A stretch of 64,000 bases of DNA. Origin: Mustelus asterias (taxonomy: Eukaryota). The notes beneath the pieces are model-generated. The model had not been told where the DNA came from and did no database searches. It worked only from the letters and a program-made list of their open reading frames with translations. The number at the start of each line of letters is the position of its first letter. Positions within the stretch are counted from its first letter, which is position 1. The translations under genes were made by a program, and so were the position numbers. Below, in pieces: positions 1-64,000 of this stretch. The DNA is taken from positions 124,001-188,000 of the forward strand of contig NW_027590179.1 of NCBI RefSeq assembly GCF_964213995.1, written 5' to 3'.

Positions 1-438
1 AGGGAGAGTGTGTGGGATGGAGATTCACAGCTTTTGGGGAATGAGAGAGAAAGAATGTTCCATAGAAACGAGAATTGTCTGTTCTGAATTTCTGTCCTGT
101 ACTGACACTGATGACTTTTGTAAACTCATTTTACAGGATATTAAAAGAGGAATCACAGACCGAAATCTCAAACGTCACATCAGATCTGACAGAGTCATAT
201 TCCTTGGGAGCTGAATATCATCGGCCTTTGAATCCAGAAGGACAAATGATTGTCCGGTCTGTCGATTTGAAAGGATTTCAAATGTCAGTGTGACTGGAAA
301 AGGACCAACACGCTGCCACGCTCGGGTGAGGGTGTTAAAGAGCTTTAACCAGTTACACAGCCTGAATAAAGATCACACCATTAACAGCGGGGAGAGACTG
401 CACTCGTGTTGTGTGTGTGTTAACGAGGCTTCAACTGA

Positions 439-1483
439 TTGTCCACCAAAGAGAGAGGCAAGGACACATGCACCATGGAGAAACCATGGAAATGTGGGGA
501 CTGTGGGAAGAGATACAGATCCCCATCAGAGCTGGAAGTTCATCGGCGCAGTCACACTGGAGCGAGGCCATTCGCCTGTTCTCAGTGTGGGAAGGGATTC
601 AGTGAAATATCCCACCTGCGGACACACCAGCGAGTTCACACTGGGGAGAGGCCGTTCACCTGCTCTCTGTGGGAAGGGATTCAGTCAGTTATCCAGCCTG
701 CAGACACACCAGCGAGTTCACACTGGGGAGAGGCCGTTCACTTGCTCTCAGTGTGGGAAAGGATTCAGTCAATTATCCAACTTGCAGACACACCAACGAG
801 TTCACACTGGGGAGAGACCGTTCACTTGCTCTCAGTGTGGGAAGGGATTCAGTCAGTTATCCAACCTGCGCAAACACCAGCGAGTTTGCACTGGGGAAAG
901 GCCATTCACCTGCTCTCAGTGTGAGAAGGAATTCACTCATTTATCCAGCCTGCAGACACACCAGCGAGTTCACACTGGGGAGAGGCCATTCACCTGCCCT
1001 CAGTATGGGGAGGGATTCACTCAATCATCCAACCTGCAGACACACCAGCGAGTTCACACTGGGGAGAAACCATTCACTTGCTCTCAGTGTGGGAAGGGAG
1101 TCACTCAGTTATCGAGTCTGCGGACACACCTGCGAGTTCACACTGGGGAGAGACCATTCACCTGCTCTCAGTGTGGGAAGGGATTCAGTGATTCATCCAG
1201 CCTGCGGAGACATGAGCGAGTTCACACTGGGGAGAGGCCGTTCACCTGCTCTCAGTGTGGGAAGGAATTCACTCAGTTATCCAATCTGCGGACACACGAG
1301 CGTATTCACACTGGGGAGAAACCGTTCACCTGCTCTCAGTGTGGGAAGGGATTCACTGACTTATCCAACCTGTGCACACACCAGCGAGTTCACACTGGGG
1401 AGAGGCCGTTCACCTGCTCTCAGTGTGGAAAGGGTTTCAGAGTTTCAGCCCAGCTGCTGAGACACCAACAAGTTCACGAGTGA
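439..1483 (+). pseudogene. Tandem C2H2 zinc-finger gene (12 fingers), frameshifted
   Basis: ORF 439-924 gives fingers 1-2 and ORF 290-1483 gives the rest, with TGERPF linkers. The frames join at 667/668, where TGCTCTC(AG)TGTGGG lacks 2 nt. Finger 5 ends HxxxC and finger 7 has C>Y. Candidate splice acceptor ttttacag at 129-136. Confidence 0.9.
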
Positions 1484-2298
1484 TTCCAGGGGTTGGATTC
1501 TGCTGTTATTGTTTCTGCTCTCAATTACATCCAGGACTGCATTTTATTCATTCTCACAGTTAGTCAATGGGGAGGGTCGGAGGGTTTCTTTCTGCTGGAC
1601 TGGCCGGTCTCACGACATTGCCTCCAGTGGGCTGATGCTCTTTGAGTCTTGTTGCAAATACCTGGTTTCAAATTTCACAAGGATCACAGAGTGACCGGGT
1701 GTGAGGAAGTTCAGAGATATTTAGTCAGCATTTCTGTTTGAAACCTCCCCAAATGACCATCCAATTTCCTTTGTAATTGTTTATTGTCTCCATTTCCTCC
1801 ACCCTCGTAGGCAGCGAGTTCCAGGTCATCACCATTCACTGCATCAAAATATTCTTCCTCACATCCCCCCCTACATCTCTGACCCAAAACCATAAATCTG
1901 TGACCTCCTCGTCCTTGTCCCATCAGCCAATGGGAACGGATTTTCTTTGTCCACTTTATCTAAACCTGTCAGAATCTTGTCAGGAATGTGTAGCTGGAAA
2001 TCCCTCCCTAACAGCACTGTGGGTGTACCTACACCTCAGGCATTGTAGCAGTTCAGGAAGGCAGTGTTGGGGTTGACCATGGCCGAGGCAGCTACATACA
2101 GCCACATATTCTGTTATAATTGAAGGACAGCAGATTGAATGTGAGGCATTATGGGACTGGACTATCTTGACCACATTCCTGTGACTGCTCAGTTTCTGCA
2201 ATCACGAACCATTAAAGCTGCTTAGCAGGGCCCCGACAGAGGACCTTGTGAGAATATTTACACAGAACGAGTTAGAATGAAACTTATTCCATAGGTTT

Positions 2299-2598
2299 GG
2301 GCGGCATGGTGGCACAGTGGTTAGCACTGCTGCCTCACAGCGCCAGGGACCCGGGTTCGATTCCTGGCTCGGGTCACTGTCTGTGTGGAGTCTGCACATT
2401 CTCCCCGTGTCCCTGTCTCCTCCCAAAGTCCAAAGATGTGTGGGTTAGGTGGATTGGCCATGCTAAATTGCCCCTTAGTGTCAGGGGGACTAGCTAGGGT
2501 AAATGCATGGGGGATAGGGCCTGGGTGTGATTGTGATCGGTGCAGACTCGATGGGCCAAATGGCCTCCTCTGCACTGTAGGATTCTATGAATCTATGA
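2299..2598 (+). mobile_element. HE1-type V-SINE (tRNA head, V domain, CR1-like tail)
   Basis: A box TGGCACAGTGG, B box GGTTCGATTCC, GTGTGGAGTCTGCACATTCTCCCCGTG core, (TCTATGA)n tail. Confidence 0.9.
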
Positions 2599-2948
2599 AT
2601 AACCAGCTGATATTCAGTGGCTGAGATATCCAAATCTGTAAAAAGGGGGTCTGACCAATCAACAAACGGTGGTAGGTAGTAGATTAAGAAGCGTTCTCAG
2701 GCATTAAATTATTTTATCATAAATTTGTGATAAGAACTGTGAAGGTCTTGTGACCCGGTAGTCGGTGAGGTGACGGTACACTCCAAGTAGCACTGGACTG
2801 AAAAGTGGATCTCTAAGAGTGGATTCTAATGGTTATAATCTTACCCAAGCATGGCCAGTGAAAAATTCAGAGCTCGAGTGGGCACCAGACAGATTTCTTA
2901 CCTGTCTTTTGGAAACTAAGAACAAGAAACTTATCGATAAAATGATTT

Positions 2949-3092
2949 GAGAATAGAGCCAACATTTTGAGTCGAGATGACACTTCATAGGAGCTCTGAT
3001 AAAGGGTCATCCAGACTTGAAACTTGGCTCTATTCTCTCCCTACAGATGCTGTCAGATCTGCTGGGATTTTCCAGCATTTTCTGTTTTTGTT
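2949..3092 (+). mobile_element. Penelope-like element terminus, fold-back
   Basis: Imperfect palindrome centred on AGCT. Same sequence family as the end of the GIY-YIG remnant at 14328. Confidence 0.7.
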
Positions 3093-3820
3093 TTACTTTT
3101 ATAATAAATGATTCGGTCTGATTGGAATCCCCACGATCCTCCTGCAAAACAGAGAGAAAGTGGTGACAAAAGGAGAAAAAGGATATGGATGATAAAGTCT
3201 GGGTTCTGATTCTCCGAGCCCGTGTAGAATTAACAAAATGAGTGAACCAGTTTATAAAGAATAGAAATTACCCATCCCTAACAAAAACTGATCAAATTAA
3301 AATAGGTTGAGGAATATAACAAAAAAATTAATAGATGAAGTTTAAAATCAAGTTTCTTTTGTTGTTAGAGAGGGGATTTTTTACAGTAACTTCATTGCAG
3401 TGTTAATGTAAGCTTACTTGAGATTAATTATAAACTTTAAGTTTTTTAAAGTTATTTTGTCAGAGGGGTTCAGAATACCTTGAGATTAAAAACTAATAAA
3501 AGCTATTGAAACAGGGTGGACTGACTTAGACTAACATAGAATAAGGACGACAACGTGCCTTATTTATATTATACAAAGGTACTGTCTGCATAGAGATACA
3601 TATAACCACTGGTAGAGAATTTAAATATGTACTTTTTGGACTAAAATGTACACCTTGGCCAAACTGCAGACTGCCCGAAAGCATAATGGGATAAAAGCTG
3701 AGTGAGACAGGCCACATTCTGTCAGAACAGTGAAGCCACAGAGCACAGTTTTTATCAGCATGAGTTATAAAAGTAAACGCTTCCCAGACACTAGAATGAA
3801 TAGAATTATTCATTTTTTAC

Positions 3821-4286
3821 TGATAAGGGATGGCTCAGCAGACAGTGGAAAGGAACTTTTGAACCCTCTAAGCTATGTAATAGAAGTTGCTGAGAGTCAG
3901 TTAGAAAGCAACCTTTGAACCCTATGGACCTACGTAAGTGAAAGTTTGCTAGTAACAGTGGGCAGGAACTTTCAGATTCTACAGACCAATGAATTCCCAT
4001 TCTTCCAGAAGATAGGATGTTATTGGCCAAGGTAAATATTGTGCACGAACATGATTGGAGCATCCAGTTAGGATGACAGAGTGGGTGGGTGAAACGAACT
4101 TTCAAAATAGTATAACTACGCGGCCAATGTATTGTAACTTTAGAAAGGAGTTGGACTGCCCAGCTGCCTTTCTCCCAGCGTGTGTTGGTCAATAAATAAT
4201 GTCTTTAACCCGTATACTGTCTTTTGCAAATCATTGTATTAGCCGAGTTCAGCTCAATACTTCGCCTCTGAGAAAAACCCTCATCA
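3821..4286 (+). mobile_element. Putative solo LTR
   Basis: TGATAAGGG...CCCTCATCA terminal inverted repeat, U3-like internal tandem repeats, TATAA near 4111, AATAAA at 4191. No clear TSD. Confidence 0.45.
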
Positions 4287-4874
4287 TATGTAAAGTGAAG
4301 TAATTGTGGGCCAAGTCAGAGGGTAAAATGCAATTGGCTGAAGTATATGACGTGTTGAAAATGATTGGTTTACACCTGATGAAAGGCAGGAGAATTGATA
4401 TGAAGAATGTATTATTGAGCCATCCTAAGCATTGTATGTCTGTTATTGGAGAGATCAGGATGCTTCTCTTCTCGAGAGGGATTAACACCGTCCAATAATT
4501 TCTCCCTTCAATCAAATAAAAGATAAGTCTTTAAACTGGGACACTGGCTTTCATGAGTCTTTGTATTGTCTGAAGATTTTGGCAATACCTGGTCTCCAGC
4601 GGTAATGTACCCAGTGTGTTGGGGGAAATGAACTCAGAAGAATCATTCAATACTCAAGCCTGATTCAATCAACAAACAGTTTATTGAGTTACGCCAGGGG
4701 GAAGAAGCCACAGGGGCTGACCATGTGTAACTCCACCCAACACAGAATATCATCAATTCTTATCCAGCTGGACACAATCCAATCAGAATGGTTATAGATT
4801 ACATATATTATGTATGTGTCCAATGAAATTAGTATCTGGGCATTCGGGGCTTTGTGATCATGCAAAACAGATTA

Positions 4875-6912
4875 TGGCTAGGTGCGGAGGTCACAGGGTA
4901 GTTGTCATGGGTGACTTTAACTTTCCAAATACTGATTGGAACTTTTTAGGTTGAATAGTTCAGATGGGGCAGTTTTTGTACAGTGTGTGCAAGAGAGTTT
5001 CCTGACACAATATGTGGATAGGCCGACAAGACGTGGGGCCACATTGGATTTGGGTCTGGGAAATGAACCGGGCCAAGTGTTTAGCTTTGGTTGTGGGAGA
5101 GCACTTTGGAGATAGCGACCACAATTCGGTGTCTTTCGTTATTGCAATGGAGAGGGATAGGGCCATACGGCAGGGCAAGGTTTACAATTGGGGGAGGGGT
5201 AATTATGATGCGATTAGGGAGCATGAGATGGGAACAGAAACTGTCAGGGAAAGGCTCAAATGAAAAGTGGAGCTTGTTCAAGGAACAAATTCTGCGTGTC
5301 CTTGATAGGTATGTCCCTGCCAGGCAGAGAGGAAATGGCCGAGTGAGGGAACCATGGTTCACAAAAGAGGTTGAATGCCTTGTCAAGAGGAAGAAGGAAG
5401 TGTATGTTAGGATGAGAAAACAAGGTTCAGTTGGGTCCATTGAGGGTTACAAGTTAGCAAGGAATGAGCTGAAAAAAGGGCTTAGGAGAGTTGGAGGGTG
5501 CATGGGAAGTCCTTGGCGGGTCGGATCAAGGAAAACCCCAAGGCTTTTTACTCTTATGTGAGGAATAAAAGGGTGAGGTTAGGGCCGGTCAAGGACAGTA
5601 GTAGGAACTTGTGCATGGAGTCAGAACAGATAGGAGAGGCGATGAATGAATACTTTTCTTCAGTGTTCATCAAGGAGAGGGGCCTTTTTGAGGATGAGAG
5701 TGTGATACAGGCTGATAGGCTGGAGGAGGCAGATGTTCTGAGGGAATATGTATTAGCAATTTTGAAAAAACCTGAAGGTTGATAAGTCCCCTGGGCTAGA
5801 TGAGATATATCCTAGGATTCTTTGGGAGGCAAGGGATGAGATTGCAGAGCCTTTGGCTTTGATCTTTGGGTCCTCGCTGTCCACAGGGATAGTGCCAGAG
5901 GACTAGAGAGTGGCGAATGTTGTTCCTCTGTTCAAGAAAGGAAATAGGAATGATCTTGGTAATTATAGGCCAGTTAGTCTTACTTCGGTGGTTGGTAAGT
6001 TAATGGAAAAGGTCCTGAGGGATAGGATTTACGACCATTTAGAAAGATGCAGCTCAATCCGGGATAGTCAACACGGGAAGGGTAAGTCTTGCCTCACAAA
6101 TTTGATTGAATTTTTTGAGGAGGTAACTAAGTGTGTAGATGAAGGTAGAGCAGTTGATGTCATATACATGGATTTTAGTAAGGCGTTTGATAAGGTCCCC
6201 CATGGTCGGCTCATGAAGAAAGTAAGGAGATGTGGGATAGAGGGAAATTTTGCCGATTGGATAAGTAACTGGCTATCTCATAGAAGACAGAGGGTGGTGG
6301 TGGATGGAAAATTTTCAGACTGGAGACCAGTTACCAGCAGTGTACCAGAAGGATCAGTGCTGGGTCTTCTACTATTTGTGATTTTTATAAATGACTTGGA
6401 GGAGGGGGCTGAAGGGTGGATCAGTAAATTTGCGGATGACACCAAGATTGGTGGAGTAGTGGATGAGTAGGAGGGCTGTTGTGGGCTGCAAAGAGACATT
6501 GATAGGATGCAGAGGTGGGCCGAAAAAATGGCAGATGGAGTTTAACCCTGATAAGTGCGAGGTGATTCATTTGGTAGGACAAATTTGAATGCGGATTACA
6601 GGGTCAAAGGTAGGGTTCTGAGGAATGTCGAGGAACAGAGAGATCTTGGGGTTCATATCCACAGATCTCTAAAGGTTGCCACTCAAGTGGATAGAGCCGT
6701 GAAGAAGGCCTATAGTGTGTTAGCGTTTATTAACAGGGGGTTTGAGTTTAAGAGCCGTGAGGTTATGCTGCAACTGTACAGGACCTTGGTGAGACCACAT
6801 TTGGAATATTGTGTGCCGTTCTGGTCACCTCACTATAAGAAGGATGTGGAAGCACTGGAAAGAGTGCAAAGGAGATTTACCAGGATGCTGCCTGGTTTGG
6901 AGGGTAGGTCTT
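4875..6912 (+). mobile_element. CR1 LINE ORF2 fragment (endonuclease end plus RT), decayed
   Basis: [49 protein letters not shown] across broken frames. Confidence 0.95.
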
Positions 6913-7471
6913 TAGGTTGATCTTTCCCCGAATTAAGCTGAAAAATGATGCAGATAGTTTGACGTCTGTCTAATGCACAAGTACTGAGTGCCCAGTGCAA
7001 GAGGATAATTGATAGATACCGTTTTAAATACACAGGGAAAAAGTAATCACCCAACTCAGAATTGAGATGCGGTTCGACTGGGAAAACAGAGATTTCAGTC
7101 AGTCAATATTATTAACCCAGCAACTTCAACATGTGACATCTCTGAGTCTGCCTTTGATATTTAATCACTTTTGAAAGATGTGGTCTGTCACACAGTTAAC
7201 TGATCTGGAGCATTTAAAATACAGATTGATGACCTTGTTCTCCTGAAAGACCTGCGGGTTTGTGTGAATGGGATCGGGGAATGATTGGACTTGATCTGAT
7301 AGTAATATGAGTAAAAATATCTCAAATTTACCAACAGTGACAATTATTGACCTCAATGAGGGAAAACACTCAGATGGGGCTATATTGTCACGTTCACTAT
7401 GGGTAAAATTTCTCTGATGTTTAACCCCATGTGTTGTCCTGACAATGAACCATTGATTATCGACCTGTGCC

Positions 7472-7510
7472 AGTTTTTGTATGAGGCCCGCGGGAGCCTC
7501 ATTCACTGTG
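7472..7510 (-). other. 23-RSS of V-A
   Basis: CACAGTG (7510-7504), 23 bp spacer, ACAAAAACT. Confidence 0.95.
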
Positions 7511-10193
7511 GGTCTCGGTGCACAGTAATACACGGCGCTGTCTGTCATCTTCAAATCTTTCATGGACAAGTGAAAAGTGGTTTGTTTCAGGTTGAGATTC
7601 CCACTGAAGTGTTCAAAGCCGGGAGCCGTATCGGTAAACCCACAACTAGCGGCTCTGAGCAGATACTGAGGAGCTCGGTGTGGATACTGGCGATACCAGA
7701 ACAGGTCATGCTGTGTAGCTGAACTCGATGCAGAGTAACTGCATCATATTGCTGAATCTTCACCCTCTGCTGCTTCAACAACTGGTTCTAACTGGGGCAC
7801 TGAGTCTCTGTTACTCATGTCATGGCCCAAAAGTTAAAATTCTAAATTGGGGCAAGACGAATTTTGATGGTATCAGGCAGGAACTTTCAAAAGTTAATTG
7901 GAGGAGTCTGTGGGAAGGCAAAGGGACGTCTGGTAAGTGGCAAGCTTTCAAAAGTGTGTTAATCAGGGTTCAGGGTAAGCACAGTCCTCTTAGAGTGAAG
8001 AGCAAGGCTGGTAGACGGAGGGAACCCTGGGATGACTCGGGATATTGAGGCCCTGGTCAAGAAGAAGAAAGGGGCACATGACATGCATAGGCACTGGGAT
8101 CAAGTGAATCCCTTGAAGAGTATAGGGGGTGTAGGAGTAGAGTTAAGAGAGAAATCAGGAGGGCAAAAAGGGGACACGAGATTGTTTTGGTAGATAAGGC
8201 AAAGGAGAATCCAAAGAGCTTCTACAAATACATAAAAGGCAATGGAGAGAGTAGGGCTTCTTAATGATCAGCATGGTCATCTACGTGCCGATCCACAGGG
8301 ATGGGTGAGATCCTAAATGAATATTTCTCATCAGTATTTAGTGTTGAGAAAAGCATGGATGTTAGTGAACTTGGGGAGATAAATAGTGATGTCTTGAGGA
8401 GTGTACATATTACAGAGAAAGAGATGCTGGAAGTCTTAAAGGGCATCAAGATAGATAAATCCCCGGGACTTGATGAAGTGTGTCCCAGGACATTGTGGGA
8501 GGCTCGGGAGGAAATTGTGGGTCCCCTAGCCGAGATATTTGAATCATCGATAGTCACGGGTGAGGTGCCTGAAGATTGGAGAGTGGCAAATGTTGTGCCT
8601 TTGTTTAAAAAGGGCTTCAGGGAAAAGCCTGGTGAGCCTCACATCTGTGGTGGGTAAGTTGTTGGAAAGTATTTTGAGAGACAGGACCTACAGGCATTAA
8701 GAGATGCAAGGACTGATTAGGGACAGTCAGCATGGCTTTGTGAGTGGAAAATCATGTCTCACAAATTTGATTGAGTTTTTTGAAGGGGTAACCAAGATGG
8801 TGGATGAGGGCAGTGCAGTTGGTGTTGTCTTCATGGACTTTAGCAAGGCCTTTGACAAGGTACCGCATGGTTGGTTGTTGCATAGGGTTAAATCTCATGG
8901 GATCCAGGGTGAGATATTTAAATTGATACAAAAGTGGCTTCTGGACAGAAGCCAGAGTGTGGTTGTAGAGGGTTGTCTTTAAAACTGGAGGCCTGTGACC
9001 AGCGGTATGCCTCAGGGATCAGTGCTGGGTCCACTGTTATTTGTCATGTATATTAATGATTTGGATGATAATATAGGTAGCATGGTTTGCAGATTACACC
9101 AAGATTGGTGGCATAGTGCACAGCGAAGAAAGTTATCTCCGATTGCAACGGGATCTTGATCAATTGGGCCAGTGAGCTGACGAATGGCAGATGGAGTTTA
9201 AGTTAGACAAATGCGAGGTGATGCATTTTGGTGGATTGAACCAGGGCAGGACTTACACAGTTAATGGGAGGACGTTGGGGAGAGTTACAGAACAAAGAGA
9301 TCTAAGGGTACATGTTCAGAGCTCCTTGAAAGTGGAGTCACAGGTGGACAGAGTGGTGAAAAAGGCATCGGCATGCTTGGTTTCATTGGTCAGAACATTG
9401 AATACAGGAGTTGGGATGTCTTGTTGAAGTTGGACAAGACATTGGTGAGGCCACACTTGGAATACTGTGTACAGTTCTGGTCACCCCATTGTAGAAAGGA
9501 TATTATTAAACTGGAAAGAGTGCAGAAAAGATTTACTAGGATGCTACCGGGATTTGATGGACTGAGTTATAAGGAGAGGCTGGATAGACTGGGACTTTTT
9601 TCTCTGGAGCGTAGGAGGCTGAGGGGCGATCTTATAGAGGTCTATAAAATAATGAGGGGCACAGATCAGCTGGATAGTCAATATATTTTCCCAAAGATAG
9701 GGAAGTCTAAAACCAGAGGGCATATGTTCAATGAGAGGGGAGAGATACAAAAGTTCCAGAGGGGCATTTTCTTCGCACAGCAGGTGGTGAGCATCTGGAA
9801 CAAGCTGCCAGAGGCAGTAGCAGTGGTGGGTACAATGTTGTTTTTTAAAAAGCATTTTGACAGTTATATGGGTAAGATGGGTATAGAGGGATATGGGCCA
9901 AATGCGGGCAATTGGGATTAGTTTAGTGGTTTAAACAAAAAGGGCGTCATGAACAAGTTGGGCCGAAGGGCCTGTTTCTATGCTGTAAACCTCTGTTACT
10001 CTGTGACTCTATGACTCTATCTCTGAAAATAAACAGCGGACACAAAGCGGATTAGGAGGAACAACAACGGAATAATTGCCTCGAGATGGAAATGGGGAAC
10101 TAATCTGGTGATTGCCGGATTTCACCCAAAGGTTCAAAATGACCGAGCTGTGATCAGGACAATAACCAGAGTCAGACAGAATTTCACCCCCAT
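7511..10193 (-). pseudogene. TCR alpha/delta-type V segment A (leader 10148-10193, V exon 7511-7820), split by CR1
   Basis: Leader MGVKFCLTLVIVLIT with donor GT>CT. V exon DSVPQLEP..AI*CSY..LFWYRQYPHRAPQYLL..DSAVYYCAPR has one stop. Confidence 0.9.
7821..10022 (+). mobile_element. 5'-truncated CR1 LINE inserted at the V-A splice acceptor
   Basis: RT motifs in ORFs 8301-9921, (GACTCTAT)n tail. Flanks rejoin to match the uninterrupted paralogue at 22711-22724. Confidence 0.95.
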
Positions 10194-10381
10194 GATTCCA
10201 GTTAGAGCTTCAGAAACAGAGACAGTGATCACTGACTGTACCAGAACTGCAATTGGAGAAGTTGAAACAGTCAGTGGAATGGTATGAGGTCGAACGTGAC
10301 TCCCTGTCTCCGCCCATTTTTACATCTTCAAACAGGCGCTTCCTCTCGAAGGAATGGTGACCTTGCATAAGTGATCAGAGA

Positions 10382-10395
10382 GCGCCCTCCCGTGG
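10382..10395 (-). promoter_or_regulatory. CTCF-like motif upstream of V-A leader
   Basis: CCACGGGAGGGCGC about 190 bp 5' of the ATG. Retained in the V-B paralogue. Confidence 0.45.
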
Positions 10396-10469
10396 ACAGC
10401 ACTGCCGCATATTGGAAACAGACACACACACGGCCACCTGCAAAGACTGACACATTTCGAGATATTAAA

Positions 10470-10685
10470 ATCATAGAATCCGTACAGTACAGAAGAATGC
10501 CATTCGGCCCAGCGAGTATGTACTGGCCACAACGCCACCCAGGCCCTATTCCCGTAACCCCATATATTTACCCCGCTAATCCCCCTGACACTTGGGTCAA
10601 TTTAGCATGGCTAATCAACCGAACCTGCACATCTTTGGATTGTGGGAGGAAACCGGAGCACCTGAGGAAACCCAGCAGACACGGG
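10470..10685 (-). mobile_element. HE1-type SINE, partial
   Basis: Reverse-complement V domain and tail. Shared with 23162-23370. Confidence 0.8.
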
Positions 10686-11319
10686 GAGAGCAGATACATA
10701 CACGGCCACGTGCAAAGGCTAACACATGTAAGGATATATAACCATATAGATATATGCCCAGGCACTGACATCAACGTCCCTCGCTATAAATACAGAATTA
10801 TTCTGTAGATTTGTGATATATATTAGTCTCAGCTGTTAACCATGATAATACATGAATAACCCCACCTCCGTGTTCACTGGAAGCGTCGTATACCGCACAG
10901 AATCAACAAAGTATAGACACAGGGACAAGTAAACACAGTGATCGATTCTCAAACCGATCGACTCAAACATAGACACACAGTCACTGAGGAAGATAAACAA
11001 TCAGATTAACACAGCCATAGACACACTAAAGAGAAGTGCGCCCATTGACAATGCCAAAAACGTACTAGTTCCAGAGTAAACTTCCTGAACTCGAATTCCC
11101 TGGGGTCGTGTCAGTGCGGCAATATCCCGTTAGATATTCATCGCGATGGAACTGTCCATTTTAACAACAGGAACAGCCAGAAATCTATTTCTTACCAACG
11201 GTGATCACTAATTGATGACTATAAGCAATTGACGACTATTGGAGAATAAGCAACAATGCTTATTTATTTTTATTTTTTTACAGTCAACCATATTCTGGAT
11301 GTGTCCGTGTCATGTTTAA

Positions 11320-11586
11320 AGTTTGTTTATTAGTGTCACAAGTGGGATTACATTCATACTGCAATTAAGTTACTGTAAAAATCCACTGGTCGCCACACTC
11401 CGGGAGAACTTTAGCATGGTAATGCACCGAACCAGTGCATCTTTTGGACTGTGGGAGAAAACCAGAGCACACAGAGGAAACCCACGCAGACACAGGAAGA
11501 ACATACAAACTGCACACAGACCCAAGCCAGGCATCGAACCCGGGTCCCTGGCGTGGTGAGGCAGCTATGTGCCACTGTGCCACCCC
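11320..11586 (-). mobile_element. V-SINE with alternative tail
   Basis: tRNA-like head at 11530-11586 plus V domain. Remnant shared at about 24200-24370. Confidence 0.75.
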
Positions 11587-12269
11587 GTGTGAGATCAGTG
11601 TATGCAAGACAGATTTCCCACCCATTCTCAATGTTATCGGATTAAATGTTCGGGACACAGGAGGACAACACAAGGAGACTGCTTTGGGTGCAGGTGATTC
11701 ATTCTCTTCTGTTATATTCCACATTCTGTGGAAAGTTGTGGAGTTACTTAGTTATATTATATATAATTCAGAAATAATGAGGAGATGCTTCATCCGATTA
11801 AACTCGTTTTGTAAATTCAATATGAAATCAATTGCATAAATAAATATATGTCTACATTGAAAGCTAAATTGGGAAGCTATATCCAATACTTCATGCCATT
11901 GGATCAAGGAAACGTTGTTACTTAAAGCAAACTGTATGGACACGGATTCCACAGAAACTCCTTCTTCAAATGGGGATTGAACAATGACTTGAAAGGGAGA
12001 AAAATCAGCTTCATGGAATGAGAGGAGGAAACTGAAATGAGAACAAAGAACAGTGCAGCACAGGAACAGGCCCTTCGGCCCACCAAGCCCACACCGATAC
12101 ATCAGTTGGGTAGCTCGTAATCAAATAATTGGCATAGGCATTGTGGGTCAAAGGGCCTCTTATTGTTGCCTGCCATTGTCAACCATTTTCAATCATTCTT
12201 GGATCAATATGTCTACAGCATTCACAATGAGTGTTGCAACATTTCAAGAGACTCCCATTGGGTGCTTGC

Positions 12270-12332
12270 AAGTGGTGATTGCATTCACCTCACACACGAA
12301 AGCTCCCCAGTTCAAAGCCATGCCGGAATGTT
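12270..12332 (+). pseudogene. tRNA-Val(CAC) remnant
   Basis: AGTGGTGATTGCATTCACCTCACACACGAAAGCTCCCCAGTTCAAAGCC in array-unit context. Confidence 0.6.
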
Positions 12333-12625
12333 ATTAGTATTTGTTCTTTAAGGATGAGGGAAGTTTACATGATTTAAATTTGTTACTGAACATTATCCGC
12401 AACTCAATATTAACGCCATATTATCTTTGCTCTGACCTCGGCCTCAAAATCTTACAACAAAATCTGAAATCTTGTATTTTTATGACGCAATGAAAGGAAA
12501 TAGAGGTCCCTTTTTGACACCGTGTTCATATCAGCAACTCGTTCAGTCCACAACAGAATTTAATGGCTTTATTGATGCAGACGAACAAAGTTAATCACCA
12601 TCTGAAACATATCTAAAAGTATAAA

Positions 12626-12776
12626 TGATGTGGAGATGCCGGCGTTGGGCTGGGGTCAACACAGTAAGGAATTTAACAACACCAGGTTAAAGTCCAACAG
12701 GTTTATTTGGTAGCTAGTGGCGTTTGCTACCAAATAAACCTGTTGGACTTTAACCTGATGTTGTTAGACTCCTAAC
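12626..12776 (-). mobile_element. Penelope-like terminus, fold-back, 8-bp TSD
   Basis: 41-bp inverted arms. AGTATAAA duplicated at 12618 and 12777. Same family as 21641. Confidence 0.75.
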
Positions 12777-13495
12777 AGTATAAAGACAGGCATACGTGAA
12801 ACTGTAACTGAACTAGAGGAAATAGCGCACATTGCACACCATCTTTTTAACATCGTTGTTCAGAGTAAAGAATTAGGGAAAGCCTCTCAGACAGATGAGG
12901 AAATCGAGAATCAGTGTGGATCTGCTGGACTTCCTGCAGATGAACGAGATTTAGGCGCCAGAATGTTTCACTCGCAGAGTAAAGAGGGATCAAGTATAAC
13001 TAACAGATAATTCTTAAATCTCTTCCCTTTAAAGATATCTGATTTTGTTTAAAAGCTGACTGTCTCAAATAAGCACCATGGGATGTGTATTACCCAGTGA
13101 CTCGATTTCTTTTGTTGGTCAGTCATGCTTGCAATTCAATGTTGTATATTTCAGAGATATTCAGTTCAAAATGAGGTGATATGTAATTAATAAAAATATA
13201 TTAATATTAAACGTTGAAAAGCAAACAAGCACTGGGTGGAGCTGGTTAAAATTATTCGAAGGAAGATGAGAATGATGCATTAATGATTGAGCAGAAATCA
13301 TTGCTCCTTAGATGTTTGCTGGACGACCACTTTTAAATGTTGAAGTTGAAGATAAGTTGAGAAATCAAGTTGAAAGAAATGTTTTTTGTCTTGTATTAAT
13401 TGACATGGGCTCTCAGTGTAACCATTAGAACCTGCAGCAACACAGTGGGGGTGAACATTGCGGTCAGGCCAATTGGTGGCGCTATGTTGTCAGTT

Positions 13496-13568
13496 GTTCC
13501 TGTAGTGTAGTGGTTATCACGTTCGCCTAACACGCGAAAGGTCCCCGGTTCGAAACCGGGCAGAAACA
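13496..13568 (+). tRNA. tRNA-Val(AAC)
   Basis: Matches canonical vertebrate Val-AAC in the D, anticodon and T arms. One acceptor-stem mismatch (C4:A69). Confidence 0.9.
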
Positions 13569-14327
13569 TTAATTTACTCATTCATTGTGAGAGTAGTTTT
13601 GCATGGTTTCAGTTTTTGCTGCACCTCTTCCGAATCTCGATGTTGCAGCCATATTATCTTTGCTCTAAACTCGGCCACAAATGCTCTCAGCAAAATCAGA
13701 AATGCTGTAGTTTAAGACGCAATGAGGAAATAAATGTGTGTATTTGGACACCGTGCGCATATCAGCAACTTGTTCAAACCACAAGAGAATTTAATGGTTT
13801 TATAAATGCAGACTAACATAGTTAATCACCATCTGAAACATGTCAAATAGTATTGTGTGCTCATAAAGACAGACACAAGTGAAACTGTAAATGAACTAGA
13901 GGAAATGGCAGACATTGTCCAGAAGCATCTTTTTGAAATTGTTCTTCATAATAAAGAAATAGGAAAAAGCACTCAGGCAGATGAAGAAATCGAGACTCAG
14001 TGTAGATCTGCTGGACTTTCCTATAGATGAACGGGATTTAAGCACCAGAATATTTCACACGCAGAATAAAGAGGGATCAAGTATAACTGACAGATCATTC
14101 TTAAATCTCTTCCCTTTAAAGATATCTGATTTTGTTTAAAAGCTGACTGTCTCAAATAAGCACCATGGGATGTGTATTACCCAGTGACTCAATTTCTTTT
14201 ATTGGTCAGTCATGTTTGCAATTCAATGTTTCATATTCCCGAGATATTCAATTCAGAATGAAGACGTATGTATTAAATACATGTATTAATATTTAATATC
14301 GAATAACGAAACAAATATTGAGTAACC

Positions 14328-15430
14328 AGCCAACGATTCAAGTCTGGATGACCCTTCATCAGAGCTAAGAGCAAAGAAAAGCAGAAAAGATTTAAATTAT
14401 GGGTGGAAGGGTGGAAGGGGGGTGCTGTAATTGGACAAAGGGAATGCAAATGAGGATAAAGATGGCTGAGAGAGATGCTAAAAATGTCCATTAAGCGATC
14501 AGAATAGCAGAGCAGAGGTAAAGGTGGTTAAGGCAGTTGCCCTGAAAGAGGAGTGGGGGCGGGGGGGGGGGGGGGGGGGGGGCGGGGGGGGGGGGGGGGG
14601 GCGGGGAGGAGGGGGGGGGCGGGGGGCGGTGGTGGGGGGTGGGGGGAGAGGCAAGAAGGAGAGCAGGAATGAAGAAATGGAAATGAGAAAGAAGTATGAT
14701 AAAAATGGGTAAATGAGATGAAGAGAAGAAACAGAATGAAATAAAATAAATGGAAAGGGGATAAAGGTGGCGGGGAGAGTTCATGCTCTGAAGTTGTTGA
14801 ACTCAATGTTTATTCCAGAAGGCTGTAAAGTGTCCAATTGGAAGATGAGGCACTGTTCCTCCAGTTTGCGTTGGGGTTCATTCAAACATTGCAAAAGGCC
14901 AAGGACGGACATGTGGACAGGAGAGCAGGGTGGGGTGTTGAAGTGACAAGAACTGGAAGTTCTGGGTCCTGCTTGCAGACGGACTGAAGGTGTTCAGCAA
15001 AGCGATCACCCAGTTTGTGTTTGGTCTCTCCAATGTAGGAGAGTAGACTTCATGGGGAGGAGCGAATGCAATAGACTAGACTGAAGGAGATGCATGTGAA
15101 TCGCTACTTCACCTGAAAGGGGTGTTCAGGACTTGGGATGGTGAGCAGGGAGCAGGTAAAGGGACAGGTGTTGCACCTTCCACCATTGCATGGGAAGATG
15201 CTGTGGGCAGGGGATGGGATGTTGGGTGGGATGGAGGCGTGGACCAGGCTGTCCCAGAGAGAACCTTCCTTGTGAAATGCTGTTGGGTGTGAGTGGTGAG
15301 GTGAAGATGTGTTGAGGAGTGGCTTCATGCTGGAATTGGCAGCAATGGCGGAGGATGATACTTTGAACACGGAGGCTGGTCTCTGGTCTGGTAAAAAGCA
15401 TGAACAAGGGGAGCCCTGTCCTCTTTCTAG
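14328..15430 (-). mobile_element. Penelope-like retroelement 3' part (GIY-YIG endonuclease remnant plus terminal hammerhead)
   Basis: IFPCNGGRCNTCPFT..FQVK followed by a degenerate YCIR..YIGETK. Terminal CTGATGA..GAAT motif at 14328-14366. Confidence 0.85.
14554..14647 (+). repeat. Poly-G / G-rich tract
   Basis: Long G runs inside the Penelope 3' region. Confidence 0.9.
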
Positions 15431-15996
15431 GAGGGATTATGTGAATGCCAAATCTTTCCTGATTTGTATTATTCTTATTGTGATGTAACCTATAGATTGT
15501 AGGACTCCTGTGAAACTGAATGCGAGTTGTTTTCTGCACAGATAGCTTTGAAATTTGCTGTTGAGTGCAATGAGGTTGGGTTCAACGCCTGCAATGTTCT
15601 GCGAACGCTCCACAATTTAAAAATAAGTCTTTAATTCCAAACTGCGGTCGCAAACAATGGGTATATTCCCATTACCATGACATTAATTGTATCGCAGCTT
15701 GATGTATTTCCATTCACTGGCTTCCAGCGCACCACCGACTGGTGGAGCAAGACCACAAAGTGGCATGATTGTCTTTTGGAAGAATGAGTCGAGTACGGTT
15801 CTGTGCTGGATCTGCCTGACAGATTGGATTCTGCAGTTGTTTTCTCCACTGCTGCTGGAAACAGTTAGGTGGTGGTTTCATCTGAGGTTAACTTGGTTTC
15901 CTCTGTGTGTGTGTGTTTGAGAAGCTGACAGCTCAGTTAACATCTTGCCATTAGGCAATCCTCAATCGTCTCGGGCTCATTCCTCCAGTGTAAGCA

Positions 15997-16035
15997 GGTT
16001 TTTGCACGAAAGTGGACCTTCTTTCTATCACTGTG
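15997..16035 (-). other. 23-RSS of V-C
   Basis: CACAGTG, 23 bp spacer, GCAAAAACC. Confidence 0.95.
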
Positions 16036-16497
16036 CGTCTGAACGCGCAGTAATAAACGGCAGCATCAGTCTGGCTCAGGTCCAATATATTTAAACTCAT
16101 GAATTTGTTCGAGGCCTGTAGATCCACATAGAACCGACTTTTAAAAACATCTGCGTTATCTTCATAACCATCAGGATCTTTCCGCAGAATAAAGACGGGC
16201 TGCGTGTCCGGAAGTTGTCGGTACCAGTACAGCCTATAGTCGCTCTCTGTGGTTTGATAGTCACAGGTCAAGGTCACGATCTCGCCTTCTCTCTTAACAT
16301 CTGATGAGAGCGACTGGGTGACAGAATCTCCATGACTCAGGTCTGAAAATAACAAAACAGAAAATGTTCAGACGGGCGAATCATGAAAGAGACGGTCTGG
16401 AACCAAGCTGGGAAATGTGAGAAACGGTGCAATGTATTTTTCACATAATTACTGTTAGGAATGGTCCCCACATTACCCACACACCGACCAGCCACAT
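16036..16497 (-). CDS. TCR alpha/delta-type V segment C: open V exon 16036-16342, candidate leader 16453-16497
   Basis: GDSVTQ..VTLTCDY..LYWYRQLP..TDAAVYYCAFR keeps both Cys and the Trp. Leader MWLVGVWVMWGPFLT. The donor appears one base out of phase. Confidence 0.85.
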
Positions 16498-17074
16498 TGT
16501 CGCTGTGCGCTCTGTAGAAGGGGAGCTGGGTGTTTGATTTCATCAAGTCTAATGTTTGCCCTCAATAATCAGCTTCCTGTTTCCGGATGTTCTCAGCTCC
16601 CTCCCTTCTGTCCCCAGTAATGCTGTGTGACACCCAAGGTGGTGAGATAGCAGACAGTAAAAAAAACGCACCGTGAGCTGGATGACAATCACTATCCTTA
16701 CAGAGAGAACTTGCAGATTTAACGATTGACTTGGGGAAGAATGTAGAAAAATGGGGTGTAGGAATATGGGAACAGCAGTAGGCCATTCTGCCCTTCGATT
16801 CTGTTTCGTCATTCAGTCAGATCAGGACTGATAAGCCTGAACACCACTTTCTGGCGCTATCTGCATCGCCCTTGATGAGATTTTGCTCCTTAAAGCTATT
16901 GATTGAACATACTCAACAATTGACATTCCACAAAGCCCGTTAATTTTCTTATTTTCTGTGACCCGGAAGCTAAGGAAGGCTAAATAGCTCTGCCATTTTA
17001 TTTTTTAAACGTCCATTAGCCTTATTATAAGGACAGTTTCAATCGTGAATCCAGTGAAAGTTTGTTCTGTGTGC

Positions 17075-17232
17075 GGGACATGGGTGCCACTGGTTGGCCA
17101 GCATTTATTGTCCATCACTAGTTGAGAATCAACCACATTGCAGTGGCTCTGGTGTCACATGTAGGCCAGACCAGGTAAGGAATGCAGTTTTTCTTCCCGA
17201 AATTACATTAGTGAACCAGATTCTTAATTGTA
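17075..17232 (-). mobile_element. Deu-domain (SacSINE1-like) SINE, interrupted by CR1 and continuing at 19018-19115
   Basis: CAACCACATTGCAGTGGCTCTGG..CACATGTAGGCCAGACCAGGTAAGG core. Confidence 0.65.
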
Positions 17233-19017
17233 CATAGAAGATAGAACATTACAGCGCAGTACAGGCCCTTTGGTCCTCGATGTTGCGCCGACCAGTGAAA
17301 CCAATCTAAAGCCCATCTAACCTACACTATTCCAATATCATCCATATGTTTATCCAATGACCATTTAAATGCCCTTAATGTTGGCGAGTCCCCTACTGCT
17401 GCAGGCAGGGCACTCCACGCCCTTACTACTCTCTGAGTGAAGAACCTACCTCTGACATCAGTCCTAAATCTATCACCCCTCAATTTAAAGCTATGTCCCC
17501 GCGTGCTAGCCAACACCATCCGAGGAAAAAGGCTCTCACTATCCACCCTATCTAATCCTCTGGTCATCTTGTATGCCTCTTAACCGTCTTCTCTCTAATG
17601 AAAACAACCTCAAGTCCCTCAGCCTTTCCTCATAAGACCTTTCCACCATACCAGGCAACATCCGAGTAAATCTCCTCTGCACCCTTTCCAATGCTTCCAC
17701 ATCCTTCCTATAATGCGGCGACCAGAACTGCATGCAATACTCCAAGTGTGGCCGCACCAGAGTTTTATACGGCTGCAACATGACCTCCTGGCTCCGAAAC
17801 TCAATCCCTCTACCAATAAAAGCTAACACTCCGTACGCCTTCTTAACAACACTATCAACCTGGGTGCCAACTTTCAGGGATCTATGCACATGGATACCGA
17901 GATCTCTCTGTTCATCCACACTACCAAGTATCTTACCATTAGCCCAGTACTCTGTAATCCTGTTACTCCTTCCAAAGTGAATCACCTCACACTTTTCCGC
18001 ATTGAACTCAATTTGCCACCTCTCAGCCCAGCACTGCAGCTTATCTATGTCCCTCTGTAACCTGCAACAACTTTCCGCACTGTCCACAACTCCACCGACT
18101 TTAGTGTCATCCGCAAATTTACTAACCCATCCTTCCAAGCCTTCATCCAAGTCATTAATAAAAATGACAAACAGCAGAGGCCCCAAAACAAATCCTTGCG
18201 GTACACCACTAGTAACTGAACTCCAAGGTGAACATTTCCTATCAACCACCACCCTCTGTCTTCTTACAGCGAGCCAATTCCTGATCCTAACCGCTAAATC
18301 ACCCTCAATCCCATGCCTCCATATCTTCTGCAATAGCTTACCGTGAGGAACCTTACCAAACGCTTTACTGAAATCCATATACGCCACATCAACTGCTTTA
18401 CCCGTATCCACCTCTTTGGTCACCTTCTCAAAGAACTCAATAAGGTTTGTGAGGCACGACCTACCCTTCAGAAAACCGTGTTGACTATCTCTAATCAAAT
18501 TATTCCTTTCTAGATGATTATAAATCCTATCTCTTCTAATCCTTTCCAAAACTTTGCCCACAACAGAAGTAAGGCTCACTGGTCTATAATTACCAAGGTT
18601 GTCTCTACTCCCCTTCTTGTACAAGCGGACAACGTTTGCTATCCTCCATTCTTCTGGCACTATTCCTGTAGACAATGACGACATAAAGATCAAAACCAAA
18701 GACTCTGCAATCTCCTCCCGAGCCTCCCAGAGAATCCTGGGATAAATCCCATCCGGCCCAGGGGACTTATCTATTTTCACACTTTCCAGAATTCCTAACA
18801 CCTCCTCCTTATGAACCTCAATCCCGTCTAGTCCAATAGCCTGTATCTCAGTATTCTCCTTGACAACACTGTCTTTTTCCTGCGTGAATACTGACGAAGA
18901 ATATTAAGTTAGCGCCTTTCCTATCTCTTCAGGCTCCACGCACAACTTCCTACTACTTGTCCTTGACTGGCCCTAATCTTACCCTAGTCATTCTTTTATT
19001 CCTGAAATACCTATAGA
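17233..19017 (-). mobile_element. CR1 LINE, 5'-truncated
   Basis: 417-aa RT ORF 17548-18801. TSD AATTGTA at 17226 and 19018. Confidence 0.95.
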
Positions 19018-19236
19018 AATTGTAGATTTATTTTTACTGAATTGGGTCTTCGCACTCTAGCTGAGCTTTTGGATTAATCGTCGAGCGATAATATCACCAG
19101 GACATCGTCTCCCCTGTAGTGAATATCAGCAAAACTGAAAATGTATGGAGGCACTACAGAGTGAATCATGCTGCATTTAAAGAAGTTCAATGTTATTACC
19201 ATTCTCTGCTCCGTTCACCCTGTGACTTTGAGGCAG

Positions 19237-19550
19237 TGTTTTGGTGCGGGGCTCCCTCTGGTTTCTGTCTCTGAGTCTGTCAGTCCGCAGTAATACACCG
19301 CGTGGCCAGACAATCGCAGCTCACGGATGGGGAAATTTCCATTGTTTTTCGACCGGTCAATAGATGCAGAAAATCAGGCTCCCATGTCCTCTGCAATGGA
19401 AATGTCTCCATAATTAGAATGTAGTTCAAGAAAATGGGAGCTTTCTCTCGGTCCTTGCGGTACAATTGAATGTAATATGCACCAACTGCTCAGCAGTTGA
19501 ACTTAATGGTCACCGAGTCTCCTTCAAACGTCAAGCTGAATTGTGGATTG
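19237..19550 (-). pseudogene. TCR-type V segment D, decayed, with degenerate 23-RSS
   Basis: FEGDSVTIKFNC*..IQLYRKDREKAPIFL..FSASIDRSKNNG..HAVYYCGL, then CTCAGAG-23-ACCAAAACA. 5' end replaced by a SINE tail. Confidence 0.75.
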
Positions 19551-19816
19551 TGGTCGGTGCATACTCCATGGGCCGAATGGCCTCCTTTTGCACTGTATAG
19601 TTTCTATGATTCGATGAAGTTTTGGGAACCGGAGTTCGAATTCTAACACGACAGATTAACTCAATTCAAGGGCAATTAGGGATGCCTGTAAATGAGTAAA
19701 GAAAATACTATCTGTGCAACTTTTCCTCACTTAAACGAATAGGTTTTGAGAAAGTTTGCACCCGATTTTGAAAGGTCGGACCAATATGTAAACATTGCTA
19801 TATCTTGCACGTGTGT

Positions 19817-19889
19817 GGGCCAGTGGCGCAATGAATAACGCATCTAGCTACGGATTAGAAGAGTCCAGATTCGACTCCTGGCTGACACA
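19817..19889 (+). pseudogene. tRNA-Arg(ACG) pseudogene
   Basis: GGGCCAGTGGCGCAATGAATAACGC..CTACGGA..GATTCGACTCCTGGC with multiple stem-breaking substitutions. Confidence 0.85.
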
Positions 19890-20299
19890 TGGGCACTTTT
19901 CAACAACAGTTCATTAACTCCACGTTAGTTTCGATGAACAAAACGTGTTTTCAGTAACTTTAAACAAATGTTGGCCAAATACAGTAAGCTTCGATGAAGA
20001 AAGTTTTCCTGGGTGATTGTTTTTTTAAAGTTGACTATTTTAAGAAAAGTTCCACTCAAAAACTTTCATCAATTACTTTTAAACTAGTTTCTTTAAATGA
20101 CGAATTCCCCTTAAATTGTGGTTGGTGCTGACTTGGTAGGCCGAATGGCCTCCTTCTACACTGCACGGGTTCTCTGGATTCTCTGGATTCATCGCAGTAA
20201 CCGGCTCGTGAGACCGCATCTGCAGCAGTGAAATCTGCAGAAATTTAGAAATATCGAACGTTAAGTTGATATTGTAACTAATAGCGTCAGGGAACGGAT

Positions 20300-20873
20300 C
20301 ACATTGTAAACCTCGATCAGGTCACCCTTCAACCTCCTTATCTTGTCAAAGGCTTCACTGAAGTCCATGTATATAACATCCACTGCCTTTCCCTCTTCTA
20401 CCATCTTAGTCAGTTCCTCGAAAATCGCAATGACGTTAGTGAGGCATGACCACCCCTTCACAAAACCACGCTGTCTATCACTAATAAGTCCATTTGTTTC
20501 CAAATGTGATAAACCCTGTCCCTCAGAATATTTTCTAATAATTTCCTGGATTATCCCTGCTGCCCTTCTTACAAGGGCTGCTGCCATTCTGGAACTATCC
20601 TTCAGTCCTCTGGAACTTCACCTGTAGCCAGTGAGGATACAAAGATTACTGTCAAGGCCCCAGCAAATTCGCCCTTGCCTCCCTCAGTTTTCTGCGATAG
20701 ATCCCATTAAGCCCTGGGGGCTTACCTACTTTAATGTTTTTTTAAGACGCCCAACACCTCCTCCTTTTCGATATCGAGATGACCCTGAATATCTACTCAT
20801 CCAACCCTTGGCTCCTCACCTATCAAGTCCCTCTCTTTTGATGAATACTGAGGCAAGGTATTCATTTAGTATT
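20300..20873 (-). mobile_element. CR1 fragments with internal deletions
   Basis: GFVKGWSCLTN..YMDFSEAFDK joined directly to RRLKGDLIEVY. Confidence 0.85.
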
Positions 20874-20874
20874 T

Positions 20875-21525
20875 GGGAGAAAGAGTCGAGAGCTTCAAGT
20901 TTGTAGGTGCCCAGATCACCAACAACCTGTCCTAGTCCCCCCACGCCGACACTATGGTTAAGAAAGCCCATTAACGCCTCTACTTTCTCAGAAGACGAAG
21001 GAAATTTGGCATGTCAGCTACTACTCTCACCAACCTTTACAGTTGGGCCATAGAAAGCATTCTTTCTCGTTGGATTATAGCTTGGTATGGCTCCTGCTCT
21101 GCCCACAGCCGCAAGGAACTAGAAAAGGTCGTGAATGTAGTCCAATCCATCACGCAAACCAGCCTCTCACCCATTGAGTCTGTCTACGCTTCCTGCTGCC
21201 TCGGCAAAGCAATCAACATAATTAAGGACCCCACAAACCGCGGACATTCTCTCTTCCACCTTCTTCTTTCGGAAGAAAGATACAAAAGTCTGAGTTCACG
21301 TACCAACCGACTCAAAAACAGCTTCTTCCCTGCTGCTGTCAGACTTTTGAATGGACTTACCTTGCATTAAGTTGATCTTTCTCTACACTCTAGCTATGAC
21401 TATAATCGTACATTCTGCACTCTCTCGTTTCCTTCTCTATGAATCGTATGTCTTGTCTGTATTGCGCGCAAGAAACAATACTTTCACTGTATGTTAATAC
21501 ATGTGACAATCATAAATCAAATCAC
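20875..21525 (+). mobile_element. Rex1/Babar-type LINE 3' end
   Basis: IESILS..IIAWYGSC..TNRLKNSFFPAAVRLLN, (AAATC)n-like tail. Confidence 0.8.
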
Positions 21526-21550
21526 AACATCTGACTTGGAGACAACGAAA

Positions 21551-21640
21551 GGGCTCGTCCACGATTTGAACCCAGGACCCCTTGCATGCTCATCAACTGA
21601 AATTCCCTAAGCGCGAATCAGACCCCTGCACCAACGAAAC
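21551..21640 (-). pseudogene. tRNA-Pro(AGG)-derived gene with 18-nt insert at position 37/38
   Basis: Two 36-nt halves align without gaps to vertebrate Pro-AGG. Insert at 21587-21604. Confidence 0.85.
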
Positions 21641-21800
21641 TGATGTGGAGATGCCGGCGTTGGACTGGGGTAAGCACAGTAAGAAGTCTCACAACACCAG
21701 GTTAAAGTCCAACAGGTTTATTTGGTAGCAAATACCATAAGCTTTCGGAGCACAGCTCCTTCGTCAGATGGAGTGGATATCTGTTCTCAAACAGTGCACA
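21641..21800 (-). mobile_element. Penelope-like terminal repeat
   Basis: Contains a hammerhead core followed by AATAAA on the minus strand. Same family as 12626. Confidence 0.75.
21735..21771 (-). ncRNA. Minimal type I hammerhead ribozyme
   Basis: CCAT-CTGACGA-A-GGAGC(TGT)GCTCC-GAA-AGCT-T-ATGG: intact core, perfect stems I and II, palindromic stem III. Confidence 0.75.
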
Positions 21801-22374
21801 GAAACTGCACATAAGCAAGCATTAAAATATAACTCATTTATCTTTCTCCAAAGCAGTTCTGACACCTCCAGTGAAAGACAAAATTGTTGAAAAAACTCAC
21901 CGCATCAGCATTTGTGGACTTAAAGCTCCAGCGAAATATCCGCTCAATATTGTTACCTCGACTGTCTGCAGCTGGGGGCTTTTGTTTATAAAGTGCACAC
22001 GTTACAGTCAATATTTTAACCCAGCAACTTCAACATGTGTCAACTCTGAGTCTGCCTTTGATATTTGATCACTTTTGAAAGGTGTGGTCTGTCACACAGT
22101 TAACTGCTCTGGAACAATTAAAGTACAGATTGATGACCTTGTTCACCTGGGAGATCTGCGGGTTTGTGTGAATGGAATCGGGGATCGATTGGACTGATCT
22201 GATAGTAATATGAGTAAAAATATGTCAAATTTCTCAACAGTGACAATCATTAACCTCAGTGAGGGAAAACGCTCAGACGGGGCTGTATTGTCACGTTCAC
22301 TATGTTTAAATTTTATCTGATTTTTAACCCCATGTGTTGTCCTGACAATGAATCATTGATTATCGACCTGTGCC

Positions 22375-22413
22375 AGATTTTGTATGAGGTCCGCGGGAGC
22401 CTCATTCACTGTG
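22375..22413 (-). other. 23-RSS of V-B
   Basis: CACAGTG, 23 bp spacer, ACAAAATCT. Confidence 0.9.
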
Positions 22414-22890
22414 ACTCTCAGTGCACAGTAATACACGGCGCTGTCTGTCACCTTCAAATCTTGCATGGGCAAGTGAAAAGTGCTTTGTTTCAGGTTGAGA
22501 TTCCCGCTGAAGTGTTCAAAACCTGGAGCCGTATCGGTAAATTAGCGGCTCTGAGCAGTTAATGAGGAGTTCGGTGTGTATACTGGCGATACCAGAACAG
22601 GTAATGTTGTATAGTTGAACTCGGTACCGAGTAACTGCCGGGTATTGCTGAATCTTCACCCTCTGCTGCTTCAACTCCTGGTTCTGACTGGGACACTGAG
22701 TTACCGTTACTCATGTCTGAAAATAGGCAACAGACACGCAGCGGGTTAGAAGGAGTAACAACAACGGGATAATCGTCTCGAGATGGAAATGGGGAATGAA
22801 TATGGTGACTGGCGGATTTCACGCAGAAGTTCAAAATGACAGACCTGTAATCAGGACAATAACCAGAGTGAGACAGAGTTTCACCCCCAT
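22414..22890 (-). pseudogene. TCR-type V segment B, paralogue of A (leader 22845-22890, V exon 22414-22716)
   Basis: Leader MGVKLCLTLVIVLIT with phase-1 GT. First Cys>Gly, stop at 22559-22561, CDR2 frameshift. Ends DSAVYYCALR. Confidence 0.9.
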
Positions 22891-23644
22891 GGTTCGAGTT
22901 TGAACACCAGGAACAGAGCGACTGATCACTGTCTGCATCAGATCTGTAATTGGCGAAGTTGAAACAGTCAGGGGGATGTTATGAGATCGAAGGTGACTCC
23001 ATCTCTCCGCCCATTTTTACATCTTCAAACAGACCCCTCCTTTCGAAGGGAATCGTGATCTTTCATAAGTGATCAGAGACCGCCCTCCCGTGGACAGCAC
23101 AGCCGCATATTGGGAACAGGTACACACACGGCAACCTGCAAAGACTGACACATCTGGAGACCATAGAATCATAGAACCCCTACAGTACAGAAGGAGACCA
23201 TTCGGCCCAGCGAATCTGTACCGACCACAATTCCACCGAGGCCCTATTCCCGTAACCGCACACACAATCTCCCTGACACTAGGGGTCAATTTAGCATGGC
23301 CAATCCACCTAATCCGCACATCTTTGGTCTGTTGGAGGAAACCACAGCACCCGAGGTATCCCAGCAGACATGGGAGAACAGATACACACACGGTCACGTG
23401 GAAAGACCAACACGAATAAGGATATATAACCATATAGATATATGCCCAGGCAGTGACATCAATTCTAACGTCCCTCTTTATAACTCCAGAATTATTCTGC
23501 AGATTTCTGACAACTATTAGTTTGCGTTGCTAACCATGATAATGCATGAATACTTCCACCTCCGTGTTCACTGGAAGCCTCGGATACTGCACAGAATCAA
23601 CACAGAGACAAGTAAACTAAGTGATAGATTCCCAAACCAATTGA

Positions 23645-23858
23645 GTCAAACATAGAGTCATAGAGGTTTACAGCATGGAAACAGGCCCTTCGGCCAACTT
23701 GTCCATGCCGCCCTTTTTTTGAACCACTAAGATAATACCAATTGCCTGCATTTGGCCCATATCTCTCCCTACCCATCGTGCCCATGTAACTGTCTAAATG
23801 CTTTTTAAAATATAAAATTGTACCCGCCTCTACTACTCCCTCTGGCAGTGTGTTCCAC
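23645..23858 (-). mobile_element. CR1 3' end
   Basis: Reverse complement of the tail type seen at 9800-10020. Absent from the paralogous block. Confidence 0.85.
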
Positions 23859-25059
23859 TAGACACACGGACAATCACTAAGAAAGATAACCAAGCACATT
23901 AGCACAGCCATTGACACACAAAATAGAAATGAACTCATTGGCAACGTAAAAAGCGTGCTAGCTCCAGAGTAAACTTCCTGAACTGGAATTCCCTGGTGTG
24001 GTGTAAGTGCGGCAATATCGTGTTAGATATTCATTGCGATGGAACACGACATTTCAACAACAGGAGCAGCCGGAAATCTATTTCTCATCAATGGTGATCA
24101 TTGATTGACGACTCGATGTGGACCGTTTTGCAGAATAAGCAATAATGGATGTATTTATTTTTACCGCCAAACATATCCTGATGTGTCCGTGTCCAAAATT
24201 TATTTACTCGTGTCACAACCATGCTTACATTAATACTGCAAGTTACTGTGAAAATCCCCTCGTCGCCAAATACCGCCGCCTGTTTGTGTACACTAAGGAG
24301 GAATTTTAATTGAACCCAGGTCCCTAGCGTTGTGAAACAGCAGTGCTAACCACTGTGCCACTGTGTTGCCGTATGTGAAGTCCGTATGAGTAAGACAGAT
24401 TCCCCATCCATTCTCGAGGTTCTCGGATTGGATGTTCGGGACACAGGAGGACAACACAAGAAGACTGCTTCAGGTGTAGGTGATTCATTCTCGTCGGTTA
24501 TATTCCACACTCTGTGGAAGGTTGTGGTGTAAATGTAGTTATATTAGATGTAATTCAGAAATAATGAGGAGATGCTTCATCAGATTTAAATTCGTTTTGT
24601 AAAATCGATATGAAATCAATTGCATAAATAAATATATGTTTATATTGAAAACTATATCGGGAAGCTAAATCCAATATTTACTGCCACTGGGTAAGGGAAA
24701 GGTTGTTAAAGCAAATTGTACACGGAGTCTGCAGAAACTCCTTCTTCAAATGGGGATTTTGCAATGACTTAAAAGGGAGAAAAATCAGCTTCATGGAATA
24801 AGAGGAGGAAATTGAAATTGGAACAAAGAACAGTTCAGCACAGGAACAGGCCCATCGACCCACCAATCCCGCAACGTCATATCGATTGTTTAGCTCCTCA
24901 TAAAATAATTCGCATAGATCTGATGGATTGATGAGCCTCTCGTCGTTCTGTGCGATTGTCAACCATTTTCAATCATTCTTAGACTAATGTGTCTACAACA
25001 TTCCCAATGAATGTTGCAACATTTCAAGACAGCGCCATTGGGCTACAGAGCAGCTGACA

Positions 25060-25132
25060 GTTTCCGTGGTGTAGTGCTGATTGCATTTGCCTCACGCGCG
25101 CAAGGGCCCACGTTCGAAATCGAGCAGAAGCA
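25060..25132 (+). pseudogene. tRNA-Val(CAC) pseudogene
   Basis: 73 nt, colinear with Val, many substitutions. Confidence 0.8.
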
Positions 25133-25224
25133 TTAATGAAATTTGTTCATTAAGGTTGAGGGAAGTCTGTATAATTTCAGATTGTAGCTGAACATTATCC
25201 AAAACTCGAGGTTACAGCCATGTT

Positions 25225-25552
25225 AGCATGGTAGCACAATGGTTAGCACTGCTGCTTCACAGCTCCAGGGTTCCGGGTTCGATTCCCGGCTCGGACCACT
25301 GTCTGTGTGGAGTTTGTACATTCTCCTCGTGTCTGCGTGGGTTTCCTCCGGGTGCTCCGGTTTCCTCCCACAGTCCAAAGATGTGCGGGTTAGGTTGATT
25401 GGCCAGGTTAAAAATTGCCCCTTAGAGTCCTGTGATGCGTAGGTTAGTGGGATTAGCGGGTAAATATGTGGGGGTAGGGCCTGGGTGGGATTGTGGTCGG
25501 TGCAGACTCGATGGGCCGAATGGCCTCCTTCTGCACTGTAGGGTTTCTATGA
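25225..25552 (+). mobile_element. HE1-type V-SINE, near full length
   Basis: A/B boxes, V domain, TCTATGA tail. Confidence 0.9.
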
Positions 25553-26982
25553 TTATATTTGCGCTCACCTCTGCCTCAAAAGCTTTCAGCAAAATCAGAA
25601 ATCTTGTATTTTCATGAGAGGAAATACATGTTCCTATTTTAAAACCGTGCACATATTAGCAATATTTTCAGTCCACACCAGAATTTAATAGGTTTATAAA
25701 TGCAGACTAACATAATTCATCACCAACTGAAACATGTCTAATAGTATTGTGTGCTCAAAAATACAGATATAAGTGATACTGTAACTGAACGAGAGGAAAT
25801 GGAACACATTTTCCAGAAGCATCTTTTTAAAATTGTTCTTCATAATAACGAAATAGGGAAAACCTCTCAGACAGAAGAGGAAATTGAGAATCAAAGCGGA
25901 CCGTCTGGATCTCCTATAGATGAACGAGATTTAGGCGCCAGAATGTTTCTCACACAGAATAAAGAGGGATGAAGTATAACTAACAGATCATTCTTGAATC
26001 TCTTCCCTTTAAATATATTTGAATTGGTTTAAAAGCTGATCATGGTCAAACTCAAAAAAGCACCATGGGATGTGTATTACCCGTGACTCGATTTATTTTG
26101 TTGGTCAATAATGTTTGCAATTCAATGCTGTATATTTCAGACATATTCAATCCGCAATGAAGACATCTGTGTTAATTAAATGCGTTGATGTTAAATGTTG
26201 ATTACCGAACAAATACTGGATATAACTGTTTGAAGTTAATCGATCGTATATGAGAATGATGCATCAATGATTGAGCGGAAATCATTGCTCCCTTACATAT
26301 TTGTCCGATGAACGCTTTTAAATTTTGAAATTCGAGACAAGTTGAGACATCACGTTGAAAGTAACGGTTATCTGCTTGCACTGAGGTACATGGACTCTCA
26401 TTCTAACCATTCGAATCTGCAGCAATAGAGCGGACTTGAACAATGCAGTCAGACCGATTGTATATTCCAGAGATATTAAATTCAGAATTTGGACATATAT
26501 ATTAAATAACTGTATTGATTTTAAAAATTGAATGAAGATCCAAGGTGGATTGGGCATGCTAAATTACCCCTTGGTTAGATTGAATAGCCATGGGAAAGGA
26601 GTAGCGTTGTGGGGAAAACGCTGGAAATGGCCTGGTTATGATACTCTGGCGTTGCTGCTAATTCGTTGGGCCGATTGGCATTTTCGGCACTGATTCTATG
26701 ATTGTCTGAAACAAATACTGAGTATAATTGATTGAAGTTAGTCGCAGGAAGATAAGAATGAAGCATTAATGATTGAGCACAAATCAATGCTTTCTTAGAC
26801 ATTTGCCGGAGGAATTCTTTTTAATTTTGAAGAACAAGATGAGTTGAGATATCAGGTTGAAAGTAAGGGATGTGCTCTTGTATTAAGTGACATGGGCCCT
26901 CAGTCATACCATTCAAACCTGCAGCAACATAGTGGAGTTAAACATTGTAGTCAGGCCCATTGAGGCCCCAATGATATCACTT

Positions 26983-27055
26983 GTTTCTGCAGTCGAGGGA
27001 TTATCCCGCTCGCCTAAAACACGAAAAGTCCCCGGTCCGAAACAGGGAAGCAGCA
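26983..27055 (+). pseudogene. tRNA-Val pseudogene (anticodon reads AAA)
   Basis: 73 nt, colinear. A and B boxes damaged. Confidence 0.75.
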
Positions 27056-28239
27056 TTCGTTAAGCTTTCTCATGTAAGATGAGGGAAATCCTGTATGATT
27101 TCAGTTCGTTGCTGAACATTATCCGAATCTCGATATTACAGCAATATTAACTTTGCTCTGACCTCAACCTCAAATAGTTTCTGTGAATAAGAAATGCTGA
27201 TTTTCTTTTGACGCACTGACAGGAAAGAAACGTCTCTATTTTGACAACATGCACATAGTATCATCTTGTTCAGTGTACAACAGAATTTAATGGGTTTATA
27301 GGTGCAAACTAAAATAGCGAATCACCATCTGAAAAATGTCTAATAGGAGTGTGTGCTCAAAAAGACAGACACAAGTGATACTCGAAGTGAACGAGAGGAA
27401 ATGGCGCACATTTCCCAGAAGAATCTTCTTTTTAAAATCATGCTTCATAACATGGAAATCGGATAAAAAACACTCAGACAAATGAGGAAATGGAGACTCA
27501 GTGCGGATCAACTAGACTTTCCTATAGGTGGCCGGAATTTATGCGCCTGAGTGTTTCACATTTATAATAAAAAAGGCTCAAGTATACCTAACAGATATTT
27601 CTTCAATCACTTCCATTTAATTATAGTTGACTTTGTTTAAAAGCTGACGATGGCCAATCTCAAACAAACACCATGGGATCTGTATTACCCGGTGACTCGA
27701 CTCTTTTCGTTGGGCAGTTATGTTTGCAATTCAGTGATATTCAATTTCAGAGATATTCAATTCATAATGAAGACATCTGAGTTCAACAATGTATTGGTAT
27801 TAAATATTGAAACAGATACTGAGTACAATTGTACAATGAGCTTTGACAAAATGTCATCTGGATTCCAAACGTCAGCTCTTTTCTCTCCTTACAGATGCTA
27901 CCAGACCTTGTGAGATTTTCCAGCATTTTCTCCTTTGGTTTCAGATTCCATCATTCGCAGTAATTTGCTTTTATTAATGAGCACAATTGGTTGAGATTAT
28001 TCGAAGGAAGATGAAAATAATGCACTAATGAATGAGTAGAATTCAATGTTGCTTTGATATTTGCAAAACGCTTGCTTTCAAATTTTGAAGTTCAAGATAA
28101 GTTGAGCAATCATATTGACATTAACGGTTATCTTCCTGAAACAAGGGACATGGCCTCTCAGTCGAACCATTTGAAACTGCAGCAACACAACGCAGTTGAA
28201 CATTGCAGAGAGGCGGATTTGCTGTCATTGCTGTCACCT

Positions 28240-28312
28240 GTTTCTGTAGTGTAGTGGTTATCACGTTCACCTCACACGCGAAAGTTTCCCAGTTCAAAAC
28301 CAGGCAGAAATA
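28240..28312 (+). pseudogene. tRNA-Val(CAC), probable pseudogene
   Basis: A and B boxes largely retained, but anticodon-stem and T-stem mismatches. Confidence 0.8.
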
Positions 28313-28360
28313 TTCATTAAGTTTTCTAATTTAGGGTGAGGAAATCTGTATGATTTCAGT

Positions 28361-29130
28361 ACAAAGGACAAAGAAAATTACAGCACAGGAACAGGCCTTC
28401 GGCCCTCCAAGCCTGAACCGACCATCCTGCCCGACTTAATTAAAACACCCTACCCTTCCGGGGATCATATCCCTCTATTCCCATCCTATTCATGTATTTG
28501 TCGAGACGCCCCTTAGAAGTCACCACCATATCCGTTTCCACTACTTCCCCCGGCAACGAGTTCCAGGCACCCACTGTTCTCTGTGTAAAAAATCTGCCTC
28601 GTCCATCTCCTTTAAATCTTGCCCCTCGCACCTTAAACAGATGTCCCCGAGTAATTAACTCTTCCACCCTCGGAAAAAGCTTCTGACTATCCACTCTGTC
28701 CATGCCTCTCACAATCTTGCAGAGTTCTATCGGGTCTCCCCTCAACCTCCGTTGCTCGAGTGAGAACAAACCAAGTTTCTCCAATCTCTCCTCATAGCTA
28801 ATCCTCTCCATACCAGGCAACATCCTGGTAAAACGTTTCTGTACCCTCTCCAAAGCCTCCACATCCTTCTGGTAGTGTGGCGACCAAAATTGAACATTAT
28901 ATTCCAAGTGGGGCCTAACTAAGGTTCTATAAAGCTGCAACATGACTTGCCAATTTTTAAACTCAATGCCCCAGCCGATGAAGGCAAGCATGCGGTATGC
29001 CTTATTGACTACCTTCTCCACCTGCATTGCCACTTTCAGTGACCTGTGTACCTGTACACCGAGCTCCCTTTGCCTATCTATACTCTTAAGGGTTCTGCCA
29101 TTTACTGTATATATCCTATCTGTATTTGAC
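28361..29130 (-). mobile_element. CR1 3' fragment inserted in an array unit
   Basis: ORF 28440-29033 (LVRPHLEY, RFTRMLPG). Flanks rejoin as GATTTCAGTTCGTTGCTG. Confidence 0.95.
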
Positions 29131-30260
29131 CTTCGTTGCTGAACATTATCCGAATCTTGATGTTGCAGCCAGATGATCTTTGCTCTGACCTCGGCCTCAA
29201 ATGATTTCTGTAAAATAAAAATGTTGATAGCTTTTTGACGAACTGACAGGAAAGAAACATTTCGATTTTGAACTGTGCACGTATTCGCATCACGTTCAGT
29301 CTACAACAGAATGTAATGAGTTTGTGGGCGCAGATTAACGTAGCTAATCACCATCTGGAACTTTTCGAATAGTAGTATGTGCTCCAGGGGACTGACACAA
29401 GTGATACTGGAAGTGAAGTATAGGAAATGGCGCACATTTCCCAGAAGAATCTTTTTTTAAAATCGTTCTTCAAAACAAAGAATTAGGGAAAAAAAACACT
29501 CAGACAGATGCGGAAATCGAGACTCGGTGCAGATCTACTGGACTTTCATTTAAATGGCCGGAATTTATGTGCCTGAATGTTTCACGCCCAGAATAAAAGA
29601 GACTCAAGTGTCAATAACATATAATTCTTCAATCTCATCTATTTAAATGTAGTTCACTTTGTTTAAATGTAGTTCGCTGTGGTCAATCTCATAATTGTGA
29701 TCTGTATTACCCGGTGACTCGATTCCTGTTGGTCAGTTATATTTGCAATTCTATGATGTTCAATTCCAGAGATATTCAATTCATAATGAAGACAGATGTG
29801 TTAAATAATGCATTGATACTAAATATTGAAACAAATACTGAGTGCAATTGTGCAATGAACTTTGTTAAAGTGTCACCTGGACTCGGGACGTCAGCTCCTT
29901 TCTCTCCTTACAGGTGCTATCAGACGTTGTGAGATTTTCCAGCATTTTCTCTTTTGCTTTCCGATTCCAGTATCCGCAGTAATTTGCTTTTATCGCTGAG
30001 AATAATTGTTTGAGATTATTCGAAGGAAGATGAGAATGATGCATTAATGAATGGCCAGAAACCATTGTTTTCTTAGATATTTGCCAGACGATCGCTTTTA
30101 AATTTTGATGTTCAAGATAAGTTGAGCAATCAGGTTGAAAGTAACGGTTATCTTCCTGAATTAAGTGACATGGGCTCTCAGTCCAACCATTGGAACCTGC
30201 AGCAAGACAGCGCAGTTGAACATTGCAGTCAAACAGATTCGCTATCGCGCATTTTCAGCT

Positions 30261-30333
30261 GTTTCTGTAGTGTAGTGGTCATCACATTCACCTAACGCGC
30301 GGAAAGACCATGGTTCGAAACCGGGCAGAAACA
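30261..30333 (+). pseudogene. tRNA-Val(AAC), probable pseudogene
   Basis: Intact acceptor stem and B box. Anticodon and T stems broken. Confidence 0.8.
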
Positions 30334-31139
30334 TTCGTTACACTTTCGTATGTCAGGTGAGGGGAACATTGCTTGTTTTCAGTTTGTTGCTCAACATTAT
30401 CAGAACCTCGACATTACCGCCATGTTAATATTGCTCTGATGTCGGCCTCAAATGTTTTCTGTAAAATAAGAGATGCTGTTCTTTTTTTCGATGCACTGAC
30501 AGGTAAGAAATGTTTCGATTTTGACACCGTGCACACATTCGCATCTCATTCAGTCTGCAACAGAATTTAATGGGTTTATAGGTGCAGACTAACATGGTTA
30601 ATCACCATCTGAAACATATCTGATAGTAGTGTGTGCTCCAGAAGACTGACACAAGTGGTATTCTCAGTGACCTATAGGACATGGTGCACATTTCCCAGAA
30701 GATTTTGCAGCATTTTCTCTTTTGGTGTCAGATTCCAGCATCCTCAGTAATTTGCTTTTATTAATGAGCACATTTCGCTGAGAATTTTCGATGGAAGATG
30801 AGAATGGATGCATTAATGAATGAGCAGAAATCATTGGCCCCGTAGATATTTGCCAAACGAACTCTTTTAAATTTTGAAGTTCAAGATAAGTTGAGCCATC
30901 AGATTGAAAGTAACGGTTATCTTCCTGAATTAACATGGGCTCTCAGTCTAACCATTGGAACCTGCAACAACAACATTGCCGACAGGCCGATTTGCTGCAT
31001 TCTGCTGTCAGTTGTTTCTGTAATATCACGTTGGCTGATATTGGGTGACATGGGTTCTCAGTCTAATAATTGGAACCTGCAGCAACACAGCGCAGTTAAC
31101 ATTGCAGACAGGCAGATTTGTTGGACACTGCTGCTTGCT

Positions 31140-31211
31140 GTTTTGTAGTGTAGGAATTATCACGTTTGCCTCACACGCGAAAAGTCCCAGGTTCGAAACC
31201 AGGCCGAAATA
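31140..31211 (+). pseudogene. tRNA-Val(CAC) pseudogene
   Basis: D-loop GG lost. Preceded by a partial duplicate of the 5' flank at about 30935-31030. Confidence 0.8.
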
Positions 31212-31944
31212 TTCATTAAGATTTCTCATGTAGGGTGAGGGAAATCTGTCTGATTTCAGTTCGTTGCTGAACATTGTATCTGAATCTTGATGTGACAGCC
31301 ATATTATTTTTGCTCTGACCTGGGCCTGAAATGCTTTCTGTAAAATATGAAATGCTTTCTGTAAAATATGAAATGCTGATATGTTTTGATGCACTGACAA
31401 GAAAGAAACGTTTCGACTTTGACAACGTGCACATATTCGCATCTCGTTCAGTCTACAACAGAACTTAATGTTTTATAGGTGCAGAATGACATAATCGTCA
31501 TCTGGAACAGTTCTAATAGTAGTGTGTGCTCAAAAAGACAGACACAAGTGATACTGTAAGTAAACTAGAGGAAATGGCGCACATTTCCCAGAAGATTTTT
31601 TATATCGTTCTTCATAGCAAAAAATAGGGAAAACCACTCAGACAGATGAGGAAATCGAGACTCAGTGCGGGTCTACTGTAATTTCCTGGAGGTGGTGGAA
31701 TTCGTGCGCCTGAATGTTTCGCGCCCATAATAAAAAAGACTCAAGTGTAACTGAGAGATAATTCTTCAATCCCTTCCATTTAACTGTGGTTGACTTTGTT
31801 TAAAAGCTGACTATGGTCAATCTCAAAATTGTGATCTGTATTACCCGGTGACTCGATTCCTTCTGTTGGTCAGTTATGTTTACAATTCAGTGATATTCAA
31901 TTTCAGAGATATTCAATTCATAATGAAAACATATGTGTCAAATA

Positions 31945-32277
31945 TCATAGAAACCCTACAGTGCAGAAGGAGGCCATTCGGCCCATCGAGTCTGCACCGA
32001 CCACAATCCCACCCAGGCCCTACCCCCACATATTTACCTGCTAATCCCTCTAACCTATGCATCCCAGGACTCTAAGGGGCAACTTTTAACCTGGCCAATC
32101 AACCTAACCCGCACATCTTTGGACTGTGGGAGGAAACCGGAGCACACGGAGGAAACCCACGCAGACACGAGGAGAATGTGCAAACTCCACACAGACAGTG
32201 ACCCGAGCCGGGAATCGAACCCAGGACCCTGGAGCTGTGAAGCAGCAGTGCTAACCACTGTGCTACCGTGCCGCCCA
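31945..32277 (-). mobile_element. HE1-type V-SINE, full length
   Basis: Near-identical to 25225-25552. Confidence 0.9.
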
Positions 32278-33260
32278 TAATGCATTGATACTAAATATTG
32301 AAAGAAATACTGAGTACAATTGTACAATGAGCTTTGATAAAGTGTCATCTGGACAAAAAACGTCAGATCTTTTCTCTCCTTACAGGTGCTGCCAGGCCTT
32401 TTGAGGTTTTCCAGCATTTCCTCTTGTGGTTTCAGATTCCAGCATCCGGAGTAATTTGCTTTTATTACTGAGTACAATTGGTTGAGATTATTCGAAGGAA
32501 GATGAGAATGATGATCTGGAATGCTTCTACGTGCCCTACTATAACTTTTCAACAATATTCCCTCTGACAGAAGTTCAGATCACTTGCCTTCATTCTGTTG
32601 CCTCCCGGTTTGAGCCTTCCAACCCACCTTCTCTTGGCTAACAGCAACACATTAGCTCTTGGAGTTCAAGGGTTTCCTCCCACACTCCGAAAGATGTGCT
32701 ATTCCGATGTGCTGGCCATGTTAAATTCTCTCTCAGTGTACCCAAACAAGTGCTGGAGTGTGGCAGCTAGGGGATATTCACAGTAGCTTAATTGCAGTTT
32801 GAATGTAAGACTAGTAAAATAAACTAAATCTGTCATACAGAGCGCTTCACAGTCTCAAATTGGTGGTCAAACTATGGTTACCATCAACTTAATCAATTAG
32901 TAGACCTCCTTCGATATCTCACCATAATATTCCCTCGTGATAGATCATAAATAAAAAGGGACTCATAATTGATTTGCGCCTGAAGGCGAGGACAAAATGC
33001 TACATTTCCAAGCACGGACGCGTTAAATGTCATTTTTGTTGTAGCTGCCTGTTTCATGCGCAAGCACCTGTGGAGGCTGTAACATTTACGGCATATGTTT
33101 TTCACATTCTTGTTACATTTGATCTGACTGTAACAACTGCAGGCCCATTGCAACGTTTTGATAGGTCACACAAATCAGTTCAAGGGTCAACGAAGATCAG
33201 TTCAATGGTCAGACAATTTTAGTCAGTCAGAAATAAGGAACAGGACAATGAGCTCGAAGC

Positions 33261-35337
33261 AGCTAATGTGTTGCTGTTAGCCAAGAGAAGGTGGGTTGCA
33301 AGGCTCAAAACGGGAGGTAACAGAATGAACGCAAGTGATCGTAACTTCTGTCAGAAGGAATATTGTTGAAAAGTTATAGTAGGGCACCTAGAAACATTCC
33401 AGGTAACCGCACAGCGTGAACATTGATTCATGGAAATCATGTTTGGTCAAGTTATTGGAACTCAGTGTTGAAGTTGCACATCGATAAAGGAGGAATGGTG
33501 GATCTGTTGTACTTGATGATTTCCAGAAAGTATTTCACAAGGTATCAAGTCAAAACCTTGTAGTGTGTGAAGTAAGATATTGGCGTCGATCGAAGATTGT
33601 CAATTAACAGAAAACGAAGAAAAGGCATAAATGGGTTACTTTTGTTTAGCAAGGTGTGGCGTGGAATGCCACAAGGATCCTCAAATCCTTGTTGTTTATA
33701 TAAATGACCTGAGTGAAGGAACAGAAGGAAGTATTGCTAGCATTATTTATGGCACAAAGATAGGTAGGAATTTAAGTTGTGAATCGGGTATAAGGAGGTT
33801 AAAAATGGACTAGGTGGGTTAGGTTTCTGGGCAACAATCTGGAAAATTTGGTATTCTGTCGGCAGTCATGAAATTGTCAACTTCTGCAGAATTAAAAGGA
33901 AGCATATTATCGAAATGGTGACTAATATCAGAGCTCACTGATTCAGAGGATATGGGTGCCTTACTGATGAATCTCAAACATTTAGGATGTAAGTATGGAA
34001 GCATTTCGAAACCATTATGTAATGTTATCATTTATTGTGAAGAAGAATTCATTGAGAGGTTGGGAGGATACGCTTAAATGATTAGAAGCCAGTGTCCAGT
34101 TGCGCACGACAGGGATATGTGCTGGGTTCCCTAACATTCGTCATGTATGTAAACAACATAGATTTTTTTCCTATGAGAGGAGTAGGATTAGTAGATTTGC
34201 GGATGACACAAAGATAGGCTGGGTGGCTAACAGTGAGGCTGAATACCTTGGGCTACAAGAAGATATAGATGGGAAGTACAAGTGGGCGATAAGTAACAGA
34301 TGGAATTCAATCATGGAAAGTGTGCGGTTATACACTTTGGAAGGAGCAACTTGACAAGGACGGATTCAATGAATAGAATGACACTAGTAAGTTCTGTAGA
34401 AGTCCTAGTGCGTTTGTCCACAGAGCTCTGAAGCCGGCAGGGCATGCTAGTAATGTGGTGAAAAAAGCATATGTGATAATTGCCATTATGAATCGAGGCA
34501 TAGATTACAAAAGCTGGGAAGTAATATTGGAGTTGCATAAAACTTTGCTGAGGCCACAAATAGAATACTGTGAGCAGTTGTGGGCACCACATTATCAGAG
34601 GAATTTGATTGCATTGGAGGGGTGGAGAGGAGATTTACCAGGATACTGCCTGGGATGGAAAAATAAGTTATGAAGAGAGGTTGGATAGACTTCGGTGGTT
34701 TTCTTTGGAGCAGAGAAAACAGATGGGGGACCTGATCGAGGCGTACAAGGTTATGAGCCGAATGGACAGAGTAGATAAAAAGCAGCCGTTCCCCTTGACT
34801 GAAGGATCAGTTACGAGGGGACAGAGTTTCAAGGTGAGGGGCAGACAACTTAGGGGGGAAATGAGGAGAAAAAAGTTACGAAGGGCGTGGTGCCTGTCGG
34901 GAATTGCTGCCAGGGAGGGTAGAAGAGGCGGCTTGCCTCATATCCTTTAGAAAGTACCTGGATGAACACTTGGCATGTCATACGTTCAAGAACATGGTCA
35001 AGTTCAGGTAAATGGGATTCCGTGGGAGGTCAGGCATTTCTTGTGTGAAAAACCCAATCAGCAAAGAGCCTCTTCTGTACTGAATAGTTATTTAATTCCA
35101 TGCTTCTATGGGATGCTTCAATTATACAGGTCATTGGTAAAACCATGTCTGGTGTATTCTGAAGTATTGATTTCCTTATGAAAGGATAGGTATAAATGCT
35201 TCGGAAGCAGTTCATAAAAGGTTCACCAGACAATACCAGGAGGTTGTCTAATGAGGAAAATTTAAAAACACTGCCCTTGTATATACTGGAGATTAAAAGC
35301 GTATGATGCGAGTTGATGAAAGCATTTAGAATGCTTA
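33261..35337 (+). mobile_element. Old, nested CR1 remnants
   Basis: [33 protein letters not shown] in broken frames. Confidence 0.8.
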
Positions 35338-35341
35338 GACA

Positions 35342-37624
35342 AAGAACAAAGAACAAAGAACAGTACAGCACAGGAAACAGGCCCTTCGGCCCTCCAAGCC
35401 TGTGCCGCTCCTTGGTCCAACTAGACCAATCGTTTGTATCCCTCCATTCCCAGGCTGCTCATGTGACTATCCAGGTAAGTCTTAAACGATGTCAGCGTGC
35501 CTGCCTCCACCACCCTACTTGGAAGCGCATTCCAGGCCCCCACCACCCTCTGTGTAAAAAACGTCCCTCTGATGTCTGAGTTATACTTCGCCCCTCTCAG
35601 CTTGAGCCCGTGACCCCTCGTGATCGTCACCTCCGACCTGGGAAAAAGCTTCCCACTGTTCACCCTATCTATACCCTTCATAATCTTGTATACCTCTATT
35701 AGATCTCCCCTCATTCTCCGTCTTTCCAAGGAGAACAACCCCAGTCTACCCAATCTCTCCTCATAGCTAAGACCCTCCATACCAGGCAACATCCTGGTAA
35801 ACCTTCTCTGCACTCTCTCCAATGCCTCCACGTCCTTCTGGTAGTGCGGCGACCAGAACTGGACGCAGTACTCCAAATGCGGCCTAACCAGCGTTCTATA
35901 CAGCTGCATCATCAGACTCCAGCTTTTATAGTCTATACCCCGTCCTATAAAGGCAAGCATACCATATGCCTTCTTCACCACCTTCTCCACCTGTGTTGCC
36001 ACCTTCAAGGATTTGTGGACTTGCACACCTAGGTCCCTCTGTGTTTCTATACTCCTGATGACTCTGCCATTTATTGCATAACTCCTCCCTACATTATTTC
36101 TTCCAAAATGCATCACTTCGCATTTATCCGGATTAAATTCCATCTGCCACCTCTCCGCCCAATTTTCCAGCCTATCTATATCCTGCTGTATTGCCCGACA
36201 ATGCTCTTCGCTATCCGCAATTCCAGCCATCTTTGTGTCATCCGCAAACTTGCTGATTACACCAGTTACACCTTCTTCCAAATCATTTATATATATCACA
36301 AATAGCAGAGGTCCCAGTACAGAGCCCTGCGGAACACCACTGGTCACAGACCTCCAGCCGGAAAAAGACCCTTCGACCACTACCCTCTGTCTCCTATGGC
36401 CAAGCCAGTTCTCCACCCATCGAGCCACTTCTCCTTGTATCCCATGAGCCTTAACCTTCTTAACCAACCTGCCATGTGGGACTTTGTCAAATGCCTTACT
36501 GAAATCCATATAGACGACATCCACGGCCCTTCCTTCATCAACCGTTTTTGTCACTTCCTCAAAAAACTCCACCAAATTTGTAAGGCACGACCTCCCTCTT
36601 ACAAAACCATGCTGTCTGTCACTAATGAGATTGTTCCGTTCTAAATGCACATACATCCTGTCTCTAAGAATCCTCTCCAACAACTTCCCTACCACGGACG
36701 TCAAGCTCACCGGCCTATAATTTCCTGGGTTATCCCTGCTACCCTTCTTAAACAACGGGACCACATTCGCTATCCTCCAATCCTCAGGGACCTCACCCGT
36801 GTCCAAAGAAGCGACAAAGATTTCCGTCAGAGGCCCAGCAATTTCCTCTCTCGTCTCCCTGAGCAGTCGAGGATAGATGCCATCAGGCCCTGGGGCTTTG
36901 TCAGTTTTAATGTTCCCTAAAAAACCTAACACTTCCTCTCTCGTAATGGAGATTTTCTCTAACGGGTCAACACCTCCCTCCGAGACACTCCCGGTTAACA
37001 CGCCCCTCTCCTTCGTGAATACCGATGCAAAGTATTCATTTAGGATCTCCCCTATTCCCTTGGGTTCTAAGCATAATTCCCCTCCTTTGTCCCTGAGAGG
37101 TCCGATTTTCTCCCTGACAACTCTTTTGTTCCTAACGTATGAATAGAATGCCTTAGGATTCTCCTTAATCCTGCCTGCCAAGAACATCTCGTGCCCTCTT
37201 TTTGCCCTTCTAACTCCCCGTTTGAGATCTTTCCTACTCTCTCTGTATTCCTCCAGAGCTCCATCTGTTTTCAGTTGCCTGGACTTAACGTACGCCTCCC
37301 TTTTCATTTTAATCAGATCCTCAATTTCCCTGGTTATCCACGGCTCTCGAATCCTACCTTTCCTATCTTTCCTTTTTACAGGCACATGCCTATCCTGCAG
37401 CCTTATCAATAGTTCCTTAAAAGACTCCCACATGCCAGACGCGGACTTACCCTCGAACATCCTCTCCCATCAACATCCACCAATTCCTGCCTAATCCGGC
37501 TGTAGTCAGCCTTCCCCCAATTTAGCACCCTGCCCGTAGGACAGCACTCATCCTTGTCCATTACTATCCTAAAGTTAACAGAGTTGTGGTCACTATTTGC
37601 CACATGTTCCCCTACCGAAACTTT
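35342..37624 (-). mobile_element. Young CR1 LINE with a 679-aa uninterrupted RT ORF
   Basis: ORF 35421-37460 with SKFADDTK, (TTCTTTG)n tail, 5'-truncated in the endonuclease. Confidence 0.97.
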
Positions 37625-38029
37625 GACATCTTCACATAGCAGGTTTGGAAAGAATGTCTCTTCTTGTGAGAGAATCAAGAATGAGGATGTCACTGATTTG
37701 AAATGCTCGTTCACAAATTTCAGGTAGAGATGAGGAAAGGTTTGGCAACAAATAGTGCCAAAACTTTGGTGTTCTGGTCCAGGATCGTTACAGAATGTAA
37801 GAAAGGAAAAATTGCTGTCGTATCAGGTAGCAGGGATAGATTGCTGAGACAGATTAACACAAAAGTAGGGATAGTATGAAAGTTCAATTATACAACAAAA
37901 TAATTACTTAACGAAAATAAGAGAGAAGGGAAATAATAGTAAGATTACAAACGACCGAAATAATTTGCACATCCACATTTCTGTAGATTTCGCAGACCAG
38001 ATATGGATTGCCGACTCTGGAGATGATCT

Positions 38030-38222
38030 AGAATCATAGAAACCCTACAGTACAGGAAGAGGCCATTCTGCCCATCGAGTCTGCACCAGCCATAATCCCA
38101 CCCAGTCCCTACCCCCGTTTCCCTACATATTTTACCCGCTAATCCCTCTAATCTACGCATCTCAGGACACTAAGAGGCAATTTTTTTAGTCTGGTCAATC
38201 AACCTAACCCGCACATCTTTGG
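38030..38222 (-). mobile_element. HE1-type SINE 3' half
   Basis: Tail and central region match the other copies. Confidence 0.8.
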
Positions 38223-38919
38223 CCATGATAATGGCAACATTTGGACAACGGCTTCCACATTCATCGCACTGTTTATCTTCAGCATTTTCTACAGCACTGC
38301 AGTCACTCTGGTGAAGGTGAGAAGATTCAATCTACTCACTCTTCATTCTTCCACATCGATTTGACAAAAAAATCCACAAGATTCATTTAAAAATATCTGA
38401 GATAGTTGCGACAGATCACAAAATATCTGCTTCATTTTTTTTCTCGTACAGTTCGAGTGATCTGTTAAACTTCGGGCGCCCATGATCTTCTTCCGTGTTT
38501 ATGGGAACATCTCGATTACAAAAATAAATATATCATCTTGATGGCACTGAAGATAAGATGTTTTGAGTTCATGATGCCAGCAGGCTGTTGAAGAGATAGG
38601 GATCCTGTTGAAGTTCTTTATTTTCATTTTGCATGTCAGTATCCGTCGGAATCACATCTGTCTTTTCAGGAATATTCAAATACTGTACCTCCGAGCTGCT
38701 GTTAGCATTCTTAATCTGTCGCTGACAGGAATTATGCATTGAATCTATTTTTAAATCTGCGAGGTCGTTATGATTGTACAGTTGATATCGTCTGGATTTT
38801 CACTTCAATTCCAGTTAATGTGTAATAAGAAAGGGATTCTCACTCCTTATGCGCGAATGAAGGCGATGGCCGAGCGCCATTATCGCGCAACTGATGTTCT
38901 GTGACCCTGGTTTCGAAAC

Positions 38920-39200
38920 TCAGCAAATATTCTGGGAACCCGGTTTCGAAACTCGCCACGGCAGGCGGTGGAATTTAAATTCAATTTGGAATTAAGAGTT
39001 CACTGATGACGATCGAAGCGTTCTGGATTGTTGGAAAAACCATTCTGGTTCGCTCATCTCCTTTGGAAAATAAAATTTGCTATTGATACCTGGTCTGGCC
39101 ACAGCAATGTGGTTGACTTTCAATCACCCTCAGGCAGCTGGGGATGAGCAATGGATGTTGGCCAGCCAGCGACGCCCAATATCCCATGAATGCATAAAAT
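38920..39200 (+). mobile_element. Deu-domain (SacSINE1-like) SINE
   Basis: GGTGGAATTTAAATTCAA..CCACAGCAATGTGGTTGACT..GCCAGCGACGCCCA. Confidence 0.65.
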
Positions 39201-40779
39201 AAGTTTCCTTCTTTGATATTGAGGCCGTATTTTTCTCTCCAGTACATTATAATTTTAACGACAGCTGGTGGCTCAGACTGCATGTGTTGTGTTCTCAGTG
39301 AATCTCTCAGTTATTGTATTTGTTCTCAATGAAACTCTCAGTTGTTCTATCCACTTATTGTTAAACTTAAATGAAAGTTTTCCCTGAAATGTTCTCTCAT
39401 AAATTGCTAATAAATACCGAACGACAAACTGATCAACTTGGACTTTGCCGTATTTCATTCTCCAAGTATCCTCCTCAGCTCTTCATTTTCTCTGTTAAAG
39501 TAGGGAATTGAAAGTTGTACATCCGCAGCTTGTGGCACTATTTTCCCTCACGGTTCACTTCATGTTCATGTCCAATACATTGATGCTGTTATTAACTGAA
39601 CACTTTTGCTGTGTTTTATTGAAACACGCAGTTATTCGACACTCCTTCTCCTGCTTCAATAAAACACAGCAAAAGTGTACCGTTGACTCATGAGAGTTTG
39701 GCCCTCAGCAAGGATCAAGGTGCTTCCTTGTTGCTGCGTAAACTGTCACAATGAACTGAGCCTGGAGCTCTTTCCCCTGGGATCGACAAAACTCATCTCT
39801 CTTCTTTCATTCTCACTCATTCACTCCCAGTTTCTTTCGCTTCTCCTTTCGAGCTCGTTAACACATCCATCTGGGTGCACAGCTGGAAGTTAATGTAAGG
39901 AAGGAAAAACTGATTCATTTCGGTCGGAGAGGAGAGGCCGCAGAAAATAAACCAAACAAATTTAAAGAGATTTCTGTGCTGCACTGCGAGTGGGCAAGGA
40001 TCTGGAATGTCTCATTACAGTTGTTTTTCACAAGGGATGACCACATTATTAGCATCAAACACCTTATTCACGTTTGTTGTGTAGTTTCAAGTAAAAATGG
40101 TTCTGAGAGGGAAAACAAGGTTGGAAAGATGCAGCAGGAGAATGTTTCTTTCTGCATTTTGTTTTCCGTAGACACCTCTCCCTTTACTTGCTCACAGCCC
40201 ATTGCCCCATGAGACTGGGAGGAGAGTTGCATTATTTCCCTCACTGTTCACTTGATGTGATTGTATGTTAAGATCCTTCGGAATCATATCTACATCATAG
40301 ATTTTGTTTGAGCTTATGTTGTAAATACTTATATATTGTTGGCAATAAATCTCTTATTACTTTGAGCCATATCGAGTACCCCTGGATTTATTGCAGCCCC
40401 CTAGTCTGGAATGGCACTTTATGATTCTAATGATGGATCAATTTCTCTGCCGCATGGTTATGGTTTTCCACCGAATTGTATTTCGAGAAAGCAAGTTATG
40501 AAGTGCAATGTAACTGCACATTTGAACGTTCACTTCCCACTAAGCATTGTAAAGGTTATTCATTATTTCCTTACATCCATCAAACCCCTGTTCAAAACAG
40601 TGGAGCTGGCAACATTGGGTGGAGTATTTCTTGCAGTTTTTAGGACCCTTTTACAAGCATTTGTCTCTGAGTGCCCTGGAATCAATGTGAAAGTTCATGA
40701 ACATGAAATATGAGTTTCAATGATCTATCCACAAATGCTTCCAGTCTTGTTAGTTTTTTTTCCTCGCATTCTGGCCCAC

Positions 40780-41590
40780 AGATGCAGAATTCTGATGAGC
40801 TTTAGATGACAAAGAAAGTCAAATTTTCCATTTTGTGAGAATGAAGCATACTATCTAAATGACGAGATATTCCAGAGCTCTGAGGAGCAGAGGAATGTGA
40901 GTGTCCTAGTGCATGAATCACTAAAGGCTATTAGGCAGGTACATCAAATAATGAGGTAAACTAATAGATTGTTATCACTTGATGCGAGGGGTATTTAGTA
41001 CAAAAGTACCACAATAATTTTTCAGCTATGCAAGGCACTAGTGAGACTATTTTGCTGTACAGTGTATGGTATTAGCAACCTTTTTAAAAAATCTGTAAAT
41101 GTATTCACAGAAAGTTTATCATTCTACTACCAGGAATGGGTGGGCTGTTTTATGAGGAAAGGTGAGATCGGGTAAACTCTATCTGTTGGAATTTAGCAGA
41201 GTGAGGGTTGACTTGACTGAAATATAAAAGATCCCGATGGGTCCTGACAGAGTGGTTGTCGAGAGGATGTTTCCACTTGTTGCACACACAGGAACTAGGG
41301 TACACATTTTAAAAGTTATGGGCCACACATTTAGAACGGAGATGAGGCGAAATATTTTCACTCAGAGGCTCGTGAATCTTTGGAACTCTCTACCTGAAAA
41401 GGCGGTAGAAACAAGAGTATTTTAATATTCTTAAGGCAGAGGTGGATAGATTCTTGCTAAGCAAGGAAGTGTTAGGTTATCTTGATTATGCGGAGTGCAG
41501 GTTACTAACAGATCAGTCATGATGTTATTAAAATGGCTGAGAACGTTCGAGTGTCCGATTGGGCTCCTCCTGTTCCTTGTCTATATGTTC
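40780..41590 (+). mobile_element. Old CR1 3' part
   Basis: MFPLV..TRVHILK..FRTEMRRNIFTQRLVNLWNSLP. Confidence 0.85.
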
Positions 41591-41945
41591 AACTCTCAAT
41601 CCACTATTCAGAAGAGTTACACATTTCCTATGGGTCATATTATTATAATTGGTGAACAATGATTTGGTCCATATTAACTGACCATGAATCAAACCGCGGC
41701 CGTGGACGTAAACGGTTCGAATCCTGATCACTGGACCACCACTGAGGTTGGAGACATACAAAGCCCGTGGATTCACGAGATTGCAATACCGATTTTTTTT
41801 TTACAGTGATTCAGTTTTCCTTATAAATTCTTGTATTCGAATATTGTGTACGTGTCTATAAGCAAGAACACAGTTAAAAGGTGTAACACTGAGAAGTAGA
41901 GGAATTGTTGGAGTTTAATGAAACTTTCGTTTTCTATCTCATTTT

Positions 41946-44727
41946 TCAAAATTTCAACAAATTAACAAATAATTTCAGTGGATAATTCACTCCATTCTTT
42001 AACTCGGCTCTGAATTTCCTCTGGGTCCCAGCATAAATAAACGGGTTGATGCAGGAACTCAGAAACTGTAGCATATATCCGCTTTCCTCCAAGATAAATG
42101 ACCATTCACTAATATCAGCAACAGAAAAATAAGGAACCTTTGCAATTCGGACATAGAGTATCGTCACAAAAAATAACGTATATAAGAGGATGAAACTGCC
42201 CGGGATGGCAAAGAGTAAAATAATGGACTTTCTCCGCTTCTCCATCTCTGGGTCACTCTGTTTTTCTCCATTACTCTGTGACCGGAGTCTCCTGCGGGCC
42301 CGATTAGCCGCGAGAATGTGTCTGACGGTCAGAGCATTGAACAATAAAATCAGAATGAATGGGATACAGGGCATTGAAATTGTTCGAAACAAATCATAGG
42401 CGTTCCATATTGGGGATGTATAAAAAATTTGTTTTACAATACAGAACCAAGGTATGTTATTAATTATATGCAGCGGTTCAAATATAAAATACAGGAAGGA
42501 CGTTTTTAGAGAGCTCAATGCGCAGACGGTCCCTATCACCCACGCCGCTGTCTTCTCCGTGCAGTATTTGATTTTCAGCTTCTGGCAGCAAATGGCCACA
42601 AATCGATCAAAGGTGAAAGCAACCGTTAACCAGGCAGAACTGTCAATGGTTGCGTAGATTATCACATTTTGCAGACTGCATATTGGTGTGATTGACAGGA
42701 AACTGCCGGGGAAATAAATCCCAGCAGTCCGGCTTAATATCACGCTGGTGATAATGACCAAGAGATCCGTCACCGCCATGGAGACTACATAGTAAATTAT
42801 ACATCTGGAGAGACCACAGCTTCTTCGGTATAGGATTAAAATGACTGCCAAGTTAGCTGTAAAGTATAGAAGGAAAGGGAACATATGGGTGACAGCAGGA
42901 GAGACAAGATGTTACTTTCTCAACTCCCATCGAAATGATACAAGATTATGCAGGAAATTGAAACTTTTGCGATTTGATTCTGCTTTGCCAACTGTCCCTT
43001 GTTCGGGTTCCCATGCACATAATCACAAGAATTATAAATAAGCTGGGTCAGTGACATTGAATTGCATCATAATGCAACACAATATAATGAAAGATAAGAA
43101 AATGTTGAAAAATCATAAATGCACCTCCAGGCATAGTCAACAACTTATTACAGGCACGTTGGATATGAAATTATAAAAAGCATTAATTGCCATATTCAAC
43201 TGGAAAGTTTCCATCTCGCTCAATTTCAAAAGTTGCCCCATTTGGCGAATTATTCTTAAACTATTCGCTGTTGGAAATGCCTGCATCAAACCAAAATATA
43301 AATCTTCAATCAAAAAAGTAGGGAGCAATTCGCGTTTCTATGAATTTACAGAGGAAATGTTGAAAGGAGCTCCTAACCTGAAATTGTGGGTGTAACATGC
43401 AATACTGGAAATGGCAGATGTAAATGACGCAATTGGAGAGAGTGTTGCTCTCATTGCAGGAGTTAATGAACAAATCTGACCCGAAGTGGATATTTGAAGG
43501 TAATTATCAGATTAAGAGCTCGCAAGCAGTACTGGGTCCTTTCAACATGTCTTCTGAAATTTCAGAGAGAGGCAAGCAACTGACCATAGGCATTTCCAAA
43601 ATCATTTATATTCCATGCAAAATATGCAGTCAGTTACCGTGCCTGGGTCAACATAATCAAAGCAATCAGAAAATAATGGGGAGAAATGGTGACTTGTGCA
43701 ATGAGAGTCGAGGGTCGAGACGGAGACGGGTGGACCAATTTCTCACCAAAGAGCCGCTATTGCAATCCTCCTATACTGTCAAAAGCCCGTTGACACCAAA
43801 GGTCTGTCAATAAAATCTTTCATTATGTTCAGATAGCAATTATTTGTCCGACTCAATCCATTACTCTCAATTTCAACAACAAGAAAAATATCTGGAATTA
43901 TACCGTGATAACGTTGTGGTAATTCGTCCCTGGAACAGGGAGAATACGATAACATATTTACATGTACAGGGAGGTGACAATGTGATAATTCAAGCACAAC
44001 AATGACACTGATAATACAAAAGTTACACGTTTCCACTGCAATAACTATAACTTCCAATAGCAGCAACAATAATTCTGCAGAAATGGATTTATGCTGTGTT
44101 ATCCGAGGGAAAATTCGTATTAGTTCATGTGTCATTGTCGTAATCGAACTACATGTACAGTATAATAACTTTGAAGTAACCCATCTACAATAGCATTGCT
44201 AAGAAAAATATAACTGCATTTCTAAATTGAATTTGCAGTGATAAATGGCAAGGTGGGACAGGTGAGGGGGGACAAAAGTGTGGCACAGGTCAGAGGCAGG
44301 CAGAACACAGTTGAATGGGAGACATTATAATTTGAATACCTTTTTCTGTTCTTTGAGTGAAATGACACTGCTTAAAACGGCAATATTCACCATTGATTCA
44401 GATAAATTGTGCTAACAGATTCAAGGTATTATCTCATTAAAATGAAGAATAAAGCTCTTAAAATTAATAAAGTGACCCTGTAAAAGAGGACAATAAGCAT
44501 CAGTCTACCAGAAGAATCTATATATTTTAGGGGAAAATTCATTGCTTTAAATGATAGAAATGAATTCCGTGTCTTAGAGGTGCGCTAGTAATAAAATTGA
44601 AAAAGGTTACAGCTGAACAAAGACATTACATGTTAATAACTAACTACCACACTGTACCTGGAACTCCAATAGCTGCAATGACGGGATAGTAAATGGCAAA
44701 CACCAGCCCTTTTGGAGGTGCATGCAT
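41946..44727 (-). CDS. GPR139/GPR142-like class A orphan GPCR, two exons (44658-44727, 41946-42856), 326 aa
   Basis: Exon 1 MHAPPKGLVFAIYYPVIAAIGVP with a phase-1 GT..AG intron joins ANLAVILIL. Motifs MAVTDLL, FTFDRFVAIC and INPFIY. Seven hydrophobic segments, no stops. Confidence 0.9.
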
Positions 44728-45697
44728 TTCTATCGGAGGCTCTGAGCGTGTACGATATGACAGTAAATGTTGTAACATTTATACATAATGTGAAGCTCTG
44801 GGGAAATGATTAGTTTTTTAATATTATTCACATTTATTGTGAGAAACAGATTAGTGCAGAAGGTACCCAGCTGCCTTTTATGTTTTGATCGAAGACAATG
44901 GCTTTTTTTTGAATGAATTCTCAAACCTCCTGGAGTGTAATACCCAGAGATTACGGCATAATCTCAGTCATAAACAATAATTTGCCTGGATATTCGTGTC
45001 AGTACAGAACATTGCTGTTGCTTCTGACTGCATTAAGAAATGCAAATAGTCCGTGGAAAACACAACAGAAATGTGCAAAATCCCGATCAAATGATAGGAT
45101 GCAATTTGGTTCTGAAGATCTCTCATAGAGTCAACCCACTTCCACCCATCTATTAGTGTATTCACGATGGGCAGCGCACTTAAGTGTGGTTACATTAGGA
45201 GTGCACAGTCTCCCCTCTTCACGATTATGTTCATTTTTGCCAGACGATTTCAATTATATCAGTTCGGCCAAGTTTCAGTTCCAGTCCATCCCAGTTACTT
45301 TTAGGCCTAACATCCCCGGCTTTGCACTGGTACACTGGACGTTGGCATACCCTGCTCAAAATCTGTAATTCATTGTAAACGGTTCCAGTTCAGCTTGGTT
45401 AGAATCGGCGTGTACATGCTCAAACTTGCTTGCGTCTGTTCATTGTCGACCAGATCCATCCCCGACAATTCCCAGGTGCTCGAGAGATCTACTTCACAAG
45501 GCTCAACGGAGTGTTGCCAGGTCCAATTCAGCATGGTTATATTCACTGTTGATATGATAAAATACTTAATTCTGGCAAACACATCTATATTTTCAGTTGA
45601 GGATTTCTATTTGAAAACGATTTTTTTCCACTGGAGGAAAGTCCAGCTCAACATCGTTACTGCCATAATGGACTTGGGCAACTTCGTTGAACTAATC

Positions 45698-45860
45698 GAG
45701 CCAACGTTTCCAGTCCAAGCTAAGCTCTGACGAAGGTTCATCCAGACTCGAAACGTTAGCTCTATTCTCTTTCCACAGATGCTGTGAGACCTGCTGAGAT
45801 TTTCCAGCATTTTCTGTTTTTGTTTTAAATTCCAACATCCGCAGTATTTTGTTTTTATCT
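45698..45860 (+). mobile_element. Penelope-like terminus with hammerhead (45723-45761)
   Basis: AGCT-CTGACGA-A-GGTTC(ATCCA)GACTC-GAA-ACGT-T-AGCT, with a short inverted copy at 45698. Confidence 0.75.
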
Positions 45861-47829
45861 TTGTTGAACTAATGGTTGGCCTGATACAAAACATAAAATG
45901 TTGCAAATTCACAGCGTGTTTTGTCAGTGTATTTTACCCTGATGCTACGGGACTGTTGGAGGATTCCCATAATATTCTGCTTTGTCTGAAGTACAACGAA
46001 AAACTGCTGTATCTTTTTGTTTCCTACAAAAAGAAACATACAAACTGTCGAGTGGAGAAGTGAAAGAAATTGAGGACGAAATATTAATTTAGAGGAGACA
46101 AGAAGGAAAAATAATCCAGGGCGTAGATGCAGAAAATGAGGGTCTATTTACTGTTCTTGTGAAACAGTTTAAGAATCCAATATTTATCATCAGTCACATG
46201 GATTATAGAACATATGAATAAATCTGCACACATCATTGCTGAGAGCACAGTTCAAGCACTTGGTTCGGTTTCTTGACTCTTCTTTCGTTTCTGGCTCAGA
46301 TCAAAGACAGGAGGGACCAAGTGAGATGAGGCAGGGTGGGGAGATGATAATCCTGAGCAGACGCTTCAGCAATGGAGGCCTTTTCACCAGGGGAAGAAAG
46401 GTTCAGAAATGGTCTAACAGACGTGTTCCCAATCAAGGAAGTTTGGAAACTATTGAAAAGAAACCCGGTAGTCCATCTGGTCGCCATTGTTTCTAATAAT
46501 GTAAACTACTGTGGAAAAAAAAGATCGCTCTTTGGTAAATTGGCTTTTTGACAGTTGGTCGGCATCCTTCTTTGATGGTTAAGGAACGTTCGAAACTTCC
46601 ATTCTTTCGAAATCAACAATACAAAATTGCCTCATGTGGAGTTGTGACTTTAGACAGTTAATCTATTTCTTCAAATGAACACGTAATGTAGTACCCAAGT
46701 AACCACGTCAGAAACTGTGATAAATGATCTCAGATCAATCATAAATAGCAAATTTTGGAAAAAGGCATCCGATGCAGAAATAACATCAGAGTAATAACAC
46801 CTAAAATAAACTGCCATAATAACAATATTATTAATAATAATACAGCAATATCATGCAGCAATATTCGGCAACATATTGATAATTGCTGCTTCACAGACGC
46901 AGTTGTTTATACAACGTGCTAAAACCAGTTTCAGGGCTTTGTAAGTTGTGCCTATAAAAACAAAGGCCTCACAGTGCTGCTCTGACTGCACGGTGAGTGC
47001 TGCCTAATGTGAGGATTCCTTTGAGCGTTGAGTGAAAACACGGTGTTCACGTGGTAAATTATAAGGAGGTAAGTAGTCATTAAACTTGCTTTCAGGGTGA
47101 GCGAAATTAGTTCTTATTTGGGAAGTTAAAATCAGCACTTCAGTGCATTCCTGCAACAGGAATCAGCTGAGTCAGCTCTCAACTGTACTTGGCTGGTTCT
47201 TTGTACATCTAGTTAAAACCAGTTTCAGGGCTTTGTAAGTTGTGCCTATCAAAGCAAAGGCTTCAGTGCGGCTCTGACTGCACAGTGAGTGCTGCCTGAA
47301 TGTGAGGAGTGCTTTTAGAGTTGGGTCAATACAGGGAGTTAGGTGAAACAGGCAGCAGAGGCTACAAAGGAGAGTACTGATTGGTAATTAACTGTTAGTC
47401 TTGATTCTTTGACACTGACAGTGACTTCACACTAAAGAAAAAAACTTAAGAGTGACATCACAGTTGGGCTGTGATTTGAGTGACTAACAGGAAGCTGTAC
47501 TACATTTGAAAACCTATTGAAATTACTGGTTAGATATCGCATTGAGACTATTGTAATAAGGCGACAGGTAATTAAAAAAAGAATAAATAAAACCCAACTT
47601 CAACACTAATTAAATAAAATAGAGATGGAGGTTCGGGTGATCTGTTGTTCATGCATGATGTGGGAGCTGGTGGACCCCATTGTGGTGCCCAGTAAGCATG
47701 TCTGTAGTAATTGTTGGTTGCTTGAGGAACTCGGGCTCGGAGTGGATGAGCAGGATTCTGAGCTCCAGGCGCTGCGACACAGCAGGAAGGGGAAGATGTA
47801 CATGGACACTGTGTTCCAGGAGGCAGTCA

Positions 47830-48050
47830 AAGAACAAAGAACAAAGAACAGTACAGCACAGGAAACAGGCCCTTCGGCCCTCCAAGCCTGTGCCGCTCCT
47901 TGGTCCAACTAGACCAATCGTTTGTATCCCTCCATTCCCAGGCTGCTCATGTGACTATCCAGGTAAGTCTTAAACGATGTCAGCGTGCCTGCCTCCACCA
48001 CCCTACTTGGCAGCGCATTCCAGGCCCCCACCACCCTCTGTGTAAAAAAC
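47830..48050 (-). mobile_element. Nested young CR1 3' end
   Basis: Near-identical to about 35340-35560. Confidence 0.95.
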
Positions 48051-48217
48051 GTCATACTCAGTCATACTCAGTCATACTCAGTCATACCCCTTTGATTAAA
48101 TACCTTGAATTTGGCCAGTCGACAGGGACAGGCGAATTTGGCTGCGAATGAGGCAGGTAGAAGGATCTTGGAGGTAGGTTTGCAGGAGCCTCAGTCCCTG
48201 AAATTGTCCAACAGGTT

Positions 48218-49477
48218 AACAAAGAACAAAGAACAGTACAGCACAGGAAACAGGCCCTTCGGCCCTCCAAGCCTGTGCCGCTCCTTGGTCCAACTAAACC
48301 AATCGTTTGTGTCCCTCCATTCCCAGGCTGCTCATGTGACTATCCAGGTAAGTCTTAAACGATGTCAGCGTGCCTGCCTCCACCACCCTACTTGGCAGCG
48401 CATTCCAGGCCCCCACCACCCTCTGTGTAAAAAACGTCCCTCTGATATCTGAGTTATACTTCACCCCTCTCAGCTTGAGCCCGTGACCCCTCGTGATCGT
48501 CACCTCCGACCTGGGAAAAAGCTTCCCACTGTTCCCCTATCTATACCCTTCATAATTTTGTATACCTCTATTAGATCTCCCCTCATTCTCCGTCTTTCCA
48601 AGGAGAACAACCCCAGTCTACCCAATCTCTCTGCATAGCTAAGACCCTCCATACCAGGCAACATCCTGGTAAACCTTCTCTGCACTCTCTCTAACGCCTC
48701 CACGTCCTTCTGGTAGTGCGGCGACCAGAACTGGACGCAGTACTCCAAATGTGGCCTAACCAGCGTTCTATACAGCTGCATCATCAGACTCCAGCTTTTA
48801 TACTCTATACCCGTCGTATAAAGGCAAGCATACAATATGCCTTCTTCACCACCTTCTCCACCTGTGTTGCCACCTTCATGGATTTGTGGACTTGCACACC
48901 TAGGTCCCTCTGTGTTTCTATACTCCTGATGACTCTGCCATTTATTGCATAACTCCTCCCTACATTATGTCTTCCAAAATGCATCACTTCGCATTTATCC
49001 GGACTAAACTCCATCTGCCACCTCTCCGCCCAATTTTCCAGCCTATCTATATCCTGCTGTATTGCCCGACAATGCTCATCGCTATCCGCAAGTCCAGCCA
49101 TCTTCGTGTCATCCGCAAACTTGCTGATTACACCAGTTACACCTTCTTCCAAATCATTTATATATATCACAAATAGCAGAGGTCCCAGTACAGAGCCCTG
49201 CGGAATACCACTGGTCACAGACCTCCAGCTGGAAAAAGACCCTTCGACCACTACCCTCTGTCTCCTATGGCCAAGCCAGTTCTCCACCCATCTAGCCACT
49301 TCTCCTTGTATCCCATGAGCCTTAACCTTCTTAACCAACCTGCCATGTGGGACTTTGTCAAATGCCTTACTGAAATCCATATAGACGACATCCACGGCCC
49401 TTCCTTCATCAACCGTTTTTGTCACTTCCTCAAAAAACTCCACCAAATTTGTAAGGCACGACCTCCCTCTTACAAAA
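48218..49477 (-). mobile_element. Nested young CR1, 5'-truncated
   Basis: RT ORF 48805-49551. TSD AGGTT at 48213 and 49478. Confidence 0.95.
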
Positions 49478-52400
49478 AGGTTCGAGATTCTTGCTCCCTG
49501 TGTGGACAGGAACGGGTACTGCAGGGATGATGAACAATCTGGCCACGGCACCGTGGTACAGGGAGCCGTGCAAGTAGGGGGAGAAAAAATAAATGTAGTC
49601 GTAATTGGAAATAGTATAGTTAGGGGAATTCACACTGTTCTCTGTGACCAGAATCGAGAATCCCGAAACTTGTGTTGCCTGCCTGGTGCTCGGGTCCGGG
49701 ATATCTCATCAGGGCTGCAAAGGAACTTGGAGTGGGAGGGGAAAGACACAGTTGTCGTGGTCCACGTAGGTACCAATGACAGAGGTAGAACAAGAACAAA
49801 CTGCGAATTGAGTACGGACAGCTTGGAGCGAAATTCAAAAGCAGAACCAAAAAGGTGATAATCTGTGGATTGCTATCTGAGCCAGGAGCTAATCGGCACA
49901 GGGTACATAAGATTAAGGTGATAAATGCATCGCTCAAAGATAGGTGTGGAAGGAATAGGTTTGAATTCATAGGACATTGGCACCAGTGTTGGGGAAGAGG
50001 GGACCCGTTCCGATGGGATGGTCTTCATCTGAATCGTTCTGGGACTCGAGCCTTGACGAATGGTCCAACTAGGGTTGTAGAGAGGGCTTTAAACTAAATA
50101 GTGGGGCGGGGGTGGGGGGGTCAGTTATATGGAGAATTTTGAAATCAGAGTTAAAGGAGAGGTAGAAGTGAAGGTTTATGGAGCTGAGGGCTCAGGAGAG
50201 GTTAGTAAATTTTCCAGACCACGTAATACAACAGAGAGTATGGAAACTGGCAGGAACCTACGACCGAGCAAAAAAGATGACAAGTTTGATAGGGGAGGTG
50301 GTCAATTCAGGACAGAGGGCCTTGTACCAATATGGTATACTATATTGCAGTATACAGAACAAGATAAATGAGCTTTTTGTGCACATTGAAATTGGCTGGT
50401 ACGATGTTGTGATTATCACAGAGACGTGGCTGCAAGGGGATCAGGCTGGGACCTAAATATCCAAGGATATGTGTCCTATCAGAAGGACGGACAGATGGGC
50501 AAAGGGGGCGGGGTTGCATTGTTAGTCAGGAATGAAGTTAAATCGATGCCAAGAAGTGATATAGGAACAGAAGGCATAGAATGTTGGGAGAGTTGAGGAA
50601 TCGCAAAGCTAAAAAGACCCTGATGGGAGTTATGTACAGGCCCCCGAGCAGTTGTCAGGATGTGGGGCAGAAAATGAATCAGGAGATAGAAAAGGCATAT
50701 AAAAAGGCCAATATTACAATAAGCATGGGGGACTTCAATATGCAGGTGAACTGGAAAATCAGGTAGGTAGTGCATCCCAAGAAAAGGAATTTGTGGAATG
50801 TCTATGAGTTTTGTTTTGGAGCAGCTTGTGACAGAGCCTACTTGGGAACAGGCAATTCTGGATTTGGTAATGTGTAACGAGGCAGACTTGGTTAGGTAAC
50901 GTAAGGTGAAGGAACCCTGAGGGAGCAGTGACCACAATATGATAGAACGTACCCTGCAGTTTGAGAAGGAGAAGCTGGAAGCAGATGTAATGGTATTACA
51001 AATAAGGCAACGACAAAGGCATGAGGGAGGAGCTGGCCAAAGTTGATTGGAAAAGGAGCCTAGCAGGGAAGACAGTGGAATGGCACTGGCAGGAGTTTTT
51101 GAGAGTTATTCGGGAAGCGCAACAGAAATTCAACCCAAGGAGGAGGAAACATTCTAAGGGCGGGGGGAGGGGGCGGGGGGGGGGGGGGGGTGGTGGATGG
51201 GCGGGGGGGGGGGGGGGGGGGATGGGCGGTGGCTGATGCGGGACGAGGCATCCATGGCTGACGAGGGAAGTCAAGGAATGCATAAAAGCAAAAGAGACAT
51301 TCAAAGTGGAAAGGATTAGTGGGAAGCCAGAGGATTGGGAAGCCTTTAAAAGCTTTTTGAAAAGCTTTTTGAAAGACGCCAGTGGGATGCAACAGCTCTA
51401 AGAGAGTCAGCGAGCACAGGTGAATGTCGTGGCCATCTCTAAGGAGAAGGTTCTAGGGAAAATGAAAAGGTATGAAGGTGGATAAATCACCTGGACCGGG
51501 TGGACTACACCCCAGGGTTCTAAAAGAGGTGGCTGAGGAAAGTGTGGAGACATTGGTGGTGATCTTTCAGGAATCACTGGAGGCAGGGAGAGTACCAGAG
51601 GGCTGGAAAGTAGCTAATGTAACACCGCTGTTTACGAAGGGTGGGAGGCAGCAGACGGGAAATTATAGGCCGGTTAGCATAACGTCAGGCACTGGCAAGA
51701 TTTTAGATTCCATTATTAAAGATGAGATCGTGGAGTACTTGGATGCATGATAGATTAGGCCTGAATCAGCACGGTTTGTCAAGGGGTGGCCTTGTCTGTC
51801 AAATCTGTTAGAGTTCTTTGAGGCGGTAACAAGGAAGTAGATAAAGGAGAGCAAATGGACATGATTTATTTAGATATCCAGAAGGCCTTTGACAAGGTGC
51901 CGCATAGGAGAATGTTAAAGAAGTTAAGCGCCCATGGTGTTCAGCGTAAGATCCTGGCATGGATAGAGGATTGGATGACTGGCAGAGGCAGAGAATGGGG
52001 ATAAATGTGACTTTCTCAGAATGGCAACCGTTGACTGGTGGTGTGCCTCAGGGGTCACTGCTGTGACCACAACTTTTCATGAAATACATCAACGATTTGG
52101 AGGAAGGAGCTGAAGGCAGTGTTACTAAGTTTGCAGATGATATAAAGATACGTAGAGGGAAAGGTAATATTGAGGAAGCATGGGGGCTGCAGAAGGACTT
52201 GGACAGGTTAGGGGAGTGGGCAAAGAAGTGACAGATGGAATACAATGTCGAAAAGTATGAGGTTATGCACTTTGGAAGGAGGAATGGAGGCATAGTTTTT
52301 TTTTTCTAAATGAGAAAATGCTCAGGAAAACAGAAACACAAAGGGACTTGGGAGTCATTGTTCAAGATTCTCTTGAGGTTAACTTGCATGTTCAGTCGGC

Positions 52401-52546
52401 AGTTAGGAAGGCATTTGCAATTGGCATTCATTTCGAGAGGGTTAGAATACAAGAGCAGTGATGTACCTCTGAGGCTGTATAAGGCTCTGGTCAGAACCCA
52501 TTTAGAGTATTCTGAGCAGTTTTGGGCCCCATATCTAAGGAAGGAT

Positions 52547-53417
52547 AAGAAGATAAGAACTAGGAGCAGGAGTCGGTCATCGCGCCCCTCGCGCCTGCTC
52601 CGCCATTCAATAAGGTCAGGGCTGATCTTTTCGTGGACTCAGCTCCACTTACCCGCCCGCTCACCATAACCCTTAATTTCTTTACTGTTCACAAATTTAC
52701 CTATCCTTTTCTTAAAAACATTCAATGAGGTAGCATCAATTACTTCACTCAGCAGGGGACTCCACAGATGCACAACCCTTTGTGTGAAGAAGATCCTCCT
52801 CAACTCAATCCTAAATCTGCTCTCTCTTATTTTGAGGCCGTGCCCCCTAGTTCTCGTTTCACACACCAGTGGAAACAACTTCCCTGCTTCTATCTTATCT
52901 ACTCCCTTATTAATCTTATATGTTTCTGTAAGATCTCCCATCATTCTTCTGAATTCCAATGAGTATATCCCCAGTCTACTCAGTCTCTCCTCATAAGCCA
53001 AACCTCTCAACTTCGGAATCAATCTAGTGAATCTCATCTGCCCCCCCTCCAGTGCCAGTATATCCTTTCACAAGTAAGGAGACCAAACCTCTCCACAGTA
53101 CTCCAGATGTGGCCTCACCAGCACCCTATACAGCTGCAACATAACCTCGCTGTTTTTAACTCCATCCCTCTAGCAATGAAGGACAGAATTCCATTTGCCT
53201 TCTTAATTACCTGCAGCAGTCTTTGGTGCGGCACCCTGTCAAACGCCTTCTGAAAATCCAGATACACCACATCCACAGACTCCCCATTGTCCACTGTGCA
53301 TGCAATGTTCTCAAAGAATTCCAGCAAATTAGTCAAACATGACCTGCCCTTCATGAACCCATGCTGTGTCTTACCAATGGAACAGTTTATATCCAACCAA
53401 AGGGACAATTTATATCC
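52547..53417 (-). mobile_element. Nested CR1 with internal deletion
   Basis: ORFs 52639-53037 and 53115-53408. Confidence 0.9.
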
Positions 53418-53923
53418 AGGATGTGCTGGCCTTGGAAAGGGTCCGGAGGAGGTTCACAAGAGTGATCCCTGGAATGAAGAGCTTGTCGTATGAGGAACAG
53501 TTGAGGACTCTGAGTCTGTACTCGTTGGAGTTTAGAAGAAAGAGGGGGAATCTTATTGAAACGTATAAGATTCTGCGAGGCCTGGGTAGAGTGGACGTGG
53601 AGAGGATGATTCCTGTAGTAGGTAAACCTAGAACCAGAGGGCACCACATCAGGCTAAAGGGGCGATCCTTTAACACAGAGGTGAGGAGGAATTTCTTCAG
53701 CCAGATAGTCGTGAATCTGCAGAACTCTTTGCTGCAGAAAGCTGTGGAGGCCACGTCATTGAGTGTCTTAAGGGCAGAGAAAGATAGGTTATTAATTAAT
53801 AAGGGGATCGGGGTTATGCAGAAAAGGCAGGAGAATGGGGATGAGAAAAATATCCGCCATGATTGAATGGCGGAGCAGACTCGATGGGCCGAGTTCTGCT
53901 CCTCGGTCTTATGGTATAAGATT

Positions 53924-53936
53924 CCACTAGATGGCG
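53924..53936 (+). promoter_or_regulatory. CTCF consensus motif
   Basis: CCACTAGATGGCG. Confidence 0.5.
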
Positions 53937-55445
53937 TTCCATGACATCTGAGAACAAAACTTTCAGATCCGCCACTTCACCGCTGTTACAGGTGACGGCT
54001 GGAGTACGGGAAATACCTGGGCGTCGCGACACCAACACAAAACACATTTTATTCAGGACAAGAGCGTCTATGTGAATTATCGAAGCATCGACACAGAACC
54101 ATGTCTTCTGGACCAGAAGCTTGGGGTTCCAATCCCACTTCAGGGTCTTATGCCTGCAGAAAGTGTGATCCTTTTCCGATTCACAGGTTGATGATCAGCT
54201 TGTAAACTCTTCCAATCTACTTCATGACAGGTGGTAAGAGTGGGCGCGTTTCCCGATCGGTAATACTGCAGAGGTAATGGAAACGACTGCGGTACTTTGT
54301 CAGGCAAAGTCATTGCCCAATCCAATGGAAAAGTCTGGAAGATGTGAAGAGTGGCGCAGCAGTCTTTCAAATTGACTTTTATCAATCAGTGTATTCCAAT
54401 GTCACTGGGTAGCATGAATAAGACGTTTAGCACAGTGCTACTAATCAACGTCGGTCCTCAGTGTAGCATAAAGAGAGAGAGAGAGACAGAGAGAGAGAAA
54501 GAGAAAGAGGTATCCATTTGGATACTGTTTGTGACAAGATCGAAGTAACCCGGAAATTCCTTTACTCTAGGGTCAGAATTATAGTCCTTTTTGAGAGATA
54601 ATTAAACATTCCCACTGTTCTCTGCGTTAATAAAGTTTCTAACATAACAGCAGTGACTACACTGGTAATGAGCTTCCGGCAGTTAGAAAGTGTTTTGGGG
54701 CATATGGAATCTGTAAAAGCCGCAATAAAAGTAAAATAGTTGTTGTTTTCGAGTGAAATTTGATTCTAGAAGCTAAATTCGTTGTCCTCCTGTTTCTACG
54801 GGGCACCGTGAACTTTATTTTTAATTTTATTGTTTCTATTTCAATTTTTTTCCTGGATTGTTTGAGTGAGCTGTCGCGACCTCCTGGAATTTTGAGGATT
54901 CCGTCCCCAGTCGGGTCAGAGATTCTTTCCGTTCCACAGGACACCGGGAGTCAGTCAGGAAAAACACTCCGGGATCTTACCGAGGAGACAGTGCAGTGGT
55001 CAGGAACTGCTGCACCGTCAGAGCTGCCAGCCTCTTGGTGACCTATTAAATCGAGGACACCGTCTTCCTTCTCAGGTGGACGTGATGCATCGCATGGCCA
55101 TTGTTTCCAAGAAGACAAGGAGAAATGCATGTTTGACAATCACAATCACGGAAACAGACAGAACACTGCAATATTACTGGATGAAATGATATGCTGAGTG
55201 CAAATTGCCTGCTGTGTTTTCCATCGTGACGGGGAAACACTTTGGGACATCAAACTCTATATATATACTAATGTAAATTCTTTAAACTGTCGCCATTTCG
55301 TTATTCCGGTCATATATTTATTATTAATGAAAACATATTCCAGAATTAAAAGTTTGAGAAATCACCACGATTTCAGTTTCCATTTCTGACTCACTCTGAT
55401 CACAACCTTTGCCGAACGCTCTGCTATTTTGGGTGAGGCTCTGAG

Positions 55446-55786
55446 AGTCTTTGTACCGGTTCAGCCTTGCTCTGTGTGTCTCTGGGACTCGGTGCACAGT
55501 AATACACCCCGGAGTCTGCCAGCTCTGTTTTAGACACTTTCAGCGGGCCAGTGCGTGTTGCATCATTGAGCTCCGGTGTAAAACGGTCCCCTGGCGATCT
55601 CTGTGTGTCCTCGCTGTATCTATATCTCAACAGTAGATACTCCATGGAGCCGCTAGATTACTGACGGTCCAGATAAGTAAGGAGTGTTACTTGAAGTTGA
55701 ATAATTACCGAACAACTGAACATCATCTCCTTCAGTGACTGTGACCGCTGCCGGTGCCTGTGAAACAGAATCTCCTCCACAATGTC
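55446..55786 (-). pseudogene. TCR-type V segment F with degenerate RSS
   Basis: GGDSVSQAPAAVTVTEGDDVQLFGNYST..(frameshift)..GDRFTPEL..LADSGVYYCAP, then CCCAGAG-25-ACAAAGACT. Confidence 0.85.
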
Positions 55787-56399
55787 CTGTATGAACCCAA
55801 AGAAATATTAAACTAAATAAAAAGACTTCATTCTGTCCCCAAAACATCACCCCCCACTCCCCTCCTCCCCCCCCCCCCCCGCCCCCCGCCCAACCACTGA
55901 ATCAGCCGTCAGCTTGAACAATAATCGCAGAGAGAAACAACGCAGTTCAGCGGCTGGAGCGGGAGGTGCTTGCGGTGATTAAATAAAACTTCCATCGTAA
56001 ACATTCTATTCTTTCTAACGAGATCAGGTCCTCACCTTCAGTCCCTATAACTTGAAACTGCTCACTGTTTGTGTGTTTGAAGTTTGATGTTTGCCAAAGT
56101 CATTTACTGGTATCAGAGGAGCTTGAATTTCAGCCCAACTCATTATCTCTCATTCCCAGGGCGAAATTAGCCTAATCCCAACTGTGCAGCGTTGAGACCA
56201 GCGAGATCCAGATAACATTTCGATGTTGGGATCAATCCACTCCCCGAATACCCACCCCTCCCCCTTGCAGTGAGCGAACTGCCCGGCAGAATATACTGAG
56301 TGGTTACGATGTGTAACACAGAGTTGAGCAACTTGTGAATTTACCGGTTAAAAGAGCTGCCACTGTGAGGAATAATTAACTGGAGACATGTTTGCAGAG

Positions 56400-56885
56400 A
56401 GCTCGCGGCGGATTTGACCAGAGCGGGTTGAAGCTGAAGTTGTTTTGGTCAAGAGTTGGGAAGACGTTGAGTCACATCCAGGCCCCTGTTTATTGGTTTA
56501 CTGAAAACGTCATCAGATGACATCCTATCGGCTTCTAGTTCTTTTGTTCTTCAATGCACCAATGATCTCGCAGCTCCTTTATCTGCAATTCGTCCTATTG
56601 GCGGAGAGATGAAAGGAGTAAAATGAATTTGGACATCAAACGAAAGGGAATTACTTCCTCTTCAACTGCCATTTTAGCAACAGACTGATCCCGAGTCCTG
56701 ATGGCTCTCTTCTGACATGGAGAATGACAATATCCATCCTTACAGCAACATGAGAAGCAGTTTGTTATTAATCCTGTTTGGCATAGCAGGAGTGGTGCAG
56801 GGGAGGATGATTTTGTTTAGTTGGAACATCTACTTGATAAGAAATGATAGAATAATGAATGGTCTGAGATATTTCCTTATGATGT
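56400..56885 (-). pseudogene. Heavily decayed V segment H, paralogue of G
   Basis: After acceptor gtcag: ESHQDS/DQSVAKMAVEE/GSN..ADRMSS parallels V-G. Leader, intron and promoter motif also similar. Confidence 0.5.
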
Positions 56886-57820
56886 TCCCTCAATTTGTAA
56901 CTTTGCAGTGTGTGAAATCCTCTTTCAGAGTCGAAAACAACTTGCCCCCCCCCCCCCGCCCCCCGCCATTGGACTGCTGATCCAAAGAGTGCCAAACAGG
57001 ATAAAGCAGCAAAGATGAATATCTACAATAAAATCTCTAACAAAACAGCACATGTGAGGCTGATCAGAGTTAGAACAGCACAGGAAAGCTGTGGGTGGGA
57101 GTTGCCATCGGCAGTGTGGTCACAGGTAGGATTTATCTGCAAAGAGCTGAGCTCAATAACAATGTCACTTTGGAAATTCTATAATTTTCCCTCTCTGTAA
57201 GATCGGCAGCTCAATTTTCATTCCATACTGCGGACCAGCAGGTTCGCACCAAGAGTGTTAGGGTTTGTAAATGATTCAATACAAAGCGAAATCTTCATCA
57301 GTCATGTGGATGGAAAGCGGGACCGAATAGCTGAGTAGCAGATTGGAGAGGTTCTGAATTAAAGGACAAGGTAACAGAAAAAGCATTAAATGTTTGCGTT
57401 TAAGACTGGGAATGGAAATGGGCATAATTTTCACAAATCAGTAACGACAAGAGCAGTCAGGAACAAATAGGCAGAGAAAGGCGTGGAAAACCATTTAATG
57501 TATCTCAGATCGATTCTACAATCTTATACCAATTAGGTTCATTTGCCATGCTAAATTAACCCTAGTGTAAGGGGGAATCAATGGGGTTACGGGAAAGGGC
57601 CTGGGTTGGTTTGTTGTCGGCGCAGACTCGATGGACTGAATGGCCTTCTTCGGCACTGAAGGGATTCTATGATTCTACAACTGTAAGTTACGATCATTAA
57701 TTAATACAACTGTGCAACTGGACAACACCACTTGCTGTTTTTCAGTGTTGTTTTTGTGTTGCAATGTTGAGAATCTCCGTCACTCTCTCTGTGGAAACTG
57801 AATTAGCCGCTCGTGTGTGA

Positions 57821-57834
57821 GCGCACCCTGCTGG
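57821..57834 (-). promoter_or_regulatory. CTCF-like motif 25 bp beyond the V-G nonamer
   Basis: CCAGCAGGGTGCGC. Confidence 0.5.
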
Positions 57835-57859
57835 AAACTAACTAGAACTGCCAGTGTGG

Positions 57860-58391
57860 GGTTTTTGCACCGCATTCGATATATCTCTGCAGCAGCGTGG
57901 GCTCCATGGCACAGAAATACACGGCGCTGCCGAAAATCAGTGCGTTCATGATCGTTAGCTCGCTAGTGTTGTTATTTTTAAATCAAATTTAGAAGAAACC
58001 CGATCATCGATGTTGGTATTCCTTTGCACGTTCTCTCCAATAAGCTGAAATATGTCCACTGGAGCTGACTATAACAGTACACATAAGGATTAGAATGGCT
58101 AGTTTCCAAGGTGCAGGTTAGTATCACGTTACTTTCCTCCTTAACCGATATTTCAGGACCCAGTTGTTCCACTTTGTCTTGGTGGCTCCATTCTAACAGA
58201 AATAACAACAATAATGACAATCCGAGTCAGCCTCATATTGAGCGATACAATTATCATCTCCGCCGTCACTGCTGTTTTAACAATAACATCTGGGTTGCAG
58301 CAGTCAGGAGGAGCATGTAGTTTTACTGGGAAGGAAAAAACTTACTGAGGACTGAGATAATGATGAGGATCTGAGCGAGTCAGTTCTCCAT
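57860..58391 (-). pseudogene. TCR-type V segment G (leader 58346-58391, V exon 57900-58192, RSS 57860-57899)
   Basis: Leader MEN*LAQILIIISVL with GTAAGT. DKVEQ..VILTCTL..GSAVYFCAME with frameshifts. CACGCTG-24-GCAAAAACC. Confidence 0.85.
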
Positions 58392-59654
58392 GATCATCCT
58401 TAGTCTATAACTCATCAGTGAGGGAAATCCTCCATCAGAGACACAAATACAGATCCCCGTCCCATTGCACTGCTTATCCAACCAATGAGAGGAATGGTGC
58501 AACGCCAACAATCTGTCCAATCACACAATCGGGTCAGAGTGAGAACAGCAAACGGAAGCTGTGGGCGGGGTACCGCAGATTCAATATTGAGTGAAGCGTG
58601 CGGTGACTCTCAGCGGCACTCGGAACTGTTGGACGGAAATAGAGCCAGTTGAATCTACAGAAGTCTCTTATCATCCTGCGCCGACTCACTTTTCAGGGTG
58701 TCCAACAATAAATAAAGCGACTGCGACATGAAGCAACGAGAACCATAGAATCTTTGAAAGGCAAATTGGTCATCCGGCGTATCTATGTTTCCTTGGAGGA
58801 GTTCTCCAAATCATCCAATTCTCCCCGCAGCTCCGTGAAATCTCTGCTTAACTAACTTTGCTCTCAAGAGTACAAGCCCGGTCTCTATAACCTCACCACA
58901 AAACTGAATTTCCTCATCCCTGGAAAGGCGGAGGATTGAGCGGAGACTTTGTAAAATATTGTCAGTTGGCAGATGGGGAAAATGGAGTAGGAAGCAAACC
59001 AGAAAACACTGCCCTCAGCTTTGCGAATCTTTAGAAACTGTTTGGGAACTGGAATCAGAGGAGATTGAAGGGTGGACTGTCTGACTGAGCAGAGACAATC
59101 AAGGCAACCTTCCCTTCTTTAAGAGGCTGGAACTTTGATTCCGATGTTATCAGTAAAAATAACTGATCAGAGACATTGAAAGGATTCTCGTTCCTGCACA
59201 TCAGCAATTCAAATCTAATATCAATTTCGGAATAGTCAGAATATTTGGTTTCAGACAAGACACCGAAAAGGCTTGAATGGAGACGGCACCGGTTGTTGGA
59301 GAGCCGGTTCCCGATGACATGGATGTGTCTGCAATGGGGGGTCTCTGACTATTAGACGTAACTTGTGTCTGCAGCTAACCCATTAGAAATCCGTTCAATT
59401 ATTCCATTCTCACCAACCCATAAATTATTCTCTCTTACTCAGTTACACAGTTAATGAGACAGGGGAAAGCAGCAATATTTCAGTCTCCCCCATCTCCAAA
59501 CACCCCCTGCCGGCAAAAAGCACTGGCGATTTAGCTGCATAAGTTTTCTAAGAAATGGTGAAGACCAATGGGTGTCAATATTTTGATTGATCCCCTTTTC
59601 AGTTCACATTTAACCATAAACTGGAATTCGGAAACTTCAGAGCAGGGAGTTTTG

Positions 59655-61020
59655 ATAACAAAACTGGCAGGACTTGCAGATAGTGAGGAACATTGTCAGA
59701 GGCTACAGAAGGATATAGATAGGCTGGAAATTTGGGCAAGGAAATGGCAGATGGAGTTCAATGCTGATAAATGCGAAGTGATGCATTTTGGTGGGAATAA
59801 TGTAGGGAGGAGCTACACGATAAATGGAAGAACCATAAAGGGTGTAGAGATGCAGAGGGACCTGGGTGTGCAAGTCCACAGATCTTTGAAGGTGACGTCA
59901 CAGGTGGAGAAGGTGGTGAAGAAGGCATATGGCATGCTTGCCTTTATAGGACGGGGCATAGAGTATAAAAGTTGGGGTCTGATGTTGCAGATGTATAGAA
60001 CGTTGGTTCGGCCGCATTTGGAATACTGCGTCCAGTTCTGGTCGCCACACTACCAGAAGGACGTGGAGGCTTTGGAGAGAGTGCAGAGGAGGTTTACCAG
60101 GATGTTGCCTGGTATGGAGGGGCTTGGTTATGAGGAGAGATTGGGGAAACTGGGGTTGTTCTCCTTGGAAAGACGGAGGATGAGGGGAGACTTAATAGAG
60201 GTGTATAAAATTATGAAAGGCATAGATAGGGTGAACGGTGGGAAGCTTTTCCCCGGGTCGGTGGTGACGTTCACGAGGGGTCATAGGTTCAAGGTGAAGG
60301 GGGGGAGGTTTAACACAGATATCAGAAGGACATATTTCACACAGAGGGTCGTGGGGGCCTGGAATGTGTTGCCGGGCAAGGTGGTGGAGGCGGACACACT
60401 GGGAACGTTTAAGACTTATCTAGACAGCTATATGAACGGAGTGGGAATGGAGGGATACAAAAGAGTGATCTAGTTTGGACCAGGGAGCGGCGCGGGCTAA
60501 TTGTTCCTGTTTTCTCGTTTCAAGGCTTCATTCTACGATCATCTTGCTGGTGCCAGTACAGAGTGAGACTCCGGATAGTTGGGAACCTGTCTCGGGGGCA
60601 GGGGATTCATATGGTGTTCGTGGAAGTGGAAATGACTAGGGTTGGGAAGCATTTTCCGATCGGGGCCATTGTGATCTCCTGGACTCGTTTCGATCGCCTC
60701 AGGGGGTCGGAGAGGAATTTCCCAGATTTTTTTTCCCCATATTGGCCCTGGGGTTTTTCACTCTGGGTTTTCGCCTCTCCCTGGAGATCACATGGTCTGG
60801 AATGGGGGGGTGGGGGTAAGTTAATAGGTTGTAATGAACAAAGCATCGTAGCTGTGAGGGACAGCTCGGTGGATAGGATATTGGTATGTAGATAGGCTGG
60901 AAAATTGGGCGGGGATCCTGGATTCAGGATTCAATCCTGGACCGGGGAGCGGCGCGGGCTTGGAGGGCCGAAGGGCCTGTTCCTGTGCTGTATTGTTCTT
61001 TGTTCTTTGTTCTTTGTTCT
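59655..61020 (+). mobile_element. CR1 3' part with extended 3'UTR
   Basis: ORF 59568-60473 (RT C-terminal region), (TTCTTTG)n tail. Confidence 0.95.
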
Positions 61021-61276
61021 TGTTTGTACCCCGGTTATTGCCTGGGACCTGCACAAATATGAATAGAATGTGATAACACCTTCAATACAGAAAGTCCGCT
61101 GAGGACAAAAGCGACTGGTTTAGAAGGTCAAACCGTGCAGTCTGATTCAACATCAGAACCTGATTTGTGGAAGTACAATTCGGCTCGAAACCCTTTCTTT
61201 CATGCGGCAGAGAAATTCATCTAACATTAGAATCATAAAATGACATTTGCACCTTTTTTTCTCTTTTGCCATGTCA

Positions 61277-61527
61277 AGGTGGTACAGTGGTCAGCACTGC
61301 TATCTCACAGCGCTAAAGACCCAGGCTCAATTCCCAGCTTTGGTCACTGTCTGTGTGGCGCTTGCACGTTCGCCCCGTGTCTGCATGGGTTTCTTCTCAC
61401 AGCCTGAAAGACGTGCTGGTTATGTGCATTGACCGCAACAGGCGCTGGAGTCTCGCGACTAAGGAATTTAACAGTGTCTTCATTGAAGTATAAGCCTTAC
61501 TTGTAACTAATAAATAACTTTACTTTA
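61277..61527 (+). mobile_element. Old V-SINE
   Basis: Degenerate tRNA head and V domain. Confidence 0.7.
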
Positions 61528-61811
61528 AATGAGCATTTTGCAGAATATTATTTAACACTTGGAAATGCAACTGCAGTTAGGCTGAGAGATAATGTTTTCT
61601 GTCAATATTTAATAACAAACGGAAATGAGGTAACTTTTCCTCACACTGAGAGATGAGGAAGTTTGAACACTGTTGTTGTCCTATTTCACACAGGGAACCA
61701 TTAACATGTTAGGTGAATTTATTAAACACCACACTTCAGAAACAGAGAATACATGACTCTGAAGTACAATCATACAGCACGGTTCGACATTCCAGTCAGT
61801 TGTCGAGCATC

Positions 61812-61884
61812 GTTTTTGTAGTGTAGTGTTTATCACATTCATCTGACACACGAAAGGTTCCCAGTTCCAAAACAGGTGGAAACA
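61812..61884 (+). pseudogene. tRNA-Val pseudogene (anticodon reads GAC)
   Basis: 73 nt, colinear with Val. Internal T5 run and damaged boxes. Confidence 0.75.
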
Positions 61885-62099
61885 TTTATACATACTTTTA
61901 ACCTCAGAGAGAGGAAAAGAACAATAATTCACGCTAATTGCTGAATAAGTATGTTACACAGAGTTGCATTTTCCCCTCCCCTCCACATTTCTGTACACAC
62001 TCAAACCCGACAGAATATCTTGAACTGGTTACCGTTTCCAGCTCTCACTATTCAGAAAGTTTCTCTCAAACTTGCACATTCGGGTTTTTTCATTTGTTC

Positions 62100-62385
62100 A
62101 TTCCTGAAACATTGCCGTCGCTGGCCATCATTCACTGCCCAACCCGAGTTGAGATGCAACCATATTGCTGTGGCTCTGGAGTCACATGCAGGCCCGACCA
62201 GGTCGGAAGAGCAGATTTCCTTCCAAAGATACATTGGTGAATCATATGGGTTCATTCAACAATCGAAAATGCTTTCACGGTCATCAATGGATTCTCAATT
62301 CCAGATTTTTGGTATTGTATTCAAATCCCACCAGCTGTCCTGGCAGTCCCCAGAATGTTAGCTGGTCGAGCGATAACTCGCCCCA
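62100..62385 (-). mobile_element. Deu-domain SINE
   Basis: CAACCATATTGCTGTGGCTCTGGAGTCACATG core. Confidence 0.65.
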
Positions 62386-62398
62386 CCTAAAGCATCTG

Positions 62399-62493
62399 CG
62401 CCTCAGATGAGGCTCGAATTTACAACCTGGGCATAGCCCGCAGGCCGCACTGCTGTATAAACACCATGCGCTAACCGATTGCGCCACTACGGC
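62399..62493 (-). pseudogene. tRNA-Ile(TAT) with 21-nt intron (62435-62455), probably inactive
   Basis: AGTGGCGCAATCGGTTAGCGC..TTATA[cagcagt..]ATGCC.AGGTTGT..TTCGAGCCTCA with acceptor and T-stem mismatches. Confidence 0.85.
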
Positions 62494-63435
62494 ACTGTGC
62501 CGTACGAATTTGTGTCAGAATATTAAAGGCTACCACAGCGTCACCTCCATTAATAACAGTCATTTGACGCCACATTTCAGAGAGGGGAACAAACCCATCA
62601 AAGATTCTCTCTTCCACAATGAGTAAGACAGGGACAGGCAGCAGGATCTTACCCCGCACTCTCCAATCGCCCACAGACAGCAGAAAGTGGTAAGTGGCAA
62701 CTGCAGCTTCAATCAGGGAGTTACTGCCCATCCCAGGGACACAGAACTCCAACCCAGGTAAAACGTCACAATATACCGATCAGAGACTCATCAAATCGCA
62801 GATAGCTGATAGCCCACTCACTGAACATTCGAGTAGCATTTACACAATGCCCGAGCGAGTCACAAACAATATTCACAGCAACTTTCCAAAGCATTTCAGT
62901 GATAAATTCCTTAATTTGACTGAAAATCTGACTGTTGTGAATCTGAAAATGGTCACCCTGAGATTTGCGTTACCCAGAGACCTGTCTCCCACTGTTTGTC
63001 CATCAGGTTGTGTTTGTGTTGTATATTGAAGCGCCTGTCATTTCAAAATGAGGAGAGAACAAGGAAAATATTCAATTGTGGAACAAATCCTGAGGGAAAC
63101 GGATCATAATATTGGAAGGAGATGCAGTTGTGAATGGTGTTATTGATGATTGAATCGAAAGTATTGCATCCTTGGGCTTCTGGTGGTCAGTTCCCTACAC
63201 TGCCGTTGAATTCCTCCCTCTGGCAAGAGACATGGATTCATTTCAGCTGCACGTTCATAGGAGAAAGGGTATAACCGCTACACCACAGCAATACTACGGG
63301 ATCGAAATAAACAAAGAGACTTGTGTAGACTTGTAAATGGTGCGGTGATGTTGTAGTTCTGGAACAGGTTTCGCAGAAATAGAATTGTGATCATTGACAC
63401 CCTGGATTAGAATATAGTTAACAGCTGCTGTATCA

Positions 63436-63456
63436 GTCTCTGTGGTGCAATTGGTC

Positions 63457-63489
<33 letters not shown>

Positions 63490-63509
63490 GTCCAGACCAC
63501 CCAGGGACG
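63436..63509 (+). pseudogene. tRNA-Asn(GTT) with mutated T loop
   Basis: Canonical stems, but the T loop is GTCCAGA instead of TTCGAGC. Confidence 0.85.
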
Positions 63510-63676
63510 GAGCTTGTACTGTTTCCTTACCATGATCCTTCAAAAGCAAACAGTTGCGGGTTGGCAATGGGTCCGTGGGCGTCAGTAAAAATAGCTCTCA
63601 AGTTGTACCGGCTGTACTGTCATCTGGTGTCAGTTTGAGCGTTGACGCTGCCGGAGAAATGGAGAGCTGGATTTTG

Positions 63677-64000
63677 AACATAGAACATAGAAAGCCACAG
63701 CACAAATAGGCCCTTCGGCCCACAAGTTGCGCTGATCATATCCCTACCTCTAGGCCTATCTATAGCCCTCAATCCCATTAAATCCCATGTACTCATCCAG
63801 AAGTCTCTTAAAAGACCCCAACGAGTTTGCCTCCACCACCACCGACGTCAGCCGATTCCACTCACCCACCACCCTCTGAGTGAAAAACTTACCCCTGACA
63901 TCTCCTCTGTACCTACCCCCCAGCACCTTAAACCTGTGTCCTCTCGTAGCAACCATTTCAGCCCTTGGAAATAGCCTCTGAGAGTCTACCCTATCCAGAC
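63677..64000 (-). mobile_element. CR1 3' end (runs off window)
   Basis: ORF 63756-63956 TRGHRFKV..FFTQRVV, (GAACATA)n tail. Confidence 0.9.

What the first reader, a model, noticed from the sequence alone, without database searches (positions are those of the whole stretch)
7100..26460. V segment and tRNA-Val unit duplicated together as one ~4 kb cassette
Seen: 7100-13480 (less the 2.2 kb CR1) is colinear with 22006-26460: RSS, V, leader, promoter, two SINE remnants, a CR1 tail, then a Val(CAC) pseudo-tRNA unit leading into the array. Copy-specific insertions (7821, 12626, 23645, 25225) post-date the duplication. Inference: unequal crossover in the tRNA array carries V genes along, giving a mechanism for V birth and death.
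Basis: partly seen in the sequence, partly recalled or inferred. Interest (0 to 1): 0.7.

Follow-up and report, generated by a model that had tools for sequence, protein, structure and literature searches.

The report
Dead TCR-V cassette riding IgM duplications
In a shark immune-gene region, a broken T-cell-receptor gene piece and its neighbouring valine-tRNA repeats were copied together dozens of times after the gene had already died, likely as passengers on much larger duplications that often carry an antibody (IgM) gene, so this block is not a source of new working receptor genes.

Summary
The duplication is real: 7100-13474 and 22005-26460 align over about 4 kb at 78-90%. The proposed mechanism is not supported.

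Both window V segments are TCR-alpha/delta-type pseudogenes. The V-spacer-Val block recurs across one 20-Mb contig and many smaller contigs, in about half of this V family, in three clades whose V and Val-unit histories agree.

None of 69 cassette-type V copies is intact, against 27 of 38 copies without the cassette. All 7 clade-A copies share one CR1 insertion and all 45 clade-B copies one 7-bp deletion, so amplification followed death.

No copy has a Val unit within the 2-6 kb read on the RSS side, and the left breakpoints lie outside tRNA units. The copied units are far larger than 4 kb: 22 of 44 clade-B copies sit 55-83 kb from an Ig constant exon in fixed orientation, and two read through share a 75-kb block with a whole IgM minicluster.

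Earlier scan notes saw V-tRNA co-amplification elsewhere in this genome. Verdict: pseudogene passenger on segmental duplications.

The parts
7100..13474 (.). Copy A of the V-spacer-Val block (clade A)
7472..7510 (-). 23-bp-spacer RSS of V1
7511..7820 (-). V1 exon, TCR alpha/delta type, pseudogene: in-frame stop, splice acceptor displaced by CR1
   Evidence: family type
7821..10021 (+). CR1-type LINE fragment inserted at the V1 intron/exon junction; shared by 7 of 7 clade-A copies
10148..10193 (-). V1 leader exon, splice donor lost
10194..12250 (.). Promoter region and spacer with two SINE remnants (about 10466-10689 and 11330-11590) and a LINE tail (about 12040-12180)
12258..12330 (+). Decayed tRNA-Val(CAC)-like gene, copy A
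   Evidence: not called by ARAGORN
12623..12781 (.). Short repeat insertion, clade-A marker; same element as 21641-21804
13495..13569 (+). tRNA-Val(AAC), second Val gene of copy A; its unit runs to about 14320
15430..15442 (.). Non-homologous junction (15436) inside a LINE, joining the A block to the V2-V3-B block
16036..16342 (-). V2, a different TCR alpha/delta V with open exon and RSS; not duplicated in the window
19290..19550 (-). V3, broken V remnant; not duplicated in the window
19816..19890 (+). tRNA-Arg(ACG)
21551..22004 (-). Clade-B left flank: tRNA-like remnant (Pro-like by my reading; ARAGORN calls its homologues Lys with intron) and its 5' flank, joined to the V block at 22005
22005..26460 (.). 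Copy B of the block (clade B)
22375..22413 (-). 23-bp-spacer RSS of V4
22414..22716 (-). V4 exon, pseudogene: stop, 7-bp deletion shared by 45 of 45 clade-B copies, first cysteine lost
22845..22890 (-). V4 leader exon, donor intact
23651..23857 (-). LINE-tail insertion in a clade-B subset
25060..32513 (+). tRNA-Val array of copy B: Val-like genes at 25060, 26982, 28239, 30260, 31139 in units of about 1.2 kb, mostly decayed
25226..25553 (+). Young SINE, private to this copy, 96% identical to 31944-32271

Best explanation
The block is a dead TCR-alpha/delta V segment fixed next to a tRNA-Val array, and it was likely multiplied as a passenger on large segmental duplications of the shark antigen-receptor region, the largest clade riding at one end of a duplicated unit of at least 75 kb that holds an IgM minicluster. 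Shown: three clades; shared disabling lesions in A and B that predate their spread; homology between sisters running well past the 4-kb block; a fixed distance and orientation to IgM for half of clade B. Inferred history: one ancestral V-spacer-Val arrangement split into A, B and C at 9-21% divergence; each died; later duplications with variable, mostly non-tRNA breakpoints scattered it in both orientations; ectopic crossovers in the V or promoter homology made mosaics; unequal crossover within the arrays changed only the Val-unit number; and the useless V exon was often deleted. The window's A and B are old paralogues lying side by side in a mosaic, not the two products of one array crossover.
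For: 0 of 69 cassette-type V intact versus 27 of 38 free (copies are related, so this is a handful of independent deaths, not 69). CR1 at the acceptor in 7 of 7 A; 7-bp deletion in 45 of 45 B. Sister copies share flanks beyond the block: the window and C356 differ by under 1% from 4.5 kb left of the window to about 19,400; C106 and C90 99.4% over 33.6 kb; C166 and C91 colinear over 75.5 kb at 87-97% through VH-D-D-JH-Cmu1-4, the last exon 97% identical to a houndshark IgM. 22 of 44 B copies have an Ig C1 exon 55-83 kb away on the promoter side and opposite strand; random placement gives mean 0.9, maximum 6 in 2000. 15 of 49 IgM-tail motif sites have a B copy 70-83 kb upstream. 28 of 33 spacer-anchored loci lack the V exon (one, L055, is cut by its contig end). 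Identity switches at about 22,000 on the V side, and L128 pairs a B-type V with a C-type spacer and unit.
Against: The window's own B copy leaves the IgM block at about 30.0-30.7 kb, and no IgM exon was found in 104 kb read. The IgM link is clade-B only: A 1 of 7, and that one (C110) is a different, non-colinear cluster; C 0 of 19. The window's homology to C166, C91 and C123 fades inside the Val array in 3 of 3 comparisons, so the array may act as a one-sided hinge. Only 2 of the 22 B-IgM links were read through. Some near-identical copies may be assembly duplicates. The C1 list was the top 150 of 793 candidates.
Confidence: 0.78

Rival explanations
1. One reading: unequal crossover between tRNA-Val units duplicates the V between them and so gives V birth and death.
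For: V and Val unit co-duplicated. Unit number varies. In the window, V2-V3-V4 does lie between co-oriented Val units of A and B, so the substrate exists here.
Against: No Val unit within the 2-6 kb read on the RSS side of any of 107 copies. Farther arrays found at C166 and C118 are inverted. Left junctions are non-homologous and outside units. No tandem repeat of a V-bearing block was found: the five same-strand spacer pairs under 25 kb are the window itself, three 16.7-kb pairs whose second member has no V exon, and a 22-kb tandem with no V exon. No intact V in the cassette clades.
Confidence: 0.06
2. The Val array is an active core: tRNA genes and their repeats promote breaks and ectopic crossovers, so the array seeds the duplications and swaps downstream flanks, dragging the dead V along.
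For: Right-hand homology ends inside the array in 3 of 3 window comparisons. The spacer-array half survives without V in about half of its copies. tRNA genes are enriched about threefold at yeast breakpoints (PMC2675101, passages).
Against: Other right ends lie outside arrays: the C91 partial duplicate ends 9 kb past the array; the window leaves its clade-A sisters in a LINE at 15436. The candidate hinge product, an A-type V upstream of IgM at C110, proved non-colinear. tRNA density is high here, so some coincidence is expected; I ran no enrichment test.
Confidence: 0.12
3. The copy number is mostly assembly redundancy from uncollapsed haplotypes, and the true family is small.
For: C356 matches the window at over 99% for about 24 kb; C549 has a 22,014-bp repeat at 100% over the 10 kb compared; most copies lie on contigs under 3 Mb.
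Against: 99 of 107 V regions are distinct; mean within-clade divergence is 3-8%; 12 V-motif hits lie on the single 20-Mb contig C71; the window's two copies differ by 10-20%.
Confidence: 0.04

Closest known systems
Elasmobranch antigen receptor complex, AgRC (Flajnik et al. 2025, PMC12227049; read parts 1-2 of 8 and a term search)
   Same: TCR alpha/delta-type V exons lying between IgH miniclusters on one chromosome; here the cassette contigs carry many Ig C1 exons and IgM tails.
   Different: The paper's main text has no occurrence of tRNA, pseudogene or orphon. It does not describe the duplicated unit or dead V co-amplified with IgM. Its supplements were not read.
Shark IgM miniloci (PMC2435157, passages)
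   Same: VH-D1-D2-JH-Cmu clusters, 15-200 per genome, at least 120 kb apart in nurse shark; the cluster at C166 has this anatomy.
   Different: What is copied along with a minilocus was not described in the passages seen; here it includes at least 57 kb of upstream DNA with a dead TCR V and tRNA-Val units.
Primate core duplicons such as LCR16a and GOLGA cores (recalled, no call)
   Same: One ancestral core shared by many mosaic segmental duplications with variable flanks and both orientations.
   Different: Those cores carry transcribed, fast-evolving genes; this one carries a dead V and mostly decayed tRNA units, and a driving role is not shown.
Elasmobranch tRNA gene clusters (bioRxiv 10.1101/2025.06.08.657570, passages and section 6)
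   Same: Sharks have unusually many tRNA loci in biased clusters.
   Different: That preprint links the clusters to histone genes; immunoglobulin and T cell receptor do not occur in its main text. Its supplements were not seen.

Membership tests
TCR alpha/delta V gene family (sequence family) | Split leader, V exon with both cysteines and the tryptophan, 3' RSS with 23-bp spacer, best single-domain matches to TCR alpha/delta | tested here: met
   Intact member P0003; best single-stretch PDB hits are TCR alpha chains; RSS. Alpha versus delta use was not resolved.
Functional TCR V segment (the window's two copies) | Open leader and exon, intact splice sites | tested here: not met
   V1: stop, lost donor, CR1 at acceptor. 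V4: stop, 7-bp deletion.
Tandem duplicate made by unequal crossover between array units | Both ends of the duplicated block lie in co-oriented units | tested here: not met
   Left end 7100/22005 is a non-homologous join about 370 bp beyond the RSS; no unit on the RSS side.
Tandem duplicate made by unequal crossover between array units | Adjacent copies are each other's closest relatives and the DNA between them repeats | tested here: not met
   A and B fall in separate clades; V2, V3 and tRNA-Arg between them are not repeated in the window.
Segmental duplication (over 1 kb, over 90% identity; definition recalled) | Long high-identity blocks containing non-repeat sequence at several loci | tested here: met
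Core duplicon | Shared core inside mosaics with variable flanks | tested here: met
Core duplicon | Core enriched at breakpoints and carrying an expressed, selected gene | tested here: inconclusive
   Breakpoints mixed; V dead; tRNA expression not tested.
Elasmobranch AgRC | IgH miniclusters on the same contigs as TCR alpha/delta V exons | tested here: met
Elasmobranch AgRC | Linkage to TCR alpha/delta constant genes and PSMB5 | not tested
   A Pfam PF09291 search found no match, which is uninformative for shark; PSMB5 was not searched.

The most novel reading that the evidence does not exclude
The V-spacer-tRNA-Val block is a core duplicon that anchors one end of the unit by which this shark multiplies IgM miniclusters, with the Val array acting as the hinge that swaps downstream flanks. 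Within clade B, 11 copies have regained a stop-free frame through three deletions (1, 7 and 4 bases) while keeping leader, splice sites and RSS, and could be rearranged as a new, tryptophan-less V type.
Probability: 0.1. Interest if true: 0.62.

Novelty: new member of a known kind. Interest (0 to 1): 0.3.

Why it matters
It shows what is physically copied when shark IgM miniclusters multiply: in this genome at least 75 kb, including dead TCR V and tRNA units. That gives a plain explanation for part of the published mixing of TCR V exons among IgH clusters, and supplies neutral markers (shared lesions and insertions) for ordering IgM cluster duplications. It also warns that V counts in such assemblies are inflated: 80 of 107 read members of this family are broken. 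It does not give a new mechanism of V gene birth.

Tried and rejected

My first sample (top 40 of 201 V hits) made the link look rare, because young free copies filled the list. The motif census corrected this to about half.

One search's lesion calls had indexing errors and were redone. One search passed 11 copies as clean; alignment showed they lack the conserved tryptophan strand, and they are counted as not intact. One search mislabelled L077 as unlinked because its spacer lay in the next stretch (fixed).

Dropped or unread rows: L089 fell out of the 107 because an insertion splits its V; it is linked and broken. Six listed V-motif hits (C401, C558, C786, C850, C900, C1069) and 9 unlisted ones were not read.

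The hinge test at C110 was negative. The idea that two C91 copies 101 kb apart form a full tandem IgM unit was rejected: only 26.5 kb is shared. PF09291 found no TCR alpha constant exon. One IgM-tail motif search found nothing and was redone.

No RNA holder was listed for a frame-restored copy, which says nothing on expression. Presence of the block in other sharks and its read depth remain untested.

Ten literature searches listed no paper on tRNA arrays co-duplicated with shark TCR V or IgM. The library lacks most subscription papers, and one review I sought was not held.
Full report
Setting. The window is G000:C147:124001-188000 in a 3.68-Gb genome. It holds six V-like segments on the minus strand, tRNA genes, a zinc-finger array and LINEs. 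The genome is a shark's: an IgM exon on a related contig is 97% identical to a houndshark IgM heavy chain. V2 and an intact relative of V1/V4 match TCR alpha/delta best among single-domain hits.

Observation. The left end is sharp at 7100/22005. The right end is not a boundary: a Val unit is locally rearranged at 26460 and unit homology resumes at 26709. Both V segments are dead. V1 has a stop, a lost donor and a LINE at its acceptor; V4 has a stop, a 7-bp deletion and no first cysteine.

Census. An exact V-family motif has 109 hits (100 listed) and a spacer motif 88. The listed hits lie on 67 contigs: C71 (20 Mb) and higher-numbered ones, all under 3 Mb where lengths were returned, in both orientations. 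By motif alone, 39 of 100 V have the spacer within 8 kb upstream, and 39 of 87 spacers have a V. Reading the loci showed 14 further links missed by exact matching, so 53 of the 94 listed hits that I read are linked; 6 were not read. The reverse also holds: 28 of 33 spacer-anchored loci have lost the V exon and keep at most leader or promoter remnants, often between two Val arrays.

Gene status. I scored 107 V copies from fetched loci, a set chosen by similarity and motif and so not an unbiased sample. Of 55 linked copies, 44 have plain lesions. The other 11 have three deletions summing to 12 bases; these reopen the frame but replace the conserved tryptophan strand with out-of-frame residues. 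All 14 copies with only the first spacer segment are broken. Of 38 free copies, 27 look intact: 6 with ATG, and 21 with CTG plus an in-frame ATG at codon 5. All 7 clade-A copies carry the same LINE at the acceptor and all 45 clade-B copies the same 7-bp deletion, so these clades spread after the gene died. The copies are relatives, so the contrast rests on a few independent deaths.

Trees. Among 50 of 51 linked copies with all parts, distances for V, promoter, spacer and first Val unit correlate (rho 0.71-0.83). Clades A (7), B (30) and C (13) are each one side of a starred branch on the V tree; on the spacer and unit trees one copy, L128, switches clade. The window's A and B are not sisters. 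The trees are unrooted quick IQ-TREE runs.

Breakpoints. No copy has a Val unit within the 2-6 kb read on the RSS side. The A-type left flank is shared with clade C and with an intact free V (L007), so the join at 22005 is a clade-B novelty. The join at 15436 cuts a LINE. Identity between the window and C356 falls from under 3% difference to 8-18% at about 22,000, on the V side. On the right, the window's homology to C166, C91 and C123 fades inside the Val array, whereas a partial duplicate on C91 ends 9 kb past it. Of five same-strand spacer pairs under 25 kb apart, none but the window has two V exons. The array therefore changes in unit number and may hinge one side, but it does not bracket the V.

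The larger unit. A C1-set search (top 150 of 793 candidates) put near-identical Ig constant exons on the same contigs. 22 of 44 clade-B copies have one 55-83 kb away on the promoter side and opposite strand; random placement on the same contigs gives a mean of 0.9 and a maximum of 6 in 2000 runs. Clade A gives 1 of 7, clade C 0 of 19, free copies 0 of 24. Reading C166 and C91 through shows a 75.5-kb colinear block at 87-97% that starts at the clade-B left flank and contains leader-VH-D-D-JH-Cmu1-4 with a secretory tail. 15 of 49 IgM-tail motif sites have a B copy 70-83 kb upstream. The one clade-A hit is a different cluster. The window's own B copy leaves this block near 30.0-30.7 kb, and no IgM exon appears in 104 kb read. 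Clade C sisters share over 33 kb, and clade A copies run into zinc-finger arrays.

Mechanism. Shown: co-duplication, death before spread in A and B, long shared flanks, and the IgM link for half of B. Inferred: spread by segmental duplication with variable breakpoints, mosaics from ectopic crossover in V or promoter homology, array crossover that alters unit number only, and repeated loss of the V exon. Not tested: selection on tRNA dosage, expression, read depth, age across species.

Known work. TCR-type V exons between IgH miniclusters are published (PMC12227049, parts 1-2 of 8 read; no occurrence of tRNA in the main text). IgM miniloci at least 120 kb apart are described in nurse shark (PMC2435157, passages). 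Abundant clustered tRNA loci in sharks are reported (bioRxiv 10.1101/2025.06.08.657570, passages and section 6). Families of near-identical germline alpha/delta V are noted in nurse shark (PMC5931798, passages). tRNA genes mark breakpoints in yeast (PMC2675101, passages). Ten searches listed no paper on this co-duplication; supplements were not read and could bear on that. Earlier notes of this scan, consulted after my reading was formed, report V segments co-amplified with tRNA blocks and repeated IgM/TCR units elsewhere in this genome; I did not test their claim of 19 TCR-delta constant genes.

Verdict. Real feature, ordinary class: a pseudogene-tRNA block carried on segmental duplications, with a useful new detail about the size and content of the IgM duplication unit. 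Interest 0.3.

Noticed in passing
L081, L083, L086, L087, L093, L095, L097, L101, L103, L104, L108 (V exon): Eleven clade-B copies have deletions of 1, 7 and 4 bases that give a stop-free frame with leader, splice sites and RSS intact but no conserved tryptophan strand. Chance frame restoration is plausible.
   Followed up: partly
L014-L027, L031-L036, L140: A young clade of 21 near-identical intact V on small contigs starts its leader with CTG but has an in-frame ATG at codon 5. It is the largest intact group and has no Val unit.
   Followed up: partly
G000:C549:212110-244123 (L068, L161, L162, L067): A 22,014-bp period repeat, 100% identical over the 10 kb compared, of a V-less promoter-spacer block between Val arrays; a very recent tandem duplication or an assembly error.
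   Followed up: partly
window 1-19400 versus C356 (L076, L001, L077): Over 99% identity for about 24 kb, then a step to 8-18% difference at 22,000; a recent duplication, a conversion tract or an uncollapsed haplotype.
   Followed up: partly
window about 41970-42940, minus strand: An open frame of about 320 residues that reads like a rhodopsin-class GPCR; family not tested.
   Followed up: no
window 376-1477 and C147 to the left (L074, L075): C2H2 zinc-finger arrays beside the V block; clade-A copies elsewhere also run into such arrays.
   Followed up: no
window 55430-55790 and 57860-58200: Two more broken V segments (V5, V6); homologues of both follow clade-C cassettes on C106 and C90.
   Followed up: partly
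window 35337-37627 and 47825-49477: Young LINE copies 98-99% identical; the second has a short internal repeat of its tail.
   Followed up: no
L007 and L008: Head-to-head pairs of this V family about 7 kb apart; in L007 both are intact, in L008 one has a 10-bp deletion.
   Followed up: no
L141, about 1.6 kb past the window end: ARAGORN calls a tRNA with anticodon TCA (SeC), in line with the reported excess of such loci in sharks.
   Followed up: no

What the first reader, a model, noticed from the sequence alone, without database searches (positions are those of the whole stretch)
21551..21640. tRNA-Pro(AGG) with an apparent canonical-position intron
Seen: 18 nt (AATTTCAGTTGATGAGCA) inserted exactly one base 3' of the anticodon, with no duplication of flanks. 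Removing it gives a gap-free 72-nt Pro-AGG. Known: vertebrate tRNA introns are essentially confined to Tyr-GTA, Ile-TAT, Leu-CAA and Arg-TCT. Inference: a decayed copy of an intron-containing tRNA-Pro family, implying intron gain or retention in this lineage.
Basis: partly seen in the sequence, partly recalled or inferred. Interest (0 to 1): 0.7.

Follow-up and report, generated by a model that had tools for sequence, protein, structure and literature searches.

The report
Shark proline tRNA genes carry introns
The flagged gene is a broken copy, but it belongs to well over a hundred proline tRNA loci in this genome (likely a shark's) that carry a short insert at the standard tRNA-intron site, which is likely transcribed and cut out by the normal tRNA-splicing enzyme, in a tRNA type that reviews do not list among the intron-bearing families of humans.

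Summary
Observation confirmed: window 21551-21640(-) is tRNA-Pro(AGG) with an 18-nt insert between positions 37 and 38. This copy is dead: 11 of 72 exon changes, broken stems, repeats inserted at both ends. The insert is not unique. An exact junction motif finds 177 insert-bearing Pro loci (AGG, TGG, CGG) against 10 without; Arg-TCG has 58 of 59, while Arg-ACG has 0 of 79. Inserts pair with positions 32-35 in the register of spliced tRNA introns (144 of 156 pairs; shuffles 73±6). In 30 paralogues picked by flank alone, exons diverge 1%, inserts and the 20 upstream bases 25%, the pattern published for active tRNA genes. Dispersed copies fused to a SINE at the terminator look like retrocopies of unspliced transcripts; one copy has an intron family's leader and trailer but no intron (a microhomology deletion could mimic this). 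No RNA data were examined, and gain versus retention is untested. [quoted passage not shown] This scan already noted the family in this and other genomes (unreviewed notes). New variant of a known kind.

The parts
21605..21640 (-). 5' exon of a tRNA-Pro(AGG) pseudogene (positions 1-37), 6 substitutions against the intronless gene
21587..21604 (-). 18-nt insert at the canonical 37/38 site; keeps the U32-G anticodon-intron pair and U33-A, G35-U, but not the pair at 34
21551..21586 (-). 3' exon, 5 substitutions; no T4 terminator run within 25 nt downstream
21643..21800 (.). 158-bp multi-copy repeat inserted into the first bases of the gene, with a 7-bp target-site duplication (21636-21642 and 21801-21807); present in all six near-identical copies, absent from the older paralogue L007. 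Resembles a Penelope-like terminal repeat (recalled, not tested; no Rfam match)
   Evidence: 155 blast hits in 1.46 Mb of fetched DNA, 88 of them >=120 nt; the fetched DNA holds overlapping loci
21805..23280 (-). native upstream flank of the intron-bearing Pro-AGG gene family, 90.5% identical to the flank of the intact gene L061
20878..21515 (.). multi-copy interspersed repeat (3' end of a LINE-like element; class recalled, not tested) inserted about 35-40 nt downstream of the gene

Best explanation
The window holds a dead copy of a large family of proline tRNA genes with a short insert at the 37/38 site; the intact members are likely transcribed by RNA polymerase III and likely spliced by the ordinary TSEN endonuclease and RtcB ligase into normal tRNA-Pro. 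Shown: position, length (11-19 nt, 70 of 92 are 18 nt), intact exons in many paralogues, anticodon-intron helix, isotype specificity, decay of this copy. Inferred: transcription (from divergence pattern and retrocopies), splicing (from the helix, exon conservation and one intron-lacking retrocopy), and origin by gain in the shark lineage followed by segmental amplification and anticodon switching, while a few solitary intronless genes persisted on large chromosomes.
For: Family size: 177 loci with a gap (first 100 listed, all three anticodons among them) vs 10 without or 27 with up to 2 mismatches. Specificity: Arg-ACG 0 of 79 with insert; Gly, Leu, Ser, iMet, Trp, Asp, Glu, Gln, Lys, Thr-CGT, Val, Asn genes in the same clusters have none; the known intron family Arg-TCT has 59 of 59, 18-19 nt. 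Helix: 39 distinct anticodon+intron pairs from 46 near-intact loci form 144 of 156 pairs at positions 32-35 against 73.4+-6.1 in shuffles (0 of 5000 reach it) and 52-84 in shifted registers; the A-I pair holds in 34 of 39; intron base -5 follows the wobble base (AGG: T 13 of 14; TGG: A/G 16 of 18; CGG: G 4 of 7); in Arg-TCG, where 32 is C, intron -3 is G in 9 of 9. This is the geometry described in PMC10275265 (passages). Selection and transcription: 30 paralogues picked on upstream flank only (30 of 40 scored, 179 candidates) all carry the insert; divergence from L061 is 1.0% in exons (21/2088), 3.0% in distal flank, 24.7% in the 20 upstream bases (143/580), 25.6% in introns (129/504), the profile of active tRNA genes in PMC6130373 (passages). 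Retrocopies: 15 of 28 insert-bearing Pro loci on contigs C1-C26 have a SINE head within 25 nt of the 3' end on the same strand (chance 0.3% each) vs 1 of 64 in cluster contigs; L304 shares an 11-nt leader, a near-identical intron and the trailer up to the T-run with the cluster gene L315. L038 lacks the intron yet has a 4-nt leader and 38 of 43 trailer bases of a family in which 22 of 22 full-length hits carry the 18-nt intron, and no further shared flank.
Against: No RNA reads, ChIP or cleavage data were examined. Paralogues are related: one search finds only four multi-member flank families plus singletons, so the helix and covariation counts stand for perhaps 4-6 independent events, and the shuffle figure is not a probability. 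The main CGG subfamily has U opposite U at the A-I position (5 of 7 distinct CGG introns). Only 25 of 46 near-intact loci have a T4 run within 25 nt. Many loci are degenerate (37 of 92 with 5 or more exon changes). The distal-flank figure is biased low because loci were the best flank matches; one search's exon figure is circular (filtered on exons). L038 is one event; intron and 3' exon both begin with TG, so a 2-nt microhomology deletion gives the same product, imprecise deletions across the intron occur in 2 other dispersed copies (L310, L311), and L038 lies 5.5 Mb from the intronless TGG genes, so conversion is possible. Many intronless retrocopy-like loci come from about seven intronless genes, which may be the main source of tRNA-Pro. 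Counts may be inflated by uncollapsed haplotypes in small contigs. Target-site duplications of the SINE chimeras were not tested.
Confidence: 0.85

Rival explanations
1. The insert-bearing loci are silent or unspliced passengers of segmental duplication; all working tRNA-Pro comes from the few intronless genes, and gene conversion keeps the exons alike.
For: Seven perfect intronless genes with immediate T-run terminators cover all three anticodons; they have left many retrocopy-like loci; many insert-bearing loci are decayed or lack a T4 run; U.U at the A-I site in the CGG subfamily.
Against: Conversion does not explain the in-register helix, the C32-G versus U32-A/G switch between Arg-TCG and Pro, the high divergence confined to the 20 upstream bases and intron, or dispersed copies that end at the terminator.
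Confidence: 0.1
2. The introns are real and spliced but old: retained from an ancestor and lost in bony vertebrates, rather than gained in sharks. (Rival on origin only; compatible with the main mechanism.)
For: [quoted passage not shown]
Against: Introns mutate fast even between close paralogues (25% at 3% flank divergence), so divergence does not imply age; perfect intronless genes of all three anticodons sit singly on large chromosomes; anticodon switching within one flank family (L098) lets one gain spread to all anticodons; the preprint describes intron-containing loci as expanded in sharks.
Confidence: 0.25
3. The unspliced RNA works as it is, as a tRNA-like molecule with a re-paired anticodon arm and long variable arm, or as the head of a SINE family.
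For: ARAGORN without intron search folds many of these genes as Lys-CTT or Gln-TTG with a long extra arm; about half of the dispersed copies are fused to a SINE.
Against: Insert length (11-19 nt) and sequence vary freely while exons stay identical to tRNA-Pro; each SINE-fused copy has a different intron and trailer, so they are one-off chimeras, not a family; cluster genes have no SINE tail (1 of 64).
Confidence: 0.03
4. The 18 nt are a one-off insertion in a pseudogene.
For: The window's exact intron variant was seen only in degenerate copies.
Against: 177 loci with an insert at the same site; intact paralogues sharing the window copy's flank.
Confidence: 0.01

Closest known systems
Vertebrate TSEN-spliced tRNA intron families Tyr-GUA, Ile-UAU, Arg-UCU, Leu-CAA (PMC10275265, passages; PMC10485636, passages)
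   Same: Position 37/38, short length, Y32-purine A-I pair, pairing of intron with the anticodon loop, variable intron sequence among paralogues, mix of intron-bearing and intronless genes. Arg-TCT in this genome has 18-19 nt introns in 59 of 59.
   Different: Isotypes: Pro (AGG, CGG, TGG) and Arg-TCG are not among the human families named in those passages; here they are the majority state with over a hundred loci.
[quoted passage not shown]
   Same: Very likely the same loci, found by tRNAscan-SE.
   Different: The text names no isotype, no intron structure and no evidence of activity; Figure 3A and the supplements could not be seen and may break the loci down.
Lineage-specific tRNA intron gains in yeasts, e.g. 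Lachancea thermotolerans Ala-UGC and Kluyveromyces lactis Gly-UCC (PMC4090602 section 18 part 1)
   Same: A new isotype acquires a canonical intron in one lineage; anticodon switching spreads introns.
   Different: Here it is a vertebrate, with intron-bearing and intronless genes of identical exons side by side, and massive amplification.
Chimeric retrocopies of small RNAs with LINE-1 (PMC13174262, passages)
   Same: Small RNA fused 5' of a retroelement, by template switch or RNA ligation.
   Different: Human tRNA/L1 chimeras are mostly antisense tRNA halves; here full-length, sense, unspliced pre-tRNAs with leader and trailer are fused to a SINE.

Membership tests
Canonical eukaryotic TSEN-spliced tRNA intron | Insert one base 3' of the anticodon (37/38) | tested here: met
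Canonical eukaryotic TSEN-spliced tRNA intron | Short, single intron | tested here: met
   11-19 nt in 92 Pro loci, 70 of them 18 nt; 16-22 nt in Arg-TCG
Canonical eukaryotic TSEN-spliced tRNA intron | A-I pair between Y32 and the third-last intron base | tested here: met
   34 of 39 distinct Pro introns (all 14 AGG, all 18 TGG, 2 of 7 CGG); 9 of 9 Arg-TCG. Not met in the main CGG subfamily (U.U).
Canonical eukaryotic TSEN-spliced tRNA intron | Anticodon-intron helix (bulge-helix-loop) | tested here: met
   144 of 156 pairs vs 73.4+-6.1 shuffled, 52-84 in shifted registers; sequences are related, so not independent
Canonical eukaryotic TSEN-spliced tRNA intron | Intact mature domain around the intron (paralogues) | tested here: met
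   18 zero-mismatch loci; 17 of 30 flank-picked; ARAGORN calls exon-joined L061, L069, L083 as Pro
Canonical eukaryotic TSEN-spliced tRNA intron | Transcribed by Pol III in vivo | tested here: inconclusive
   Indirect only: divergence profile, retrocopies ending at T-runs; no reads laid
Canonical eukaryotic TSEN-spliced tRNA intron | Cut by TSEN and ligated | not testable with these tools
   One suggestive intron-lacking retrocopy, L038, with a microhomology alternative
Functional tRNA-Pro gene (the window copy itself) | Intact cloverleaf and terminator | tested here: not met
   11 of 72 changes; broken pairs in acceptor (1), anticodon (2) and T (1) stems; fold energy -19.3 vs -30.2 kcal/mol; no T4 run; repeats at both ends
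The four intron-bearing tRNA families named for humans | Isotype is Tyr-GUA, Ile-UAU, Leu-CAA or Arg-UCU | tested here: not met
   Exons are identical to this genome's intronless Pro genes
Transposon-type insertion (for the 18 nt) | Target-site duplication or multi-copy element outside tRNA genes | tested here: not met
   No duplication at the insert ends; insert sequences differ between families. Some 1-mismatch hits of a 19-nt motif fall in an unrelated repeat without tRNA exons
Lineage-specific intron gain | Absent from outgroup orthologues | not testable with these tools
   No relatives are offered for this genome; human absence rests on review passages

The most novel reading that the evidence does not exclude
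Sharks gained new tRNA introns after splitting from bony vertebrates: a retroelement reverse transcriptase that jumps between unspliced pre-tRNAs (seen here as pre-tRNA/SINE chimeras and a Tyr-Pro-Arg-Thr concatemer) moved an intron, perhaps the 18-nt Arg-UCU intron, into tRNA-Pro and Arg-UCG genes; these then amplified and switched anticodons, so that most proline and CGA decoding capacity became dependent on TSEN, next to a few intronless genes that could serve particular tissues.
Probability: 0.2. Interest if true: 0.78.

Novelty: new variant of a known kind. Interest (0 to 1): 0.52.

Why it matters
The set of intron-bearing tRNA families in vertebrates is treated as four. A vertebrate lineage with four more anticodon classes, and with intron-bearing and intronless genes of identical exons in one genome, gives a natural experiment on why tRNA introns persist (modification, expression control, circular intron RNAs) and on how they are gained, a question the yeast literature leaves open. 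It names the loci likely behind the reported excess of intron-containing tRNAs in sharks. The CGG subfamily tests how strictly TSEN needs the A-I pair. It is also an annotation trap: without intron search these genes are called Lys, Gln or Leu.

Tried and rejected
Rfam and default ARAGORN miss the window copy; the three weak Rfam hits are chance. ARAGORN with a forced intron range was too noisy for a census; searches replaced it. G37 as the rule for which isotypes carry introns: rejected, since Arg-ACG (79 of 79) and Leu-AAG/CAG/TAG have G37 and no intron. Arg-CCG was not found with the motif used, so it is untested. An intact gene with the window's exact intron variant: none among 30 of 37 motif hits fetched. 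More intron-lacking copies with an intron-family trailer: only L038 among 22 intronless loci examined. A pile-up of 3'-exon-only fragments starting at position 38: three candidates (L275, L294 and an inverted duplicate beside L038), too few and not tested statistically. Arg-TCT as intron donor: shared 18-nt length and a similar last 5-6 bases, part of which pairing constraints explain; a lead only. Sequencing runs: one search listed two holders above half of the words and many small shares; no reads were laid, so they are no evidence. The D-stem indices in the script were out of register and are not used. Literature searches found no paper naming Pro or Arg-UCG introns in sharks or other vertebrates; PMC8450103, PMC10886601, PMC11417395 and PMC5499810 (passages) had nothing on it. 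GtRNAdb and the Schmidt and Matera 2020 review were not seen.

Full report
Observation. The minus strand of 21551-21640 reads as a tRNA-Pro(AGG) with 18 extra bases between positions 37 and 38. With the insert removed it aligns without gaps to this genome's own intronless Pro-AGG gene but differs at 11 of 72 positions, breaking one acceptor, two anticodon-stem and one T-stem pair; its fold energy is -19.3 against -30.2 kcal/mol. ARAGORN and Rfam do not call it. There is no T4 run within 25 nt downstream. A 158-bp repeat with a 7-bp target-site duplication sits in the first bases of the gene, and a LINE-like repeat begins about 35-40 nt downstream. Beyond the inserted repeat the upstream flank is 90.5% identical over 1478 nt to that of an intact insert-bearing gene, L061. 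So this copy is a dead DNA-level duplicate, itself present in six near-identical segmental copies.

The family. The genome (3.68 Gb; likely a shark, inferred from size, tRNA-gene abundance and recalled repeat types, not tested) has 177 exact matches to an anticodon-arm motif with a 10-22 nt gap at 37/38 (100 listed; control 0), against 10 for a slightly longer ungapped motif and 27 with up to two mismatches. AGG, TGG and CGG all occur in both states. In the DNA fetched up to there were 102 distinct Pro loci, 92 with an insert of 11-19 nt (70 of 18 nt); 18 have exons identical to the intronless gene, 46 have at most two changes, 37 have five or more. Small contigs may hold uncollapsed haplotypes, so these are locus counts in the assembly, not haploid gene numbers.

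Specificity. Arg-TCG has an insert at the same site in 58 of 59 loci. Arg-ACG, whose anticodon arm differs by one base and which lies in the same contigs, has none in 79 of 79. A census of 92 fetched loci, including 400 kb of contig C85, found Gly, Leu, Ser, initiator Met, Trp, Asp, Glu, Gln, Lys, Thr-CGT, Val and Asn genes without inserts. The known intron family Arg-TCT has 18-19 nt introns in 59 of 59. The inserts are therefore tied to particular tRNA families, as true tRNA introns are.

Splicing geometry. Eukaryotic introns pair with the anticodon loop, closed by an A-I pair between Y32 and the third-last intron base (PMC10275265, passages). In 39 distinct anticodon-plus-intron combinations from near-intact Pro loci, positions 32-35 form 144 of 156 pairs, against 73.4+-6.1 in 5000 shuffles (none reach it) and 52-84 in shifted registers. 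Intron base -5 tracks the wobble base (T opposite A34 in 13 of 14, A or G opposite U34 in 16 of 18, G opposite C34 in 4 of 7), and base -3 is G in 9 of 9 Arg-TCG introns, where 32 is C. Against: the sequences fall into four multi-member flank families plus singletons, so independent events are few; and the main CGG subfamily has U opposite U at the A-I site although the next pairs are in register.

Selection and transcription. To avoid picking on the tRNA itself I searched with 401 nt of L061's distal upstream flank and took 30 of the 40 scored hits (179 candidates). All 30 carry an insert-bearing Pro-AGG gene; 17 have perfect exons, 7 one change, 4 two, 2 three. Divergence from L061 is 1.0% in exons, 3.0% in distal flank (biased low by the selection), 24.7% in the 20 bases upstream and 25.6% in the intron. 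Conserved exons with hyper-divergent inner flank and intron are the mark of actively transcribed tRNA genes in PMC6130373 (passages). This is inference, not a measurement of RNA. Only 25 of 46 near-intact loci have a T4 run within 25 nt, though one family appears to end at a later TTTCTTT (L251, L038).

Retrocopies as fossil transcripts. On contigs C1-C26, 15 of 28 insert-bearing Pro loci have a SINE head within 25 nt of the 3' end on the same strand (background 0.3% per locus), against 1 of 64 in the cluster contigs. L304 shares an 11-nt leader, a near-identical intron and the trailer up to the T-run with cluster gene L315, then runs into the SINE. L049 strings together Tyr (with intron), Pro (with intron), Arg and Thr genes and a SINE. 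The simplest reading is reverse transcription of unspliced pre-tRNAs by template jump or RNA ligation, mechanisms discussed for LINE-1 chimeras in PMC13174262 (passages); target-site duplications were not tested. One copy, L038, lacks the intron exactly yet has the 4-nt leader and 38 of 43 trailer bases of a TGG family in which all 22 full-length hits of 24 carry the 18-nt intron; similarity stops at the trailer end, where an RT-like repeat begins. That fits a spliced but untrimmed transcript. It is one event among 22 intronless loci examined; a 2-nt TG microhomology could give the same product, two other dispersed copies show imprecise deletions, and intronless TGG genes lie 5.5 Mb away. It is suggestive only.

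Mechanism. Most likely (0.85): intact members are transcribed by Pol III, cut by TSEN at 37/38 with the help of the anticodon-intron helix, and ligated to ordinary tRNA-Pro; the window copy decayed after duplication. On origin I favour gain in the shark lineage (about 0.75) with amplification and anticodon switching (L098 holds a CGG gene in a TGG flank family with a TGG-type intron), but no outgroup genome could be searched.

What is known. Review passages name Tyr-GUA, Ile-UAU, Arg-UCU and Leu-CAA as the human intron families; gains in single lineages are described for yeasts (PMC4090602 section 18 part 1). [quoted passage not shown] Searches found no paper naming Pro or Arg-UCG introns in a vertebrate. 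Unreviewed notes of this scan describe the same families in this genome and in other probable shark genomes; I had reached my reading before looking, tested the claims for this genome myself, and could not test those for other genomes. A search of the notes for the pre-tRNA/SINE chimeras found nothing.

Verdict. Real feature; dead copy of a real and probably working family; a known kind of intron in tRNA families not listed for humans. New variant of a known kind, interest 0.52.

Noticed in passing
G000 C85, C102, C103, C130, C141, C155 and others; L117-L127: tRNA-Arg(TCG) genes carry a 16-22 nt insert at 37/38 in 58 of 59 motif matches; the single intronless gene is on C24 with a strong terminator.
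   Followed up: yes
L304, L047, L024, L028, L011, L191, L297 and others on C1-C26: Full-length unspliced pre-tRNA-Pro copies with short leader and trailer are fused in sense to a SINE head; several have a repeated 5' fragment of the tRNA upstream, as from repeated template jumps.
   Followed up: partly
L049:1364-1742 (C14): Concatemer of Tyr (with intron), Pro (with intron), Arg-ACG-type and Thr-TGT tRNA copies followed by a SINE.
   Followed up: partly
C3 128-147 Mb, C4 147-148 Mb, C10 112-121 Mb, C17 70.9-72.2 Mb: 25 of 27 intronless Pro junction matches lie within about 15 Mb of an intact intronless gene, and many share only its short leader and trailer: retrocopies seem to land near their source gene.
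   Followed up: partly
L038:800-1153: Inverted duplicate (about 96% identical) of the 3' exon, trailer and adjoining repeat, beginning exactly at position 38; L294 and L275 also hold 3' exons starting at about 38.
   Followed up: partly
L079, L083, L085, L101, L103 (C85, C102, C103): Pro-CGG subfamily with U opposite U at the A-I site but an in-register helix next to it, and a one-base D-loop variant that could mark its spliced product.
   Followed up: partly
L053, L054 (C19:64.52 Mb): Two divergent, near-perfect intron-bearing Pro-AGG genes 1.7 kb apart on a large chromosome, each with an immediate T4 terminator and unrelated introns; candidates for old founder loci.
   Followed up: no
window 62398-62493 (-): Degenerate tRNA-Ile(TAT)-like gene with an intron of about 19-20 nt, a known intron family (isotype recalled).
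   Followed up: no
window 13495-13569, 19816-19890, 28239-28313, 30260-30334, 31139-31212, 63436-63509: Intronless Val (4), Arg-ACG and Asn tRNA genes, most with broken pairs.
   Followed up: no
window 215-1483 (+), 41946-42911 (-), 17548-18903 (-), 35421-37469 (-): C2H2 zinc-finger array, a single-frame rhodopsin-family GPCR, and two reverse-transcriptase frames.
   Followed up: no
C85: Pro and Arg genes recur with a period of about 650 kb, i.e. very large tandem segmental duplications of a tRNA cluster.
   Followed up: no
L083, L085, L078, L129, L156 (C85): Leu-TAG genes built on a Leu-CAG-type body (anticodon switch), degenerate.
   Followed up: no
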